A stretch of DNA of 64,000 bases from Thermotogota bacterium (GCA_035447925.1 DAOTHY010000003.1:1474-65473), one strand, 5' to 3'. Numbered from the stretch's first letter, positions 1-64,000 are shown. Numbers and translations: made by a program. The notes: generated from the sequence alone by a model not told the origin.

Positions 1-766
1 TAAATCCCGCGTTAAAAGCATCACCGGCACCAATGCTGTTGCTGATGGACAAGCTGTTTTTGCTTTCGATGGTTCGTGATCCTGTGGAGGTAACAATCGT
101 CGAGCCTTTTGCCCCGTCTTTAACAATGATGATTCTGGAATCACTCCTTTTTATGAGTTTATTTTGATAATTCAATTGGGTAAATTCCTCCCGGTTTGGC
201 AGTAAATAATCTGTATAGGTTAAAGCCTCCAGGATTTTCTCCGGGTGATTCTTTACAGGATTGGTGCCAGGATCAAGAGAGCAGGGGATTGCTTTTTCTT
301 TTGCCTTTTTCATCGCATAGATTGCCCGTTGAAACTGATTTTCTTCACTTAACAGATATCCTGAGATGTGGAGCCAGCAGATTTGATTGATGAACTGATC
401 ATACAAACGCATATCTAATGGAATGGGCATTGAAGAACGTGATGAAATCATAGTCCGTTTACCGTTGGGGGAAAGGAGTATGTATATTTTTCCGGTGTTG
501 GTTGATTCCTCCCGAATAAACGAGCGGTCCAAATGGATGGCATTTAAAGCACTCTTGACAAATTGTCCTTCCTTGTCATTGCCGTATGTTGCCAGTAAAA
601 GAGGGTGATGCTTCGTCGCTGATAGTTCAAAAGCTGTGTTAAAAGCGGAACCGCCTAGATGAAAATGTTCTCCCTTGAGAATGACCTCAGAGTCTTCCTT
701 CGGGAAATGATCCACTTGTAACAAAATATCCAGAATAATATCCCCAATAATACCCACTTGATTCAT
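1..766 (-). CDS. PfkB-family carbohydrate/nucleoside kinase (partial; C-terminus lies beyond the left edge)
   Basis: Reverse-complement translation from ATG at 764-766 reads MNQVGIIGDIILDILLQVDHFPKED...LGGSAFNTA...SIGAGDAFNAGF. The N-terminal GG motif and C-terminal GAGD/DxxGAGD anion hole are typical of ribokinase-like kinases. No in-window stop codon, so it is not in the ORF track. Confidence 0.7.
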   Translation of the reverse strand, partial: MNQVGIIGDIILDILLQVDHFPKEDSEVILKGEHFHLGGSAFNTAFELSATKHHPLLLATYGNDKEGQFVKSALNAIHLDRSFIREESTNTGKIYILLSPNGKRTMISSRSSMPIPLDMRLYDQFINQICWLHISGYLLSEENQFQRAIYAMKKAKEKAIPCSLDPGTNPVKNHPEKILEALTYTDYLLPNREEFTQLNYQNKLIKRSDSRIIIVKDGAKGSTIVTSTGSRTIESKNSLSISNSIGAGDAFNAGF

Positions 767-906
767 TGTCAACACCACCTTTCAACTGATTATACCTGAC
801 TCGTCGTCGAGGGGCAAGAAGGGACGGATTATGACGCTATTCTGGTTAAGATGTCGATGGTATTGCACATGATACAATGATATAATCAGTCACAATCTAT
901 CAATAA

Positions 907-1713
907 ATGGAGGTGAAACAATTGAATATCACTTTTCTTGGTACGGCTGGAGCTATTCCGACATCCAATAGGACTCATACATCGCTTTGGGTGGAATGTG
1001 ATAAAACGGCAATACTCATAGACTGTTCGGGGGATGTTATTCAAAAAATCAAGAAATATCACTTGCCAGAAGATCTGTTGGATCATGTGATCATCACTCA
1101 CGGGCATATTGATCATACATACGCTTTACCTGCTTTATTGGAAGCACTGAGGTTGCAAGGCAGGACAAAACCGCTTCACATATATATCTGTGAATCGGCG
1201 TTTAAAAAACAGTATCAGATACTGGAACTGTGCAATTTGTTGCATAGGGAAGATGGTTTTTCCATTATTTTTCACACCGTACCGTTAATTGAGAATTATC
1301 ATCTGATATCTGGCGTTAATATGGACTGTTTTACTTATCCGGTAAAACATCTCATCCCCAATGTTTCTATAAGGTTTACAGAAGGCTTTAAGAGTTTAAC
1401 CTATTCCGGCGATACGGAACCCTTTGATGAATTTGCTGATTTTGCCATGAACTCAGATGTCCTGATTCACGAATGCCTGGTTGCGAAGTGGTTTAGCGAG
1501 ACATTAACAGGTCATTCCAGAACGGATCAAGTTGGAAAGATCGCTCAAAAGGCAAAAGCAAAAACACTCTATCCGGTTCATTTTTCACCCAGGGTAGATG
1601 AGAATCTCCAACGATTTCAGGAAGAGATTGCACAAGAATACTCAGGAAAGATCGTTGTTCCTTATGATGGGTTACAATTCAGATTAAAAGATGATAAAAT
1701 AGAAGAAATATAG
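907..1713 (+). CDS. MBL-fold metallo-hydrolase (RNase Z-like short form)
   Basis: HxHxDH motif (ITHGHIDHTYAL); 268 aa beta-lactamase-fold architecture. Confidence 0.7.
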   Translation: MEVKQLNITFLGTAGAIPTSNRTHTSLWVECDKTAILIDCSGDVIQKIKKYHLPEDLLDHVIITHGHIDHTYALPALLEALRLQGRTKPLHIYICESAFKKQYQILELCNLLHREDGFSIIFHTVPLIENYHLISGVNMDCFTYPVKHLIPNVSIRFTEGFKSLTYSGDTEPFDEFADFAMNSDVLIHECLVAKWFSETLTGHSRTDQVGKIAQKAKAKTLYPVHFSPRVDENLQRFQEEIAQEYSGKIVVPYDGLQFRLKDDKIEEI

Positions 1714-1743
1714 CACAAATACACAAATACGGGGAGGTTTGCA

Positions 1744-3129
1744 ATGACAAAACAAGAATTTTGGAAATTCATTGAGGAAAACGAGGTGCTTTTCGTTGAC
1801 TTGAAAGTGGTAGATTTTTATGGTGGTTGGAAGCATGTGACATTGCCGGTGGAGTCAGTAGATGACAAGATGCTCGATAGCGGAATCGGTTTTGACGCAT
1901 CCAATTTTGGCTATGCAGTGGTTGAAAAAAGTGACATGGTCATGATACCTGATTTGGATACGGTCATATGTGATGATTTTGGTGATTACGAAACAGCTTC
2001 CATCATATGCGATGTGTACGATCCTCAGTCTGGAGAACGTTTTGATCAGGATCCCAGAGGTATTTTGACCAAGGTTGTTGAACAGGTTCAAAAAGAAGGC
2101 ATTGCAGATGAGATCCTGTTTGGACCTGAATACGAATTTCATGTGCTGGATGAGGTTCAACATGAAGTGAGTCCGAACTCAATTATGCTTCGGCTCGATA
2201 GTTGTGAGGGTTTTTGGAATTCATCCGAAACGGGAGAATATCTGATTGGTAAAAAGCGTGGTTATCACAGAACAGCACCATTTGACAAATTCTTTGTCTT
2301 GAGAAACGAGATCGTTAATGAACTCGTACAAAAGGGAATCGAAGTGAAGTACCATCATCATGAAGTCGGAACGGCACAACTTGAAATCGAAACAAATTTC
2401 ATGGATGCCAAAAAGGCCGCTGATGCAACGCTTTTAACAAAATATGTAATCAGAAACATCGCCCTTGAACACGGCTTTCTCGTGACCTTTTTACCTAAAC
2501 CAATCTACAATGAAGCGGGAAACGGCATGCATGTTCACCAGTTCATGAAAAAAGACGGCAAGAATGTTTTTGCAGGTGACAAGATTTACGGGCTGTCTCA
2601 GTTGGCACTCCAGTATACGGCCGGAATACTCAAGCATTCTCGGGCTTTGTTGGGTTTTTCAAATCCCACAACAAATTCATATCGAAGACTGGTTCCGGGT
2701 TTTGAGGCGCCGACCAATGCTGTCTTTGCCTTGGCCAATCGCACGTCAGCCATCAGAATCCCTGGTTATGTAAAAGATGATGCAAAAAGAAGAATCGAGT
2801 TCAGGACAATCGATGCCACCTGTAATCCTTATTTAGCGTTTGCCGCCATGATTATGGCTGGAGTAGATGGCATTATGAATAAAATTGACCCCACTAAAGA
2901 AGGCTACGGACCCTTTGACGGTGATTTGAGTCATTCCATCCAGCATCCGCTCCCGAAGAATCTGGAAGAGGCCGTTTTGTCATTAAGAGAAGACCATGAA
3001 TTTCTCAAACGCTGGGACATTTTCCCTGAAGCACTCATCAACAAATGGGTGGAAAAGAAATTGGAGGAACATCGTTTGGTTTCCACCATCACCCATCCGG
3101 TGGAATATCAGATGTATTTTGATCTTTAA
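1744..3129 (+). CDS. glnA: glutamine synthetase (type I family glutamate-ammonia ligase)
   Basis: 461 aa. GS N-terminal beta-grasp plus catalytic domain motifs (EYEFHV..., NPYLAFAA). Rho-independent terminator immediately downstream. Confidence 0.8.
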   Translation: MTKQEFWKFIEENEVLFVDLKVVDFYGGWKHVTLPVESVDDKMLDSGIGFDASNFGYAVVEKSDMVMIPDLDTVICDDFGDYETASIICDVYDPQSGERFDQDPRGILTKVVEQVQKEGIADEILFGPEYEFHVLDEVQHEVSPNSIMLRLDSCEGFWNSSETGEYLIGKKRGYHRTAPFDKFFVLRNEIVNELVQKGIEVKYHHHEVGTAQLEIETNFMDAKKAADATLLTKYVIRNIALEHGFLVTFLPKPIYNEAGNGMHVHQFMKKDGKNVFAGDKIYGLSQLALQYTAGILKHSRALLGFSNPTTNSYRRLVPGFEAPTNAVFALANRTSAIRIPGYVKDDAKRRIEFRTIDATCNPYLAFAAMIMAGVDGIMNKIDPTKEGYGPFDGDLSHSIQHPLPKNLEEAVLSLREDHEFLKRWDIFPEALINKWVEKKLEEHRLVSTITHPVEYQMYFDL

Positions 3130-3158
3130 AAAATAGTTCAATGGTATAATGAGTCAAC

Positions 3159-3187
3159 GGAGGCGGATTGCGATCCGCCTCTTTATG
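3159..3187 (+). terminator. rho-independent terminator after glnA
   Basis: GAGGCGGAT-tgcg-ATCCGCCTC perfect 9-bp stem followed by TTTAT. Confidence 0.6.
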
Positions 3188-3212
3188 ATTGAAAGGATTG
3201 AAGGTGAACGAT

Positions 3213-4172
3213 ATGAAAGAGAAATGGTATGAGATTGCCGATGAGGTTGAAAAGGCGTTAGAAAATCAGCAACCGGTCGTAGCGTTGGAATCCACATTGA
3301 TTGCACAAGGTTTACCCTATCCGAAAAACATCGAAGTGGCTCTTGCCATGGAAGGTGCGGTGCGTCAATCCGGTGCTGTTCCGGCGACAATAGGTATCAT
3401 CAATGGAATCTGCAAAATTGGGCTTTCCAGGCAGGAAGTAGAATTTCTTGGTGATGGTAAAAGCAAGGTATTCAAAGTAGGCGAAGGGGAGCTTCCATTT
3501 GTGATTGGGACACAGAAGAACGCTTCCACTACCGTAAGCGGAACAGCCTGGCTGGCTGATCGATTCAACATCAAAGTCTTTGCAACTGGAGGAACTGGCG
3601 GCGTACATAGAAATGTAACGGAATCATACGACGTATCCCAGGACCTTTTTACCATGAGCCATACCCCTATTGTTATTGTCAGTTCAGGTGCCAAATCCAT
3701 CTTGGATATCCAAAAGACTAACGAAGTCATGGAATCGTACGGGATTTTGATAGTGGGATACCGGACGGACTATTTCCCGGCTTTTTACAGTCGGAAATCT
3801 TCTATCGGGTTGAATTATCGTGTTGATGAGGCAGTACAGGTGGCAAAAGTCTACCGAGCGAAATCCATGATGAAGAGCAAACAAGCGCTTTTGGTTGCAA
3901 ATCCTGTTCCCGAAGCAGACGAAATAGACGAAAAACAAATCAACAAGATCATACAGGAGGCTACCGAAGAAGCCTCTAGAAAAGGGATTAAGGGAAAGGA
4001 AATTACTCCGTTTCTTTTGGCCAATATCGCCGAAAGAAGTGGTGGAACCAGCATGAAGGCTAATATTGCATTGTTGATAAACAACGCAAAAACGGCAGGC
4101 GAGATTGCTGTGGAAGTGTCAAAGGTTCTTAACAACGGGAATAAAAAGCAAATTGGTTTTTCTCAAGAGTAA
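3213..4172 (+). CDS. psuG: pseudouridine-5'-phosphate glycosidase
   Basis: Full-length similarity pattern to PsuG/IndA (PVVALESTLI..., VFATGGTGGVHR, ITPFLLANIAE). Start moved to ATG 3213 (MKEKW) behind an AAGGTGA Shine-Dalgarno site. Confidence 0.85.
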   Translation: MKEKWYEIADEVEKALENQQPVVALESTLIAQGLPYPKNIEVALAMEGAVRQSGAVPATIGIINGICKIGLSRQEVEFLGDGKSKVFKVGEGELPFVIGTQKNASTTVSGTAWLADRFNIKVFATGGTGGVHRNVTESYDVSQDLFTMSHTPIVIVSSGAKSILDIQKTNEVMESYGILIVGYRTDYFPAFYSRKSSIGLNYRVDEAVQVAKVYRAKSMMKSKQALLVANPVPEADEIDEKQINKIIQEATEEASRKGIKGKEITPFLLANIAERSGGTSMKANIALLINNAKTAGEIAVEVSKVLNNGNKKQIGFSQE

Positions 4173-4180
4173 ACGATAGC

Positions 4181-4798
4181 ATGCCTTGTGAGTTTTGTCA
4201 TATTCTTCAATATCAAAAGGAAAAAATCATAGCAGAGAATGAGTTTTTTTTCTCTTTTTACGATAAATACCCTTTGAACGAGGGGCATACTTTGATCGCT
4301 CCCAAAAGGCATTTTGCAAATTTTTTTGAGATGACGGCGGTTGAATGGATCAATGCCAGACAGATTGTTTTTCAGCTCAAGGAGACCTTAGATGCCCAAC
4401 TGAGTCCCACCGGCTATAACATAGGTGTAAACGTGGGCGAGGATGCCGGGCAAAGTATTTTTCATGCGCACATTCATATTATTCCCCGCTATACCGGTGA
4501 TATTGAGAATCCCGGTCCACAGGACCGGAAGGTTAATATGCCTTTGTTTGAATTTATGAGGGATAATGAAATATTTAAAAAGATCATTTATTCACAAATG
4601 GCCAGAAAAAAACTGGAGAGTGTGATTCAAAAAAGCGATATGTCGAGCTTAGAGGATATCAAAGGAGACATGATTTACCTTGAAGAACTGAAAAAAAAGC
4701 TAAAGGTTGCTGTTGAGGATTTTTGCCACAATCAGGATGGTGAATCGTATGACAGAATTATCGAGTCTTTGGAATTGATTTCAATTGTCAAGGGTTGA
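4181..4798 (+). CDS. HIT-family hydrolase with C-terminal extension
   Basis: Histidine triad HAHIHIIPR. N-terminal HIT domain plus an ~85 aa charged C-terminal tail. Confidence 0.75.
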   Translation: MPCEFCHILQYQKEKIIAENEFFFSFYDKYPLNEGHTLIAPKRHFANFFEMTAVEWINARQIVFQLKETLDAQLSPTGYNIGVNVGEDAGQSIFHAHIHIIPRYTGDIENPGPQDRKVNMPLFEFMRDNEIFKKIIYSQMARKKLESVIQKSDMSSLEDIKGDMIYLEELKKKLKVAVEDFCHNQDGESYDRIIESLELISIVKG

Positions 4799-5999
4799 GG
4801 GATTGACATCTTTGAACAATGAGTTCGAAACTGAAAGTACTACCTTGGTTAATTACACTTTCTAATTTGATTTGTGAATGCATCATTTCTAAGATTTTGT
4901 CCACAATGGTCAATCCCAATCCCGTTCCACCGTATTTTCTTGTGATGGAAGAGTCTGCTTGAGTGAAATATTCAAAAATCTTTGTTTGCTCATCGTCTTT
5001 GATTCCGATTCCGGTATCTGATACAGCAAATCTTAATGTTAAGTCTTTGTTTGTCGACCGGATTTGTTGGCAATGAATCGCAATACCGCCTTGTTCGGTA
5101 AATTTTACGGCATTTGAGAGCAGGTTAACCAAAACCTGAGACAGATGATACGAATCTGTCATCACACAACTGGGGATAGAGTCATCCACAAAAATTTCCG
5201 TTTTCAGACCTTTTTTTCCCGCTTTGTATTTTGTCATTCTATAGGCATTTTCCACCAATGTTTTAATGTTCGTCTGAGTGTGTTCAATGACCAGTGCGCC
5301 GGCTTCTATTTTTGAGAAATCCAGTATATCCTCAATGATATTGAGCAGATTGTGACTGGAAAAAAGGACATCCTCTACATAGGATTGTTGTTCTGGTGAC
5401 AATGTGGTATCTTTCAGCAAATTGGTAAAACCCAAAATCCCGTTCAGAGGTGTTCTCAATTCATGGCTCATGTTGGCAAGAAATTCGCTTTTTGCTTGAT
5501 TGGACGCTTCAGCCAGTTTTTTTTCAATCGTTAAGTTCTCATTGGTTAATTTGAGTTCCTTTTCCATTTGCTTGCGTTTGGTAATATCCAAACAAAAAGC
5601 CATGTAAGTGTTCTGTGACAATTTCACCGTTCTTAATAACGCATAAAATTCACTGCCGTCTTTTTTGAGTAAAGGCGTTTCTTTTTGGATGGATAAAACG
5701 GTTTGATTCTTGTCAACTGAATGCTCATGATTGAGTTCTTCAAATGGATTAACGCTTATCTTTGATGATAAAAGATCCTGAATGGTCATTTGCAACAGTT
5801 CATCTCTGGAATAACCCGTCATTTGACAAGCAACACTGTTGACATCCAGATAACTCAGACTTGAATCGGCAATAAATATCCCTAAAGGCGCATTTTCCAT
5901 ATAACTCCTGTAACGTTTTTCGCTCTTTTTCAATTCTTCCCGATTTATTCTTAAGGACCTTTCGGTCTCCTTTCTTTTGTTGATTTGGAAGTTCATCAT
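4788..5999 (-). CDS. cytoplasmic PAS-domain sensor histidine kinase (no cognate response regulator adjacent)
   Basis: N-terminal coiled coil, PAS region, HisKA H-box (MSHELRTPLNGI) and HATPase_c G-boxes (DTGIGI, GGTGLGL). No TM segments. Confidence 0.8.
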   Translation of the reverse strand: MMNFQINKRKETERSLRINREELKKSEKRYRSYMENAPLGIFIADSSLSYLDVNSVACQMTGYSRDELLQMTIQDLLSSKISVNPFEELNHEHSVDKNQTVLSIQKETPLLKKDGSEFYALLRTVKLSQNTYMAFCLDITKRKQMEKELKLTNENLTIEKKLAEASNQAKSEFLANMSHELRTPLNGILGFTNLLKDTTLSPEQQSYVEDVLFSSHNLLNIIEDILDFSKIEAGALVIEHTQTNIKTLVENAYRMTKYKAGKKGLKTEIFVDDSIPSCVMTDSYHLSQVLVNLLSNAVKFTEQGGIAIHCQQIRSTNKDLTLRFAVSDTGIGIKDDEQTKIFEYFTQADSSITRKYGGTGLGLTIVDKILEMMHSQIKLESVINQGSTFSFELIVQRCQSLNP

Positions 6000-6073
6000 T
6001 TTATTGAGAATGAAAAGTTTTTCATCAGAATCGGGAAAGATAATTCATGGTATAATGATTAGGAAAACGAATA

Positions 6074-7471
6074 TTGCGCTTGGAGATGATGTTTTTGAGT
6101 TTTTTTAGAAATCTAAACAGCCGTATGAATGAAAAAGTCGATATTTTTGAATTGCCCATTTACAAGGGATTATTGCGTTTGGCTTGGCCCATTGTTTTGA
6201 CCAATCTATTACAGACGATTTATAATATCACAGATGCCTATTTTTTGGGAAAATTGGGAACCGTTGAATTTTCAGCGCCAACGGTAACTTTTCCGGTCGT
6301 TTTTATTCTCATATCCCTTGCTATGGGTTTTTCACATGCTGCGACTTCCATGATCGCTCAGTATACGGGTATGAAGAACAAACCGTTAGCTGAAAAATCA
6401 GCTGCACAAGTTATATTGACTTTGTTGTCCCTTTCTTTGTTTATTATGCTATTGGGCTATCTGTTTTCTGAAAACATTTTGCGTTGGATGAATATATCAC
6501 CCGAATTATTTGATTCAGCTCTGGGATATTTGAGAATTATGATTCTGGCCATTCCTTTTATCTTTTTTACTGAACTGTTTTCAAGTATTTTTAGAGGTTG
6601 GGGAAATTCAGTCATTGCTTTGAGGATGATGTTTTTCGCAGTGGTTTTTAATATTATTTTGGATCCTCTCTTTATCTTTGTTTTCAATTTGGGTGTACAA
6701 GGTGCGGCATTTGCGACCCTTATTGCCAGGGGAACGGCTGCCTGTTATTTTTTAACCGTATTAATCAGCAATCGGTTGGGATTTACCGTACACATGAAGG
6801 ATTTCAGACCGGATTTTAAGATGATTAAAAAGATTTTGGCGATTGGGCTACCCGGTTCGATCGGACAGTCCGTGACAGCAGTGGGTTTCACTTTTATCAT
6901 GAGTGTTGTGGCTGGTTTCGGGACGACAGTTATCAGTATCTATGGCATCGGGCAAAGGGTACTGTCCATGGTTACCATGTTTGCCATGGGGATGTCTTTG
7001 GCAACGGCCACGATGGCGGGTCAATTTGTCGGTGCGTGTGAACCTGAAAAGGCTGAAGAAACGGTAAAAAAGGCGGCCCTAATGACATTTTTGGTTGTGC
7101 TTTTCATTTCTGGACTGCTATTCTTTTTTGGCCAATATGTGACGCAATTTTTTATCAATCAGCAGGAAGTCATAGAATTGGGCAGACATTTCTTCAGATT
7201 AGTGTCTATGTCTTTGCCATTTTTTGCTACCATGTCTGTTTTTCAAGGTGCTTTACGGGGAACGGGACACACGATGCAAGCTACCATAGCCGACTTGATC
7301 CGTCTTTGGGGTGTGAGAATTCCATTTGTGTTGATCTTATCAAAACTGTATGGTTTTAATGGGATTTTCTACGCAATGATCATCAGTAACATGGGAGCTT
7401 TGATCATTGTTTTCTTCTTTTTACGCCTTGGGAATTGGAAACAAAGGGTTGTTGAAGAATATCGATCATAA
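6074..7471 (+). CDS. MATE-family multidrug efflux transporter
   Basis: 12-TM architecture with MATE N-terminal signature (LLRLAWPIVLTNLLQ). Start is ambiguous (TTG 6074, ATG 6086 or ATG 6125). Confidence 0.75.
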   Translation: MRLEMMFLSFFRNLNSRMNEKVDIFELPIYKGLLRLAWPIVLTNLLQTIYNITDAYFLGKLGTVEFSAPTVTFPVVFILISLAMGFSHAATSMIAQYTGMKNKPLAEKSAAQVILTLLSLSLFIMLLGYLFSENILRWMNISPELFDSALGYLRIMILAIPFIFFTELFSSIFRGWGNSVIALRMMFFAVVFNIILDPLFIFVFNLGVQGAAFATLIARGTAACYFLTVLISNRLGFTVHMKDFRPDFKMIKKILAIGLPGSIGQSVTAVGFTFIMSVVAGFGTTVISIYGIGQRVLSMVTMFAMGMSLATATMAGQFVGACEPEKAEETVKKAALMTFLVVLFISGLLFFFGQYVTQFFINQQEVIELGRHFFRLVSMSLPFFATMSVFQGALRGTGHTMQATIADLIRLWGVRIPFVLILSKLYGFNGIFYAMIISNMGALIIVFFFLRLGNWKQRVVEEYRS

Positions 7472-7502
7472 AAAGGGGCATAATCAGCATGCCCCTTTTT
7501 AT
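7471..7502. terminator. bidirectional hairpin terminator between MATE gene (+) and trxB (-)
   Basis: AAAAGGGGCAT-aatcagc-ATGCCCCTTTTT with an A-tract on the left and a T-tract on the right. Confidence 0.65.
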
Positions 7503-7518
7503 GAGAATGACTTTTTGT

Positions 7519-8487
7519 TTAAAAATACAATTTAATTGCGCTGGCTGCAGCACTTGCACCATCAGCGGCAGCATTAATGATTTGCCTCAGTTCTTTGTCA
7601 ATGACGTCTCCAACGGCAAAAACCCCCGGGAGAGTTGTTTCAAAAGTAACCGGGTCGACTTTTATAAAGCCGTCAGGTGTTGTTTGGACGAGATTTTTAA
7701 ATAACCCGGAATTGGGAACCAACCCCACATAAATAAAAACGCCATCGACTTGAAGTTCATGTTTCGTGCCATCTTTAACGTTATTTAGCACAAGGTTGTT
7801 GACAAAGGCATCCCCTTGAATCTCTTCAACAACACTATCCCATACAAAATCCATTTTGGGATTGTTGAATGCCCTTTCTTGTAAAATTCGATCAGCCCTT
7901 AGACTGTTTCTGCGATGAATCACAGTTACTTTAGCGGCCGTTTGAGTGAGATATAGTCCTTCATCGATAGCTGAATTGCCTCCGCCGATAACGGCAACGT
8001 GCTTGTCTGCGAAAAAAGCGCCATCGCAAATGGCACAATATGAAACGCCTTTTCCTTCGTATTCCTTTTCGCCAAGTACATTTAGTTTCCTATGCGTTGC
8101 TCCTGTAGCTATAACAAGCACTTTTGCAGCTATTTCACTTGAATCATCTAAAGTGATGGTTTTCTTATCACAGCATATGGTGATGTTCTTAACCCCTCTA
8201 TTGGAAATGGTTGCGCCAAAATGTTTTGCGTGATCGCTAAACCTTTCCGCCAGTTCCAACCCATCAATGGAGGTAAAACCCGGATAGTTTTCAACCTTTT
8301 CTGTGGCGGCTATTTGCCCACCCTCACTGCTTTTTTCTATTACAAGGGTATCCAATCCACCCCTTGACGCATAAATGGCAGCTGTTAATCCTGCCGGTCC
8401 CCCCCCGATGATGATCATGTCATAGCTTTCTTTCAATTGCTTTGACGTGGACGAATCTCCCAAATCAAAAAACACCAATTCTATCAC
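7519..8487 (-). CDS. trxB: thioredoxin-disulfide reductase
   Basis: FAD-binding GGGPAG, redox-active CAICDG, NADPH-binding GGGNSA. 322 aa. Confidence 0.9.
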   Translation of the reverse strand: MIELVFFDLGDSSTSKQLKESYDMIIIGGGPAGLTAAIYASRGGLDTLVIEKSSEGGQIAATEKVENYPGFTSIDGLELAERFSDHAKHFGATISNRGVKNITICCDKKTITLDDSSEIAAKVLVIATGATHRKLNVLGEKEYEGKGVSYCAICDGAFFADKHVAVIGGGNSAIDEGLYLTQTAAKVTVIHRRNSLRADRILQERAFNNPKMDFVWDSVVEEIQGDAFVNNLVLNNVKDGTKHELQVDGVFIYVGLVPNSGLFKNLVQTTPDGFIKVDPVTFETTLPGVFAVGDVIDKELRQIINAAADGASAAASAIKLYF

Positions 8488-8500
8488 CCCATTATGGTCT

Positions 8501-9166
8501 TTATAATACTTTTAAAACCTCATCAAGATATTCCCGTTCAGGGAAGGCACCTACAAATGAATTGGCTCCGTCATTGATGACCATTTGCGGAACGGATGAT
8601 ACGCCGTATTTCGCAGAAAGTTCCGGAAATTCAGAAGCTTCAACCATTTCCCCTTTAATAAATTCCGGGTTGATCATGGAGAAATAATGAGCCGTTAAAA
8701 CAGCCTTTGGACAATATGGACATGTCGGAGTTACAAACGCTTGGATCTTAACGGGTTTGTTGATTGCTTTCAGTTTTTCAACGATGTCTTGACTTACGGG
8801 TGGATTAGCACCATTCGAGATGATAACGATATCCTCAAGTAAAGTGGCAAACTCATGGCCAAAAGGGGCCCCATGAAAAATGACGTTATAATGTTTTAAG
8901 TTTTTGTCCAAAATGACAAATCCGGGTAGATACTCCACCCCATATTTTTTTGCCAATTCTTGATCCTGTTCGTAAATGTGTTCTTCTATTTCCAGTTTCC
9001 CTTCAGACAGCGAGGCAACCTCTTGCAATACCTCTTTTGTCAAGGTGCAATAATGGCATTTCGATTCGTCCTCAGTTAGGAACAGTATAATCTTCACATT
9101 GTCCTTCATTTCCTCTGCCAATCTGTCCTTTATCTGTACCTGATCCTTTTTCTTCAATAAGCCCAT
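8501..9166 (-). CDS. glutaredoxin-like protein disulfide oxidoreductase (two thioredoxin-fold units, CHYC and CPYC)
   Basis: Two CxxC motifs in a ~220 aa protein (Pyrococcus/Thermotoga PDO-like). Start moved to ATG 9166 behind a GGAGG Shine-Dalgarno site. Directly downstream of trxB. Confidence 0.7.
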   Translation of the reverse strand: MGLLKKKDQVQIKDRLAEEMKDNVKIILFLTEDESKCHYCTLTKEVLQEVASLSEGKLEIEEHIYEQDQELAKKYGVEYLPGFVILDKNLKHYNVIFHGAPFGHEFATLLEDIVIISNGANPPVSQDIVEKLKAINKPVKIQAFVTPTCPYCPKAVLTAHYFSMINPEFIKGEMVEASEFPELSAKYGVSSVPQMVINDGANSFVGAFPEREYLDEVLKVL

Positions 9167-9255
9167 CCTTAAACCTCCAAAAAATAATGATAATTTATAC
9201 CCCCTGTGGGTATTCAAATCAATTTGACGTGAAATTTTTAAAATTTATTTCAACC

Positions 9256-9283
9256 AGAAAAAAGAGCCCATATTCTGGGCTCT
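9256..9283 (-). terminator. rho-independent terminator of SPFH/NfeD operon (minus strand)
   Basis: AGAGCCCA-tattc-TGGGCTCT stem with a U-tract on the minus strand. Confidence 0.6.
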
Positions 9284-9291
9284 AATAAAGC

Positions 9292-10215
9292 TTATACTTT
9301 TGGCTTGGAGTCATTCGAATTTGCTTTGTTGAACATTTCACCAATGGCCCCGATACTACCAAGGATTCCCGAAGTTTCCATAGGAAGGAATATTTTGGAT
9401 GCCTGGCCATTGGCAATATCTTTGAGGGCTTCAAGGTATTTGATGGCGATGACATCGTCTGTGGCGTTTCCTTTGTGAATGGACTCAAATACTTTATAAA
9501 TGGCCTCCGCTTGTCCTTCTGCTTCAGTACTCAGTTGGAATTTACGAGCCTGTGCTTCCAATCTCACTGCTTCCGCTTTTCCTTGCGCATCCAAAATCCA
9601 AGCCTGCTTTTTACCTTCAGCCTTGGTAATTTCAGATTCCTTGATTCCTTGAGCTTCTAAAATGACCGCACGTTTTACCCTTTCGGATTTCATTTGTCTG
9701 CTCATGGCATCTGTAATATCTTGAGGAGGATCTATCCGCTTGATTTCAACTCTGGAAACCTTGACGCCCCAGTTGTCAGTGGCATCATCCAGTACTTCTC
9801 TTAATCTGGTGTTGATCATTTCCCTGGAGGTCAGGGTCTGATCTAATTCCAATTCACCGATGACATTTCTAAGATTGGTTTGTGCAAGCTTAATCGCAGC
9901 ATCCTGGAACATCGAAATATTGTAAAGGACCATGTAGGCATCTGTTACCTGATAGTATATGATGGCATCAACAGATACCACCACATTGTCATTGGTAATT
10001 ACTTCTTGAGGGGGGACATCGATGACTTGTTCACGCATGTCCACTTTAGTCATTCTTTCAAATAAAGGGATAACAAACTGAATGCCTGCTTCTCCAATTC
10101 TGTTGAATTTCCCCAATCTTTCAATTACCCCTTTTTCGTAAGGTCTGATGATCCTTATTCCGGCCATGGCAAAGATAAAGATAAAACAAATTAAAACAAT
10201 CAATGCAATCAGCAT
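9292..10215 (-). CDS. SPFH/band-7 (stomatin/prohibitin-like) membrane protein
   Basis: N-terminal TM, SPFH core and coiled-coil C-terminus. Paired with the upstream NfeD gene, as is classic. Confidence 0.85.
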
Positions 10216-10230
10216 AGTTTTTTTACCTCC

Positions 10231-10683
10231 TTAGTTTTTTGCGTCCCCTTCTTGTACATAAAGCTTGACACCCTGTAATCGTTTAATGACTACTTCTTTT
10301 CCTTTTTCAATTACAACGCCGCTTATTGAACATGCCCGCCATTCTTGTCCGTCGATTTTGACGATTCCCTTGGAATTATCCGACAGGATGGTTTCAGTAA
10401 CCAAACCGATTTTTCCAATGATTTCATCCTGGGTTATTTTTCGACTGGGTTCACCGGAAAACTTATTTGTTAATTTTTTGGTGAATAAGACCAGTAAAAA
10501 AGAACAAATCGCAAAAATCAACAGCTGTATCGTCACCGAGCTTACCCACAACCATGAAAACAGTGCTGTGATTAGGGCACTCACGCCGAACCACATGATG
10601 AAAAAGGTGGCGGTAAACATCTCGGCTATCAGCAGGACAAATCCCAAAATCATCCAAACAATTTCCCAACTCATTTTTATCAC
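10231..10683 (-). CDS. NfeD-family membrane protein (stomatin partner)
   Basis: N-terminal TM helices plus a C-terminal OB-fold beta domain. Immediately upstream of the SPFH gene. Confidence 0.75.
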   Translation of the reverse strand: MIKMSWEIVWMILGFVLLIAEMFTATFFIMWFGVSALITALFSWLWVSSVTIQLLIFAICSFLLVLFTKKLTNKFSGEPSRKITQDEIIGKIGLVTETILSDNSKGIVKIDGQEWRACSISGVVIEKGKEVVIKRLQGVKLYVQEGDAKN

Positions 10684-10719
10684 CTCTTCATGAATAAGAC
10701 AAAAAAAGAAGACAGATTA

Positions 10720-11463
10720 TTACCCTGCTTGTCTTTTTTTCCCTTTCAACACGTAACGAATAAAAGCCATGATTTGAAAGATCACCTTGAATTTTCGGAC
10801 AGGGTGTTGCAGAATTCGATAAATCCACTCAAGATTAGCTCTTTGAACCCATTTTGGGGCTCGCTTGGCTGTTTGAGCATAAATATCCAATGAGCCTCCT
10901 ACACCGATCGCAATGGTGCAGCCGGTGTGTTTAAAAAAACGCTCAATCCATTTTTCCTGTTTGGGAGCTCCTAGACCAACAAATAAAACGTCTGCCTCAG
11001 ATTCTTTGATCTGGTTGCATATGTTCGGACTGTCTTTTTCAAAATCAAAGTATCCGTTCCGATAACCGGCTGTTTCAATCCCTGTTTTTTCTTGGAGCGT
11101 GTCAGCTGCTTTTTCAGCTACCCCCTCAACGCCACCAAGTATAAACGCTTTTTTGGATATCGAAGCACCAATTTGGCACAATCGATACATGATTTCTACA
11201 CCGGGGTATCTTTCAATGCTGATTTTATTCAACCTGTTCAGTGCCCACGAAAGTCCTGTCCCGTCGGGTATGACAACAGAATCTATGATGGCCTTGGCTG
11301 CAGATTCATCATTGAGATAATAATAGGCGATCTGTGCGTTCATCGTTGTGATCTTTATTTTTCTATTGTTTTCCAGACAATCTCTTAAAAAAAGGTCAAT
11401 ATCCTCTCTTTTTGAACAGATAACTTCCAGTCCAAAAAAATCGGTAATCTGTAGTCTTCTCAT
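10720..11463 (-). CDS. WecB/TagA/CpsF-family glycosyltransferase (N-acetylmannosaminyltransferase-like)
   Basis: Family signature around LFVGLGAPKQEKWI. 247 aa. Confidence 0.8.
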   Translation of the reverse strand: MRRLQITDFFGLEVICSKREDIDLFLRDCLENNRKIKITTMNAQIAYYYLNDESAAKAIIDSVVIPDGTGLSWALNRLNKISIERYPGVEIMYRLCQIGASISKKAFILGGVEGVAEKAADTLQEKTGIETAGYRNGYFDFEKDSPNICNQIKESEADVLFVGLGAPKQEKWIERFFKHTGCTIAIGVGGSLDIYAQTAKRAPKWVQRANLEWIYRILQHPVRKFKVIFQIMAFIRYVLKGKKRQAG

Positions 11464-11557
11464 AAGTCTATTCTAACAGATTCGAGGCTAAAAAAGTGAT
11501 ATAATCTGAACAATCAGAAAAATAATCACACAAAAAAAGAAAATGAAAGGAGAACAG

Positions 11558-12430
11558 ATGAAAAACATCGTTCCGAGAATAGCAGCAATACATGATATAT
11601 CAGGGTTCGGAAGAGCATCCTTGACAGTAATCATTCCAATAATGTCCAATATGGGTTTTCAAGTTTGTCCGATTCCTACGGCGGTTTTGTCAACACATAC
11701 GGGTGGGTTTGAAGGGTTTAAATTTGTAGATTTGACCGAACATCTTCAGGGGTATATTCAGCATTGGAAGACCCTTGATTTACAGTTCGATGCCATCTAT
11801 TCAGGATTTCTAGGCTCTGAAGCACAACTGGATATTGTCAGGGGATTTTTCAAGGATTTCAGGCATGCAGATCAATTAAAGGTGGTAGATCCTGTGTTGG
11901 GCGATGATGGGAAACGCTACCAAACCGTTACCGATCAAATGGTGAGCGGTATGAAAGAACTCATTAAAGAAGCGGATTTGATCACACCGAATATTACCGA
12001 AGCCGCTTTTTTATTGGACAGGCAAGTACCGGATACCATTACCGATGATCAGATCAAAGATTGGGCTGCATCCCTGACTCGGATGGGTCCCACTTATGCG
12101 GTTATCACCAGTGTTCCCGATTTTTCCAAGCACAAATGTACAGCTACGGTGGCTTATAATTCCAAAGATAACCGATATTGGAAAGTAACCTGTGATTATA
12201 TTCCGGCCTTTTACCCTGGAACGGGGGACATGTTTACCAGTGTTTTGGTTGGGAGTCTCATGCAGTCGGACAGTCTTCCCATTGCACTGGACAGGGCGCA
12301 GCGTTTTGTTTCATTGGCCATAAGAGCAACATTTGGTTTTGAAATACCACATCGGGAAGGCGTCCTTTTAGAACGCGTCCTGGATAGCCTCAAATCACCG
12401 GTTACATCCACCAGTTATGAATTGATATGA
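11558..12430 (+). CDS. pdxK: pyridoxal/pyridoxamine kinase
   Basis: PdxK/PdxY N-terminal pattern (IAAIHDISGFGRASLTV..., PTAVLSTHTGGF) and C-terminal GTGDMF anion hole. Start moved to ATG 11558 behind AAAGGAGA. Confidence 0.8.
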   Translation: MKNIVPRIAAIHDISGFGRASLTVIIPIMSNMGFQVCPIPTAVLSTHTGGFEGFKFVDLTEHLQGYIQHWKTLDLQFDAIYSGFLGSEAQLDIVRGFFKDFRHADQLKVVDPVLGDDGKRYQTVTDQMVSGMKELIKEADLITPNITEAAFLLDRQVPDTITDDQIKDWAASLTRMGPTYAVITSVPDFSKHKCTATVAYNSKDNRYWKVTCDYIPAFYPGTGDMFTSVLVGSLMQSDSLPIALDRAQRFVSLAIRATFGFEIPHREGVLLERVLDSLKSPVTSTSYELI

Positions 12431-12486
12431 CAGAGTAGCCATTGATTACCCTTAATTATCGTTTACTTCAGCAAAAAACCTTTTAG

Positions 12487-13692
12487 TTAATCATCCGGTT
12501 TGATAATGGTTACTTCTTCTCTGAGATATTTTTGAGGGGTTTTGATGTCTTTTAATCCGTTACCGGTGATGATCAATGCGATGGTATCGCATGGGCTGAA
12601 GTGGTTTGAATTGGCCAATTTTTTGAAGCCAGCAAAAGAGGCGGCAGCCGCAGGCTCTCCAAAAACACCGGTCTTTCTTGCCAATTCCATGATGGCTTCT
12701 CCGATTTGCTGATCAGTCACACTGATAAAGCCGCCGTTGTATTTTTGGGCGTATTGACAAGCCTTCAAGTAATCTCTGGGTTTGCCTACGCCAATAGAGT
12801 CAGCATCAGTGTTTGGGTTTTCGACATCATCTATGATAAATGGTTCACCTTTCCGGAAGGTTTTTAGGATAGGATCACACCCACTAGCCTGCACACCGAT
12901 TACTTTGGGAATCTTCTCGATGATTCCCAGTTCTTTTAAATCACTGAACCCTTTCAAAAAACTGCTGTAAACCGTTCCATCCCCCACACTGACGAATATC
13001 CAGTCCGGAAGTTGAAGCCTCGTTTGATGGGCTATCTCCAAGGCGCAAGTTTTTTTCCCCTCCAGAAGATAGGGATTAACTGCTGAATTTCTGCAATACC
13101 AATCATTCTTTTCCCCTATTTTCAAAGAAAGGTCAAATGCCTGATCGTATGTGCCTTGAACGGCGAAAACTTGAGCGCCGTAGATAAGCATTTGAGCAAT
13201 CTTTGCTTCAGGGGCACTTTTGGGGATGAAGATGTGAGCATGAACAGAAGATCCGGCACTGATTCCGGATAGGGAACTGGCGGCATTGCCGGTTGATGCG
13301 GCATAAATATCCGAGTATCCTAATTCTATGGCTTTAGCAACTGCAATGATACTTGCCCGGTCTTTAAAGGAGGCAGTGGGATTTTTCCCATCGTCTTTGA
13401 TGAGGACTTCTTTGACCTTGTACTCCTTAGCCAGGTTTGCTGAACTATAAAGCGGCGTATCACCAACTATAACATTTTTAGGAAGCAATGTTTCATCGAT
13501 CGGCAACAGATCGCCAAATTTGGCAATTCCCTTTTTCTCCTCCTTGATCCACTGCGTTTCTTTGGAAAAATGATACACGACTTCCAGCGTTCCCTTTCGG
13601 TTGCCACATTGAGGGCAGGTGTACTGAATATCATCCGGCTCATATACTCTTGAACAGTTGATACACCTTAACGTATAACGGGTCCGACTCAT
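12487..13692 (-). CDS. threonine-synthase-like PLP enzyme with N-terminal C4 zinc ribbon
   Basis: CINC...CPQC zinc ribbon followed by ThrC-family PLP lysine motif (TASFKDRAS) and the glycine-rich loop. ATGA overlap with the upstream PreA-like gene. Confidence 0.65.
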   Translation of the reverse strand: MSRTRYTLRCINCSRVYEPDDIQYTCPQCGNRKGTLEVVYHFSKETQWIKEEKKGIAKFGDLLPIDETLLPKNVIVGDTPLYSSANLAKEYKVKEVLIKDDGKNPTASFKDRASIIAVAKAIELGYSDIYAASTGNAASSLSGISAGSSVHAHIFIPKSAPEAKIAQMLIYGAQVFAVQGTYDQAFDLSLKIGEKNDWYCRNSAVNPYLLEGKKTCALEIAHQTRLQLPDWIFVSVGDGTVYSSFLKGFSDLKELGIIEKIPKVIGVQASGCDPILKTFRKGEPFIIDDVENPNTDADSIGVGKPRDYLKACQYAQKYNGGFISVTDQQIGEAIMELARKTGVFGEPAAAASFAGFKKLANSNHFSPCDTIALIITGNGLKDIKTPQKYLREEVTIIKPDD

Positions 13693-14780
13693 AGAACTCC
13701 CTGAATGGCGTTAACCGGGCATCTACTCTCGCAAAGTCCACATTGAAAACAATTTGATTGGTCTAATACCACTTTTTTGTTATCGAACGATAAAGCATCG
13801 TAAGGACAACTGCGTACGCAAATTCCACAGTGCGTACAGATTTCATGATTGACAGCAGGGTAGCCTGTTTCAAAACGAATTTCGGTATTTTTGTCTTTCG
13901 ATTGACCTCTAAGAGAAATCAAATCTTGGTAGCCGTATTGTTCCATCTTTTTAGGTAGATCTTCAATGATTTTTGAATAAAGGTCTTTGCCGTAAAGCAT
14001 TGCGGCTGAGAGCATCTGAACGGCACTTGCACCGGCACAAATGAATTCTAAAACATCTTCTGCATTTTTTATTCCACCCACGCCAATTACTGGGATATCC
14101 ACCGAGTCCGTAATCAGTTTGATTCTTGAAAGGGCAATGGGTTTTATGACAGGGCCTGAAATCCAGCCTAAACCGCCTTTACTCCCCAGAGGTGATTGTC
14201 CCCTTTTGAGGTTTAATGGATAAGTGGGCCCTACTGAATTGATAGCGACTATTCCATAACCGCCATTGTCTTTGACCATCTGAGCGAAGGCTGCAGGGTC
14301 TGTGATATGAGGGCTGAGTTTGATAAAAACCGGTTTTTGAGTTGCCTCACTGGCCGCTTTTACCGTTTTGGCAATGGGTGAAAGATCCGTCCCGACATAA
14401 TGGGTGGAAAGTTCAAAGGCCGTTGCAAAAGGCTCCACCCGTTTTATCAGTGAGACGATTTCATCTTGCCGATACCCTAAACTGATGATCAGTGGTTGTT
14501 GGAGCGTTTCGTTAATCTGTGGCAGAAATTCAACTACCCATTTTTCGGGCGGGTATTCAGACCACAATTCGGCGTTGATGAGATAATCTTTGCCGCCGAT
14601 GATGCAGGGGTGGGGAACCGGTGCCGCCTTTGAAGAGATGGTTTTACTCACCAGAGCACCCAACCCTTGAGATGCCAGCGAAAGAATCTTTCGGGCATCT
14701 GAAACCAGAGGGCCTGAAGCCGGCATTAATGGGTTTTCTAATTCAATTTTATCGCCTATCTTGACTGATAGATTCATCAA
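13689..14780 (-). CDS. dihydroorotate-dehydrogenase-family flavoenzyme fused to 2x[4Fe-4S] ferredoxin (PreA/dihydropyrimidine dehydrogenase-like)
   Basis: Class-1 DHOD TIM-barrel motifs (NSVGPTYP, GVGGI) plus two C-terminal CxxCxxCxxxCP clusters. Confidence 0.7.
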   Translation of the reverse strand: MMNLSVKIGDKIELENPLMPASGPLVSDARKILSLASQGLGALVSKTISSKAAPVPHPCIIGGKDYLINAELWSEYPPEKWVVEFLPQINETLQQPLIISLGYRQDEIVSLIKRVEPFATAFELSTHYVGTDLSPIAKTVKAASEATQKPVFIKLSPHITDPAAFAQMVKDNGGYGIVAINSVGPTYPLNLKRGQSPLGSKGGLGWISGPVIKPIALSRIKLITDSVDIPVIGVGGIKNAEDVLEFICAGASAVQMLSAAMLYGKDLYSKIIEDLPKKMEQYGYQDLISLRGQSKDKNTEIRFETGYPAVNHEICTHCGICVRSCPYDALSFDNKKVVLDQSNCFQCGLCESRCPVNAIQGVL

Positions 14781-14802
14781 ACCATCTCCTTATCATTTAT
14801 TT

Positions 14803-15849
14803 CTATCCGTATCGTTTGCTAAAGAGTTCAAATAGTTTTTTGTTTTCCCTGACAACATCCAAAGCGTATGCGGCATGGTTTTTAGCGTAGCCGTTTCCGA
14901 TGATCATATTGACATCTTTTCCTACACCTTCTGCCCCTAGAGCCGCTTTGGTGAAACTGGAAGCCATGGAGAAAAAGTAGACGTTGCCATGTTCCTTTGT
15001 TGAAAGCACACAAGACATCTCGGTGTTGGCCGCATTGACGACGTTGATGGTTACGTCGCATAATTCCCCGTCGGTGGCATCATGGACCATACGATAGACC
15101 CCGACGGTATCGGTTGCGTCAGTTTGGAGAATTGTATCGCAGAATCCCAACTCTTCCAATTCTTCTCTGCGGTCGTTGTGATGGATCAAGCCGATGACCT
15201 TTCCCACATTTCCTGTCATCTTTTTTGCCACATACGCACATAATACCCCTGATTTTCCGGCTGCACCTAAAATCATGACTGTGTCGGAGGGTTTCACCAA
15301 TCTGGCTGTTTGAATGGGAGCACCCGCCACGTCAAGGATGGATAATGCCAGAGGTCTGGACATGTCACTTGGGAGTTTAACCACGACACCACTTTCAAAA
15401 ACAATGGCCTTGCCCTCCACTTCGACCTGTTCCCTGTCCAAATGGACTTTTCTAATCCTTTCTATCTTAAGTGGGGTTAAGGAAAGGGATACAAGAGTTG
15501 CCACATGGTCGCCAACCTTAACCTGATGCTTTTGAGACATCTCTTTTGAGATTTCAGCAACGGTTCCGACCAACATACCTCCGGAACCAGTTACGGGGTT
15601 GTGCATTTTCCCCCTCTCAGAAATGATTTCCATGATCCTTGCCGATACTTTCGATTCATCGGCTCCGACTTCTTCCTTGATTTGCCTGAATGATGCGGAA
15701 TCAATGTTTAAGTGTGTTACGTCAATCATGATTTCGTTGTCGTAGGCGGTATTCATTGCATTATTGACCTTCCATGCCGGTTGCGGCAATACCCCCTCCG
15801 GTTCCAATACCCGATGTGTTCCAAATGGACATCCTTTCATGTAGACCAT
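14803..15849 (-). CDS. L-erythro-3,5-diaminohexanoate dehydrogenase-like (Kdd family) NAD(P) oxidoreductase
   Basis: ~348 aa with a mid-protein Rossmann GAAGKSG. The N-terminal region (GCPFGTHRVLEPEGVLPQP...DVTHLNIDSASF) resembles Kdd of lysine fermenters as I recall the family. Assignment is from memory, not a search. Confidence 0.5.
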   Translation of the reverse strand: MVYMKGCPFGTHRVLEPEGVLPQPAWKVNNAMNTAYDNEIMIDVTHLNIDSASFRQIKEEVGADESKVSARIMEIISERGKMHNPVTGSGGMLVGTVAEISKEMSQKHQVKVGDHVATLVSLSLTPLKIERIRKVHLDREQVEVEGKAIVFESGVVVKLPSDMSRPLALSILDVAGAPIQTARLVKPSDTVMILGAAGKSGVLCAYVAKKMTGNVGKVIGLIHHNDRREELEELGFCDTILQTDATDTVGVYRMVHDATDGELCDVTINVVNAANTEMSCVLSTKEHGNVYFFSMASSFTKAALGAEGVGKDVNMIIGNGYAKNHAAYALDVVRENKKLFELFSKRYG

Positions 15850-15860
15850 CCTCCCCTTTA

Positions 15861-16868
15861 TTAAAAGAATACCTTGATTGTGTAATGACTGCTTTCTTCT
15901 TCGAAGTCATTTCTCAGCCAATTTTCCCATAAGGTTAACTGCTTTTCTCGTTTCAGCAGCTCTTTGATGTCTTGATAGAGTTGTTCTTGGCCTTGTTCCC
16001 CACCGGAGAATGCAACGACTTTTAAGATATGATAGCCTAATTCGGTTTTGACAGGCCCGACAACATCGCCTGGATATTTTTCAAAGACGATGTCAAATTC
16101 CTTGAAAACACCCCTTTCAATCCAACCCAAATCCCCTTTGTTGAATTTTGTCAGTTCGTCTTTGGAATGCTCCAGTACAGCTGCTTCAAAACCCAACTGA
16201 CTGATGGTGTTAAAAACGGTGTTTAAATCCGAATCATCGTTGAGCAGAATATGATACAGATGAACGGAATTGCTCTCCTGAGTATTTAATGGATTTTTCT
16301 GCAGGTATTGAGTGATTTCCTCATCGGAAACGTGAACATCATCAAAGAGAATGTCGATGAGTCCGTAATTGGCGATTGCTAACTTTCTCTGCAGTTCCAG
16401 ATGACTTTTATAGTCATCCAGGGTTTCATATCCTTGTGTGATGATGTATTGTTCAAAATCTTCCATCGTCAAGTTGTTTGAGCCCAGCAACTCACTTAAA
16501 AAGGTATCGATATAGCCTTGAACATCGGTTTGCAGGATCTGAACCCCTTTATCCTTTGCAATCTGAATGATGAGGTAGGCATCAATCAGGGTGGAAAGCA
16601 CCCTCTTTTTGTATTCAAGCAACAAATCGTATCCTGCTTCCGTGGATAAAAGCGTTTCGTAAAATCCTTCATTGGACTCTTTTATCCTGAGCAGAGTGAA
16701 AGGCAGGTTGGATTCCCTGTCCAGCACCCTGGCTTCAATCGGTACACCCGCTATGCTGGCGACAACATATGTCGGATCAAGGTTTAGAATATCGATGGAC
16801 TCCTGGGAAAACATCATCATGGGAAGAAAGACCATGATCAGCATTTGGAGAATTGTTTTTATTTTCAT
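15861..16868 (-). CDS. secreted PpiC-type peptidyl-prolyl isomerase (SurA/PrsA-like chaperone)
   Basis: Signal peptide, SurA-like N-terminal helical domain and parvulin domain with GYHILKV. Confidence 0.75.
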   Translation of the reverse strand: MKIKTILQMLIMVFLPMMMFSQESIDILNLDPTYVVASIAGVPIEARVLDRESNLPFTLLRIKESNEGFYETLLSTEAGYDLLLEYKKRVLSTLIDAYLIIQIAKDKGVQILQTDVQGYIDTFLSELLGSNNLTMEDFEQYIITQGYETLDDYKSHLELQRKLAIANYGLIDILFDDVHVSDEEITQYLQKNPLNTQESNSVHLYHILLNDDSDLNTVFNTISQLGFEAAVLEHSKDELTKFNKGDLGWIERGVFKEFDIVFEKYPGDVVGPVKTELGYHILKVVAFSGGEQGQEQLYQDIKELLKREKQLTLWENWLRNDFEEESSHYTIKVFF

Positions 16869-16895
16869 TTTTGGCTCCTTTCACATCTTTTTCGG

Positions 16896-19800
16896 TTATT
16901 CGGTGATGATAATGGGGCGGTTTTTTTTCGCCTCGTTGATCTTTTCTTGAATCGCATCGTAATTTGCTTCGTCCCATCTTTCTTTGGTAAACTGGTTGTA
17001 TTTCCAATCTTCCAGCCAGTTTTCTTCGAAGTCGCCTTGCTCTTGAGCATATCGGTAGACACTGGTTACCTGATCCAGGAAGGTAGCCCGTTTTTCCATT
17101 AGGCTTTCTACTGTCGAGATGAAATTGCGATAGCGATTTTTTTCTGATTCAGTGAGATAAACGTTATTGGCTAAATCGTCAATGCCCCACTGATATGCCG
17201 CTGAGAGCATTTTTAGTCCGTCATCCAGGACATAAAGGGTCTCCTGGTACAATTTATTCTCAAGAAAAGCCTGGGCAATCTGAGAGTAAACGGATGCGAT
17301 ATCATCGGGAACGCCCGTTCTTTGAACGTTGTGCATCTGCTCGGATGCCCATACCCTCATCTGGGCTATTTCCTTGACCTTGGGATATACTTCGGTGACG
17401 GTTCCCGATTTCAACACCAGGTCGATATATTCGGAGTAAATATCTTCCCAATCCGGGAACATTTGCCAGTTTCCAGGCAGGATGTGTATCGCCCGTTCAT
17501 ACCATTGTCCCATCATTTCAAGTGCTTGCGAAGCCTGCTGCGAATGAAGGGTCACCAGCGGCATGAGGATGTCCTTTAAGTCGGGATTTTGATTGATGCG
17601 TTCGACATAATTGGCGGCCAGATTTTTCAACATTACTGCCAAGTTGTAATTGAATTTGGCCATAATCCGGTAGGAATTCTTTTCGTTGAAACATAAGAAA
17701 GAGGTTTCAAAATAATCAATTCCGGTTTGATACATCTGTATATCGTACCAAAGAGAGATATTGACAAAGTTGAGTAAGTCGTTTACAGAATTGAATTTGA
17801 CTTTATTCATCAACTGCTGAACCGCCTGGATATCCTCTTGCAGAGGGAAGTCAAGGTACTGCTTTTGGATGTGGCGCATGCTGTTGTCACTTTGGGTAAA
17901 ATGTTTGGTAATGATCGCCATCTTATCGCTGCTGGCGTTGAGTTCGTCGTATAAGGCCTGCTTTCTTTCAGGCCTTACCATCATCAGGGAGATGTAAAAC
18001 ATACTTTTTCCATAACATCCCAAGCTGTCCAGACTGGTCAGGAAATCGGACAAAGCCCTGTTGTATCGTTTTGTTCTTTCGGAAACCAAGTAGTTCAGAT
18101 TATCGTTAATTTGCATGACATAGTTATTCAGTTTGTTTTCTTCGGTTTTAATGTCCTCGTTTAGTTTATTTAATAGGGTGACTTGCAGTTCCTGTTCGTT
18201 GAATTGGCCGATACTGTTGCCCATTTCAGCCATTTTCTGCTTGATATAGGTATCTTTTTCAAAAGCAGCATATTGTCCTTCTCGATTTTCTAGTTGTTCA
18301 AATAGTTGATTGACTTGTGTTTTCTGATTTTTCAACTGGGTTTCTTGACTCTCGATTTGTCCAAAGCTTGAATAATAGCCGTTTCCTTCCTTGAATTTCG
18401 CCTCTGCTATCACACTGTTGAATTTCAGCCATCCGGAAGTGATACCCACAATCAGGACAAGGGCAATCAACGCCGGCATACGCCAGCCTTTAAAAGACAA
18501 ATGAAAACCCAGCCGTTTTTTAACGTTGAAATAGCGACCGAACCCCAATCCGGTCATCGCCAACGCCCATAATTGATTTGGTAACAGGTGAAGGGGAAAT
18601 TCAGTGAAACTGTGGCCGAGTATTTCGGTAAAGGCTACTGCCAATAAGATCAACAGAATGGCGTCGTCGGGATTTTTTTGGTCGCCTAATATGAGAAAGA
18701 ACATGATGATCAGCAAAACAAGTGTAACAGCCATCGAGAGGAATCCAAACAGCCCCATTTCTCCAAGGACTTGGAAATAATCGTTGTGTGTTCGTTTGAA
18801 ATTGGACCAGGAGTCGATGTATTCAGGTTCATCCTGAACGGCGTCACCCATATAATCCACTGCTGTGAGCATATACGTTCCGATACCGTTCCCGATGAGC
18901 GGGTAATCCTTAAACTGGTAGATGGAAGCCTTCCAAGCCAGCACCCTCGCCTTACCTCCGGTGGTTTGAAATCCCCTGTCATCGAATATGGAAGAAGTTC
19001 TTGCGGCAACGTTTGTGCCCGGAGCCAGTGGGTTATTGGGGTTGGACAACAGGATGGGTAATAGGAGTGCGATAAAGATGATGGCGATTAAGAAGACGAA
19101 ATTGGTCTTTTTCAGGATACCTGCCATCTTTTTAGAATACCCTTCTATTTTTGTGTAATTATCGATGACCTCCTTTTTTCTGCGTATCCATTTGTAGTAA
19201 AAAATCCCGATGATAAAGACGATCACGCCTACCATTAATGAAAGGATAACGGATCGAGTCCCGATTACCAGGACCAAGAAATAGAAAATGGCAAAGTTGA
19301 TCAGTCCCAGCACCTTGATGATCATGATGGGTGTAAAAAATTCAACTCCGGGTTTTTCCTTTCTGGGAGTCCAACCGAAATCATAACTGAGGACGAAGTA
19401 AACGGTAATCGGAAGCAGAGAAGCCAAAAAGTCAGAAACAAAGTTTGGGTTGCCGATGGTGGCTTTGATGGACATTTTTCCGCCACTTCCATAAGACCCA
19501 AGGAAAAAAGACTGACCGGTATAGAAATTTAAAAGCGCTTCAATAGAAACCATCGTTCCGGAGATCATGACGAAAAAGAGAAAATAAGTAATCGCCCGCT
19601 TGTTATCGAGAAAATTCGAAAAGTACAGAACCATGAAAAAGGTCAAAAAAGCGTAAATTCCTATTTCAAATGAAAAAGGAAAATAAAGCGGATTTTCTCT
19701 TAATACCGTAAATGTGGATACCACTGCGGCGATTCCAAACAAAAACCATCCGACGTGGGCCCATGATAGATACAACGTGGTCTCCTTCTTATAAAACTTT

Positions 19801-20003
19801 CTGAGCAAGAACACAGTCATGGAGATCGTAAAGAAAATGATCAGAAAGAAATACTTGGACGTTGAAAATTCGTACGTTAACTTGGGATGGGCAAACATGG
19901 CGATAAAAATAAACGTGAAATATAGAAACACGGATTCCACCGTGGTGAAAAAAGAGCCTGTTTTTATCCCGATTGTCTTGTCATTTTTGCCTCTGCTGCT
20001 CAC
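16896..20003 (-). CDS. O-antigen ligase (Wzy_C) domain membrane protein with ~550 aa C-terminal soluble helical/coiled-coil extension
   Basis: N-terminal half is polytopic with the RfaL/Wzy_C signature (HNDYFQVLGEMGLFG). C-terminal half is hydrophilic and helix-rich. Confidence 0.7.
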   Translation of the reverse strand: MSSRGKNDKTIGIKTGSFFTTVESVFLYFTFIFIAMFAHPKLTYEFSTSKYFFLIIFFTISMTVFLLRKFYKKETTLYLSWAHVGWFLFGIAAVVSTFTVLRENPLYFPFSFEIGIYAFLTFFMVLYFSNFLDNKRAITYFLFFVMISGTMVSIEALLNFYTGQSFFLGSYGSGGKMSIKATIGNPNFVSDFLASLLPITVYFVLSYDFGWTPRKEKPGVEFFTPIMIIKVLGLINFAIFYFLVLVIGTRSVILSLMVGVIVFIIGIFYYKWIRRKKEVIDNYTKIEGYSKKMAGILKKTNFVFLIAIIFIALLLPILLSNPNNPLAPGTNVAARTSSIFDDRGFQTTGGKARVLAWKASIYQFKDYPLIGNGIGTYMLTAVDYMGDAVQDEPEYIDSWSNFKRTHNDYFQVLGEMGLFGFLSMAVTLVLLIIMFFLILGDQKNPDDAILLILLAVAFTEILGHSFTEFPLHLLPNQLWALAMTGLGFGRYFNVKKRLGFHLSFKGWRMPALIALVLIVGITSGWLKFNSVIAEAKFKEGNGYYSSFGQIESQETQLKNQKTQVNQLFEQLENREGQYAAFEKDTYIKQKMAEMGNSIGQFNEQELQVTLLNKLNEDIKTEENKLNNYVMQINDNLNYLVSERTKRYNRALSDFLTSLDSLGCYGKSMFYISLMMVRPERKQALYDELNASSDKMAIITKHFTQSDNSMRHIQKQYLDFPLQEDIQAVQQLMNKVKFNSVNDLLNFVNISLWYDIQMYQTGIDYFETSFLCFNEKNSYRIMAKFNYNLAVMLKNLAANYVERINQNPDLKDILMPLVTLHSQQASQALEMMGQWYERAIHILPGNWQMFPDWEDIYSEYIDLVLKSGTVTEVYPKVKEIAQMRVWASEQMHNVQRTGVPDDIASVYSQIAQAFLENKLYQETLYVLDDGLKMLSAAYQWGIDDLANNVYLTESEKNRYRNFISTVESLMEKRATFLDQVTSVYRYAQEQGDFEENWLEDWKYNQFTKERWDEANYDAIQEKINEAKKNRPIIITE

Positions 20004-20032
20004 TGAAACACCTCCGAAGATTGTCTGTTAAC

Positions 20033-21562
20033 TTATTTTATCATAAAAGAAATGATCAAGCACATAAAAAAGAATATGATGATCAACAGATTGATATAAT
20101 CATAAATCAAAGAATAAAGCGTCATCGACCTTTTTTCAAACGGTATTTTCATATATGTGATGGTTCTGATAAATGGCTGAGATTGTTGGATCACCCTGCC
20201 ATAAGGATCCACCAAACCGGTTATGCCGTTGTTTGAAATGTGGCATATCCAGCTGTTTGTTTCCACCGCTCTGATTTGCAGCTGTTTAAAATGCTGAATC
20301 AAAGCAGTCCGATGTGTAAAATAGCCGTCGTTGGTAATGACGCAGAAAAAGTCCGTATCATTTTTTCTGAAATTGATGAAAACATTTGGAAAAAAAGATT
20401 CAAAACAGATTGGAAAAGCGGCATGCATTCCCTCGACGTCAAAGGTCGTATACTGCTGACCAGGCTTCAAATAATTTCTGAATTTCAGAAATGAAAAGGC
20501 CTTGAAAAGGTTTTCAAAGGGTAAATATTCGGTGAAGGGATTTAATTCAATCTTTCCGTAAAAATCATTTGACAATCCCTTTTCCGGCTCAATCAGTTGG
20601 ACGGCATTGTAATAATTCTGTTCCTCTTCATAGACATGGGGAGCAACTATGGTCAGAGAGCTTTCTGCCGATACCTTTTCAAGCATTTGAACGGTGTTGG
20701 GATAGCGGTTGATGTCGTAGAGAAAATAGGTTTCGGGCAGGATAAACAGATCGGAATCCGGTACATTCCGTTTCACTTGTTCAATCAAATCGTTGAAATC
20801 TTTGATGAGCTCTTTTTCAGAGGCATAGTATTTGTCCAGAGGTGTAATCATCGTCTGGACACCCGCCAATTTCACGGATTGTTCCATTTCATTATATGGT
20901 GATGGCAAGCATGAGTTAATGACGTGGTCGATCGTATACACGCTGCAAATAATCAATGCAGAGAAGATGAGCAATTTTCTTGAAAACCGCCATTTTTTCC
21001 AAAGAAGGTAGATTAGAATATTCACCATGCCGATGCATATCAGCAGCAGTTCTGTCCCGCCTAAAGAGGCCAACTGAAGGATGCCAGTCATGTCAAATAA
21101 GGCATCTGTAAATCGGAATCCAATGAACTTTAATGGTGGTAAGCTCCTCAGAAACTCTGTAAAAAGTAGTAGTGATAAAGTAGAAACAACGAGCAAAACC
21201 GGATGGTTTTTAAACTTTTTTGAAAACCACGAAAAAACGAAGCCAAAAACTCCGAAATACAAGCCTACAAATAGCCCGGCGACGAGATAGACCAAAAAGC
21301 CCATAAGCGGGCTAAACGTGTTAAAAGTCTTGGGAATCTCTCTGATAAAAGCCGGTAAAAGCCACCAGAAAGCGGCTGAATAATAACAATAACCAAAAAA
21401 ATAACCCACAAGAAATCCTTTACTGGGTTTTAATGATTCTAAGGCAATCAATAGAATTGCAAAGGAAAACCATACTGGAATCGACATTAACATGCCGGGC
21501 ATGGAAAATACCATCAATAATGATGAGATAAATGTGAGTCCTAAGCGTGTTCTTTTTCTCAT
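20033..21562 (-). CDS. lnt: apolipoprotein N-acyltransferase
   Basis: 509 aa with an N-terminal multi-TM region and a C-terminal CN-hydrolase domain. 4-nt overlap with the upstream DegT gene. Confidence 0.65.
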   Translation of the reverse strand: MRKRTRLGLTFISSLLMVFSMPGMLMSIPVWFSFAILLIALESLKPSKGFLVGYFFGYCYYSAAFWWLLPAFIREIPKTFNTFSPLMGFLVYLVAGLFVGLYFGVFGFVFSWFSKKFKNHPVLLVVSTLSLLLFTEFLRSLPPLKFIGFRFTDALFDMTGILQLASLGGTELLLICIGMVNILIYLLWKKWRFSRKLLIFSALIICSVYTIDHVINSCLPSPYNEMEQSVKLAGVQTMITPLDKYYASEKELIKDFNDLIEQVKRNVPDSDLFILPETYFLYDINRYPNTVQMLEKVSAESSLTIVAPHVYEEEQNYYNAVQLIEPEKGLSNDFYGKIELNPFTEYLPFENLFKAFSFLKFRNYLKPGQQYTTFDVEGMHAAFPICFESFFPNVFINFRKNDTDFFCVITNDGYFTHRTALIQHFKQLQIRAVETNSWICHISNNGITGLVDPYGRVIQQSQPFIRTITYMKIPFEKRSMTLYSLIYDYINLLIIIFFFMCLIISFMIK

Positions 21563-22680
21563 AATTCTTGGATGGTTTCTTTTAATGTCTGGGCAATGTA
21601 AATTTGATCTTCCTCGCTCAAATCATTGTAAAAGGGCAAAGCTACACTCCTTTGGCCAACACTTTCAGTCACGGGTAATAATCCATGTGAAAACCCGAAT
21701 TGTTTTTCGTAGAAGGGCTGAAGGTGGATCGGAGAAAAGTAGTTTCTGCAGCCGATTCCCTTTTCTCTTAATCTTTTTAAAACAGTATCCCGCTCAATCT
21801 CTTTATCTAAGGTGATAACGTAAACAAACCAACTCATCTGGGTTGCATAGTCTTTTATCACAGGCGTGCTGACCCCCTCAATGGGAGAGAGAAGATGTTG
21901 GTACCTGTCGGCAACTGTTTTTCTCTTTTGTATAAAGAGGTCGATTTTTTTTAGCTGTTCAATTCCCAATGCGGAACTGATTTCGTTCAGCCGATAATTG
22001 TACCCTAAACGGACGTGTTCCAACCAAGAGCTACCTTCGCCACGCCCCTGATTGCGCATGGATCTGCTTTTGATGTAAATGTCTTCACTGTCAGTTACAA
22101 TCACGCCGCCCTCTCCGGTAGTGATCTGTTTGTTGGGATAAAAAGCAAATGCTCCCGCTTCTCCGAAACTACCGCATCTACGACCTTTGTATTCACTTCC
22201 CAAAGCCTCACACGAATCCTCTATCACCAACAGCCGATGTTCATGAGCGACGGCCATGATCGGGTCCCAATCGCATGGATGGCCAAACACATCAACGGTG
22301 ATAATGCCTTTGATCTGCGGATCCTTTCTCGCCAATTCTTCGATGCTTTTGGGATCAATGTTGAAGGTGTCTTCTTCAATGTCTGCAAAAACGGGAATAG
22401 CGCCAACATAAAGCAGCATATTTGCTGTTGTGATAAATGAGAATGATGTGGTTATGTATTTATCTCCCGGACTTATTTCCAAAGACCTTCCCACCAAATC
22501 CAGTGCACTGGTACCGCTATTAACGGCTACTGCGTATTTTCGCTGAGAATATTCCGCAATTCGCCGTTCGAATTCCTCGACTTTTGGTCCGATGCTTAGA
22601 ATAGAAGAATTCAGGACATCCATCACGGCTTTTTTTTCTTCGTCGCCTATTTCCGGTAAAGCAAGTGGTATCGTTTTCAT
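21559..22680 (-). CDS. DegT/DnrJ/EryC1/StrS-family PLP-dependent sugar aminotransferase
   Basis: Family fold with PLP lysine region (SFSFITTANML?/...KQITTGEGG). Start moved to ATG 22680 behind AAGGTGA. Confidence 0.8.
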   Translation of the reverse strand: MKTIPLALPEIGDEEKKAVMDVLNSSILSIGPKVEEFERRIAEYSQRKYAVAVNSGTSALDLVGRSLEISPGDKYITTSFSFITTANMLLYVGAIPVFADIEEDTFNIDPKSIEELARKDPQIKGIITVDVFGHPCDWDPIMAVAHEHRLLVIEDSCEALGSEYKGRRCGSFGEAGAFAFYPNKQITTGEGGVIVTDSEDIYIKSRSMRNQGRGEGSSWLEHVRLGYNYRLNEISSALGIEQLKKIDLFIQKRKTVADRYQHLLSPIEGVSTPVIKDYATQMSWFVYVITLDKEIERDTVLKRLREKGIGCRNYFSPIHLQPFYEKQFGFSHGLLPVTESVGQRSVALPFYNDLSEEDQIYIAQTLKETIQEL

Positions 22681-22687
22681 TTTAATC

Positions 22688-23683
22688 TCACCTTGATTCC
22701 ATAGAATGTTCAATATTCTCGACGATATGGTTTTCTATGCCTTTTTCCGCAACTTTTAGTGCATTAATGATGGCAATCGAGTCGGAGTTTCCATGCGCTT
22801 TGATTGATGGCGACCTGACTCCCAAAATATAGGCTCCGCCGGTATTTCTTGAATCAGTTTTGAATTTTAAGTCGGCAAATACCGGTTTCAAAAGTAGCGC
22901 TCCCAATTTTACCATAAGACCATGGGAATGGATAGAAGATTTCAAAAGGGATGAAATAAAACTCCCGATACCTTCCATGGACTTTAAAGCGATATTTCCC
23001 GACCAACCATCCGTGACCACCACATCCACGGTTCCAGATGAAATATCCCGTCCTTCTACAAAACCGACGAAATGAGCATTTATTTGCTCTTTAAGAAGTT
23101 TATAGGCCTCTTTAATCAATTCAGTTCCTTTGTCTTCCTCAGTTCCCACATTTAACAGGCCGATTTTGGGCTTCTCGATACCGTTGATTTGCTGAAGAGC
23201 CATTCCCATTCTTGCAAAGGAAAGATAGTTTTCCACTTTGCAGTCCAGATTGGCACCGCCGTCCAACAAAATCGTTTGCCCTTTTTTGTTGGGAATCGGA
23301 GTGGCGATCGCCGGTCTGGCGATACCCTTAATCCGTCCGATCACAAAGGTTGATACGGCTAATAGGGCACCGGTGTTGCCGGCGCTGATCAAGGCGTCTG
23401 CCTGTGCATTTTTGATCAGATTTGCCGCCATGTAAAGAGAAGTTTCACGCCGTCTTAAGATATGGGATGGTTTTTCGTCCATTTTGAATACATCCGGTGC
23501 ATCAACGATTGAAACATCTTCAAATTGATTCAAAATAGTGGAATACTTTTCTATTTGATCCTTCTTACCCACAAGAACAACACCGGAACGAATTATTTTT
23601 TTGGATTTTGCTTCCTCAACGCCTTTAATGATAGCCTGTGGGGCATGATCGCCCCCCATTGCATCGATTGCTATTACTCGCAT
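22688..23683 (-). CDS. plsX: phosphate acyltransferase PlsX
   Basis: MRVIAIDAMGGDHAP N-terminus; full-length PlsX pattern. Start moved to ATG 23683 behind AGGAGGG. Confidence 0.9.
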   Translation of the reverse strand: MRVIAIDAMGGDHAPQAIIKGVEEAKSKKIIRSGVVLVGKKDQIEKYSTILNQFEDVSIVDAPDVFKMDEKPSHILRRRETSLYMAANLIKNAQADALISAGNTGALLAVSTFVIGRIKGIARPAIATPIPNKKGQTILLDGGANLDCKVENYLSFARMGMALQQINGIEKPKIGLLNVGTEEDKGTELIKEAYKLLKEQINAHFVGFVEGRDISSGTVDVVVTDGWSGNIALKSMEGIGSFISSLLKSSIHSHGLMVKLGALLLKPVFADLKFKTDSRNTGGAYILGVRSPSIKAHGNSDSIAIINALKVAEKGIENHIVENIEHSMESR

Positions 23684-23815
23684 ATATCCCTCCTGCATAA
23701 TCAATTATTTCTGTCACTTGGAATTATACACCATTTTTTGGCGTCACACATATTGGTTCGCCTTTGCTTTTTGTATGAGGAAATGGAAGAACCACATCAA
23801 AGTATCGAAAGTATA

Positions 23816-23830
23816 GTATAATAGATTATC
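23816..23830. promoter_or_regulatory. PerR/Fur-like box overlapping the -10 of the rubredoxin operon promoter
   Basis: gTATAATaGATTATc matches 12/15 positions of the 7-1-7 Per box TTATAATnATTATAA. It lies 24 nt upstream of the rubredoxin Shine-Dalgarno site. Confidence 0.35.
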
Positions 23831-23853
23831 ATTTTAAAACGGAGGTAATAAAA

Positions 23854-24012
23854 ATGGACAAGTACGTCTGCACAGTATGTGGTTATGTCTACGATCCTTC
23901 AGCAGGAGATCCGGACAACGGAGTGGAACCTGGAACAAAATGGGAAGATGTACCTGAGGATTGGGTATGTCCGTTATGTGGTGCCGGAAAAGACGCCTTC
24001 GAACTGGAATAA
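23854..24012 (+). CDS. rubredoxin
   Basis: 53 aa, [15 protein letters not shown]...[14 protein letters not shown], with two CxxCG knuckles. Missed by the ORF track (<60 aa). Shine-Dalgarno GGAGGT. Confidence 0.9.
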
Positions 24013-24028
24013 AGAGGTGATGGACTAA

Positions 24029-25213
24029 TTGGCTATCAGAAAAATTAAAGAAGATATATTTAATATTGGCGCCATTGATTGGGACAGAGAGTTATTTGAC
24101 GAATTGATACCTCTTCCTGAGGGGACTTCTTACAACGCCTATGTTGTTTTTGGGAGTGAGAAGATAGCTTTAATTGATGCAGTCGAACCGGAGAAGGAAG
24201 AAGAGTTTTTGCGAAATTTGAAGGACTTGAATCCGGAACGGATCGATTATATAGTCTCCAATCATGCGGAACAGGATCATTCGGGGTTAATCCCGCAAGT
24301 ATTGGAACGGTATCCCGAGGCAAGAATCGTTACCAATGAAAAGTGTAAGGGTTTTCTTATGGATTTGTTGCCGTTGAAAGAGGATGCCTTTCACATCGTG
24401 GCGGATAATCAAACGCTGTCCTTGGGAAATAAAACATTGGAGTTTATCATAGCGCCGTGGGTACATTGGCCGGAGACCATGTTTACTTATTTAAGAGAGG
24501 ATAGGGTTTTGTTCTCGGGAGATTTTCTCGGTTCGCATTTGGCCCTCAGCAACACTTTTTCAAATGACGATTCACAAACATATATGGCTGCTAAACGTTA
24601 TTTTGCCGAGATCATGATGCCCTTCAGGCCGATGATCAAAAAACACCTTCAGCGGTTGGAAGCGTATGATATTCAAATGGTTTGCGCCGTACACGGACCG
24701 GTTTATAAAAACCCTTCCTTTATCATCAATCATTATAAAGACTGGGTATCGGATGACGTGAAGAATTTGGTGCTCATTCCTTATGTGTCTATGCACGGCA
24801 GCACGTTAAAAACCGTTGAGTTTTTAACGGATGAATTAACTAATCGAAAGATTGAAGTCCTTCCTATCAATATGACCAAGGCTGATTTAGGGAAATTAAC
24901 CATCGAGTTGGTGGATGCTGCAACCATTGTATTAGCCAGTTCAACCGTTCTAGTGGGACCTCATCCGCAAATGCTTTACACAGCAGCTATGATTAACGCT
25001 TTGCGTCCTAAAACGAAAAACATTTCCATCATTACCTCTTATGGGTGGGCTTCACAAGCAACGAAGACCTTAAAATCCCTTCTGGGAACCCTTCAAGCTC
25101 AATGGCTTGAGACGATCGATTATAAAGGCTACCCGAAAGAAGGAGATTTGGAAAGAGTCAGAGTCTTGGCAGAACAAATTGCTCAGAAGCATCGAATGTT
25201 AAACCTTTTATGA
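24029..25213 (+). CDS. fprA: flavodiiron protein (FprA / rubredoxin:oxygen oxidoreductase-type)
   Basis: MBL-like di-iron domain (HAEQDHSG) followed by a flavodoxin-like domain. Probable TTG start. Confidence 0.85.
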   Translation: MAIRKIKEDIFNIGAIDWDRELFDELIPLPEGTSYNAYVVFGSEKIALIDAVEPEKEEEFLRNLKDLNPERIDYIVSNHAEQDHSGLIPQVLERYPEARIVTNEKCKGFLMDLLPLKEDAFHIVADNQTLSLGNKTLEFIIAPWVHWPETMFTYLREDRVLFSGDFLGSHLALSNTFSNDDSQTYMAAKRYFAEIMMPFRPMIKKHLQRLEAYDIQMVCAVHGPVYKNPSFIINHYKDWVSDDVKNLVLIPYVSMHGSTLKTVEFLTDELTNRKIEVLPINMTKADLGKLTIELVDAATIVLASSTVLVGPHPQMLYTAAMINALRPKTKNISIITSYGWASQATKTLKSLLGTLQAQWLETIDYKGYPKEGDLERVRVLAEQIAQKHRMLNLL

Positions 25214-25226
25214 AGGAGGATAAAAG

Positions 25227-25610
25227 ATGACAGAGAAGAAACAGATTTATAAATGTGACATTTGTGGTAACGTTGTTGAAATTCTCCATGAGGGCGAGGA
25301 AGCATTAGTCTGTTGTAAAGAACCGATGAAATTGATGCAAGAACAGACGGCTGATCAGGCGAATGAAAAACATGTGCCCGTTGTGGAAAAGGTCGAGGGA
25401 GGATACAAGGTCACTGTTGGTACAACCCTTCATCCCATGATGGAAAAGCATTACATTGAATGGATTGAACTGATGACCGATCGTGGGGTGTTCAGAAAAC
25501 ACCTGCTCCCTGGCGAAGAGCCAATGGCTACGTTTGAAGATGTTGGAGAGGTCATTCAGGCACGAGAATACTGCAATGTTCACGGTCTTTGGGCGCAAAA
25601 CAACATTTAG
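25227..25610 (+). CDS. dfx: desulfoferrodoxin (2Fe superoxide reductase)
   Basis: N-terminal CxxC...CC desulforedoxin-like site (CDICGNVVE...VCC) plus the SOR centre II domain. 127 aa. Confidence 0.85.
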   Translation: MTEKKQIYKCDICGNVVEILHEGEEALVCCKEPMKLMQEQTADQANEKHVPVVEKVEGGYKVTVGTTLHPMMEKHYIEWIELMTDRGVFRKHLLPGEEPMATFEDVGEVIQAREYCNVHGLWAQNNI

Positions 25611-25684
25611 ATTTTAATAAAAGTCAAAAAAGGGTTATAATGGCATCGGTGAGAACCGGTGCTTTTTTTATCGGGGGTGATGAC

Positions 25685-26362
25685 ATGACTCAAACTCAGA
25701 AAAATATCACAGAGTTAAAAGAAAAAATCAAAAAAATATGTCAAGCGTGCGGACGAAATGTCGATGAAATTAAATTGGTCGCTGTGAGCAAAACTTTCCC
25801 TATTGAAGCGATTGAAGAAGTCATAGAGACCGGACAGATGGCCTTTGGGGAAAACAAAGCCCAAGAAATTCGGGACAAAATGGAATCGGCAGCGAGTAAA
25901 GAGATTGAATGGCATTTTATTGGGCCTCTTCAAAAAAACAAAGTGAAATATATTGCCGGCAAGACAGCGCTTATCCATTCGGTAGAGGATGAGAAAGTAG
26001 CTTTTGAGATAGACAAACGAGCAGCTGGAGAGGGAAAGGTCCAGGATATTCTCATTGAAGTCAATATTTCCGGAGAAAAAACGAAACATGGCTTAGATAC
26101 CCATCAAGCTCAAACTTTGATCCAGAATTTGCAAACTTTTCAAAATATCCGTGTAATCGGATTGATGACTATGGCACCCTTTACAGATGATGAACAGGTG
26201 ATCCGAGAAACCTTTAAGGGGTTGAGGCTGTTAAGGGATCGATTGCAGCTGAAATTTCCGCTCATCCAAGAACTGTCCATGGGTATGACCAATGACTATT
26301 CAATTGCGATTGAAGAGGGAGCCACGTTGTTGAGAATTGGCTCTGCTATTTTTCAACGTTAG
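25685..26362 (+). CDS. YggS-family pyridoxal-phosphate homeostasis protein
   Basis: Alanine-racemase-like barrel with the PLP lysine (VAVSKTFP). Start moved to ATG 25685 behind GGGGGTGA. Confidence 0.85.
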   Translation: MTQTQKNITELKEKIKKICQACGRNVDEIKLVAVSKTFPIEAIEEVIETGQMAFGENKAQEIRDKMESAASKEIEWHFIGPLQKNKVKYIAGKTALIHSVEDEKVAFEIDKRAAGEGKVQDILIEVNISGEKTKHGLDTHQAQTLIQNLQTFQNIRVIGLMTMAPFTDDEQVIRETFKGLRLLRDRLQLKFPLIQELSMGMTNDYSIAIEEGATLLRIGSAIFQR

Positions 26363-26375
26363 TTAGGAGGATATT

Positions 26376-27380
26376 GTGAACAATTCCAAAAGGGTTTTAA
26401 TGGCTATTGAATCTTCTTGTGATGATACTGGGGTTTGCATTATCAGTGAAGATCGAAAAATTCTAGCCAATTTGCTATCATCCCAAATAGAGATTCATAA
26501 CCGGTTTGGTGGCGTCGTTCCTGAAATTGCCTCCCGAAAACACCTGGAAGTCATTAATCCAATGATTGATCAAGCCCTTCAAATAGCAAACTGCAGATTT
26601 TCTGACCTGGATGCAGTTGCAGCGACCATCGGTCCTGGACTAATAGGGGCTTTACTGGTTGGGGTCTGTACGGCAAAGACAATCGCCTTCACCAATAACA
26701 TTCCCTTTATCGGGGTTAATCATCTAAAAGGGCATATTTCCGCCAATTATCTGATATACAATGATCTTCAACCTCCTTTTATGGTTCTTTTATGTTCCGG
26801 TGGTCATACACAACTGATTTTTGTACAAGACGACGAGACGTTTATCCGTGTCGGCAATACCCTGGATGATGCCGCCGGAGAAGCTTTTGATAAAGGCGCC
26901 AGAATACTGAATCTGGGGTATCCCGGAGGACCGCAAATTGAAAAGGTTGCTAAAACTGGAAATCCGCAATTTGTCCAGTTTCCGAGGGCATTAAGGGAGA
27001 AAGCCAATTTTGATTTTTCTTTCAGCGGATTAAAAACATCTCTTTTGTACCATACCCGAAAACACCCTGAGGATGATATCGCAGATGTAGCGGCAAGTTA
27101 TCAGGAGGCCATTGTAGATTCTCTGGTGGAAAAATCGTTTAGGGCAGCAAGGAAACAGGGGACGAAAAAGATTATCTTTGCCGGTGGTGTCGCAGCAAAC
27201 AGAAGACTTCGTGAAAAAGCAACGCAAAAAGCGCAAAACTGGAGTTATCAAACCTATTTTCCACCGTTGGATTTTTGTACGGATAACGCTGCAATGATTG
27301 CCTCAGCAGCTTGGCAAAGATTTGAGCAAGCTGATTTCGATTCACTTGATATGCGTGCTGATCCATCTCTCACAATTTAG
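26376..27380 (+). CDS. tsaD: tRNA N6-adenosine threonylcarbamoyltransferase
   Basis: Kae1/TsaD motifs (IESSCDDTGV, GVNHLKGH, SGGV). GTG start behind TAGGAGG. Confidence 0.9.
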   Translation: MNNSKRVLMAIESSCDDTGVCIISEDRKILANLLSSQIEIHNRFGGVVPEIASRKHLEVINPMIDQALQIANCRFSDLDAVAATIGPGLIGALLVGVCTAKTIAFTNNIPFIGVNHLKGHISANYLIYNDLQPPFMVLLCSGGHTQLIFVQDDETFIRVGNTLDDAAGEAFDKGARILNLGYPGGPQIEKVAKTGNPQFVQFPRALREKANFDFSFSGLKTSLLYHTRKHPEDDIADVAASYQEAIVDSLVEKSFRAARKQGTKKIIFAGGVAANRRLREKATQKAQNWSYQTYFPPLDFCTDNAAMIASAAWQRFEQADFDSLDMRADPSLTI

Positions 27381-27447
27381 CAGTGAATACTGTTAGGTTT
27401 GTATACGTCTATTTAATATAAACAAAAACATGAATGGAGATGAGGGT

Positions 27448-27909
27448 ATGAGAGAAGAGATAATCAAGATTGACGAACCGTTTGAAGAAATAAATTTGAC
27501 TGATCAGTATGGAGAACTTGTGGATACACAAAAATATAAGGGCAAAAAATTATTGTTATCATTTCATCCTTTGGCGTGGACACCGGTATGCGCCGATCAG
27601 ATGAAAGTTTTGGATGAGCTTTATCTGGAATTTGAAGCGTTGGATATCATTCCCTTCGGTGTTAGTGTCGATTCAAGTCAATCAAAAAAAGCTTGGGCTG
27701 AACATCTTGGAATTCAAAATCTACAGTTGCTGTCAGATTTCTGGCCTCACGGTGAATTAGCAAAAAAACTGGGTGTTTTTATGGAAGATAAAGGATTTTC
27801 AAAGCGTGTGAATATTGTGTTGGATGAGAACAGGAAAGTGATTTGGACAAAGATTTATCCGATTAAAGAAGTGCCTGATTTTGAAGAAATCCTAATGAAT
27901 TTCAAATAA
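27448..27909 (+). CDS. peroxiredoxin (AhpC/TSA redoxin family, single-Cys region WTPVC)
   Basis: Thioredoxin-fold peroxidase motif (FHPLAWTPVCADQ). Confidence 0.75.
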   Translation: MREEIIKIDEPFEEINLTDQYGELVDTQKYKGKKLLLSFHPLAWTPVCADQMKVLDELYLEFEALDIIPFGVSVDSSQSKKAWAEHLGIQNLQLLSDFWPHGELAKKLGVFMEDKGFSKRVNIVLDENRKVIWTKIYPIKEVPDFEEILMNFK

Positions 27910-27923
27910 AGGGAGGGGTTTGT

Positions 27924-28367
27924 GTGCAATTGAAAGAGTTACTCAACGTTGCTTTGCGTATTGAATCAGATGGATACGAGATGTATTCAAGATTGGCTGA
28001 GGAGAACGAAGGAGAACTACAGAAATTATTCAAAGAACTGGCGATTCAAGAAAGAGAGCATCAGCAACATTTTAAAAAGATTTTTGACAAATGTATGGAG
28101 AATGAAAAAGAATACGCCGATTGGACGGATGATGAAAATGCAGGTTATCTGATGGCATTTGCAGAACTTTCCATCTTCCCAAAGCTTTCTGGGACTCAAA
28201 AACCCGAAAATATCAACGATGCCATTGATATGGCAATAGAGGTTGAAAAAGACAGCATCCTTTTTTATTCTGATTTAAAGAGTTATTTTAAGAGCAAACA
28301 AACGATTGATCAAATTATTACCGAGGAAAAAACCCACCTGATGGATTTACTCAGGTCAAGAAAATAG
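27924..28367 (+). CDS. ferritin-like/rubrerythrin-domain protein
   Basis: Two ExxH di-iron half-sites (EREH...; EEKTH). GTG start behind GGGAGGGG. Confidence 0.6.
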   Translation: MQLKELLNVALRIESDGYEMYSRLAEENEGELQKLFKELAIQEREHQQHFKKIFDKCMENEKEYADWTDDENAGYLMAFAELSIFPKLSGTQKPENINDAIDMAIEVEKDSILFYSDLKSYFKSKQTIDQIITEEKTHLMDLLRSRK

Positions 28368-28404
28368 AAAAAAATTCAAACCAGTTAATAATAGAGATTG
28401 AGAA

Positions 28405-28432
28405 AGGGTGCCGTAAAAAGGTGCCCTTTTTG
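28405..28432 (+). terminator. rho-independent terminator (plus strand)
   Basis: AGGGUGCC-guaaaaa-GGUGCCCU (8-bp stem with 2 G-U pairs) followed by UUUUU. Confidence 0.5.
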
Positions 28433-28436
28433 AATG

Positions 28437-28472
28437 CAAAAAAAAGGGGCTGTCAATACCCTTTGACAGCCC
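28437..28472 (-). terminator. rho-independent terminator (minus strand; serves yjbQ-like gene)
   Basis: GGGCTGTCAA-taccct-TTGACAGCCC perfect 10-bp stem, with an A8 run on the plus strand (U-tract on the minus strand). Confidence 0.6.
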
Positions 28473-28640
28473 TTGCTACGGGGGATGGTCGAACACAAAT
28501 TTCTGAACTCAAAATTGAGCCTCTACGTTGACCTTCAAAGGAAATATTACCATATTTTAAAAGCTATGTCAAGCTATCCGAAGTTATCCTTTATTAGCTT
28601 TCTTATGCTGCTTATTTCACTCCTTTTCATATTGACTTGT

Positions 28641-29057
28641 TCACTCCCCAATAATCTTTACTAAAACCCTTTTTCGTCTTTTTCCGTCGAATTCTCCGTA
28701 AAATATCTGTTCCCAAGGACCAAAGTCCAGTTTGCCGTTGGTTATGGCTACCACAACTTCTCGACCCATCACTTGTCTTTTCAAATGGGCATCTGCATTG
28801 TCTTCATATCCGTTATGCTGATACTGACTGTGGGGTTTTTCCGGAGCCAGTTGCTCCAGCCATTTTTCAAAATCAGCATGCAGCCCCCTTTCATCGTCAT
28901 TGATAAACACACTGGCTGTGATATGCATAGCATTGCACAGCAACAGCCCTTCTTTGATGGTGCTTTCTTTTAAACACTCATTGACCTGGGGGGTAATGTT
29001 GAGATATTCCCGACGTCTGGTTGTGTTGAACCATAGTTCTTTTCGATAAGCTTTCAT
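28641..29057 (-). CDS. YjbQ-family (UPF0047) secondary thiamine-phosphate synthase-like protein
   Basis: 138 aa with the YjbQ signature ([15 protein letters not shown]..., [22 protein letters not shown]). Confidence 0.8.
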
Positions 29058-29133
29058 TGTTGACCTCCTTGATCGTGAAATGATATACTAGATAGTGCTT
29101 CATTAGTCTTGTTTATCATCAAAATGAGCACCG

Positions 29134-30636
29134 ATGAATCGAATAAAAAAATCTCAGGATGTGATGCTGATGGATAAAAAGCGTGTTTTAAAAGCGAATT
29201 TGATTTTGTTGTTAGTCATTTCTTTGATTCTGACAGTACAAAGATTTTTAACCAGCGATATTCAAATAGCCTTGAGTGTTTTGACCGCTACGGGATCCGC
29301 ATCGGCCGTGGCGCTGTTTGTCTATTATTTTAACATGCCGTTTTTCTTGAAAGGATTAATCATGTCAGTTGCCCCTTTTTTCGCAAGTCTTGCATTGTCC
29401 ATTATCCTCGGGGGTGTTCCTCATATGTTCCTGATCTATATTGGATCCTTTACCTTGGCTGCCCTCTATTTTAATGTTAATTTATTGTTAATGTCAGGCC
29501 TGATCATCAATATTACGGTTATTACCGTATATGTATTCAATCCGGTGGGATTGCTGGGGCCTGGAGCGTCGCTTTCGGATTTGATTGTAAAAATGGGGAT
29601 GATGGATTCGATGGGACTATTGGTCATGTACCTGCTCACAAAGTGGGGAAATGAAGCCATCAACAAGGCGACTGAAAGCCAAAAAAAATCCGAAATGCTT
29701 TTTGGCGAATTACATGAAAGGGTGGAGCAGTTAAAGCAAACAACGGTTGAATTGGATGCTTTAGTCAAAAAGTCTAAAGATATGTTTGAGGTAAGCGTTT
29801 TAACCAGCTCGGAGATTACCGAAACCACTTCTCAAATTGCCGAAGGAGCGAGTCACGAGGCCCAGATTGCCAATGAGATCCAACACAGCATGGAGATTGT
29901 CGATCCCAAAATTGCCGGAACAGAAGATATGACAAATGCGATTGCCGTTATTTCAAATGAAATGATGCAGGATGTACAGGAAAGTAAAGTGGAAGTGAAA
30001 GATTTAGATCAAATGATGAGTATGATCAGCGAGAACGACGCTCAACAGAGAGAGTCGATAAAAGGGTTGTTGGACAATATCACAACAGTAGCTGAATCGC
30101 TGAATGGTATCTCGGAGATTTCAAAACAAACCAATTTACTAGCGCTAAACGCTGCCATAGAAGCAGCAAGAGCAGGTGAGGCAGGCAAAGGATTTGCCGT
30201 TGTGGCAGATGAAATAAGGGGATTGGCAGATAAAAGCGGTGAAATTGTGGGGAATATACACGGCCGAATCGCTGAAATGGTCCAAAGTGCCGATCAGTTC
30301 ATTGAAAAATCGGAAGAACTGAGTTCAACCATAGATAAAGGTCAAAAGCATACGCTGGTATTCAAAGATCGTTTTGAGAACATGGAACAGGTGTTTCAGC
30401 GAATTTACTCTGATTTACAGAAAAGTCAAAATGAGATCAGTGATGTAGCCCAAGAGATAAAGAAAACACTGGACCTTGTGATGCGAATTGCTGCAATTTC
30501 CGAAGAAAACGCCTCCTCGACTCAAGAGTTGTTTGCCTCGACAGATGAGCTAAAAAGCCAGATTCATTCCCTATCTTCTGAGATGCAACGGATTGCGCAA
30601 TTAAAAGATGAATTAAATCATTCAATTCACGCTTAA
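29134..30636 (+). CDS. methyl-accepting chemotaxis protein
   Basis: Two N-terminal TM/sensor segments, a HAMP-like region, and the highly conserved signalling domain ([31 protein letters not shown]). Confidence 0.9.
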
Positions 30637-30648
30637 TTTAAGGGTGAG

Positions 30649-30942
30649 ATGAAGGTGACCATGCTGTTGTTGATACTAGTTGCTTTTGCGACAGGGCTCT
30701 TTTTGGGTTTAAAGAAGCAACTTGGATTTCTCTCTAAGTTTAAAGTCATTCCAATCATCACATTGATGCTGCTTTTTTCAATGGGAACAGAAATCGGTCA
30801 ATCTCAAGAGATTATGGATCATCTTAGCACAATTGGTTGGAGTGCTTTTTTGATTGCCGTTTTTACCGTTGCGGGGAGTTTTTTGGTAACGCTTTGTGTT
30901 CTTAAAATCTTTCCCTCCAAAGCCGGTGAATCCGATGATTGA
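30649..30942 (+). CDS. LysO-family lysine exporter, small N-terminal subunit (DUF340)
   Basis: 97 aa with 3 TM. Overlaps the next ORF by 8 nt (ATGATTGA). Confidence 0.6.
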   Translation: MKVTMLLLILVAFATGLFLGLKKQLGFLSKFKVIPIITLMLLFSMGTEIGQSQEIMDHLSTIGWSAFLIAVFTVAGSFLVTLCVLKIFPSKAGESDD

Positions 30943-31519
30943 TATTGTAATCATGATTGGAGCTTTGGCAATCGGAATCGGAGTGGGAGCACTTTCGGGT
31001 TTTGTGGTTCATCCTCAGCTGATCACGATTATCCTGATGATTCTGGTTTTTCTCGTGGGTGTTGACATCGGACGCGAGGAAAATATACTCAGCAAGATCA
31101 AGATCAATATCACCAAAATTCTTTCACAAACGCTGTTAACGATTGGAGGAACGTTTTTATTTGCCTTGTTGGCCTCTTTTTTTCTGCCCTTTTCAGTCAA
31201 AGAAACAATTGGAGCTTCGGCAGGATTTGGGTGGTATTCTCTTTCGGGCATTATGATCAGTCAGCTTTATTCTCCCTTGCTGGGTACGGTGTCTTTTCTG
31301 TCTAATGTTTTTCGTGAACTGCTTTCAATCATCTCTTTGCCTTTTTTAGCAAAAATCAACCAGAGAGCAGCTATTTCAACAGCCGGAGCCACGGCAATGG
31401 ATGTTTTACTGGGACTGATTTCAAAAAGCGCCTCAAGAAATAACACCCTGATCGCCTTTGGTCAGGGTGTTATTTTATCGTTGCTGGTTCCGTTGCTGAT
31501 TACCTTTCTCTTTATGTAA
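30935..31519 (+). CDS. LysO-family lysine exporter, large subunit
   Basis: Multi-TM protein with the DUF340/LysO signature. Start moved to ATG 30935. Confidence 0.6.
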   Translation: MIDIVIMIGALAIGIGVGALSGFVVHPQLITIILMILVFLVGVDIGREENILSKIKINITKILSQTLLTIGGTFLFALLASFFLPFSVKETIGASAGFGWYSLSGIMISQLYSPLLGTVSFLSNVFRELLSIISLPFLAKINQRAAISTAGATAMDVLLGLISKSASRNNTLIAFGQGVILSLLVPLLITFLFM

Positions 31520-31548
31520 TTCTTGGGTTATTTAATAGAACACTCATT

Positions 31549-33114
31549 TCACAGTTCTTCTTTAAAGCCGTTTGTAATGGGGAAGTCGATATCATGAACA
31601 AAGGAACTCATCGAAAGTCGTGGACCCAATGGTTCCTGCCGTCTTTTGTATTCATTGATTCGCAACAGCCTGAAGGTCTTTTGAACATCTCTTTCTTCAA
31701 AACCACGTTCGATTATCGCTTGGTAGGAGAGGTTCTCGTCCAGTATACATTGTAAAATGCCGTCCAGTTGGTCATACGCCGGTAGTGAGTCCTGATCGGT
31801 TTGTCCGGGGGCGAGTTCTGCTGAAGGGGCTTTTTGAAGTATTTCGATGGGGATGCAATCGTATCCTTTCATCGAGTTGATGAACGAGGCTAATTGATAA
31901 CACTCCGTTTTGTACAGATCACTGATGGGAGCATAACCACCGATCGTATCGCCATATAGGGTTGAGTATCCGGTGGCTGTTTCGCTTTTATTACTGGTAT
32001 TTAATACAACCCATCCGTATTCATTGGAAACAGTCATCAAATACAATCCCCTGATTCTGGCCTGCATATTCTCATCCGTGGTGTTGAATGTCCTTTCACC
32101 AAAAAATGGATGCATAGCGTGATGAATAGAGTGATAAACTTCTGTGATGGGTATTTTGACCGATTGAACATCCAGGTTTTGGACCAGTTTTTCTGAATCG
32201 GTAACGCTGCCTGATGAACTGAACTGAGAGGGCATCATGAGGCAGAAAACGTTTTCGCTTCCCAGAGCTTGTACTGCCAATGTGGTAACCAGTGCGGAGT
32301 CAAGCCCTCCACTTAAACCCACCAAGACCTTTTTAAACCCGTTTTTGTAGATATAATCACGAATGGATTGGATGATGGCGCTGTATTGAGAAGAGACATG
32401 ATCAGGGAGATCACAGATCGTTCCAGCCTCTTGATCGAAATCCAGATCGAAAGTGATTAAATCTTCTTTGAAAGATTTTGCACGGATACATGTTCCCTTT
32501 TGGGCACACTTTAGAAAGCTGGCACCGTAATAGACCAGGTGATCGATTGTTCCGACCCGGTTTACTTCTAAAAATCGATTACCGGTGCGCATGGTGATAA
32601 ATTCTCCGGTTCTTTCTCTTTCCGATTGTATACCGGTGTGAAACGGTCTTGTATTCAGGTGAACGATTAGGGCGTTTTTGCTAAAGCATCTTTTAGGTAG
32701 TTTAAATGCTTTATTCGGACTATCTTCTAAGAGAAGAACACGTTGTCCGTTGATGTCCAAAATTCCCTTCTGATCATGTATCACATCGCAAATACCTTGA
32801 TTGTTGATGAGAAAAGGCTTTTCGTATGGTTCATCGAAGGCATTCGGACAACTGATCAAAACGGCAAGTGAGGAGTTTTGAACACGGTTGGCAATATGGA
32901 TCAGGATTTTCTGGGCGCATTTCAGAAAATGGTCTTTTTTAAAAAGGGCATTGGGGTTCATCCCCGTGATGCTTTGAGCGGGATAGATCAACAGATCGGA
33001 TTTGGATTCAAATGCCCGGTCTATTCCTTCATCTATCTTGTTTTGATTGACAGTGAAATTTCCTGGATAACTGTTTATCTGATGAATTGTAATTTTTAAA
33101 GCTTTTTTCATCAT
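31549..33114 (-). CDS. nadE: glutamine-dependent NAD+ synthetase (CN-hydrolase + NAD synthase domains)
   Basis: N-terminal nitrilase-like domain. C-terminal PP-loop SGGLDS and NadE motifs. Start at ATG 33114 behind AGGAGG. Confidence 0.85.
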   Translation of the reverse strand: MMKKALKITIHQINSYPGNFTVNQNKIDEGIDRAFESKSDLLIYPAQSITGMNPNALFKKDHFLKCAQKILIHIANRVQNSSLAVLISCPNAFDEPYEKPFLINNQGICDVIHDQKGILDINGQRVLLLEDSPNKAFKLPKRCFSKNALIVHLNTRPFHTGIQSERERTGEFITMRTGNRFLEVNRVGTIDHLVYYGASFLKCAQKGTCIRAKSFKEDLITFDLDFDQEAGTICDLPDHVSSQYSAIIQSIRDYIYKNGFKKVLVGLSGGLDSALVTTLAVQALGSENVFCLMMPSQFSSSGSVTDSEKLVQNLDVQSVKIPITEVYHSIHHAMHPFFGERTFNTTDENMQARIRGLYLMTVSNEYGWVVLNTSNKSETATGYSTLYGDTIGGYAPISDLYKTECYQLASFINSMKGYDCIPIEILQKAPSAELAPGQTDQDSLPAYDQLDGILQCILDENLSYQAIIERGFEERDVQKTFRLLRINEYKRRQEPLGPRLSMSSFVHDIDFPITNGFKEEL

Positions 33115-33322
33115 CGAGACCTCCTGCTTACGCATGCCGCCTTTGAGGACGGCTTTCATCGCATTTCAAAGAATTATATCATGACAGATCTGAGCAGAGA
33201 CTAATAGATTTTCATGAAAATGTTCATTGTTTATGAAAGAAAGTAAATATTTATGGTTTTTTTAAGCAGTTTTGTTATAATCCAATAGAAGCAAAAAAAA
33301 GATTGAGGAATGGTGATCTTGT

Positions 33323-34054
33323 TTGAATTATTTCTGGATTTTTCTGGCCGGTGCGATTTCTGGATTCGTAAATGTATTGGCAGGTGGTGGAACAATGCTG
33401 ACTTTACCGGCTCTGTCATTGTTGGGAATGGATTTATCCGTTGCAAATGGAACAAACAGGATAGGCGTTCTTTTCACGAATACCATGGGAACACTGAAAT
33501 TTCACCACAGTGGCAAATTACAACTAAAACGGGCTTTTTTTCTCATGATACCCACAACCATTGGGGCTATCCTTGGCGCTTTTATTGCTGTGGACATTGA
33601 TGAAAGCCTGCTGAAAAATATCGTTGGGTATATCTTTCTCGGATTAAGTGTTCTGATAATCTTCAAACCGGATCTGTGGACGAAAGAAAGAAAAATCAAG
33701 AGAAGAAACTGGCTTTCTGTTGTTGTTTTCTTTTTAATTGGTATATATGGCGGCTTTTTACAGGCTGGTGTGGGGTTCTTCCTCATGAGCGCACTTGTTT
33801 TGCTGGAAGGTTTTGATTTGGTTAAAACCAATGCCGCAAAGGTCTTTATCATTTTATGTTATACCATCTTTTCTCTCATCGTGTTTGCACTCAACGGAAT
33901 GGTGGACTACTGGGCCGGTTTAGTGTTGGGTCTGGGCGGTGCCCTTGGAGCTTATGTGGGGGCGCATACGGCGATAAAAAAAGGCGCAGGTTTTATCAGA
34001 TATATTGTGTTTGTGGCGGTCATAGCCAGTGCAATTAAATATATAGTCACATAG
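33323..34054 (+). CDS. TauE/SafE-family sulfite/anion exporter
   Basis: 243 aa with 7-8 TM and GGG-containing repeats typical of TauE/SafE. Confidence 0.7.
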   Translation: MNYFWIFLAGAISGFVNVLAGGGTMLTLPALSLLGMDLSVANGTNRIGVLFTNTMGTLKFHHSGKLQLKRAFFLMIPTTIGAILGAFIAVDIDESLLKNIVGYIFLGLSVLIIFKPDLWTKERKIKRRNWLSVVVFFLIGIYGGFLQAGVGFFLMSALVLLEGFDLVKTNAAKVFIILCYTIFSLIVFALNGMVDYWAGLVLGLGGALGAYVGAHTAIKKGAGFIRYIVFVAVIASAIKYIVT

Positions 34055-34069
34055 TAAAGGGGGATGCAA

Positions 34070-35848
34070 ATGAAAGAATTATTAACCGGAAATGAGGCCG
34101 TGGCCCGTGGTGCTTATGAAGCGGGTGTAACGATTGGCTCGGCTTATCCGGGAACACCAAGTACGGAGATCTTTGAAGCCTTGGCTCAATATGAAGAAAT
34201 CTACTCTGAATGGGCGCCCAATGAGAAGGTGGCTGCAGAAGTGGTTGTCGGGGCATCCATTGCCGGGGCAAGAGCCATATCGGCGATGAAACATGTAGGA
34301 ATGAACGTGGCGTCGGATCCCATTTATACCCATGCATATCTTGGAGTCAATGGCGGTTGTGTCTATGTCAGCGCAGATGACCCCGGACTTCATTCATCAC
34401 AGAATGAACAAGATAACCGATATGTTGCCGTTCACGCCAAGATTCCCATGTTGGAACCATCCGATTCTCAAGAGTCAAAAGACATGATTGTAAAGGCTTA
34501 TGAGATTAGCGAACAATATGATGTTCCTATACTATTCCGCATGACAACAAGGGTCTGTCATTCAAAGAGTGTCGTGGAGTTGGGAAGAAGAACAGAAGTG
34601 GGAATCAAAGAGTATCACAGAAACATTCCGAAATTTGTGGCAACTCCTGCGGCATGTAAACGCCACCATATCGAACTGGAGGAAAAACTCGAGCGTCTGG
34701 AAGAATTTTCAAATCAAACGGATTTAAATTTCACCATTCTAAACGAAGGCGCAAAAATAGGGGTTATTACATCCGGGATCTCTTTCCAATATGCAAAGGA
34801 AGTATTTGCAGAACAGGCTTCTTATTTAAAATTGGGATTTACCTATCCCATTCCAAGGGCAAAGATCAAAACCTTCGCCCAGCAATTCGATACACTTTAT
34901 GTAGTGGAAGAAAACGATCCATATTTGGAAACACAGATTAAGGCCATGGGTATACAGGTGATCGGAAAGGAGTCAATTCCCATCACCGGAGAATTAAACC
35001 CAGAGATTATTGCCGTTTCTCTATTGGGAAAGAAACCGGACTATATGGAATCTGAAACGAACCTTGTGAAGGGCAGACCACCTACATTGTGTTCCGGATG
35101 CCCTCACCGGGGGTTATTCTTTGAACTGAGCAAACGAAAAGACGCAGTCATCACCGGTGATATCGGGTGCTATACCTTGGGTTCTGCAGATCCGCTCAAC
35201 GCCATGGATACTGTCGTTTGCATGGGTGCAGGAGTGAGTGCCGCCCACGGTTTTGCCAAGGTGTTTGAGAAGACATCGGATAATCGAAAAGTGTTTGGTG
35301 TAGTTGGAGATTCCACGTTCTTCCATTCTGGCATTACGAGTTTGATTGATATTGTTTACAATAAAAGCAATTGCACGATTATTATTTTGGACAACCGGGT
35401 AACAGGAATGACCGGGCATCAGGAGAATCCCGGAACAGGGTATACCTTAAAAGGTGAAAAAGCCCCCATTATTGAGATAGCCCCCCTTGTTCGTGCCATA
35501 GGAATTGAGAACATCTATCAGGTGAATCCTAACAACTTGAAGGAGGTTCGAGAGGCTTTGAATGGGGCCTCGGTCTTTGAAGGGCCCTCTGTCATCATCA
35601 CAAAATGGCCCTGTGCATTGAAGAAATTACATGACGAAGAGAAAAAGGAGTATGCGCTTGCTCAATGGGTTTACGCTGTGAATCCTGAAAAATGCAGAAA
35701 GTGTCGAATGTGCCTGAAAATAGGTTGTCCGTCCATCTCTTTTGATCCTCAAACCGGTTCATTCATTGATCCCAATACCTGTGTAGGCTGTTCGGTATGT
35801 GCTCAGGTTTGCCCGTTTGATGCCATAGAAAGGTCCGGTGACGCATAA
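34070..35848 (+). CDS. iorA: indolepyruvate:ferredoxin oxidoreductase alpha subunit
   Basis: MKELLTGNEAVARGAYEAGV N-terminus, TPP-binding GDIG motif, and C-terminal 2x[4Fe-4S] Cys motifs. ~592 aa. Confidence 0.85.
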   Translation: MKELLTGNEAVARGAYEAGVTIGSAYPGTPSTEIFEALAQYEEIYSEWAPNEKVAAEVVVGASIAGARAISAMKHVGMNVASDPIYTHAYLGVNGGCVYVSADDPGLHSSQNEQDNRYVAVHAKIPMLEPSDSQESKDMIVKAYEISEQYDVPILFRMTTRVCHSKSVVELGRRTEVGIKEYHRNIPKFVATPAACKRHHIELEEKLERLEEFSNQTDLNFTILNEGAKIGVITSGISFQYAKEVFAEQASYLKLGFTYPIPRAKIKTFAQQFDTLYVVEENDPYLETQIKAMGIQVIGKESIPITGELNPEIIAVSLLGKKPDYMESETNLVKGRPPTLCSGCPHRGLFFELSKRKDAVITGDIGCYTLGSADPLNAMDTVVCMGAGVSAAHGFAKVFEKTSDNRKVFGVVGDSTFFHSGITSLIDIVYNKSNCTIIILDNRVTGMTGHQENPGTGYTLKGEKAPIIEIAPLVRAIGIENIYQVNPNNLKEVREALNGASVFEGPSVIITKWPCALKKLHDEEKKEYALAQWVYAVNPEKCRKCRMCLKIGCPSISFDPQTGSFIDPNTCVGCSVCAQVCPFDAIERSGDA

Positions 35849-36420
35849 TGAAGACATCTCAAAATATACTGCTGGTTGGTGTGGGTGGCCAGGGAACGAT
35901 ATTGACTTCAAAAATATTATCTACGGGATTGTTAAATGCGGGTTATGATGTTAAAATGTCAGAGATTCACGGGATGGCGCAAAGAGGAGGTTCCGTTTCA
36001 ACCCAAGTACGATATGGCGAACATGTTCATTCACCGATCATCGGAAGGGGAGAGGCGGATATTGTGATCGCCTTTGAAAAGATGGAAGCCATGAGATGGA
36101 TGGAGTTTCTGTCAAAAAAAGGGAAACTCATTGTGAATGATCAGCAGATCGAATCAGCACCCATTTTAGCCGGTAAAGAGGTATATCCCGAAGGTATCAA
36201 GGAAAAACTTGAACAAAGAGCCGGTGCCCGGATCATTCCAGCAACAAAAATGGCCATAGAGCTTGGTAACATCAGGGTAATGAATGTGATCATGCTGGGT
36301 GTTCTGGTCAAAGAAGCCGGATTGGAAGGCATCGATTGGCAAGGAGAAATTAGAAAAATGGTTAAACCCAGGTTTACTGAGATCAATATTCAGGCATTCC
36401 AGTTAGGATTCACTGTTTGA
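35848..36420 (+). CDS. iorB: indolepyruvate:ferredoxin oxidoreductase beta subunit
   Basis: POR gamma-type domain (LVGVGGQGT). Start overlaps the iorA stop (ATGA-type). Confidence 0.8.
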   Translation: MKTSQNILLVGVGGQGTILTSKILSTGLLNAGYDVKMSEIHGMAQRGGSVSTQVRYGEHVHSPIIGRGEADIVIAFEKMEAMRWMEFLSKKGKLIVNDQQIESAPILAGKEVYPEGIKEKLEQRAGARIIPATKMAIELGNIRVMNVIMLGVLVKEAGLEGIDWQGEIRKMVKPRFTEINIQAFQLGFTV

Positions 36421-36488
36421 AGATAAGGGTTCTTAATAGACGAAATGATCAGGAAACGTTAAAATGATAAAAAGCCGGGAGGATTAAA

Positions 36489-37388
36489 ATGTCTATCGAA
36501 AAGTATTTGAAACACCTAAGAATTGACAGGCTGCCCCATGTCTGGTGTCCGGGATGCGGTAATGGAACCATTCTAAAAGCTACAGTGGGAGCCATAGAAG
36601 AACTGGGTCTTGATCCATCAAAAATTGCGGTTGTATCCGGAATAGGATGTTCATCACGGGCAACCGGTTATTTAAATTACAATACCATGCATACCTTGCA
36701 CGGGAGGGCGATCGCCTTTGCAACGGGAATCAAGCTGTCTCGCCCTGAAATGACCGTGTTGGTTATGACTGGAGACGGAGATGCCGGGGCCATTGGCGGA
36801 AATCATTTTATTCATGCAGCCAGAAGGAATATGGATTTGGCTGTGATCTGTTTTAACAACAATATTTATGGAATGACCGGTGGACAATATTCTCCGACAA
36901 CGCCGGAAGATTCTTACGCAACCACAGCTCCGTATGGAAATATTGAAGAACCTTTCGATCTGTCCAGGTTGGCCATCACATCCGGGGCAACGTATGTGGC
37001 AAGGACATCAACCTATCATTTTGTGGCCCTGCAGAATTACATTAAAAAGGCAATAACCAATCCGGGATTTTCTTTGGTTGAAACGATTACGCAATGCCCT
37101 ACGTATTACGGCAGATATAATAAGATTGGATCTGCACCTCAAATGATCAATTATTTCAAAGATAACGGGATCACTTTACCAAAAGCAGTTTCAATGCTGA
37201 AAAAAATGAATCCTGATGTCAATTATGACGGGTTCAACGTGAATGCCCTGTTGGAAAAAGCGGTGGAAAGTCTTCCGGATAAGATTATTATTGGAGAATT
37301 TGTCAACAAGAACAAACAGGGCTATGTTGCCAAATACGAAGAAGTTATTAACCGAGCAAAAGAAGAAGTTGCCTCGTTAAAATCATAA
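36489..37388 (+). CDS. 2-oxoacid:ferredoxin oxidoreductase beta subunit (TPP-binding, KorB/PorB-like)
   Basis: WCPGCGNG N-terminus and GDGD TPP/Mg motif (MTGDGDAGAIGGNH). Confidence 0.8.
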   Translation: MSIEKYLKHLRIDRLPHVWCPGCGNGTILKATVGAIEELGLDPSKIAVVSGIGCSSRATGYLNYNTMHTLHGRAIAFATGIKLSRPEMTVLVMTGDGDAGAIGGNHFIHAARRNMDLAVICFNNNIYGMTGGQYSPTTPEDSYATTAPYGNIEEPFDLSRLAITSGATYVARTSTYHFVALQNYIKKAITNPGFSLVETITQCPTYYGRYNKIGSAPQMINYFKDNGITLPKAVSMLKKMNPDVNYDGFNVNALLEKAVESLPDKIIIGEFVNKNKQGYVAKYEEVINRAKEEVASLKS

Positions 37389-37405
37389 ATTGGAAGGTGA
37401 TGTGA

Positions 37406-38014
37406 ATGATTCCGATAGAAAAAAATCCATTTACAATTCGAATCGGTGGACTAGGCGGGCAAGGCAACATCAAAATGGGATTAATTCTCGCCAAAGCTTT
37501 AACCAGTGATAAAAAATGGGTTATTCAAACCCAGCATTACGGTGCACAGGTTCGTGGAGGGGTGGCTTATTCTGATGTGTTGTTTTGTGATGATCCCATC
37601 GATTTTCCAATAGCCTATAATTTCAACGTGTTGTACATGATGGATCAGAAGCCGCTTGATTCCTTTTTTCACCTGTTAAAACCAAACGGAGTCTTGATTT
37701 GCGACAGTTCATTTGTTAAAAATATCCATGTGACCATTCGCAGAATCACAAAAAAAATATTGGTTTACCCCGTCACCGATATTTGTGTTGAAAAATTTGG
37801 AATGCCCGTTTTGGCTAATGTGTTAGGCTTGGGAATCCTTCAAAAGGCTACCGGAATTGTTAACCTGGATGCCTTGAAGCAAACCATCAGCGAAGTCGTT
37901 CCACAAAAATTTATCGATCTGAATTTAGAGGCATTGGAGTACGGGTATAAATTATGCGATAAATGCTACAGACTCAAGGAGGAGAAAAAATACACCCCGA
38001 TTAATTTTGAATAG
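37406..38014 (+). CDS. 2-oxoacid:ferredoxin oxidoreductase gamma subunit (KorC/PorG-like)
   Basis: IRIGGLGGQG motif of the POR gamma family. 202 aa. Confidence 0.75.
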   Translation: MIPIEKNPFTIRIGGLGGQGNIKMGLILAKALTSDKKWVIQTQHYGAQVRGGVAYSDVLFCDDPIDFPIAYNFNVLYMMDQKPLDSFFHLLKPNGVLICDSSFVKNIHVTIRRITKKILVYPVTDICVEKFGMPVLANVLGLGILQKATGIVNLDALKQTISEVVPQKFIDLNLEALEYGYKLCDKCYRLKEEKKYTPINFE

Positions 38015-38056
38015 TTTTTTGTCATAGCGATACTCAGAAGGAAAAGAGGTGAGGGA

Positions 38057-39097
38057 ATGACCAAGGAAACCCGCATACTGATTTGCGATGACTCGGCCTT
38101 TATGAGAATGGTTATCAAGGATATCCTGGATTCTCAGAAGGGGCTGGTTGTTGTGGGGCAGGCAAGAGATGGTATGGAAGCGGTTGAAAAAGCAACGCAG
38201 CTTAACCCAGATATTATCACCATGGATGTGGAGATGCCAAAGCTCAACGGTTTGGAAGCCATGAAGCTCATCACAAAAAAAATGGCAACACGAGTGATTA
38301 TGGTCAGCAGTTTGACCGAAGAAGGGGCAGAAATAACAATCGAAGCCCTTGAAAACGGTGCAGTAGATTTCTTGACCAAGCCATCTGGTTCTATATCGAC
38401 CAATTTCAGAAAAATGGGTGGTGAATTGATTTCAAAAATCAACAGTGCGATGCTGGTACAAGCTTCAAAAATGTCTCTTTTAAGGAAGGCAAGGGTGATG
38501 CATAAACCCGTCCAAAGAACATTTACATCAACCGGCAAGATTGTACTCATCGCTTCCTCAACCGGTGGACCGAAAGCTTTGGATAATGTGATACCGCAAT
38601 TACCTCGAAATTTACCCGCACCGGTGGTTGTGGTTCAACATATGCCGGCTGGTTTTACCAAATCGCTGGCAGCACGTTTAAACAAGATTTCAGATATCGA
38701 GGTTCGCGAAGCCTCAGAAGGTGATATTCTGAAAAATTCGGTGGTGTATATCGCACCGGGGAACTATCATTTGGGCTTAAAGAATGAAGGTAATGCTGTG
38801 AAAGTCTATTTAGACAGCAGTTCGAAAATAAATGGTGTCAGGCCTGCAGCGGATTTTACCTTTGACAGGGGTGCGGAAATATATAAAAAAAACGTGATTG
38901 GAGTTGTTTTAACCGGCATGGGAAGAGACGGGACTAAAGGCTGCTTCAAGATTAAACATTATCAAGGGAAGGTAATTGCTGAAGCAGAATCTACTTGTGT
39001 GGTTTACGGTATGCCAAAATCAGTAGTAAAAGAAGGCTATTCGGATTTTGAGCTGCCTTCAGATCAAATAGCAGACAAAATAGTGGAACTGGTTTAG
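38057..39097 (+). CDS. cheB: chemotaxis response regulator protein-glutamate methylesterase
   Basis: REC domain (ILICDDSAFMR...MDVEMPKLNG) plus CheB methylesterase domain (GASTGGP, HMPAGFT). Confidence 0.9.
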   Translation: MTKETRILICDDSAFMRMVIKDILDSQKGLVVVGQARDGMEAVEKATQLNPDIITMDVEMPKLNGLEAMKLITKKMATRVIMVSSLTEEGAEITIEALENGAVDFLTKPSGSISTNFRKMGGELISKINSAMLVQASKMSLLRKARVMHKPVQRTFTSTGKIVLIASSTGGPKALDNVIPQLPRNLPAPVVVVQHMPAGFTKSLAARLNKISDIEVREASEGDILKNSVVYIAPGNYHLGLKNEGNAVKVYLDSSSKINGVRPAADFTFDRGAEIYKKNVIGVVLTGMGRDGTKGCFKIKHYQGKVIAEAESTCVVYGMPKSVVKEGYSDFELPSDQIADKIVELV

Positions 39098-39104
39098 GCC
39101 CGCC

Positions 39105-39593
39105 ATGATGATTAAAGCCATGTATCCGGGAACATTTGATCCCATAACCTACGGGCATATCGATGTGGCCAGGCGTGCTGCCAAGGCGTTTGGCTCTTTG
39201 GTGATCGTCGTTATGCATAACCGGGTTAAAAAAGGCGTTTTGTTTGATGTTTCCGAGCGATGTGCCATGATTGAAGAAGTTTTCAGTAAAGATGACAATA
39301 TTACTGTGGATACCCATAGCGGGTTAATGGTGGAATACGCCAAACAAATGAGTATAGCGGTTGTTGTTAGGGGGTTAAGGGCTGTTTCAGATTTTGAATA
39401 TGAAATGCAAATGGCAGCGGCCAACAAAAAAATGTTCCCGGAACTGGACACCTTTTTTCTCATGACTGATACGAAGTATTCTTTCATTTCCTCAACATTG
39501 GTGAAGGAAATTGCTTATCACGGCAGTTCAGTAGATCCTTGGGTCCCAGCGCTTGTTAAGCTCGGATTGGAAAAGAAGATGAAAAATCACTGA
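39105..39593 (+). CDS. coaD: pantetheine-phosphate adenylyltransferase
   Basis: AMYPGTFDPITYGHIDV nucleotidyltransferase HxGH motif. 162 aa. Confidence 0.9.
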   Translation: MMIKAMYPGTFDPITYGHIDVARRAAKAFGSLVIVVMHNRVKKGVLFDVSERCAMIEEVFSKDDNITVDTHSGLMVEYAKQMSIAVVVRGLRAVSDFEYEMQMAAANKKMFPELDTFFLMTDTKYSFISSTLVKEIAYHGSSVDPWVPALVKLGLEKKMKNH

Positions 39594-39784
39594 AGAATGC
39601 CTGCTATGCTTCGTTTTTTTGCGACAATTTCATAATATCATGATTGATAAAGTGTTTGATCAATTCGTCTTTCGACGTGTATATAAATATTGGGAGAAAT
39701 TGTTCTTTGGATCGATTAGGACAAAGATAAGTACGATAAATATTCGAATTCAGATAAATGAAAGGAAAAGAAGGGGATGGTTAA

Positions 39785-41056
39785 ATGACAGAACAACAGA
39801 AAAAGCTGATTTGGAGCGATTGCACGCCCGAAGAGTGGAACGATTGGAAATGGCAACTCAGAAACAGGATTATGGATGTTGAGACGCTGAACAAAGTCAT
39901 CAAATTGACAGAAGAGGATAAACGGGCTATAGAGCACAGTTTGGAATTCTTAAGAATGGCGATAACGCCTTATTACGCATCATTGATAGATCCCAATGAT
40001 CCGTTTGATCCTATTCGGCTTCAAGCGGTTCCGTCGGTGCATGAATTGACCGTTGCGCCGGAGGATATGTTGGATCCGCTTCACGAGGACGTGGATTCAC
40101 CAACACCAGGAATGACGCATCGCTATCCCGATAGAGTGTTGCTATTGGTGACTGACCGTTGTTCCATGTATTGTCGTCACTGTACTAGAAGGAGAAAAGC
40201 AGGTGAAACCGACAAGGCCATGCCGTTGGAATACGTGGAAAAAGCAGTTGAATATCTAAAAGAACATACAGAAGTGAGAGATGTTTTGATTTCTGGCGGA
40301 GATCCCTTAACACTTCCCACGGCTCATTTGGAAAAGATTATCCAGAAAATTGCTGCGGTTTCTTCGGTTGAGATTATCCGCATCGGGTCAAGAACACCGG
40401 TTGTTTTACCTCAAAGAATCGATGATGAATTGATTGCCATGCTGAAAAAATACAAAACGATCTGGCTGAATACTCATTTCAATCATCCGGCGGAAATAAC
40501 AACAGAAAGCATTCAGGCGTTGGATAAATTGGTTGAAGCGGGGATCCCTTTGGGAAATCAATCGGTTTTGTTAAGAGGTATCAATGATAATCCTGAAATC
40601 ATGAAATGTTTAGTACAGAAACTGGTTAAATACCGGGTCAGACCTTATTATATGTATCAATGCGATTTATCACAAGGGTTGTCTCATTTCAGAACGACTG
40701 TAGCCAAAGGACTGGAAATTATGGAGTATTTGAGGGGTCATACATCGGGGTTTGCCGTTCCCACTTATGTTATTGATGCCCCCCATGGCGGTGGGAAGAT
40801 TCCTGTTATGCCTCAATACTTGATTTCTTATGGGGAAAACAAGGTCATTTTGAGAAATTACGAGGGTGGATTATTTGTCTATGAGGAACCAAAAGAATAT
40901 CATGCCACAGCAGATCCGGATGGTTGGCTTGCCGAAAACCGTAAAAGCAAAGAAGGATTGGCCAGTATGTTGTCGGGAACAAATAAAAAGCTGGTTCCGG
41001 GTGAAGCTGTGCGATTACACAGAGCCGGAGAATGGAAACGAACACATTCTCAATAA
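39785..41056 (+). CDS. kamA: L-lysine 2,3-aminomutase (radical SAM, PLP)
   Basis: CSMYCRHCTRRR radical-SAM cluster motif. Full KamA-length protein (423 aa) with the conserved N-terminal PEEW..WQLRNRI region and the PLP-lysine region. Confidence 0.85.
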   Translation: MTEQQKKLIWSDCTPEEWNDWKWQLRNRIMDVETLNKVIKLTEEDKRAIEHSLEFLRMAITPYYASLIDPNDPFDPIRLQAVPSVHELTVAPEDMLDPLHEDVDSPTPGMTHRYPDRVLLLVTDRCSMYCRHCTRRRKAGETDKAMPLEYVEKAVEYLKEHTEVRDVLISGGDPLTLPTAHLEKIIQKIAAVSSVEIIRIGSRTPVVLPQRIDDELIAMLKKYKTIWLNTHFNHPAEITTESIQALDKLVEAGIPLGNQSVLLRGINDNPEIMKCLVQKLVKYRVRPYYMYQCDLSQGLSHFRTTVAKGLEIMEYLRGHTSGFAVPTYVIDAPHGGGKIPVMPQYLISYGENKVILRNYEGGLFVYEEPKEYHATADPDGWLAENRKSKEGLASMLSGTNKKLVPGEAVRLHRAGEWKRTHSQ

Positions 41057-42063
41057 ATCATTTGTTTGATTTTCTTGCTGAAAAGAGCCGAATAATCTCG
41101 ATTATTGGGATGGATAAAAATGTAGGCAAGACCACTCTGTTGAACTTTCTCTTAAAGGGGCTTCGGGATCGTCATGTGCCTGCGTTGGTATTGAGTATTG
41201 GTCGTGATGGAGAGGCAAACGACAGTGTTGAAAATACTTCCAAACCACCCATCATCATTTACAGGGGGGGATGTTTTTTAACAATTAAAGAGTTAATCAG
41301 AAACCCGTCATCAATCGAGATTCTGGATTGCTTTAACAGTAAAGTTTCTGGCTCCAAAATTATTTTAGGACGTGCCCTGCAGGATACACAAGTTCAATTG
41401 GTCAATCCCGCCAATCAGAAAGTCCTTTCTGAAATGATCCGTATAAGCCTTGAACGTTGCGGAGGAGGAACTGTTTTTATTGATGGTGCATTAGACAGGT
41501 TGTCTCATGGTTGCTCTTCATTAATCGATGGCGTTTTTGTTTGTGCCGGTGTTCAATCGGAAGGGGATTTGTCAGAAATCATCAAAAAAACACGGTTGTT
41601 GATTACTCACCTACAAAATGAGGTGTGCGACAATCAAATAAAGCAGTTAATTTTGAACCAGCGCCTGGAAAAGGGAACACTTTTGATTAGAAATGAAGAA
41701 ATAATCGACTGTATTCGAGGGACTTTGATTGATACAACAGACCTTGATGAAAAAATCAAGAATAATGATATAATCTATACAACGGGTGTAATCACCGACA
41801 AGATTATCAACAGATTCATAGAGAGGGAACGGATGATAACCATGGTGCTGATTGACGGCACCAAAGCCCGTATCAGTCAAAGGTACAGTGCAATGATGCA
41901 CAGAATGGGGATTCGTCTTCGGATGATCAACAGAATTCCTGTATATGGGCTTTCGATAAACAGTATAGGAATAAGGCGATCCATGAACCCGTCAAAAGTA
42001 TTGACGAGTTTTCGTGAAGCTTTCAAAGAGATTTATGTATTTGACACAACATATTTAGTGTAA
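41032..42063 (+). CDS. hypothetical P-loop (Walker A GMDKNVGKTT) protein translationally coupled to kamA
   Basis: 343 aa ORF overlapping the kamA 3' end by 25 nt. Walker A-like GxxxxGKTT near the N-terminus and a possible Walker B (VFIDGALD). I do not recognise the family. Confidence 0.45.
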   Translation: METNTFSINHLFDFLAEKSRIISIIGMDKNVGKTTLLNFLLKGLRDRHVPALVLSIGRDGEANDSVENTSKPPIIIYRGGCFLTIKELIRNPSSIEILDCFNSKVSGSKIILGRALQDTQVQLVNPANQKVLSEMIRISLERCGGGTVFIDGALDRLSHGCSSLIDGVFVCAGVQSEGDLSEIIKKTRLLITHLQNEVCDNQIKQLILNQRLEKGTLLIRNEEIIDCIRGTLIDTTDLDEKIKNNDIIYTTGVITDKIINRFIERERMITMVLIDGTKARISQRYSAMMHRMGIRLRMINRIPVYGLSINSIGIRRSMNPSKVLTSFREAFKEIYVFDTTYLV

Positions 42064-42140
42064 ATCAATATTAATAGGGCAATCTGAGAATTGCCCCTCA
42101 GCATTAGTTATTTTCTAACCGTCCACAAAGGGGTGATACG

Positions 42141-42674
42141 ATGGATTACAAATTAGTGACAAGAGGATTTTCGGCTACAGAGGCTGTTGAAGATTATGTG
42201 GAAAAGAAAGTTTCAAAGCTCGAAAAGGTCATGCCGGAAGGAGATCATGTTCACACTGAAGTGAAGATTGAAAGGGAGAACAAAGATTTCCGGGCAGAGC
42301 TGACCGTTCATATTCGAGGTGCTGTAGTCAGGACAGATGAAATGACCGACGATATGTATGCTTCTGTTGACAATGCCGTTGATGCAATGGAAAAGAAACT
42401 TGAAAAGTACAAGAATAAGAGAGTTGTGAGACACAAAACATCCACAAGACTTTTAAGCGAGCCAGATCTGGAACAAGAGGAAGAAACCGATTACGAAGAT
42501 ATCGTCAAGACAAAACGTTTTTTTCTTAGACCTATGAATTTGGAAGAAGCAAAGCTTCAGTTGGAAATGCTGGGACACAATTTTTTCGTTTTCAAAAATG
42601 CCGATACGGATGAGATCAATCTCATCTACAGAAGGCAGAACAAGACAATGGGTTTAATAGAGTTTGAAGTATAA
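42141..42674 (+). CDS. hpf: ribosome hibernation-promoting factor (long form HPF/RaiA)
   Basis: N-terminal YfiA/HPF domain plus a C-terminal dimerisation domain (NLIYRRQNKTMGLIEFE). Confidence 0.85.
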   Translation: MDYKLVTRGFSATEAVEDYVEKKVSKLEKVMPEGDHVHTEVKIERENKDFRAELTVHIRGAVVRTDEMTDDMYASVDNAVDAMEKKLEKYKNKRVVRHKTSTRLLSEPDLEQEEETDYEDIVKTKRFFLRPMNLEEAKLQLEMLGHNFFVFKNADTDEINLIYRRQNKTMGLIEFEV

Positions 42675-42689
42675 CTTAAATAAATGGGA

Positions 42690-42722
42690 AAGGGGCCCGT
42701 TTGAAGGGTCTCTTTTTTTTAG
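42690..42722 (+). terminator. rho-independent terminator after hpf
   Basis: GC-rich short hairpin (GGCCC-guuugaa-GGGUC) followed by T9. Confidence 0.5.
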
Positions 42723-42852
42723 TTTCATTTTTTTTATCATTTACGATATAATAAAGAAATGAAGTGAACAGAATTTTAGATCGATGATTCATTATTCATA
42801 CAGAAAAAATAAGAAAATTGAGAGGTGAAAAGAGATAGTCATTTCCAACCCG

Positions 42853-44289
42853 TTGATAAAAAGGATTCTAGTGGGAACCTTTCAGGATGAAATCATGATT
42901 GCGGTTCTGGAGGGAAATCAGCTTGTTGAGCTGCATTTAGAGGAGATGGATAACGAAAGTATAACCGGAAATATCTTCCTCGGCAAAGTTGAAAATTATG
43001 TCAGCAGTTTAGATGCATCTTTTATTGATATCGGAAAGGGTAAAAATGCATTTTTAAGGAATAAAGATTTTTTAAAGAACGCATTAGGCAGTAAAGAGGC
43101 CAGAAAGACCAGTGAAGTTCCAGTGAAGGGAAACAAGATTATCGTTCAAGCGAAAAAGGATCCCATGGGAACTAAAGGTCCACAAGTGACTACGAATATT
43201 GGCATTGCAGGGAGATATTTAGTGTTCATGCCGTTTTCGAGAAGTGTGGGCGTTTCAAAAAGGATTGAGGATACGATAGAACGTAAGCGCTTACACAGTC
43301 GAATGTCAAAGATCGTTAAAGATTCGGGTATCATTATTAGAACGGTGGCACAAAATGTTGATTATGAAGCTTTGGAAGAGGAGTATTTTCTCTTAAAGAA
43401 GAAATGGGAAGAAATTCACAAACAATTTCAAAGATTTAAAAAACCAAGAATGTTGCACGATGAAGCTGAAATTTTAGAATATCTGATGAGGGAAAAATAC
43501 GATTCAACTGTTGATGAAGTCGTAACAAATTCCAGAGAGATGTTTGCCAAACTTGAAAAGATGCTAAAAGTCTTTGACAAAAAGCCCGTTAAAGGAAAAT
43601 TACGATTGTGCAAAGAGGATGTCTTTGATACCTATCATGTGAGTGAGCAACTGGAAGCACTTTATTCCAGAAAGATCGAGATGGAATGTGGCGGATGGAT
43701 TGTTGTAGACCGAACCGAAGCATTTACCATCATTGACATTAATTCAGGAAGCAACGTTTCCAGTAATAATACCAGAGATATGGCGTTGGAAACTAACGTT
43801 CAAGCGGCGACTGAAGTTGCACGTCAGCTTCGGCTGAGAAACCTGAGTGGCATCATCATCGTTGATTTTATTGATATGGAACAGGAAAACGACAGAATGA
43901 CGATATTGAAAGTGTTAAACGAGGAATTAAAAAAGGACAAAGCGAAAACGGCAGTGATGGGATTTACGAAACTGGGATTGGTAGAAATTACCAGAAAGAG
44001 AACATCACCACCGGTTGAGGAGTTGCTTTTTGAGAAATGCCCGGTATGTCATGGAGAAGGTCTTGTATTATCCCCTAAACGGATTTTAAAAATGATTGGT
44101 GTAGAAATGGAACAGGCTAAAACGATGAAAGATGTCAAAGGAATACAGTTAAACCTTCATTGGAGTCTTTCGGGGTATTTAAATAAAGAATGGCGAGAAG
44201 AGATGCTAAAGAAAATGGGTTTTGAATCCATAGATGTGGAATTTTCACGAAAAGATCCTAACGGGTATGATATCAAATATAAAAAGTAA
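42853..44289 (+). CDS. rng: ribonuclease G/E-family endoribonuclease
   Basis: S1 domain and RNase E/G catalytic core (IIVDFIDM, Zn-link CPVCHGEG). TTG start. Confidence 0.85.
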   Translation: MIKRILVGTFQDEIMIAVLEGNQLVELHLEEMDNESITGNIFLGKVENYVSSLDASFIDIGKGKNAFLRNKDFLKNALGSKEARKTSEVPVKGNKIIVQAKKDPMGTKGPQVTTNIGIAGRYLVFMPFSRSVGVSKRIEDTIERKRLHSRMSKIVKDSGIIIRTVAQNVDYEALEEEYFLLKKKWEEIHKQFQRFKKPRMLHDEAEILEYLMREKYDSTVDEVVTNSREMFAKLEKMLKVFDKKPVKGKLRLCKEDVFDTYHVSEQLEALYSRKIEMECGGWIVVDRTEAFTIIDINSGSNVSSNNTRDMALETNVQAATEVARQLRLRNLSGIIIVDFIDMEQENDRMTILKVLNEELKKDKAKTAVMGFTKLGLVEITRKRTSPPVEELLFEKCPVCHGEGLVLSPKRILKMIGVEMEQAKTMKDVKGIQLNLHWSLSGYLNKEWREEMLKKMGFESIDVEFSRKDPNGYDIKYKK

Positions 44290-44307
44290 CTGTGAGAGGT
44301 GAATACT

Positions 44308-46395
44308 ATGAGGAAAATACAGTTTATATTCGGCGTTCATAATCACCAACCTGAAGGGAATTTTGACTTTATTTTTGAGAACTCCTTGGAAAATGGTTAC
44401 AAGCCGTTTTTAGAAACTGTATATGCGTATCCCCAAATTAAAACAAGCCTTCATTTCAGCGGCTCGCTTCTTCAATATATCGAAAAAAAAGATCCCGAAT
44501 TAATTGATTTGCTGCGGAAGATGATCGATAGAAAACAGGTTGAATTGTTTACCGGCGGATATTATGATCCCATCATGTCGATTATTCCTGAAGGTGACCG
44601 CATTACCCAAATTGAGAAGATGAATGAAAAACTCAAAGAACTATTTGATTATCGAGCAAAAGGTTTTTGGCTTTCAGAAAGGGTATGGGAACCCTCTCTC
44701 GTATCCACCCTTTCGAAATCCGGGGTTGAGTATGTGGCATTGGATGATGATCATTTCAAAAACGCCGGGAATTACGAAGATGAATTAAACGGATATTTTT
44801 TAACGGAAGATCAGGGTTATCCCCTAAAAATTTTCCCAATAAACAAAAAACTCAGATATCTGATCCCTTTTCATGATGTAGAAGAAACCATCGCTTTTCT
44901 ACATGAAAGGGCTTCAGAAAGTGCTCAGAGCATGTATTTGATGATGGATGACGGTGAGAAATTCGGGATTTGGCCCGGAACGCACGAATTGGTGTTCCAG
45001 AGAAAATGGTTGGAAACATTTTTCAAGCGTTTGATAGAAGAATCCGTGTGGCTTAAAATGACCACATTTGAAGAATACGTTCGGGAAGTTCCACCGAGAG
45101 GGAGGACCTATATTCCCGATTCGTCTTATCCTGAGATGATGAGTTGGGCGCTGCCTTCCAGGGCAAGGACGCACTATGAGAGATTGGAAAAAGAATTAAA
45201 GACAAGTGGTGATTTTGATCGATTTTCAATGTTTTTTAAGACAGGATTCTGGAGAACTTTTTTATCCAAATATACTGAATCCAATTTAATGCACAAAAAG
45301 ATGCTACTGCTTAGGTCCAAAATCACTGAAGAAATGCCCCGGTCCATTAGTGAAAGAATCTTGAAAAGTCAATCAAATGATGCTTATTGGCATGGACTGT
45401 TTGGAGGATTATACTTACCAAATCTCAGGGCAGAGGTTTATAAGAACCTGATCGGAGCTTCAAAGGAATTGGATGATATTAAGCATCCTGAAAAAGGTGA
45501 TTTCGTCGAGGTTGAAGTAAAAGACTATGATGTTGACGGATTTAATGAGATTATTATCAACAACAGAAAGCTTACCATAGGCATTTCACCGGCCAATGGC
45601 GGAAGAATTTACGAGCTTTCATTGAAAAACAAACAAATCAACCTTATGAACAACTTAACGAGACGTTATGAGCCCTATCACGAACAAATGGAAAGTGCCA
45701 AGACAGCGGAAGAAGGTGGCTATGGCAACTATTTGGCAAAGGAAAAAGGATTGGAAAAACTCTTAAACTACGATTGGTATGAACGATTCTCCTTTCTGGA
45801 TCATTTTTTGGGAGAATGGAGTACTTTGGAAAAATACGCCCGATGCCGTTACCCGGAGCAAGGTGATTTTACCAATCAAGAATATCAATATGAAATCCTG
45901 GATCAAAAAACCGGCTCGGTCAAACTCACAAGGGAAGGACACATTTGGCATGGATCATTGTGGGTGCCGATCAGGTTGGAAAAATATCTGAAATTGGATG
46001 AAGACGGTCTTTTACTGAAAAATGTGATCACGAATCTGTCTACTCACAACATCCCGATTTTCTATGGTTGTGAATATAACATCAATCTGATTTCAGATCA
46101 GTCAAAAGACAGATATCTATATGCAGGTGAATTCCCAAAGATTCCCATTTCACAAACCGGTAAGGTTAAGACGACATATTTTGGTTTGAAAAGCGAATTT
46201 GAGGGATTCGACATCATGATGCAGCCGGACAGGGAGGTTGAATTTTGGTATTTCCCCGTTTACACGGTTTCCTATTCGGAAAGAGGTTATGAAAAGTTAT
46301 ATCAAACAACCAGTATTACACCTGTTTATAGATTCAAGTCCGAACCCATGTCAACATTCGAAATGGAAATGAAATTCAAGATAGATGAATTCTAA
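44308..46395 (+). CDS. glycoside hydrolase family 57 enzyme (4-alpha-glucanotransferase/alpha-amylase type)
   Basis: GH57 hallmark FIFGVHNHQPEGNF and catalytic region (WLSERVWEP). ~695 aa. Start at ATG 44308 behind GAGAGGTGA. Confidence 0.8.
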   Translation: MRKIQFIFGVHNHQPEGNFDFIFENSLENGYKPFLETVYAYPQIKTSLHFSGSLLQYIEKKDPELIDLLRKMIDRKQVELFTGGYYDPIMSIIPEGDRITQIEKMNEKLKELFDYRAKGFWLSERVWEPSLVSTLSKSGVEYVALDDDHFKNAGNYEDELNGYFLTEDQGYPLKIFPINKKLRYLIPFHDVEETIAFLHERASESAQSMYLMMDDGEKFGIWPGTHELVFQRKWLETFFKRLIEESVWLKMTTFEEYVREVPPRGRTYIPDSSYPEMMSWALPSRARTHYERLEKELKTSGDFDRFSMFFKTGFWRTFLSKYTESNLMHKKMLLLRSKITEEMPRSISERILKSQSNDAYWHGLFGGLYLPNLRAEVYKNLIGASKELDDIKHPEKGDFVEVEVKDYDVDGFNEIIINNRKLTIGISPANGGRIYELSLKNKQINLMNNLTRRYEPYHEQMESAKTAEEGGYGNYLAKEKGLEKLLNYDWYERFSFLDHFLGEWSTLEKYARCRYPEQGDFTNQEYQYEILDQKTGSVKLTREGHIWHGSLWVPIRLEKYLKLDEDGLLLKNVITNLSTHNIPIFYGCEYNINLISDQSKDRYLYAGEFPKIPISQTGKVKTTYFGLKSEFEGFDIMMQPDREVEFWYFPVYTVSYSERGYEKLYQTTSITPVYRFKSEPMSTFEMEMKFKIDEF

Positions 46396-46440
46396 CACTA
46401 TTCACAGCGTCTGAGAAATTGGACGAAAGGAGATGTAACA

Positions 46441-48600
46441 GTGGCATTTAAGCAATGGAAATATGAAATAGCCGGCAGAGAACTGGTTATTGAGCATGGA
46501 AAAATGGCAAAACAATCAGCCGGTTCAGTTGTAGTGAGATTAGGGGATACCGTTGTGCTGATCACGGCAAACGGGAAAAAAACAGCGTCCGGGATGGACT
46601 TTTTCCCGCTAACGGTTGAATTTCAAGAAAAATTTTACTCATCCGGAAAGATTCCCGGTGGGTTTTTGAAAAGAGAAGGCCGACCAGGTGACACATCCAT
46701 ACTGGCAGCAAGACAGATAGACAGACCGATTAGACCCTTATTCCCGGATGGTTTTTACAATGAGGTTCAGTTGATTGCAACGGTTTTATCCATAGATGAA
46801 GATAATCCCGCTGATGTTCTTGGAATTTTGGGAGCATCTTTGGCGTTAAACTTCTCAAATATTCCCTTTGAGGGAATTGTTGCGGGTGTAAAAGTCGGTT
46901 TTGTTGATGGTAAACCCGTAGTTTTTCCCACAGAAGAAGAACTTCAAATCAGTGACATTGAATTGACGGTTGCCGGATCAAAGGATGCCATTGTAATGGT
47001 GGAAGGCGAAGCCAAAGAAGTAGATGAAGAACTCATGCTTGAAGCCCTGGATGTTGCACATAATGCCATCAAAGAGATGTGTGAGTTCCAAGAACGGATT
47101 TTTGAGGAAATGGGCCCTGTAGAAAAGATGCCGTATGAAGTTCTTGCACTGACAAGCGAAGAGAAACAAAAACTGGAGTCAATGGTCGATAAACAAGAAC
47201 TGAAAGAAAGGATGTTGACGGAAGGCAAGAAAAATACGGAAAAGGCTTTAGGAGAATACAAAGAGTTGATTCTTGAAAAGTTTATGGAAGATATAGAAGA
47301 AGATGAAAAAGCCATCAAGCAGAGCCTGGCATCCGAACAGTATGAAGAAATTCTAAAAGGGATTATGAGACGCTCTATTGTAGAAGACAAAAAGCGATCA
47401 GATGGTCGAGATTCAACTACCATCCGTCCCATCTCATGTGAAATAGGTGTTTTACCAAGGGTGCACGGGTCTGCCCTGTTTACTCGCGGAGAAACTCAAA
47501 GTTTGGGAATTCTTACTTTGGGGAGTGGACGAGATGTTCAGTATATTGACTCGATTTATGAAGAGTCAGAGAAAAATTTCATGTTGCATTACAATTTCCC
47601 GCCATTTTCAGTGGGGGAAGTCAAACGCCTTGGTTCTACATCCAGAAGGGAAATTGGTCACGGTCACCTGGCCGAAAGGTCTGTAAAGTCGATTATGCCT
47701 TCTGTTGATGAATTTCCTTACACTGTCAGAGTTGTTTCAGAAATATTGGAATCAAATGGCTCTTCTTCGATGGCGACGATTTGTTCCGCTTCCTTGTCAC
47801 TAATGGATGCAGGTGTTCCGGTAAAAAAACATGTGGCAGGCATTGCCATGGGTATGATCAAAGAACCTGATGAAACGGTTATTCTATCAGATATACTTGG
47901 AATGGAAGACCATTTGGGTGATATGGACTTCAAAGTGGCGGGAACAAGAGACGGTATCACAGGCTTTCAAATGGATGTCAAAGTCAGCGGCATCAGCAGG
48001 GAAATTATGGCAAAGGCCTTGAATCAGGCAAAAGAAGGCAGACAGCATATTTTAGATATCATGTACCAGACAATTGAACAGCCCAGAGACACGCTCAGTG
48101 AATATGCACCGGCTGTTGTTTCTTTTGATATCCCTGAGGAATCCATTGGTGAAGTCATCGGACCCGGAGGAAAGATGATCAAATTCATCACTGCCGAATT
48201 TGATGTCAAGATTGAGATTGATGATGAAAAAGGAAAGGTCAATATTTTTGGCAGTGACGCAAAGAAGAGCAATGCAGCGGCAGACTATATTCACCGTATG
48301 CTTGAACCTCTTGAAGCGGATAAAGAATACACCGGAAAAGTAACGCGTATCGAAAAATACGGGGTGTTTATTGAACTGGCACCCGGGAAAACAGGTTTAC
48401 TTCATGTATCGAATATGGAAGGATTTGTCAAAGACCCAGCGGCAAAATTCAACTTGGGCGATATGGTAAAAGTCGTTTGCGGTAAACTGGAACCGGGTGG
48501 GAAGATTGATCTGAGAGAACCGGGTAGCCAAAAGAAGATGGCTTCAAATTCAGACAGAAGGGGTAGAAAACCAACAGAGAGAAGAGAAAACAGGAAGTGA
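46441..48600 (+). CDS. pnp: polyribonucleotide nucleotidyltransferase (PNPase)
   Basis: Two RNase PH domains, KH and S1 (GKVTRIEKYGVFIEL). GTG start behind AAAGGAGA. Confidence 0.95.
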   Translation: MAFKQWKYEIAGRELVIEHGKMAKQSAGSVVVRLGDTVVLITANGKKTASGMDFFPLTVEFQEKFYSSGKIPGGFLKREGRPGDTSILAARQIDRPIRPLFPDGFYNEVQLIATVLSIDEDNPADVLGILGASLALNFSNIPFEGIVAGVKVGFVDGKPVVFPTEEELQISDIELTVAGSKDAIVMVEGEAKEVDEELMLEALDVAHNAIKEMCEFQERIFEEMGPVEKMPYEVLALTSEEKQKLESMVDKQELKERMLTEGKKNTEKALGEYKELILEKFMEDIEEDEKAIKQSLASEQYEEILKGIMRRSIVEDKKRSDGRDSTTIRPISCEIGVLPRVHGSALFTRGETQSLGILTLGSGRDVQYIDSIYEESEKNFMLHYNFPPFSVGEVKRLGSTSRREIGHGHLAERSVKSIMPSVDEFPYTVRVVSEILESNGSSSMATICSASLSLMDAGVPVKKHVAGIAMGMIKEPDETVILSDILGMEDHLGDMDFKVAGTRDGITGFQMDVKVSGISREIMAKALNQAKEGRQHILDIMYQTIEQPRDTLSEYAPAVVSFDIPEESIGEVIGPGGKMIKFITAEFDVKIEIDDEKGKVNIFGSDAKKSNAAADYIHRMLEPLEADKEYTGKVTRIEKYGVFIELAPGKTGLLHVSNMEGFVKDPAAKFNLGDMVKVVCGKLEPGGKIDLREPGSQKKMASNSDRRGRKPTERRENRK

Positions 48601-48604
48601 TGAA

Positions 48605-49882
48605 GTGGATTCAGCCATAGCAACAACCGAAAAACTCAAAAATGGAATGGAGATTTTTTCTCATAGAATGAACGGTGTGCGATCTGTTAGTTTATCGATT
48701 GCCGTCAAGGCAGGTTCTTCCCATGAACCTGCCAATCGTTCAGGCGCAGCCCATTTTACAGAACATATGGTTTTTAAAGGGACCAAAAAGCGTTCTCCTT
48801 TGGAACTAAAAGAGCCTATTGAAAGGGTAGGAGGAACGCTTAATGCGTTCACCGGAAAGGAAAACACGGTTTACTTTGCCAGGGTTCCCGATTCTGAATC
48901 CAGAATCGCTCTTTCAATTTTAAAGGACATTTGCAGTGAGTCGTTGTTTCCACAAAAGTTTTTTGACTTGGAAAAACAAGTGGTGATGGAGGAGATTTCA
49001 GCTGCGGATGACGATCCGGCAGATATTGTTTATGAACAATTTTTTAAAAATGTTTGGGGAAAATGTGCGTATGGTAATCCGGTATTGGGCACACTCGACA
49101 GTATTAAAGATATCAGCAGACAAGACCTGCTTGATTTTTATAAAACTAAATATCATCCATCCAACATGGTTTTTTCTGTCGCCGGGAATTTTCCAGAAGA
49201 TCTTTTGGAATGTTTCAACGACTTGACCTATCGACAGGATAAAAGAGAAGTGGCTTCACTGATATATGCACCGGATCGATCGGTTATCGTAACAGAGAAA
49301 GAGGATTTAAAACAATTGCATATGCTCATTGGTATTGAAGCACCATCGAGACAGGATCCTGATTTTAACGTTTTTCAAGTTCTAAATACTTTGTTAGGCG
49401 GGGGCATGAGCTCAAAGCTGTTTAACCGATTGAGAGAGGAATTGGGGTTGGTTTACACCATTGATTCGGGTTTGATCAGCTATCCGGAAGGAGGCCTTTT
49501 TTTTATATATGCCGCAACAACTCCTGAACGGTTTATCAAACTTAAAGACGAATTGATGAAAGAGCTACTAAGAATCATGAAGAACGGAATAACCATGCAG
49601 GATATCAATTACGGTAAAGAACGTTTAAAGGGGAAACTGCTTCTATCAACCGAAAGTACCTATTCCACCATGATGAGGAATCTCGATACCGGTTTGGCTT
49701 TTGGAAGACCATTGCGTGTTGAGGAGATGGTAGAACGTATCGATGTGGTGGATATCTCCAGATTGGATCAGGTCATGGAGCGTTATTTCTCAAAAAATTG
49801 GATATTAAGTTTGGTCACCCCCAAAAAAACGTTAAAACAATCTTTGATTGATAAATGGGAAGAGAAGGGGATACAAATTTGA
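48605..49882 (+). CDS. M16-family zinc peptidase (insulinase-like; MlpA/YmxG-like)
   Basis: HxxEH motif (HFTEHMVFKGT). Position directly after pnp as in Bacillus ymxG. Confidence 0.8.
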   Translation: MDSAIATTEKLKNGMEIFSHRMNGVRSVSLSIAVKAGSSHEPANRSGAAHFTEHMVFKGTKKRSPLELKEPIERVGGTLNAFTGKENTVYFARVPDSESRIALSILKDICSESLFPQKFFDLEKQVVMEEISAADDDPADIVYEQFFKNVWGKCAYGNPVLGTLDSIKDISRQDLLDFYKTKYHPSNMVFSVAGNFPEDLLECFNDLTYRQDKREVASLIYAPDRSVIVTEKEDLKQLHMLIGIEAPSRQDPDFNVFQVLNTLLGGGMSSKLFNRLREELGLVYTIDSGLISYPEGGLFFIYAATTPERFIKLKDELMKELLRIMKNGITMQDINYGKERLKGKLLLSTESTYSTMMRNLDTGLAFGRPLRVEEMVERIDVVDISRLDQVMERYFSKNWILSLVTPKKTLKQSLIDKWEEKGIQI

Positions 49883-51009
49883 AAATAATCTGGAAACGGA
49901 CTGAAGAATTAAAAGCTGGTGAGATTTGTGGGGATGATGTTTTTGATCCCAATAGTTTTGTTTTACTGGCGCATAAATCCAGTATTCTGGATTCAAAAAC
50001 AATTCAATATCTTCAGAGGAGGGAAGTCGAATGGGTTCCTGTAAGAGTTCAGGATGGAGAGGTCAAAGACCAGGATATCATTCTGGAACTGGAAGATGAA
50101 TATGCCAAAGAATCAAAAGCGATTCTCGCTCCCGAACTTCCCCTGATCGTTTCCGATGAGAAATATCACGAATCCATTGCTCGTTTTGAAACGGTGACAA
50201 AATCCTTTCTAAAGACCAACACCTTTCAAAAGGATGAAGTTGTCAATCTCAGTAACGAGTTAGTCAACGAAGTGCTAAAGAGTAATTCCAACGTTTTCAA
50301 TTTCATGACAGACATTGCCCCTGGCTTTATCATCAAACATGGAATCAATACCGCTATCATTGCATGTGTCCTTGCTAAAGCACTAAATAAATCCAGACAT
50401 CTTCTGTTTAAACTGACAAAAGTATCATTGCTCCACGATATCGGTTTAATTTATGCTCAAAAAAACAAGTCTTTGGATTATGTTGAAGATCTTTTCGAGC
50501 AATACAAACACGGGAACTTAAACCGGGTGAAAATCCATCCCGTTATTGGCGTAAAAATCATCAATAAAGTTTCTCCGGGATTTTTGGAAAAAGACGAAGA
50601 AGATGCGCTGATTGAACATCACGAACGTTATGATGGAAAAGGGTTTCCCATGGGGGCAAAGGGAGAGAAAATTAACGAATTATCCCGTTTGATGGCGATT
50701 CCGGATGCATATGACACCTTGATTACACAGGTCAAGGGAAAACCAACGATGGATCCCTACACCGCCTTAAAATGGATTGTATCCAATTCTAACATTCTCT
50801 TTGATCCTGCTTTTGTCAAAGCTTTTGTTGAGATTACGGGAATTTATCCCACAGGTACACTAGTCAAACTTAGTAACGGTCAACGGGGAACGGTTATTTC
50901 CAAAGGAGGGAAAGCGATAGGTCGGCCTGTAATCCTTGTGGACGATGAAGAAATATCATTGGCGGAAAAAGATCAATTATTCATCACCGAGGTGCTTGGT
51001 ATTGATTAA
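49855..51009 (+). CDS. HD-GYP-domain phosphodiesterase (DUF3391-type N-terminal domain)
   Basis: HDIG and HHERYDGKGFP motifs. An alternative TTG start at 49879 overlaps the upstream stop. Confidence 0.8.
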   Translation: MGREGDTNLKIIWKRTEELKAGEICGDDVFDPNSFVLLAHKSSILDSKTIQYLQRREVEWVPVRVQDGEVKDQDIILELEDEYAKESKAILAPELPLIVSDEKYHESIARFETVTKSFLKTNTFQKDEVVNLSNELVNEVLKSNSNVFNFMTDIAPGFIIKHGINTAIIACVLAKALNKSRHLLFKLTKVSLLHDIGLIYAQKNKSLDYVEDLFEQYKHGNLNRVKIHPVIGVKIINKVSPGFLEKDEEDALIEHHERYDGKGFPMGAKGEKINELSRLMAIPDAYDTLITQVKGKPTMDPYTALKWIVSNSNILFDPAFVKAFVEITGIYPTGTLVKLSNGQRGTVISKGGKAIGRPVILVDDEEISLAEKDQLFITEVLGID

Positions 51010-52081
51010 ATGGAAACAAGTCAAAACCTTAAGAGAAGGAGATGTCTGTTCAGAAACGATTTTGGGCAATGTGCCAGAGGACATTGTCATTAGAAATGGT
51101 GAAAGAATAACCTTATTAACCATCCAGAAACTTATTGGCAGAGGGATTGACTGGATATCGGTTTTCGATGATGAAGAAGAGTACGACACCGCAGTGAACG
51201 ACCTTTTTAGCGAAGAAAAGCTGGAGAAATTTTCCAGCGAATTGTCACAGGTGTGTGAAGAAACCCTGAAAGAGGGCAGAATCGATATCGATAAGACAAA
51301 GCACATTAGTGATGAGATCAACAAAGAAATTATTGAAGAATACGGTGAATATGTTGTTCCTTCTCTGGTAAAACTGAAAAAAATGGATGATTATACCTTC
51401 ACTCATCAAGTGAATGTTGCCATTATTGCCACCATTTTAGCCACTGAAAAATATGGTAAAGAGAAAGATGTTATCGAGAAGTTTACCATGGGTGGTTTGC
51501 TACATGATATGGGGAAATTGTGGATTCCCGAAGAAATTATTAAGAGTAACGAGCGTTTAAAATCATTTGAGTTTGATATCATCAAAAAACACCCTGAATA
51601 TGGGTACAAGATTGCAGTAACTTCCGGGTTAGAAAACCAAGCGATATTGAATGCCATCAAGTATCACCATGAAAGATGGGATGGTAAGGGATATCCTGAA
51701 GGTTTGGCACAATTGGGTATTCCTCTGGAAGGTAGACTCTTAATGGTGGCGGATGTCTACGATGCTTTAACGACCAGAAGACCTTATAAAGAGCCTTGGG
51801 AGCCTTATGAAGCCGTCAGCTTTATTGTAAAGCAATCTAAAAAAATGTTTGATTCGGAAATTGTGAGATTATTCTTATTGTCCTTTGGACTTTATCCAGT
51901 AAACACAAAAGTGATTTTAACAACGGGTGAACTGGCACTCGTAGTAGCCAACAAGCGAGGGTCAATAACGAGGCCTATTGTGAAAGTGATCCGGAAGAAT
52001 CAAGAAGTGGATATTGATTTATCAAAAGATGATAAAGTCAGCATCAAAAAGGTCTTGAAAGTAAGAATGTTGAGGGATTAA
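51002..52081 (+). CDS. HD-GYP-domain phosphodiesterase (second tandem paralog)
   Basis: HDMGK and HHERWDGKGYP motifs. Probable TTG start overlapping the stop of the upstream paralog. Confidence 0.8.
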   Translation: MIKWKQVKTLREGDVCSETILGNVPEDIVIRNGERITLLTIQKLIGRGIDWISVFDDEEEYDTAVNDLFSEEKLEKFSSELSQVCEETLKEGRIDIDKTKHISDEINKEIIEEYGEYVVPSLVKLKKMDDYTFTHQVNVAIIATILATEKYGKEKDVIEKFTMGGLLHDMGKLWIPEEIIKSNERLKSFEFDIIKKHPEYGYKIAVTSGLENQAILNAIKYHHERWDGKGYPEGLAQLGIPLEGRLLMVADVYDALTTRRPYKEPWEPYEAVSFIVKQSKKMFDSEIVRLFLLSFGLYPVNTKVILTTGELALVVANKRGSITRPIVKVIRKNQEVDIDLSKDDKVSIKKVLKVRMLRD

Positions 52082-52092
52082 AGAAAGACGGG

Positions 52093-53355
52093 GTGATCGT
52101 TATTATTTCTCAAATTCAACTACAAGAATTGACACCGGGTCTGTATTTGCCAGAGTACCGTGAAAGATCTATTGTAAATTTGTCCAATTTCGTATTAAAA
52201 TTCTTTCGTTGTCCTACCCGCTATCCTTCATTGGAAATTAAAGACAAAATAAAAAATCCTGAAAATAAAAAGAAGATGATTATGTTCGTAATTGATGCCA
52301 TCGGGTGGGAAAACCTTCAAGAGAGTGCAAGTCAGTCTCCCTCTTTGCGTGAAGATCTAAGCATTTTTGAGCAAGAAATCCTGACAAGTGTTTTCCCAAC
52401 GACCACAACGGCAGCATTAACCTCTTATTGTACAGCGCTTCCTCCTCTTGAACATGGGATGCTGGGTTATACCTTGTTTCTCACGGATTATTCCTCTTTG
52501 GTCAATATGATTATGTTAGCACCGCCTGATTTCGAAAGAGATTCATTAATCCCAAGGGGATTAAATCCCCTCAAATTCTTAAATATACCCACTATTTTTG
52601 AAACCTTACAGGGAAATGGCGTTAAATGTTGGACGATTACATCTGATTTGTTTTCAGAATCTGGACTAACCAAAATGCATCATAAAGGCTCTTCGAAACG
52701 TACCTATTCGGGTATGCTGGAGATGTTTTATCAATTATTGAGAACGATTGAAGAAGAGGACTCCAGGACATTTATTTTCGTCTATTGGGGATTGACGGAC
52801 ACTGATGGGCATCATTGGGGTACACAATCACGTCCTTATCAGGGAGGGATTGAATATCTCTTCAGAATGCTCAGAAGAGAGGTTATTGACAGGCTAAGTC
52901 AGGAACAATTGAAACATACTGTTTTTTTACTCAGTTCGGATCACGGCCAAATTGATACGACTTGGGAAGATGAAGAATGGATTACTTCTGAAGATGAATT
53001 GTTTCAAAATTTTGTTCACCCACCGATCGCAGGTGAACCTCGGGCGGTTTATTTCAACGTAAGAGATAAAGAAGGTTTTTCCGATTACTTCAATCAACGC
53101 TTTTCAAAAAGATTTTTTTTGATGGATAGAAACAAGGCTATCGATGCGAACCTCTTTTCAAGCGCTACCTATCCTCTGAGCATTTCAGATCGGATGTTGA
53201 AAGAGCATCAATATCGCTTGGGGGATTTCGTTGCCATTGCGAAAGAGAGGTATTCTTTGCATTTTAAACATCATGGGAAATCGTACACTTTAAAAGGAAA
53301 ACACGGTTCCTTAACGCAACGCGAACTGATGGTACCACTTTTGATTTACTCGTAG
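52093..53355 (+). CDS. alkaline-phosphatase-superfamily protein (type I phosphodiesterase/nucleotide pyrophosphatase-like)
   Basis: FVIDAIGWENL metal-ligand Asp and FPTTTTAALTS nucleophile region. Downstream HxxxxD/H clusters (SSDHGQ). Confidence 0.6.
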   Translation: MIVIISQIQLQELTPGLYLPEYRERSIVNLSNFVLKFFRCPTRYPSLEIKDKIKNPENKKKMIMFVIDAIGWENLQESASQSPSLREDLSIFEQEILTSVFPTTTTAALTSYCTALPPLEHGMLGYTLFLTDYSSLVNMIMLAPPDFERDSLIPRGLNPLKFLNIPTIFETLQGNGVKCWTITSDLFSESGLTKMHHKGSSKRTYSGMLEMFYQLLRTIEEEDSRTFIFVYWGLTDTDGHHWGTQSRPYQGGIEYLFRMLRREVIDRLSQEQLKHTVFLLSSDHGQIDTTWEDEEWITSEDELFQNFVHPPIAGEPRAVYFNVRDKEGFSDYFNQRFSKRFFLMDRNKAIDANLFSSATYPLSISDRMLKEHQYRLGDFVAIAKERYSLHFKHHGKSYTLKGKHGSLTQRELMVPLLIYS

Positions 53356-53402
53356 ATAAAAAAACAGCCATATTCCACAGTCCCGGCAAAGGATTTGATA
53401 AC

Positions 53403-54206
53403 ATGGCAACAAGAATGAACGTGATTTTATTAAGAGATTTTGCCCTTTTGGGAAAAAAGGGTGATTTTGTTGAAATAGAAAGTGATTATGCCAACTCCTA
53501 CCTAATACCAGAAGGGATTGTCAAACAAATAACCGACAAAAGCATGATCATGGAGTTAAAAGAAAAACAAAAGCTCCGTCAAAAAGAAAGACAACAAGCC
53601 TTATCAGAAGATTCCAAAGCGTTATTATACCAATACAATGATCCGGCGGCTGTTTTGGAAAATCATCCAATTATGGGGAAACTCCCTCCAATGGATTTCT
53701 CAGTGCATTTGCGTCATGCTCAAAAACAACAAATGAGCTGGGAATGGTATCCCCCACATCGATTGAACAGACTCCCTGCAGGCTACAAATTTGTCATTCT
53801 GCAATACAAAGGAACTCGATATCTGGGAACCTTTCATTATCTTCAACAGCTCATGATCAGAAAAGTTCATTCGCCTTTAATCATTGATGGTTCGAATTTG
53901 GGATGGGTAAAAGGCAAACCAGCAATGGATCCGATATTTGATCTGTATGAATATATATCAGATAAATCAGAGAAATTTTTCTTCCCCTTTTTTTGGGCTT
54001 TTGACAAGTCTTTTAAAAGAAAATTATCAAAAACCGAGGGACGAGAGTTAAGCGAATTTTGCAGCTGGGGCGGGACCAAAATAGTAGATTACGCTGATGT
54101 TGAAATCTTTAAATTAGCGAAAAAACATCGAACCAAGTACATCTTTTCTCAGGATCATTTTAAGCAGTATCATACTGAATTTTTTACGAGAATCACATAC
54201 AGATAA
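53403..54206 (+). CDS. fusion protein: ribosomal protein L9 N-terminal domain + Zc3h12a-like NYN ribonuclease domain
   Basis: Residues ~5-80 (MNVILLRDFALLGKKGDFVEIESDYANSYLIPEGI..+long helix) align position-by-position with bL9 N-domain and linker helix ([30 protein letters not shown]). The C-terminal ~150 aa carries the NYN/Regnase pattern: IIDGSNLGW (cf. VIDGSNVAMSHG), FFPFFW (cf. VFVPSW), and IVDYADVEIFKLA...SQDHF (cf. VCYDDRFIVKLA...SNDTY). Confidence 0.7.
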   Translation: MATRMNVILLRDFALLGKKGDFVEIESDYANSYLIPEGIVKQITDKSMIMELKEKQKLRQKERQQALSEDSKALLYQYNDPAAVLENHPIMGKLPPMDFSVHLRHAQKQQMSWEWYPPHRLNRLPAGYKFVILQYKGTRYLGTFHYLQQLMIRKVHSPLIIDGSNLGWVKGKPAMDPIFDLYEYISDKSEKFFFPFFWAFDKSFKRKLSKTEGRELSEFCSWGGTKIVDYADVEIFKLAKKHRTKYIFSQDHFKQYHTEFFTRITYR

Positions 54207-54217
54207 GGCCACGAGGG

Positions 54218-55396
54218 GTGATTAAGATGGACAAATCAGAAGCCTTGCAAAAAGAAAATGAACATTTAAAGAAACGAATATTTGAGCTTGAACAGGAATT
54301 GAACGAACAAGATGCTTTGAATTTCCGTTGGGCGGGTAATTTAGGAAGATGGGAATTGAATTTAAAAACCAAACAAGTGCGTTACAATTCTTTAAAGATT
54401 AAGGCTTTAGGTTATGAGGAAGGTGAATTCAATCCGGATATGTATGGTTTTGTTAATCGAATCCACAAAGACGATTACGGGAAAACCATGCAAGCCATGA
54501 GAGATCATATCACTGGAAAAGAACCGGTGTATGAGGCTGAATACAGAATCAAAACTAAAAATGGAGATTATCGAACGTTTTACGACAGGGGTAAGATTAT
54601 CAAGTTTGATGAATCAGGTGATGCGGAAATAGTAGCCGGGATTGTATTTGATATATCCGAGAAAAGGAAGATTGAAGAACAGCTGAAAGAAAGTGTGAAA
54701 CAACTGAAATGGGAAAACAACCTAACCAACCAAATCTTATCCATCATATCGCATGATCTAAGAGGAACCATCGGTGCTATTTCCTCGCTGATTGATCTGC
54801 TGTTGAATGAAGAGTACGAATTAGCTCCCACTGAAAAAGACCGTTTTCTATCAGATATGAACATTTCTGCCAAATCTTCTCTTTCTATTTTGGAGAATTT
54901 GCTCAATTGGTCACGTAATGTGAAAGGAAAGATTAAAGCGGATTTTTTGGTATTCAACCTGAATGAAGTGATCAATGATGTTTTGAGTTTTAATAAAAGT
55001 GTCTTTCGCACCAAATCCATTAGCTTATCGAACAACCTCAGCGAACTTATGTATATTAAAGGTGATCGCGACATGATTCATACCGTAATCAGGAATGTGA
55101 TTTCGAATGCCTTAAAATTCACACAAAAGAACGGATATATTCAGATTGATCAGAACAAAGACGATGAAAAATTCTATATTACCGTGAAAGACACCGGTGT
55201 TGGTATGGATGAGAAGAGACTGAAAGAAATCAATTCACCAAAAGTCAAATCAATGGAGGGGACTGACGGAGAAACGGGGACAGGGTTAGGGTTAGCTTTG
55301 GTTAGGGAATTTCTGGAGAAAAACAAAGGAAGTTTGGAAATACAAAGTGTTAAAGGAGAAGGGACAAAAATAATAATAGGATTGGAACAAGCATAA
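54218..55396 (+). CDS. cytoplasmic PAS-domain sensor histidine kinase
   Basis: Coiled coil, PAS, H-box ISHDLRGTIGAI and HATPase_c (DTGVGM, GTGLGL). No cognate response regulator adjacent. Confidence 0.8.
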   Translation: MIKMDKSEALQKENEHLKKRIFELEQELNEQDALNFRWAGNLGRWELNLKTKQVRYNSLKIKALGYEEGEFNPDMYGFVNRIHKDDYGKTMQAMRDHITGKEPVYEAEYRIKTKNGDYRTFYDRGKIIKFDESGDAEIVAGIVFDISEKRKIEEQLKESVKQLKWENNLTNQILSIISHDLRGTIGAISSLIDLLLNEEYELAPTEKDRFLSDMNISAKSSLSILENLLNWSRNVKGKIKADFLVFNLNEVINDVLSFNKSVFRTKSISLSNNLSELMYIKGDRDMIHTVIRNVISNALKFTQKNGYIQIDQNKDDEKFYITVKDTGVGMDEKRLKEINSPKVKSMEGTDGETGTGLGLALVREFLEKNKGSLEIQSVKGEGTKIIIGLEQA

Positions 55397-55881
55397 AAAA
55401 ATAGGCACAGCTGATGAAGTTGATTTTGTTCATTGAAGAAAGCGTTAGAATAAGATTTTTTAAAAAGTGATTATGGAGTTAATATAGAAGGTTCGTGCTG
55501 TACCTATTTTAAAAAAACATTTAATTGATTTAATAGCAAAACTATAAACATTCCATCAAAAAACAGGAAGATCCTGATTGATTAAACTTTTTTTTTGCTC
55601 ATTTGCTATCGCAAGTACTATACAACATATAATTCGGTTTGTCAAGTATTATCTTTTAATTTTTGTTTTCCGTTTGGTTTATTTTTTCTATGAACCGCCG
55701 GATTAGGGATATACAAATCAATATAGAGTTCTTTGTTGCTCAGGTTTTGAATGAATAACAAGAATATTTGATTTCAAAAAAGTAAAAATATCAACAATGT
55801 CTTGTGGTTGTGCGTTTGATTGTACAAATAGAGATTTTTAGTTGTATAATCGAATAAAATTAAAAAAAAGGAGAATGGCAA

Positions 55882-57267
55882 GTGGTTGAACTCGATATCA
55901 AGAAGGCATTAAAATTATCAATGATAGAAGGTGCAGGAGCGAGTGTTTTTTTAATACTCATTCAAGGTTTTGTTTTTACAAAAATAGCCCTTGAATTTGG
56001 AGTGGATGAGCTTCTTCTTGGTTTTTTAATGGGGATACAACTACTTAGTCAGGTGTTTCAAATCTTTGTACCGGCCATTATCAATCGTCTTCATAAAAGA
56101 AAACCCTTTGTTTTATTTTTTATTGCTGTATCCAGAGTTTTTTGGCTCCTGTTGCTCGTCATGTCTATTGTGGGGTGGGTGAATCAGGAATTATTCATCA
56201 GTATTATTTCATTAAGTTTTATCTTTGGTGCATTTGCCGGTAACGCCTGGACTTCTTGGATGCGAGATCTGATACCGGATAATAAAATGGGTTCTTTTTT
56301 TGGACTTCGAAATCTTATCAACACAGCGGTTTCTTTGATCTTTACCTGGATTTTTTCAAGAATTCTTGAACACAGTCCGAATATACACGGGGTGCGATGG
56401 GTTATCCTGATTGGCTTTATTTGCGCAATTTGGAGTTTGTTTTTCTTATCTCGCCAATATGAACCACCGCTAAAGGATACACAATCGGGTAATTTTTTTA
56501 AATATATCATTTCAGATCGGAATTATGTTCGCCTCATTATTTTTGGTGCATTCTGGAATTTCGCCATATTGTTTACAGCGCCATTTTTTTCATATCATCA
56601 GATTGAAAATCTAAAAATGAGTTTTTCATTTTTAGGATACCTCTCGATCACCTTCAGCGGTGTGATGATTTTGACGGTCATATTTTGGGGGAAACTGGCT
56701 GACAGAATTGGACATAAAAATGTATTAAGAATTGGGGTTGTTTTGGCATCAGCCGTCTCTATTATGTGGTTTTTTATGTCACCGCAAACATTGCATGTGT
56801 TGATGTGGGTGGATTCTTTCTTGGCAGGAACAGCCTGGTCTGCCATTAACCTGTCTATTTTTACCTTACCGTTGATTATCGGCGGCAAATCTGCCGGTCT
56901 CATTTACGGGTTCTTTTCAGCGTTTAACGGGATTTTTGGGTTTCTTGGTTCAATTTTGGGGGGGATAGCGGCAAAATCATTATCCGGATTTTCATTTAAA
57001 TTTGCCGAAATGGATATGAACGGGTTACAGATTATGTTTTTAGCGGGAGGCTTGATGCGTCTCAGCTCTTTATTTTTTCTTAATAAAATCCAGGTCACCG
57101 GACACATTAGATTGCGCACGGTCCTTGGACAAAGAGTGGTTGATATTAACCGCAGATTATCTCGTGATTTGTTTGAACCGATACCCAGGTACATGTACAT
57201 GAAATCCTTAGAAATCATGGCACCGAAGAAAGCTCAGTACATCAAGAATGAAAGATCGCTTTTGTAA
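55882..57267 (+). CDS. MFS-family transporter
   Basis: 12 predicted TM helices in a 6+6 arrangement. GTG start behind AAAAAAGGAGA. 485-bp AT-rich leader upstream. Confidence 0.7.
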   Translation: MVELDIKKALKLSMIEGAGASVFLILIQGFVFTKIALEFGVDELLLGFLMGIQLLSQVFQIFVPAIINRLHKRKPFVLFFIAVSRVFWLLLLVMSIVGWVNQELFISIISLSFIFGAFAGNAWTSWMRDLIPDNKMGSFFGLRNLINTAVSLIFTWIFSRILEHSPNIHGVRWVILIGFICAIWSLFFLSRQYEPPLKDTQSGNFFKYIISDRNYVRLIIFGAFWNFAILFTAPFFSYHQIENLKMSFSFLGYLSITFSGVMILTVIFWGKLADRIGHKNVLRIGVVLASAVSIMWFFMSPQTLHVLMWVDSFLAGTAWSAINLSIFTLPLIIGGKSAGLIYGFFSAFNGIFGFLGSILGGIAAKSLSGFSFKFAEMDMNGLQIMFLAGGLMRLSSLFFLNKIQVTGHIRLRTVLGQRVVDINRRLSRDLFEPIPRYMYMKSLEIMAPKKAQYIKNERSLL

Positions 57268-57276
57268 ATAAAAAAA

Positions 57277-57309
57277 AATGTGGGAGTTTTTTTCAAAAAC
57301 TCCCACATT
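57277..57309 (-). terminator. strong hairpin terminator (minus strand; also ends MFS gene on plus strand)
   Basis: AATGTGGGAGTTTT-loop-AAAACTCCCACATT 14-bp stem. On the minus strand it is followed by a U9 tract. Confidence 0.7.
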
Positions 57310-57331
57310 CGATATATGAACAATACTAACG

Positions 57332-57445
57332 GTTAAAATCTCTCAGAAAACCAATAAGTCATATTTCTTGCTTGCTCAATCCCTTTAACGATTAAATCTT
57401 CTTCAACAAGGTTCTTTTTCGTATACGTTTTGAAAATTTTCATCA
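57332..57445 (-). CDS. small ORF (37 aa) with strong Shine-Dalgarno site, unknown function
   Basis: AAAGGAGG-N5-ATGATGAAA...; MMKIFKTYTKKNLVEEDLIVKGIEQARNMTYWFSERF. Lies between the GGDEF gene and the terminator. Confidence 0.3.
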
Positions 57446-57524
57446 TTCATTCCTCCTTTTTACTATCCGTCATTTCATTCCTAAATCACACTGAAGTTTG
57501 AAATTCTGTCTTGTCAAAAAATGT

Positions 57525-57632
57525 TTAGTGCAGTCCTTGCATTGTCCAAAAAAATCTTTCTTTTTCCCTTTCAATTTGTTCTTCTATGGGTACTTTACTA
57601 TATTCTCTAATATGGAAGCTATTCTTTTTCAT
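57525..57632 (-). CDS. small ORF (35 aa) with strong Shine-Dalgarno site, unknown function
   Basis: AAAGGAGGG-N7-ATG; MKKNSFHIREYSKVPIEEQIEREKERFFWTMQGLH. Confidence 0.3.
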   Translation of the reverse strand: MKKNSFHIREYSKVPIEEQIEREKERFFWTMQGLH

Positions 57633-57727
57633 TATTATTCCCTCCTTTTAATGTCTTGATATAATAGACGGGTTAACCTTCTATAATATTTCAAGGTTTA
57701 ACTATAAATAATAATCGATGCGCTATT

Positions 57728-59398
57728 TTATTGACTCGGATTTTTCCTTTTCTTTTGTTCATACATTTTGGAATCAGCGATTTGAATCATCTTTTCCAAA
57801 TCATCGTTGTGGTTATCATTGATCAGCGTGATCCCATAACTGATGGATAATGTCAGATCTTCGTGTATGATTTTTCCCTTTTCGTTAAGTATGGATTGAA
57901 TCCTTTGAAGTATTTTTTCCGCTTTTGCTTCATCAGCTTTGATCAAAGCGATCACAAATTCATCTCCACCGATTCTTGAGATCAGATCTTCTGATCGGGT
58001 GCACATGAGAAGTGTTTCTCCGAGAAGGTTTAATGCCTTATCACCAAGGTTATGACCATAGTGATCGTTGATTTTCTTTAGGTGATCCATGTCAACGAAG
58101 ACCAAAGACCAAGGATAAATGTCTTCGTTCATGAGGGGAATAATCTTTCTAAAAAATGTTCTTCTGTTTTCAACGCCGGTTAATTCATCGTGAGAAGCTA
58201 AAACTTCTAATCGGTCTTTTGCGATTTGCAGATTTTTATTAACCTTGTTTTGTTTTTTTATCAGTGAGGTGATACGATGAGACATTATTTTAAAGGCGTT
58301 TCCTAACTTTTCAGTTTCTACGAAATCCGCATGTTTATCAATGTCCGATAAACCGGATGCTGGATTTTTTTCGTAATCGTACACCTTTTTGATGATGATG
58401 TTCAGATTGTGGATCAATCTTTTAACCTGCTGATAGTTGATCAATAGCATAATGATCAAAATGGATGCAATGATGAGATTAAAAAGGACGAGAAAATGAT
58501 TTTTAATCTTGATCAACTGAGAAAAGTCTATTTCGAATTTAGTCCTAACAACGGGAGAAATTTCTTCAGGGTTAAAAAAATCTGAGTAAAGACTGGTGTA
58601 AACCAGGAATGTTTCCTTTGAGTGTTCTTTGTAGCTGTAGAGAGTGCTGTTTTCAGCCTTTTTAAACATCCTGATATCATCATTGGTGAGTTGGGGGAAA
58701 TTCCCAAAGGGTTCGTGAGAAACGGTGTATACCGATATATTCTCAAGATAATCTGTGTTGTTTCCGAAGGCTATAAATTGATCGATAAATTTTTCTAGGG
58801 TATTGTCCTGAAGTCTTAAGCCGATTTCAAAGAAAGAACCATCTGAAAGTCTATAGTACCCATATATCCTTGGAATTCCTGTTTTAACTTCATAGAGCAT
58901 TTTATCAATATGGATATCTCCGATAGGCAAATCTTTTAGAAATTCCCAGTATTTAGGAACTACCTGATTTAATTCAATACCCAAATCATTCGGGTAATTG
59001 GTTTGGACAATAATCCCATCTTTTGAAATTAAATACCAGTCGAGAGATTCTGTTTGTTGATCCGGACTAATGGAATAGGTTTGAAGTTTCTGGGTTATTT
59101 GTTGAGTGGAAGCGTCTCGGTTGTTTTCGTACCAAAGTGTTGTATCTAAGAGGATTTTCTTGATTTGTGATCGATAAGAGTCCTGGAATCCTGCGTTCAT
59201 TTCACTCCAGTTTTTCTGGTATGAAATCACACTGTTTACAAGTGTGTTAAAGACGGGATCAAAGATATATTTGCGATAGCCTTTATCGAAGATGATGTTA
59301 ATGACAATCAAAAAAAGTAAAAGAGATAATGCTAAAGTAATCATTTGTTTTTTTAACAGTGTATAGATAAAACTTCGTTTTTTCAAATCACCCCACAC
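57728..59398 (-). CDS. diguanylate cyclase (GGDEF) with N-terminal double-TM extracytoplasmic sensor domain
   Basis: RIGGDEFV active site. N-terminal TM - ~270 aa loop - TM - GGDEF architecture. Confidence 0.85.
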   Translation of the reverse strand: MWGDLKKRSFIYTLLKKQMITLALSLLLFLIVINIIFDKGYRKYIFDPVFNTLVNSVISYQKNWSEMNAGFQDSYRSQIKKILLDTTLWYENNRDASTQQITQKLQTYSISPDQQTESLDWYLISKDGIIVQTNYPNDLGIELNQVVPKYWEFLKDLPIGDIHIDKMLYEVKTGIPRIYGYYRLSDGSFFEIGLRLQDNTLEKFIDQFIAFGNNTDYLENISVYTVSHEPFGNFPQLTNDDIRMFKKAENSTLYSYKEHSKETFLVYTSLYSDFFNPEEISPVVRTKFEIDFSQLIKIKNHFLVLFNLIIASILIIMLLINYQQVKRLIHNLNIIIKKVYDYEKNPASGLSDIDKHADFVETEKLGNAFKIMSHRITSLIKKQNKVNKNLQIAKDRLEVLASHDELTGVENRRTFFRKIIPLMNEDIYPWSLVFVDMDHLKKINDHYGHNLGDKALNLLGETLLMCTRSEDLISRIGGDEFVIALIKADEAKAEKILQRIQSILNEKGKIIHEDLTLSISYGITLINDNHNDDLEKMIQIADSKMYEQKKRKNPSQ

Positions 59399-59478
59399 CT
59401 TTTTTAAAATACCCTATTGGGTAGACGATTATATCATATGGCAAAAGTGTGGGGTTATGCTTAAAAAAAGAAAGATAA

Positions 59479-59736
59479 TTATACGGGACTTTTGCGTCTT
59501 AAGTAATCTTTGACAGCATCATTTGTGAACTCCTGTACACTTTTTCCCTCGATTTTCGCCAGTTCTTTCAATACAGCCCAGTCTTTATCATCCAAATTCA
59601 ATTTGATGATCATAATTTTGCCTTCGTTCATTTCGCTCATCCACTTGTTGATATCCTTTAGGTTGTCTTTGATATTTTCGTTGATGATATTTTCAAAATC
59701 CTTCTCAAAATTATAATGATTTTTCTTCATCTTCAA
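59479..59736 (-). CDS. small ribbon-helix-helix/BrnA-like putative DNA-binding protein
   Basis: 85 aa; C-terminal IKLNLDDKDWAVLKELAKIEGKSVQEFTNDAVKDYL resembles RHH/BrnA-type antitoxin-like folds. Overlaps the upstream DUF4097 gene by 26 nt. Confidence 0.4.
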   Translation of the reverse strand: MKMKKNHYNFEKDFENIINENIKDNLKDINKWMSEMNEGKIMIIKLNLDDKDWAVLKELAKIEGKSVQEFTNDAVKDYLRRKSPV

Positions 59737-60910
59737 CCACGGTCCTTTCTGATTGCGAGTTTGTATCTTTATGTGTGTGATGGTTCTGCTCGTTTACTTC
59801 GGCTCGCATCTGTTCAATAAGCAGATTAATATGCTCTTCATCATATTCCAGAATCGTAAGCATTTCTTTGGCTTCTTCTAATGTGATGATACCTTGAAGA
59901 TAGGTGTAAACGATTCTTTCAGCATCTGGGTCATGTTTGGATGTTTTTTCTTCCGGGATTTTTTCAGTTGTTGTCTGTGTGGCACTTTCATCAGTTTTAA
60001 AGATTAAATCACCTGAAACAGTTTTTGCGTTGATTTGGCCGCCTGCGCCATTTCCGAAAATAAACTCGTTTTTTCCTTTATTCGTAGGCTGTCTTTGTTT
60101 AAAAAAAGCATCACCCGATACGCTGACAAAACTCACATTGGCATCAACAGGGGTTGTAAGGATATTGATATCCCCACTCACGGTATGGGTGTTCCAGGAT
60201 ACTTTTGGGTTGATGTTTTTGATCATGATATCCCCACTGACGGTTACAATCTTTGATAAAGTCGGAAGATTTCTAACTGCCACATCACCACTGACGTTAT
60301 TGACTGACAGGTATTGCACTGTTGGAGAAATATGGTCGATTTTGATATCACCTGATTTATCCGAACAGATTAATTGATTCACATCGACATCAAAAGAAGA
60401 AATATCGCCACTGAGCGAAGAAAAATTGCAATTTGATTTAGCTTGGATTTTTTGTGCTTTCAGATCGCCGGATTTTGTTGAGATGGTCAGTTCGTCGCAT
60501 TGGGTATCATCGCATTGAATATCACCGGATGTTGATGACAGGTTGAGAAGCTCACCCTTTATTTTTGATGTTTTAATCGACCCTGAAACCGTACTGATGG
60601 AGATCTTTTTTAGTGTATCCACCGGCAAATATATTTTTGCTTTGTATAAACTGCCAACTGAAGTGTTGATCGTAATGCCAAAGAATTTGACGATGTTACT
60701 TTTATCATCAAATCGGATGATGAGCTTTTGATCAATTCTGACTACCTCAACATCGCAATCTTCTTTTTCCCATATGACATCCCAGGACATTTCAGAAACA
60801 GGTTCTTGGACGCCTTCTAATTCAAAATCACCACCTACAGTGGAGATAACGATTTCTTCGATACCGGTTAAATCTGTTTTTCCTTTTTTTTGATAAAAAG
60901 ACATGTTCAT
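59711..60910 (-). CDS. DUF4097-family (LiaG/YvlB-like) beta-helix 'putative adhesin' protein
   Basis: Repeated SGDI/SGDV beta-helix rungs (VSGDIN, KSGDIK, TSGDIQ...). C-terminal G.IT.EEA.EML SHOCT-like motif. Confidence 0.7.
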   Translation of the reverse strand: MNMSFYQKKGKTDLTGIEEIVISTVGGDFELEGVQEPVSEMSWDVIWEKEDCDVEVVRIDQKLIIRFDDKSNIVKFFGITINTSVGSLYKAKIYLPVDTLKKISISTVSGSIKTSKIKGELLNLSSTSGDIQCDDTQCDELTISTKSGDLKAQKIQAKSNCNFSSLSGDISSFDVDVNQLICSDKSGDIKIDHISPTVQYLSVNNVSGDVAVRNLPTLSKIVTVSGDIMIKNINPKVSWNTHTVSGDINILTTPVDANVSFVSVSGDAFFKQRQPTNKGKNEFIFGNGAGGQINAKTVSGDLIFKTDESATQTTTEKIPEEKTSKHDPDAERIVYTYLQGIITLEEAKEMLTILEYDEEHINLLIEQMRAEVNEQNHHTHKDTNSQSERTVVEDEEKSL

Positions 60911-60918
60911 TCACCCCT

Positions 60919-61128
60919 TCAAGCAATTAAGGTTTTTATCAACCAAATTAATCCAGCCACAGCAAGAATAATGATTAAAACAGGTAAGAATACCACCAAT
61001 ATACCCGCAAAGATTAATCCTACCAATACCACAGCACCAATTGCAACGAGAATGCCAATTATGGCTGGGAACATTTTAAAGGCCAAGATGATTAAAAAAA
61101 CGGCTCCGAGAACAGATAGAATACTCAT
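60919..61128 (-). CDS. small hydrophobic membrane protein (2 TM)
   Basis: 69 aa, almost entirely hydrophobic. Sits between the DUF2089 and DUF4097 genes with a 4-nt overlap. Confidence 0.5.
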   Translation of the reverse strand: MSILSVLGAVFLIILAFKMFPAIIGILVAIGAVVLVGLIFAGILVVFLPVLIIILAVAGLIWLIKTLIA

Positions 61129-61514
61129 TTCTTCTCTTCCTTTTTGAGTGCTCTCAACATTTCCATGGCGTCTTTTGAACTGATTTCGCCGTTTTCCAGC
61201 ATATCCAAAATCTTTTGTGATTCACTTCTCTCGGGTTGTGCACCTTCGTAGCCCATGGTTCGGACGATGTCCTCTAATCTGTTTCTCGCCGTTGGATAGG
61301 AGATTTCGAGTTCTTTTTGTACCTCGGAAAGATTACCCCTGTTTTTAATAAAAACTTTGGCAAAAAAAAGTTGATCTTCTGATAATTTAAATAATTCGTC
61401 CAGTTCGAATTTTCCATTCACCGTCGTCCCGCAATTACCGCATTTATATTCTGAGATATATAATTGATGCTGGCAAGCAGGGCATTTGGTTAAAGTTTTT
61501 CTCATTATATTCAC
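61125..61514 (-). CDS. DUF2089-family zinc-ribbon/HTH protein
   Basis: CPACQHQL...CGNCGTT zinc ribbon, GNLSEVQKELEISYPTARNRLE HTH, and a C-terminal SHOCT-like tail. Confidence 0.7.
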   Translation of the reverse strand: MNIMRKTLTKCPACQHQLYISEYKCGNCGTTVNGKFELDELFKLSEDQLFFAKVFIKNRGNLSEVQKELEISYPTARNRLEDIVRTMGYEGAQPERSESQKILDMLENGEISSKDAMEMLRALKKEEKK

Positions 61515-61724
61515 CTTCTTTCGTTATATGTGAATATTATACAGTATAAAATTATATATGTCAAGTTCAAACGCAAAAATATTAATGTGAAAATGAATAT
61601 TATTAAGTATAAAATCAAAAAAATTTATTTTTAAGAAGAGTTGGGTTTTACGAATGAAGTGCAATAGCCCGATTGGGCTATGGATGGAAAAAATGATGAA
61701 AGGGTTTTGAATTTTGAATAGTAG

Positions 61725-63143
61725 TTAAAGTGCAAATGTGAAGTCTTTAGTTGCATTGGCTATTTGAAACTGAAGAATACTATTGCGAATGCTTTCAAAC
61801 TTTAATTCGGCTGTTTTTCCAATTTGATATTCAATGAACCTTTTTTTGTCTTTCAGTGTTTTGATATCTTCGATCTTTCTGGATGAAAATGGTGTTCCGG
61901 GTTTTGGGATAAGTGGGTTTAGACTGATTCTGATATCAGTTATTCCAAACTGAATCGCTTTTTCTGTTATTTGAGCAATGGCATAAAAATCACTTTCATC
62001 CTCTTCTTCAAGCCCATAAATAAAATACATTTTCAGCTTTTTCAATCCAGTCTCCGAGATCAGTTTGAGACTGTGTTCAATATCCGCCTGTGAAATTTGT
62101 TTGTTCATGATATCTCTTATTTTCTGGCTGCCACCTTCCGGTGCAATTGTAATTTCTCTTTGTCCACTTCTTATCAGCCCTTCTATTAATTTTTTGGACA
62201 GGGAATCCAATCTTAGGGAGGAAACGGAAAAGCGTATGCCGTTATCTTCCAATAAATCCAGTATTTGTTCTTTTTGAGGATGATCGGTAAATGTTGCAGA
62301 GATTAATCCGCAGTCGTTATAGCCTTTTTCCTTGATCTCATCAAAAATCTGTTTGATCGCATTGATTTTTACGAACCTGGCAGGACTTCTGGTGTGTCCG
62401 GCGATGCAAAAAGAGCATTTCCTCAAACACCCTCTGCCGATTTCCAATAGTACTTTATTGGGAAAGACCGAATGTTTACTTAGAAAAAGTGACACAGCCG
62501 GATCATCAGTCAGTTGGAATGATTTGGCAATGATAGATGATTGATGGTTTAATGGCGGAATTGAGAGGTTTTCAATTGTTTTTAAACTCTTTAGTATGAG
62601 TGTCCTGTTTCTTTTTGACCGAAAAGACTCCAGTAGATTGTTCATCATTTCCGGTAGGTGATCTTCAGCATCTCCTTGAAAGATTAAATCAACATATTGC
62701 CAAAGGGCATTCGGGTTAAAATAAGTGACTGCTCCGCCAAGAAGGATTAAAGGGTGATGGTCTGTTCTCTGAGTAGCGATTAGCGGTATCTTTTTTTGGT
62801 TCAAAATATGGATGACATTAATGAAATCCATTTCAAAGGATACTGAAAAAGCCCAAATGCGGAATTCATCTAACGGCCTGAATGTATCTAGAGAATAATA
62901 TTTCGAGAACTTACTGTCATAGTAAAACCTCTCACATTGAATGCCATCGAGAGTGTTAAGGAGTTCAAAAACCTTGTGAAATCCCAGATTTGAAATTGCG
63001 GTACCGTAATCCGATGGAAAGATCAACGCCACTTTCAAATCTTTCTCTGAAAAAATTAGCGATCTGAATGGTTTTTCAGATCGCTTTGTATTCTCGACGA
63101 TCCGAAACTCTCTTAGGTCTTCATTATTTCGAGGCCTTCTCAA
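61725..63143 (-). CDS. B12-binding-like/radical SAM protein (TIGR03960-like uncharacterised rSAM family)
   Basis: N-terminal B12-binding-like domain (KVALIFPSDYGTA), CxxxCxxC radical-SAM motif (GCLRKCSFC), and a C-terminal extension. Confidence 0.7.
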   Translation of the reverse strand: MRRPRNNEDLREFRIVENTKRSEKPFRSLIFSEKDLKVALIFPSDYGTAISNLGFHKVFELLNTLDGIQCERFYYDSKFSKYYSLDTFRPLDEFRIWAFSVSFEMDFINVIHILNQKKIPLIATQRTDHHPLILLGGAVTYFNPNALWQYVDLIFQGDAEDHLPEMMNNLLESFRSKRNRTLILKSLKTIENLSIPPLNHQSSIIAKSFQLTDDPAVSLFLSKHSVFPNKVLLEIGRGCLRKCSFCIAGHTRSPARFVKINAIKQIFDEIKEKGYNDCGLISATFTDHPQKEQILDLLEDNGIRFSVSSLRLDSLSKKLIEGLIRSGQREITIAPEGGSQKIRDIMNKQISQADIEHSLKLISETGLKKLKMYFIYGLEEEDESDFYAIAQITEKAIQFGITDIRISLNPLIPKPGTPFSSRKIEDIKTLKDKKRFIEYQIGKTAELKFESIRNSILQFQIANATKDFTFAL

Positions 63144-63144
63144 A

Positions 63145-63576
63145 TTATAATCGTTTCTCTTCTATTTTTCGTCGGATGTAATCAGCTGAAATGATTACTC
63201 TGATTATTTCTCCTTGAGCGATGGGTTCCATTTCATCATAGGCGTTAAAACGAAAATGGATGTGATTGCCTTCCACTGATGTGATCTTTATCTTGATCGT
63301 TACTCTCATGGAAACCGGTGTGATGCCAAAATGCTTGATGTTTGATGAGACAACGGCTGCAATGATATTTTCACCCAGGATTCGTTTCAGCATTTCCTCT
63401 GAGAATTCAAAGACTTTAGCCATCAATTCTCTGGTTGCTAATACTGAAAAGGTTTTAACAACTGCATTCTCTTTCCAAATCTGCTCAGGGGTGACTTGAA
63501 ATTGCGTCGTTTCTTCACGTGTTTCAAGAAAACTGTAGGTGCGGTTGATGATAGACACTGTTAACCTCCTAATCAA
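63145..63576 (-). CDS. hotdog-fold thioesterase-family protein
   Basis: Pattern VLATRELMAKVFEFSEE...GITPVSMRVTIKI...VEGNHIHFRFNAYDE matches the 4HBT/FlK-like hotdog layout. Confidence 0.55.
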   Translation of the reverse strand: MIRRLTVSIINRTYSFLETREETTQFQVTPEQIWKENAVVKTFSVLATRELMAKVFEFSEEMLKRILGENIIAAVVSSNIKHFGITPVSMRVTIKIKITSVEGNHIHFRFNAYDEMEPIAQGEIIRVIISADYIRRKIEEKRL

Positions 63577-64000
63577 TTTCTTCTTGATATGAGTAGCATT
63601 CTCAGTAACTGTGAGATCGCCATCAATGTTGATGCCACGTAGGTCATGGCCGCAGCGCTTAATACTTTTTTGGCCATCATTTGTTCTTTGGAATCAAGTA
63701 TATGCTGATTTTGAATCATATCCAACGCCCTGCTGCTGGCGTTGAATTCTACCGGTAATGTGATGATGGAAAAAACAACAACGGCTAAAAAAAGCCAAAT
63801 ACCAATGTTGATTAAGAGTGGTGTGGAAAGGAGAAGTCCGGCGAAAAAAATGATCCATGAAAAGGAGGAACCGAATTGTGCTACCGGGATAAATGCGTTT
63901 CTGATTTTCAAGGGAGCATAATGATTCTTATGTTGGATGGCATGTCCTATTTCATGCGCAACCACTCCCAGGCTTGCCACTGAATCGCTGGAAAAAGTCG
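63573..64000 (-). CDS. membrane zinc metallopeptidase (YugP/COG2738-like), partial - N-terminus beyond right edge
   Basis: HEIGHAIQH zinc motif followed by a C-terminal TM region. The reading frame continues to the window end. Confidence 0.65.
   Translation of the reverse strand, partial: TFSSDSVASLGVVAHEIGHAIQHKNHYAPLKIRNAFIPVAQFGSSFSWIIFFAGLLLSTPLLINIGIWLFLAVVVFSIITLPVEFNASSRALDMIQNQHILDSKEQMMAKKVLSAAAMTYVASTLMAISQLLRMLLISRRN

Follow-up and report, generated by a model that had tools for sequence, protein, structure and literature searches.

Gene content of the locus

The window (the whole 64,000-nucleotide stretch of Thermotogota DNA that was analysed) contains three co-directional minus-strand open reading frames, hereafter A, B and C, for which a check against the sequence returned exactly the coordinates given in an earlier note on this DNA. 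These genes and the other features discussed below are as follows.

14803..15849, minus strand: gene A, Kdd-family NAD(P)-dependent beta-amino-acid dehydrogenase, 348 aa (NF052381, 7DL3)
13689..14780, minus strand: gene B, predicted UacX-type reductase, 363 aa from TTG (probable ATG start, 362 aa) (Pfam DHO_dh + Fer4, cluster orthologues)
13716..13838, minus strand: B, two CxxCxxCxxxCP [4Fe-4S] motifs, residues 315-326 and 344-355 (sequence motifs)
14391..14414, minus strand: B, shortened active-site loop ELSTHYVG (alignment to 5KSW/1EP1)
12487..13692, minus strand: gene C, predicted ThrC-derived PLP enzyme with N-terminal C4 Zn ribbon, 401 aa (profiles, predicted structure, gene context)
13606..13665, minus strand: C, C4 zinc-ribbon motif C10, C13, C26, C29 (12-sequence alignment)
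12979..13365, minus strand: C, active-site segment with Lys110, A137, L209, D238 (comparison with ThrC)
39785-41056, plus strand: kamA, lysine 2,3-aminomutase (TIGR03820)
41032-42063, plus strand: kamB-like gene, overlapping kamA (NF052386)

The earlier note had singled out junctions of 22 and -4 nt within the trio. B and C form a translationally coupled pair with a 4-nt ATGA overlap. The spacing between A and B is 22 nt only if B starts at the TTG at 14780; it becomes 25 nt with the ATG at 14777, which is the start in public gene calls (B of 362 aa) and is preceded by an AGGAGA Shine-Dalgarno site. Spacing is equally tight across a whole 8-gene array running from 23704 to 12487 (gaps of -26, -4, 29, 27, 11, 22 and -4 nt) and is not special to the trio; within a long, conserved, co-directional array of this kind, tight spacing says little about whether genes share a pathway.

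Gene A scores 269.5 bits against the NCBIfam Kdd equivalog NF052381 (cutoff 200), a model spanning the N-terminal 178 positions only, and its residues 5-347 align with residues 4-350 of the solved 3,5-diaminohexanoate dehydrogenase 7DL3 (E=1.5e-114). The family assignment proposed in the earlier note is thereby upheld, and on these alignments A is a genuine full-length member of the L-erythro-3,5-diaminohexanoate dehydrogenase (Kdd) family. Within its Thermotogota clade Kdd is 75-88% identical, compared with 40-59% among the genes next to it. As previously noted, kamD/E, kce and kal are absent from the 64-kb window, yet a kamA and kamB-like pair is present at 39785-42063, 24 kb from kdd, with kamA scoring 592.7 against TIGR03820 (cutoff 525.4) and the kamB-like gene 207.1 against NF052386 (cutoff 210). 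These two genes are likely pathway partners of Kdd.

The DHO_dh and Fer4 domains of gene B (Pfam), together with its two CxxCxxCxxxCP motifs, agree with its previous description as a PreA/DHOD-like flavin/FeS enzyme with two 4Fe-4S clusters. B nevertheless falls under every curated DHOD/PreA cutoff (163.5 vs 270 for the pyrD family, 142.8 vs 335 for PreA), and in the alignment to 5KSW and 1EP1 the Cys-containing loop ELNISCPNVKHGGQAFG of class-1 DHODs is represented by ELSTHYVG, so that B has an active-site loop shorter by 9 residues, without the Cys of the SCPN loop. The ELSTHYVG-type loop is common to B and a homologue in the uricolytic cluster of C. butyricum, a DHO_dh+Fer4 gene to which B is 53% identical over its full length and through which the comparison of B with UacX was made, the assayed UacX being C. 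difficile Q181U4. The C. butyricum cluster is of the published C. difficile type, with a true YgeX, UacY, SsnA and Xdh. The domain layout of B is that of UacX, with a DHO_dh FMN domain and FeS clusters but no FAD/NAD(P)H domain, an architecture that resembles clostridial PydA according to Li et al. (PMC12507026). Together with SsnA, C. difficile UacX converts yanthine to ureidomethyl-hydantoin in vitro; in the published pathway the reduction of 2,8-dioxopurine is unfavourable, and the ring-opening hydrolase SsnA must pull the step (PMC12507026). Orthologues of B in Kosmotoga pacifica (51% identity) and Thermosipho melanesiensis (P0319, 52%) both adjoin SsnA; in the 64-kb window and in the ~10 kb and 5 kb past its ends, no SsnA homologue was found. 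We predict B to be a UacX-type reductase with 2,8-dioxopurine (yanthine) as its presumed substrate.

The predicted structure of C has the PALP/ThrC fold (pLDDT 90.7), its top PDB matches being threonine synthases with TM of 0.88-0.91, and the CxxC...CxxC motif in its N-terminus is invariant in a 12-sequence alignment, in line with the Zn-ribbon ThrC-like enzyme first recognised here. The ribbon does not appear to mark a new function, since archaeal ThrCs with canonical motifs have it too. C passes the TIGR00260 thrC model (198.9 vs cutoff 167.1) and is 32-39% identical to ThrCs overall (38-39% to that of Aquifex), with the PLP lysine kept (Lys110, in SFKDR). The active site is otherwise altered: relative to ThrC, Thr88 is replaced by A137 (ASTGNT to ASTGNA), Arg160 by L209 within NSAVNPYLLEGKK, with a 1-residue insertion and a Q to K change (NSVNPxRxEGQK to NSAxNPxLxEGKK), and Asn188 by D238 (VGNAGN to VGDGTV, with loss of AGN). 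All three residues are conserved in the 4/4 solved ThrCs and in 22 canonical-motif Zn-ribbon ThrCs, and absent from C. We take T88, R160 and N188 of T. thermophilus ThrC to form the binding site for the O-phosphohomoserine phosphate, a role reportedly described by Omi and co-workers in 2003. The 64-kb window contains neither hom nor thrB, nor a second ThrC gene. These substitutions make it unlikely that C works as a regular threonine synthase. It is also far from YgeX in sequence, scoring 43.6 bits against the YgeX profile NF006058 (cutoff 276) and being 24% identical to true YgeX over 224 residues only.

Uricolytic clusters with orthologues of B and C

Published clusters for reductive uric-acid degradation are that of E. 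coli, xdhD-ygfM-ygfK-ssnA-hyuA-ygeW-yqeA-ygeY-ygeX, and a variant in C. difficile that includes UacX and UacY (Li et al. 2025, PMC12507026; Liu et al. 2025, bioRxiv 10.1101/2025.04.24.650524). In Kosmotoga, a complete cluster for this pathway contains the orthologues of B and C. The K. pacifica order is YgeY, carbamoyltransferase, hydantoinase-like protein, SsnA, B, C, Fer2, MocA, XdhC, two FAD genes, Fer2 and Mo subunit; the profile scores are 616 bits for YgeY (cutoff 321) and 454 bits for SsnA (cutoff 444), the C orthologue is 58% identical to that of the window, and C overlaps B by 4 nt, as in the window. The same gene order recurs in six metagenomic Kosmotogaceae-like loci. Thermosipho has the set split over two loci, YgeY-OTC-Hyd-SsnA-B and C-Fer2-FAD-FAD-Fer2-Mo, and in Marinitoga C is followed by Xdh genes. 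The Thermotogota clusters have a short, OTC-like carbamoyltransferase of 329 aa that does not reach the YgeW cutoff. No conserved column in B or C separates the clade of the window from the cluster-embedded orthologues: in B, 104 conserved columns are common to both groups, with a single E/D change, and in C 122, with none changed. By sequence and context, B and C are thus orthologues of two components of the Thermotogota reductive uric-acid (2,8-dioxopurine) degradation clusters, and for these two genes the earlier statement that no pathway could be named no longer holds, given their orthologues in the named clusters of Kosmotoga and Thermosipho. Neither the window nor the ~10 kb and 5 kb flanking it (~79 kb in all) yielded a gene for an Xdh-family protein, SsnA, hydantoinase, YgeY or carbamoyltransferase.

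C-type genes carry a signature (STGNA, NPx[L/M/T]xEGKK, VGDG) that is invariant in all Thermotogota orthologues. We scanned a genome collection for uricolytic partners of C-type loci flanked by 5 kb or more, and a metagenomic one for YgeY; counts in both scans are among the matches listed (600 stretches). At least one uricolytic partner was present at 30/38 C-type loci, and at least two at 24/38, compared with one partner-bearing locus among 18 canonical-motif ThrC loci (30/38 vs 1/18, Fisher p=1.6e-7), among the matches listed and with loci that are phylogenetically non-independent. In a biased sample of 80 YgeY-anchored metagenomic loci, 34 had a C-type gene, 11 had YgeX and none had both (among the matches listed); likewise, C-type and YgeX genes occurred together at 0/64 of the cluster loci examined, again among the matches listed. 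C-type genes, which occur in at least ten phyla besides Thermotogota, occupy the YgeX slot across more than 10 phyla, evidence that comes from the loci of orthologues and not from the window itself. We therefore predict C to be a beta-eliminating lyase in the slot of YgeX (2,3-diaminopropionate ammonia-lyase), with the same presumed substrate. The earlier suggestion of a beta- or diamino acid gains ground in this respect: a diamino acid is probably involved, because 2,3-diaminopropionate is the substrate of the YgeX slot that C would fill. We found no mention of a ThrC-derived YgeX substitute in the published literature.

Linkage of kdd to B-C and competing explanations

The neighbourhood of the trio is conserved in part. 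Three or more lineages that diverged deeply (L011, L012 and L013/window) have A, B and C side by side on one strand, and the adjacency persists at 52-59% identity in B and C. The link to kdd, in contrast, is confined to one Thermotogota clade, where the whole 8-gene array, with its unrelated housekeeping genes, is syntenic, and it is breakable: in one lineage (L001/L002/L018) an ~8-kb insertion (GGDEF, flavin reductase and two large ORFs) parts kdd from B while the B-C overlap stays. Kdd was found at 0/64 other C-type gene loci among the matches listed, and in Pseudothermotoga lettingae kdd stands alone. These observations speak against the trio being one unit, as first proposed, and we judge A to be a neighbour of the B-C pair with no functional part in it.

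We favour, with a probability of about 0.6, the explanation that the locus combines a Kdd gene with a separate B-C fragment of the Thermotogota reductive uric-acid cluster, in which C stands in for YgeX. B-C would be a two-gene piece of the 2,8-dioxopurine cluster inherited with its 4-nt overlap. In B, electrons would pass through the two [4Fe-4S] clusters, probably from reduced ferredoxin, to FMN and on to 2,8-dioxopurine, which would be dearomatised. C would descend from threonine synthase, with fold and PLP lysine retained and the phosphate site for O-phosphohomoserine gone, and may use PLP for an alpha,beta-elimination that turns 2,3-diaminopropionate, or albizziin as its 3-ureido precursor, into pyruvate and ammonia. 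The Xdh-type molybdoenzyme, SsnA, hydantoinase, YgeY and carbamoyltransferase would have their genes at other places in the genome, much as Thermosipho has its set split, and Kdd would belong with scattered lysine-fermentation genes, lying beside B-C only through conserved local synteny. Several observations weigh against this reading: the steps of B and C are not consecutive in the published pathway, yet the genes overlap in at least three lineages; the window and its ~10-kb and 5-kb flanks hold no other uricolytic gene; C is above the TIGR00260 cutoff; and the Kdd-B-C adjacency is deep.

Some of these points would suit a self-contained beta- or diamino-acid pathway in which C and Kdd act in turn and B reduces or oxidises an enoate or cyclic intermediate, so that the other uricolytic enzymes are needless. 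The same-strand adjacency in at least three deeply diverged lineages and the ~79 kb devoid of other uricolytic genes fit such a pathway, as does the pairing of a diamino-acid slot for C with a Kdd that deaminates beta-amino groups. We think it quite unlikely, however, as the five upstream housekeeping genes are equally syntenic and equally tight, the kdd/B insertion leaves the B-C overlap intact, Kdd is missing from the other C-type loci listed (0/64) and solitary in P. lettingae, B and C have no clade-specific change at conserved positions, and A matches true Kdd over its full length with kamA and the kamB-like gene nearby. A variant in which C performs a PLP reaction new to the pathway (for example urea elimination from albizziin, or a replacement) and UacX, the ThrC-like enzyme and Kdd make up a short pathway that runs by itself, with no need of SsnA, hydantoinase, YgeY or Xdh, seems similarly doubtful.

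Alternatively, B-C may be a relic of the purine cluster kept for another job once the other genes had gone, such as reductive pyrimidine catabolism with B as a PydA-type uracil reductase, or the scavenging of intermediates made outside the cell, for example 2,3-diaminopropionate. B-C is isolated in this clade, databases call homologues dihydrouracil/dihydrothymine dehydrogenase, the PydA-like architecture has been remarked upon (Li et al., PMC12507026), and the window encodes a pseudouridine glycosidase, which would liberate uracil. Neither dihydropyrimidinase nor beta-ureidopropionase is encoded nearby, however, and Thermosipho offers a precedent for a pathway split over distant loci; every conserved column of the cluster-embedded orthologues is kept in B and C, which argues against a change of substrate, and we regard the relic as unlikely. 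It is very improbable that C is a housekeeping threonine synthase and B an unrelated dihydroorotate/dihydropyrimidine dehydrogenase. The TIGR00260 score, the identity to Aquifex ThrC with TM of ~0.9, the public names of C-type genes (all "threonine synthase") and the lack of another ThrC gene in the window would agree with this, but the T88 to A, R160 to L and N188 to D changes with loss of AGN, the absence of hom and thrB nearby, the presence of C orthologues in uricolytic clusters to the exclusion of YgeX, and the position of B under all DHOD/PreA cutoffs with the DHOD Cys loop missing oppose it.

Implications and relation to known systems

Across Thermotogota, public records list C-type genes as "threonine synthase". 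Should the C type indeed act as the terminal lyase in anaerobic purine breakdown, metabolic reconstructions would report threonine biosynthesis too often and uric-acid/purine degradation too rarely, and the many environmental anaerobes affected would include Chloroflexota, Atribacterota, Synergistota, Acidobacteriota and Thermotogota. The C type is commoner than YgeX (34 vs 11, among the matches listed, for 80 metagenomic YgeY loci that form a biased sample), so that the pathway defined in gut bacteria may rely on another final enzyme in the majority of environments. C would then also be a testable case of neofunctionalisation, from a gamma-elimination/hydration enzyme to a beta-eliminating lyase via the loss of three phosphate-binding residues.

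Among known systems, the Kdd of lysine fermentation (7DL3; NF052381) has in A a full-length, above-cutoff member that shares the window with kamA and a kamB-like gene, although kamDE, kce and kal are not clustered with it and kdd is a solitary gene in Thermotogota. The class-1 DHODs and PreA/PydA share with B the TIM-barrel FMN domain and, in the case of PreA, the C-terminal pair of [4Fe-4S] motifs; B differs in scoring below the curated cutoffs, in its loop without Cys and in having no adjacent PreT/PyrK gene. ThrC (TIGR00260; PDB 2ZSJ, 1UIM, 2D1F, 6CGQ) has in common with C the fold, SFKDR and, for archaeal-type ThrCs, the Zn ribbon, but its context is hom/thrB, whereas that of the C orthologues is purine catabolism. 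The reductive uric-acid cluster has only two of its ~seven functions in the window, with a ThrC-derived PLP enzyme and no YgeX, while the Kosmotoga and Thermosipho orthologues of B and C sit with YgeY, SsnA, a hydantoinase-like amidohydrolase, carbamoyltransferase and an Xdh-type molybdoenzyme. YgeX itself (NF006058 / TIGR03528) differs from C, which has an N-terminal Zn ribbon and belongs to the ThrC-family branch, but is likewise a PLP fold-type II (PALP) enzyme and takes the same cluster position as the C-type genes.

The gene array and the place of kdd

Three same-strand open reading frames, encoding a Kdd-family dehydrogenase (A, gene kdd), a reductase of the UacX type (B) and a zinc-ribbon, ThrC-like PLP enzyme (C), were found at exactly the coordinates that the earlier note had given. 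Its two junctions were likewise recovered: taking TTG 14780 as the start of B leaves 22 nt between A and B, and taking the adjacent ATG, which is the start in public gene calls and is preceded by an AGGAGA site, leaves 25 nt; B and C overlap by ATGA.

Features of the window (coordinates, strand, description)
3189-4172, plus: pseudouridine-5'-phosphate glycosidase-like gene (Indigoidine_A), after glnA
11543-12430, plus: pyridoxamine kinase gene (NF005491, 388 bits, cutoff 231)
12487-23704, minus: eight-gene co-directional array (PlsX, DegT-like aminotransferase, Lnt, Wzy_C, SurA-like PPIase, Kdd, B, C)
13692..12487, minus: C, ORF of 401 aa
14780..13689, minus: B, ORF of 363 aa
14391-14414: shortened loop of B (residues 123-130), 9 residues shorter than in class-1 DHOD and without its Cys
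15849..14803, minus: A, ORF of 348 aa
30896-31519, plus: LysO-family lysine exporter gene
34064-38014, plus: two sets of 2-oxoacid:ferredoxin oxidoreductase subunits
39785-42063, plus: lysine 2,3-aminomutase and KamB-like genes, overlapping by 25 nt

Pfam and NCBIfam profiles upheld the proposed families (Kdd, DHOD/PreA-like with two 4Fe-4S clusters, zinc-ribbon ThrC fold). A scored 269.5 bits on the NCBIfam Kdd equivalog NF052381 (cutoff 200); B combines DHO_dh with two CxxCxxCxxxCP motifs and falls under all NCBIfam DHOD/PreA cutoffs; and C is PALP/ThrC-like (TIGR00260, 198.9 bits, cutoff 167.1), with an N-terminal CxxC...CxxC that does not vary among homologues. The nearest public sequences belong to Thermotogota MAGs from anaerobic digesters. 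The observation itself stood, and its pathway interpretation was borne out in part only. Within the window, scans for Rfam families and for tRNAs found nothing, and a promoter/terminator scan of 11400-24200 gave counts at or below the shuffled expectation, uninformative on operon boundaries.

The trio belongs to an eight-gene array, with successive gaps of -26, -4, 29, 27, 11, 22 and -4 nt and a Wzy_C/O-antigen-ligase-like protein of 1035 aa, that is kept in relatives with protein identities of just 40-59%. Two diverged relatives (L011 and L012) share the order PlsX-DegT-Lnt-Wzy_C-SurA-Kdd-B-C, with B 58-59% and C 52-55% identical to the window's; a third locus (L013) is identical to a portion of the window, with the order from Wzy_C through C unchanged. 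Across these relatives the five housekeeping genes upstream of kdd show synteny equal to that of the trio and similar divergence (40-56% identity), and Kdd is 75-79% identical, far above the other array members. The 11 nt between kdd and the SurA-like gene place it nearer to that gene than to B.

The three genes had been proposed to form one unit, a claim that holds for B and C and is not supported for Kdd. In one lineage (L001, L002 and L018; Kdd 87-88% identical), an insertion of ~8 kb (11164-19156 in L001/L002, 741-8918 in L018), in which lie genes for a MASE6-GGDEF protein and a flavin reductase and two long ORFs of 1081 and 793 aa that match no Pfam family, separates kdd from B, and the B-C overlap is retained despite it. 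Pseudothermotoga lettingae has kdd without B-C, beside an ORF of no assigned family and panC, and no Kdd gene was present at the 64 other C-type loci examined (those with the STGNA and VGDG motifs of C and its variant loop). Because of the insertion, the solitary P. lettingae kdd and these 64 loci, B-C is a real pair and Kdd as a third member is unsupported. Neighbourhood comparison across related genomes showed the B-C overlap to persist in at least three lineages and the adjacency of kdd to be conserved within one clade only, where the housekeeping genes are equally syntenic.

A aligns over its full length to the solved 3,5-diaminohexanoate dehydrogenase (E=1.5e-114). ORF annotation confirmed that kamD/E, kce and kal are absent from the 64-kb window, as had been claimed. 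The window does encode a lysine 2,3-aminomutase (TIGR03820, 592.7 bits, cutoff 525.4), overlapped by a gene scoring 207.1, just under the cutoff of 210, on the model for the lysine 5,6-aminomutase reactivase KamB; none of kamC/D/E lies beside this pair, which has coaD upstream and a ribosome hibernation factor downstream. Given these absences and the two genes present, Kdd is most likely a member of a dispersed lysine-fermentation gene set. In P. lettingae (L004/L005, 10001-12550) an ORF of 174 aa without Pfam match lies downstream of the solitary kdd, ahead of panC (pantoate-beta-alanine ligase), a neighbour that raises the idea that Thermotogota Kdd might have a beta-alanine-related role. 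A function as beta-alanine or beta-glutamate dehydrogenase was set aside, A being a full-length, above-cutoff Kdd with kamA nearby.

Reductive uric-acid clusters and the isolated B-C pair

The earlier note could assign the enzyme combination to no nameable pathway; orthologues of B and C in Kosmotoga pacifica and Thermosipho melanesiensis nevertheless sit in clusters whose gene set matches the reductive pathway for uric acid (the 2,8-dioxopurine or "yanthine" pathway) described in 2025. Here XdhD reduces urate to 2,8-dioxopurine, which is dearomatised by YgfK or, in C. difficile, by UacX, a PydA-like FMN/FeS enzyme; SsnA and HyuA open the rings, YgeW/UacY and YgeY take off the ureido groups, and YgeX forms pyruvate and ammonia from 2,3-diaminopropionate (PMC12507026; bioRxiv 10.1101/2025.04.24.650524).

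Both orthologues (B 51%, C 58% identity) lie within one K. pacifica cluster, in the order M20 hydrolase, carbamoyltransferase, two amidohydrolases, B and C (the latter overlapping B by 4 nt), followed by Fer2, MocA, XdhC, two FAD subunits, Fer2, a molybdopterin subunit and a transporter. On NCBIfam profiles the M20 hydrolase scores as YgeY (616 bits, cutoff 321) and one of the amidohydrolases as SsnA (454, cutoff 444); the second amidohydrolase resembles hydantoinases, and the Mo subunit resembles XdhA. This order is repeated in at least six metagenomic Kosmotogaceae-like loci. In Marinitoga the Xdh genes come after C, and T. melanesiensis has the set split in two loci (YgeY-OTC-Hyd-SsnA-B and C-Fer2-FAD-FAD-Fer2-Mo), which shows that the pathway can be divided among distant loci. 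Ahead of YgeY, Kosmotoga clusters (L006 137-1926; L098/L099) also carry two genes conserved at 55-73% identity, one for a Pyr_redox_2 flavoprotein and one for a protein with weak radical-SAM similarity that is distantly related to RlmN/Cfr.

In Clostridium butyricum, a C. difficile-type locus encodes a homologue of B with 53% identity along the full length, together with a true YgeX (515 bits, cutoff 276), UacY, SsnA and Xdh genes. Both homologues have the shortened active-site loop ELSTHYVG where class-1 DHODs have ELNISCPNVKHGGQAFG, so that the DHOD Cys loop is missing from B and the proton donor in substrate reduction must be another residue. Reduced ferredoxin, which B would require, may come from the 2-oxoacid:ferredoxin oxidoreductases encoded in the window.

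When all K. pacifica cluster proteins were compared with the 64-kb window by tblastn, only B and C matched. Pfam and NCBIfam profiles found no Xdh, amidohydrolase, M20 or carbamoyltransferase genes among the window's remaining ORFs, and the ~10 kb and ~5 kb past its two ends hold housekeeping and transport genes only. B has 104 conserved columns in common with cluster-embedded orthologues, with one E/D change, and C has 122, with none changed, which argues against an altered substrate. Since the UacX-C adjacency and 4-nt overlap belong to the full Kosmotogaceae cluster, the isolated pair would be best seen as an inherited fragment of it. Just outside the window start (L180 5466-9860) lie genes for a PfkB kinase and for an ABC transporter whose two permeases are of the BPD_transp_2 family; together with the glycosidase-like gene they suggest nucleoside/pseudouridine salvage.

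The ThrC-like enzyme in the YgeX position

Aligned with four solved threonine synthases, C retains the PLP lysine and departs at three sites conserved in them: ASTGNT becomes ASTGNA (T88 of T. thermophilus), NSVNPxRxEGQK becomes NSAVNPYLLEGKK (R160 to Leu, a one-residue insertion, Q to K) and VGNAGN becomes VGDGTV (N188 to Asp). In T. thermophilus ThrC-analogue structures, reportedly from Omi et al. in 2003, T88, R160 and N188 are said to hold the phosphate of O-phosphohomoserine. The C signature is without variation in all Thermotogota orthologues and predominant among the 150 nearest 50%-identity cluster representatives. The structure model predicts a confident ThrC fold, and identity to true YgeX is only 24%. 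The zinc ribbon was rejected as a marker of new function because homologues with the ordinary ThrC signature (canonical-motif) carry it too. Convergent with C, 56 nt from its stop, is the pyridoxamine kinase gene, present in L013-L016, not in L011 or L012.

We scanned a genome collection with the C alignment; 47 of the 80 loci among the matches listed, from at least 10 phyla, have the C-type signature. At least one uricolytic partner (such as SsnA, YgeY, an OTC-like carbamoyltransferase, Xdh-type subunits or UacX) occurs at 30 of the 38 listed C-type loci that have 5 kb or more of flank, and at least two at 24, compared with any partner at 1 of 18 canonical-motif homologues (archaea, Aquificaceae) among the matches listed (Fisher p=1.6e-7, the loci not being independent). 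The tally for the 39 loci at ≥40% identity among the matches listed was OTC-like 21, SsnA 15, YgeY 13, Mo, FAD and Fer2 9 each, and UacX 3. YgeX was found at none of the listed genome-collection loci, only one of which is from Thermotogota. A reciprocal metagenome scan with K. pacifica YgeY gave 80 YgeY-anchored loci among the matches listed, 34 with a C-type gene, 11 with YgeX and 0 with both; none of those listed was linkable to the window's organism.

The simplest reading of these sequence patterns is that C would carry out YgeX-type alpha,beta-elimination on 2,3-diaminopropionate, with albizziin possibly an alternative substrate. On this reading, Asp in place of Asn188 would be better matched to an ammonium or ureido group than to phosphate.

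Directly after YgeY (~1.2 kb offset), eleven loci (L121, L122, L124, L127, L130, L134, L137, L138, L143, L145 and L146) carry a second ThrC-like group that keeps STGNA and two CxxC and has a loop fitting neither NPxxxEGKK nor the canonical NPxRxEGQK; it may be a further subtype. Six C-type loci of Chloroflexota and Actinomycetota (L022, L030, L034, L042, L060, L082) have two adjoining carbamoyltransferase paralogues, ~52% and ~26% identical to the K. pacifica OTC-like protein. UacX is often missing from them, which fits the F420-dependent alternative to UacX proposed for Chloroflexota (PMC12507026).

The literature searched contained no mention of ThrC-like enzymes tied to uricolytic clusters, and the putative ThrC-derived substitute for YgeX is, within that literature, an unmentioned variant. 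The Thermotogota gene set containing B and C, as seen in Kosmotoga and Thermosipho, matches the published reductive uric-acid pathway, and the B-C pair belongs to a recently defined, already known kind of system.
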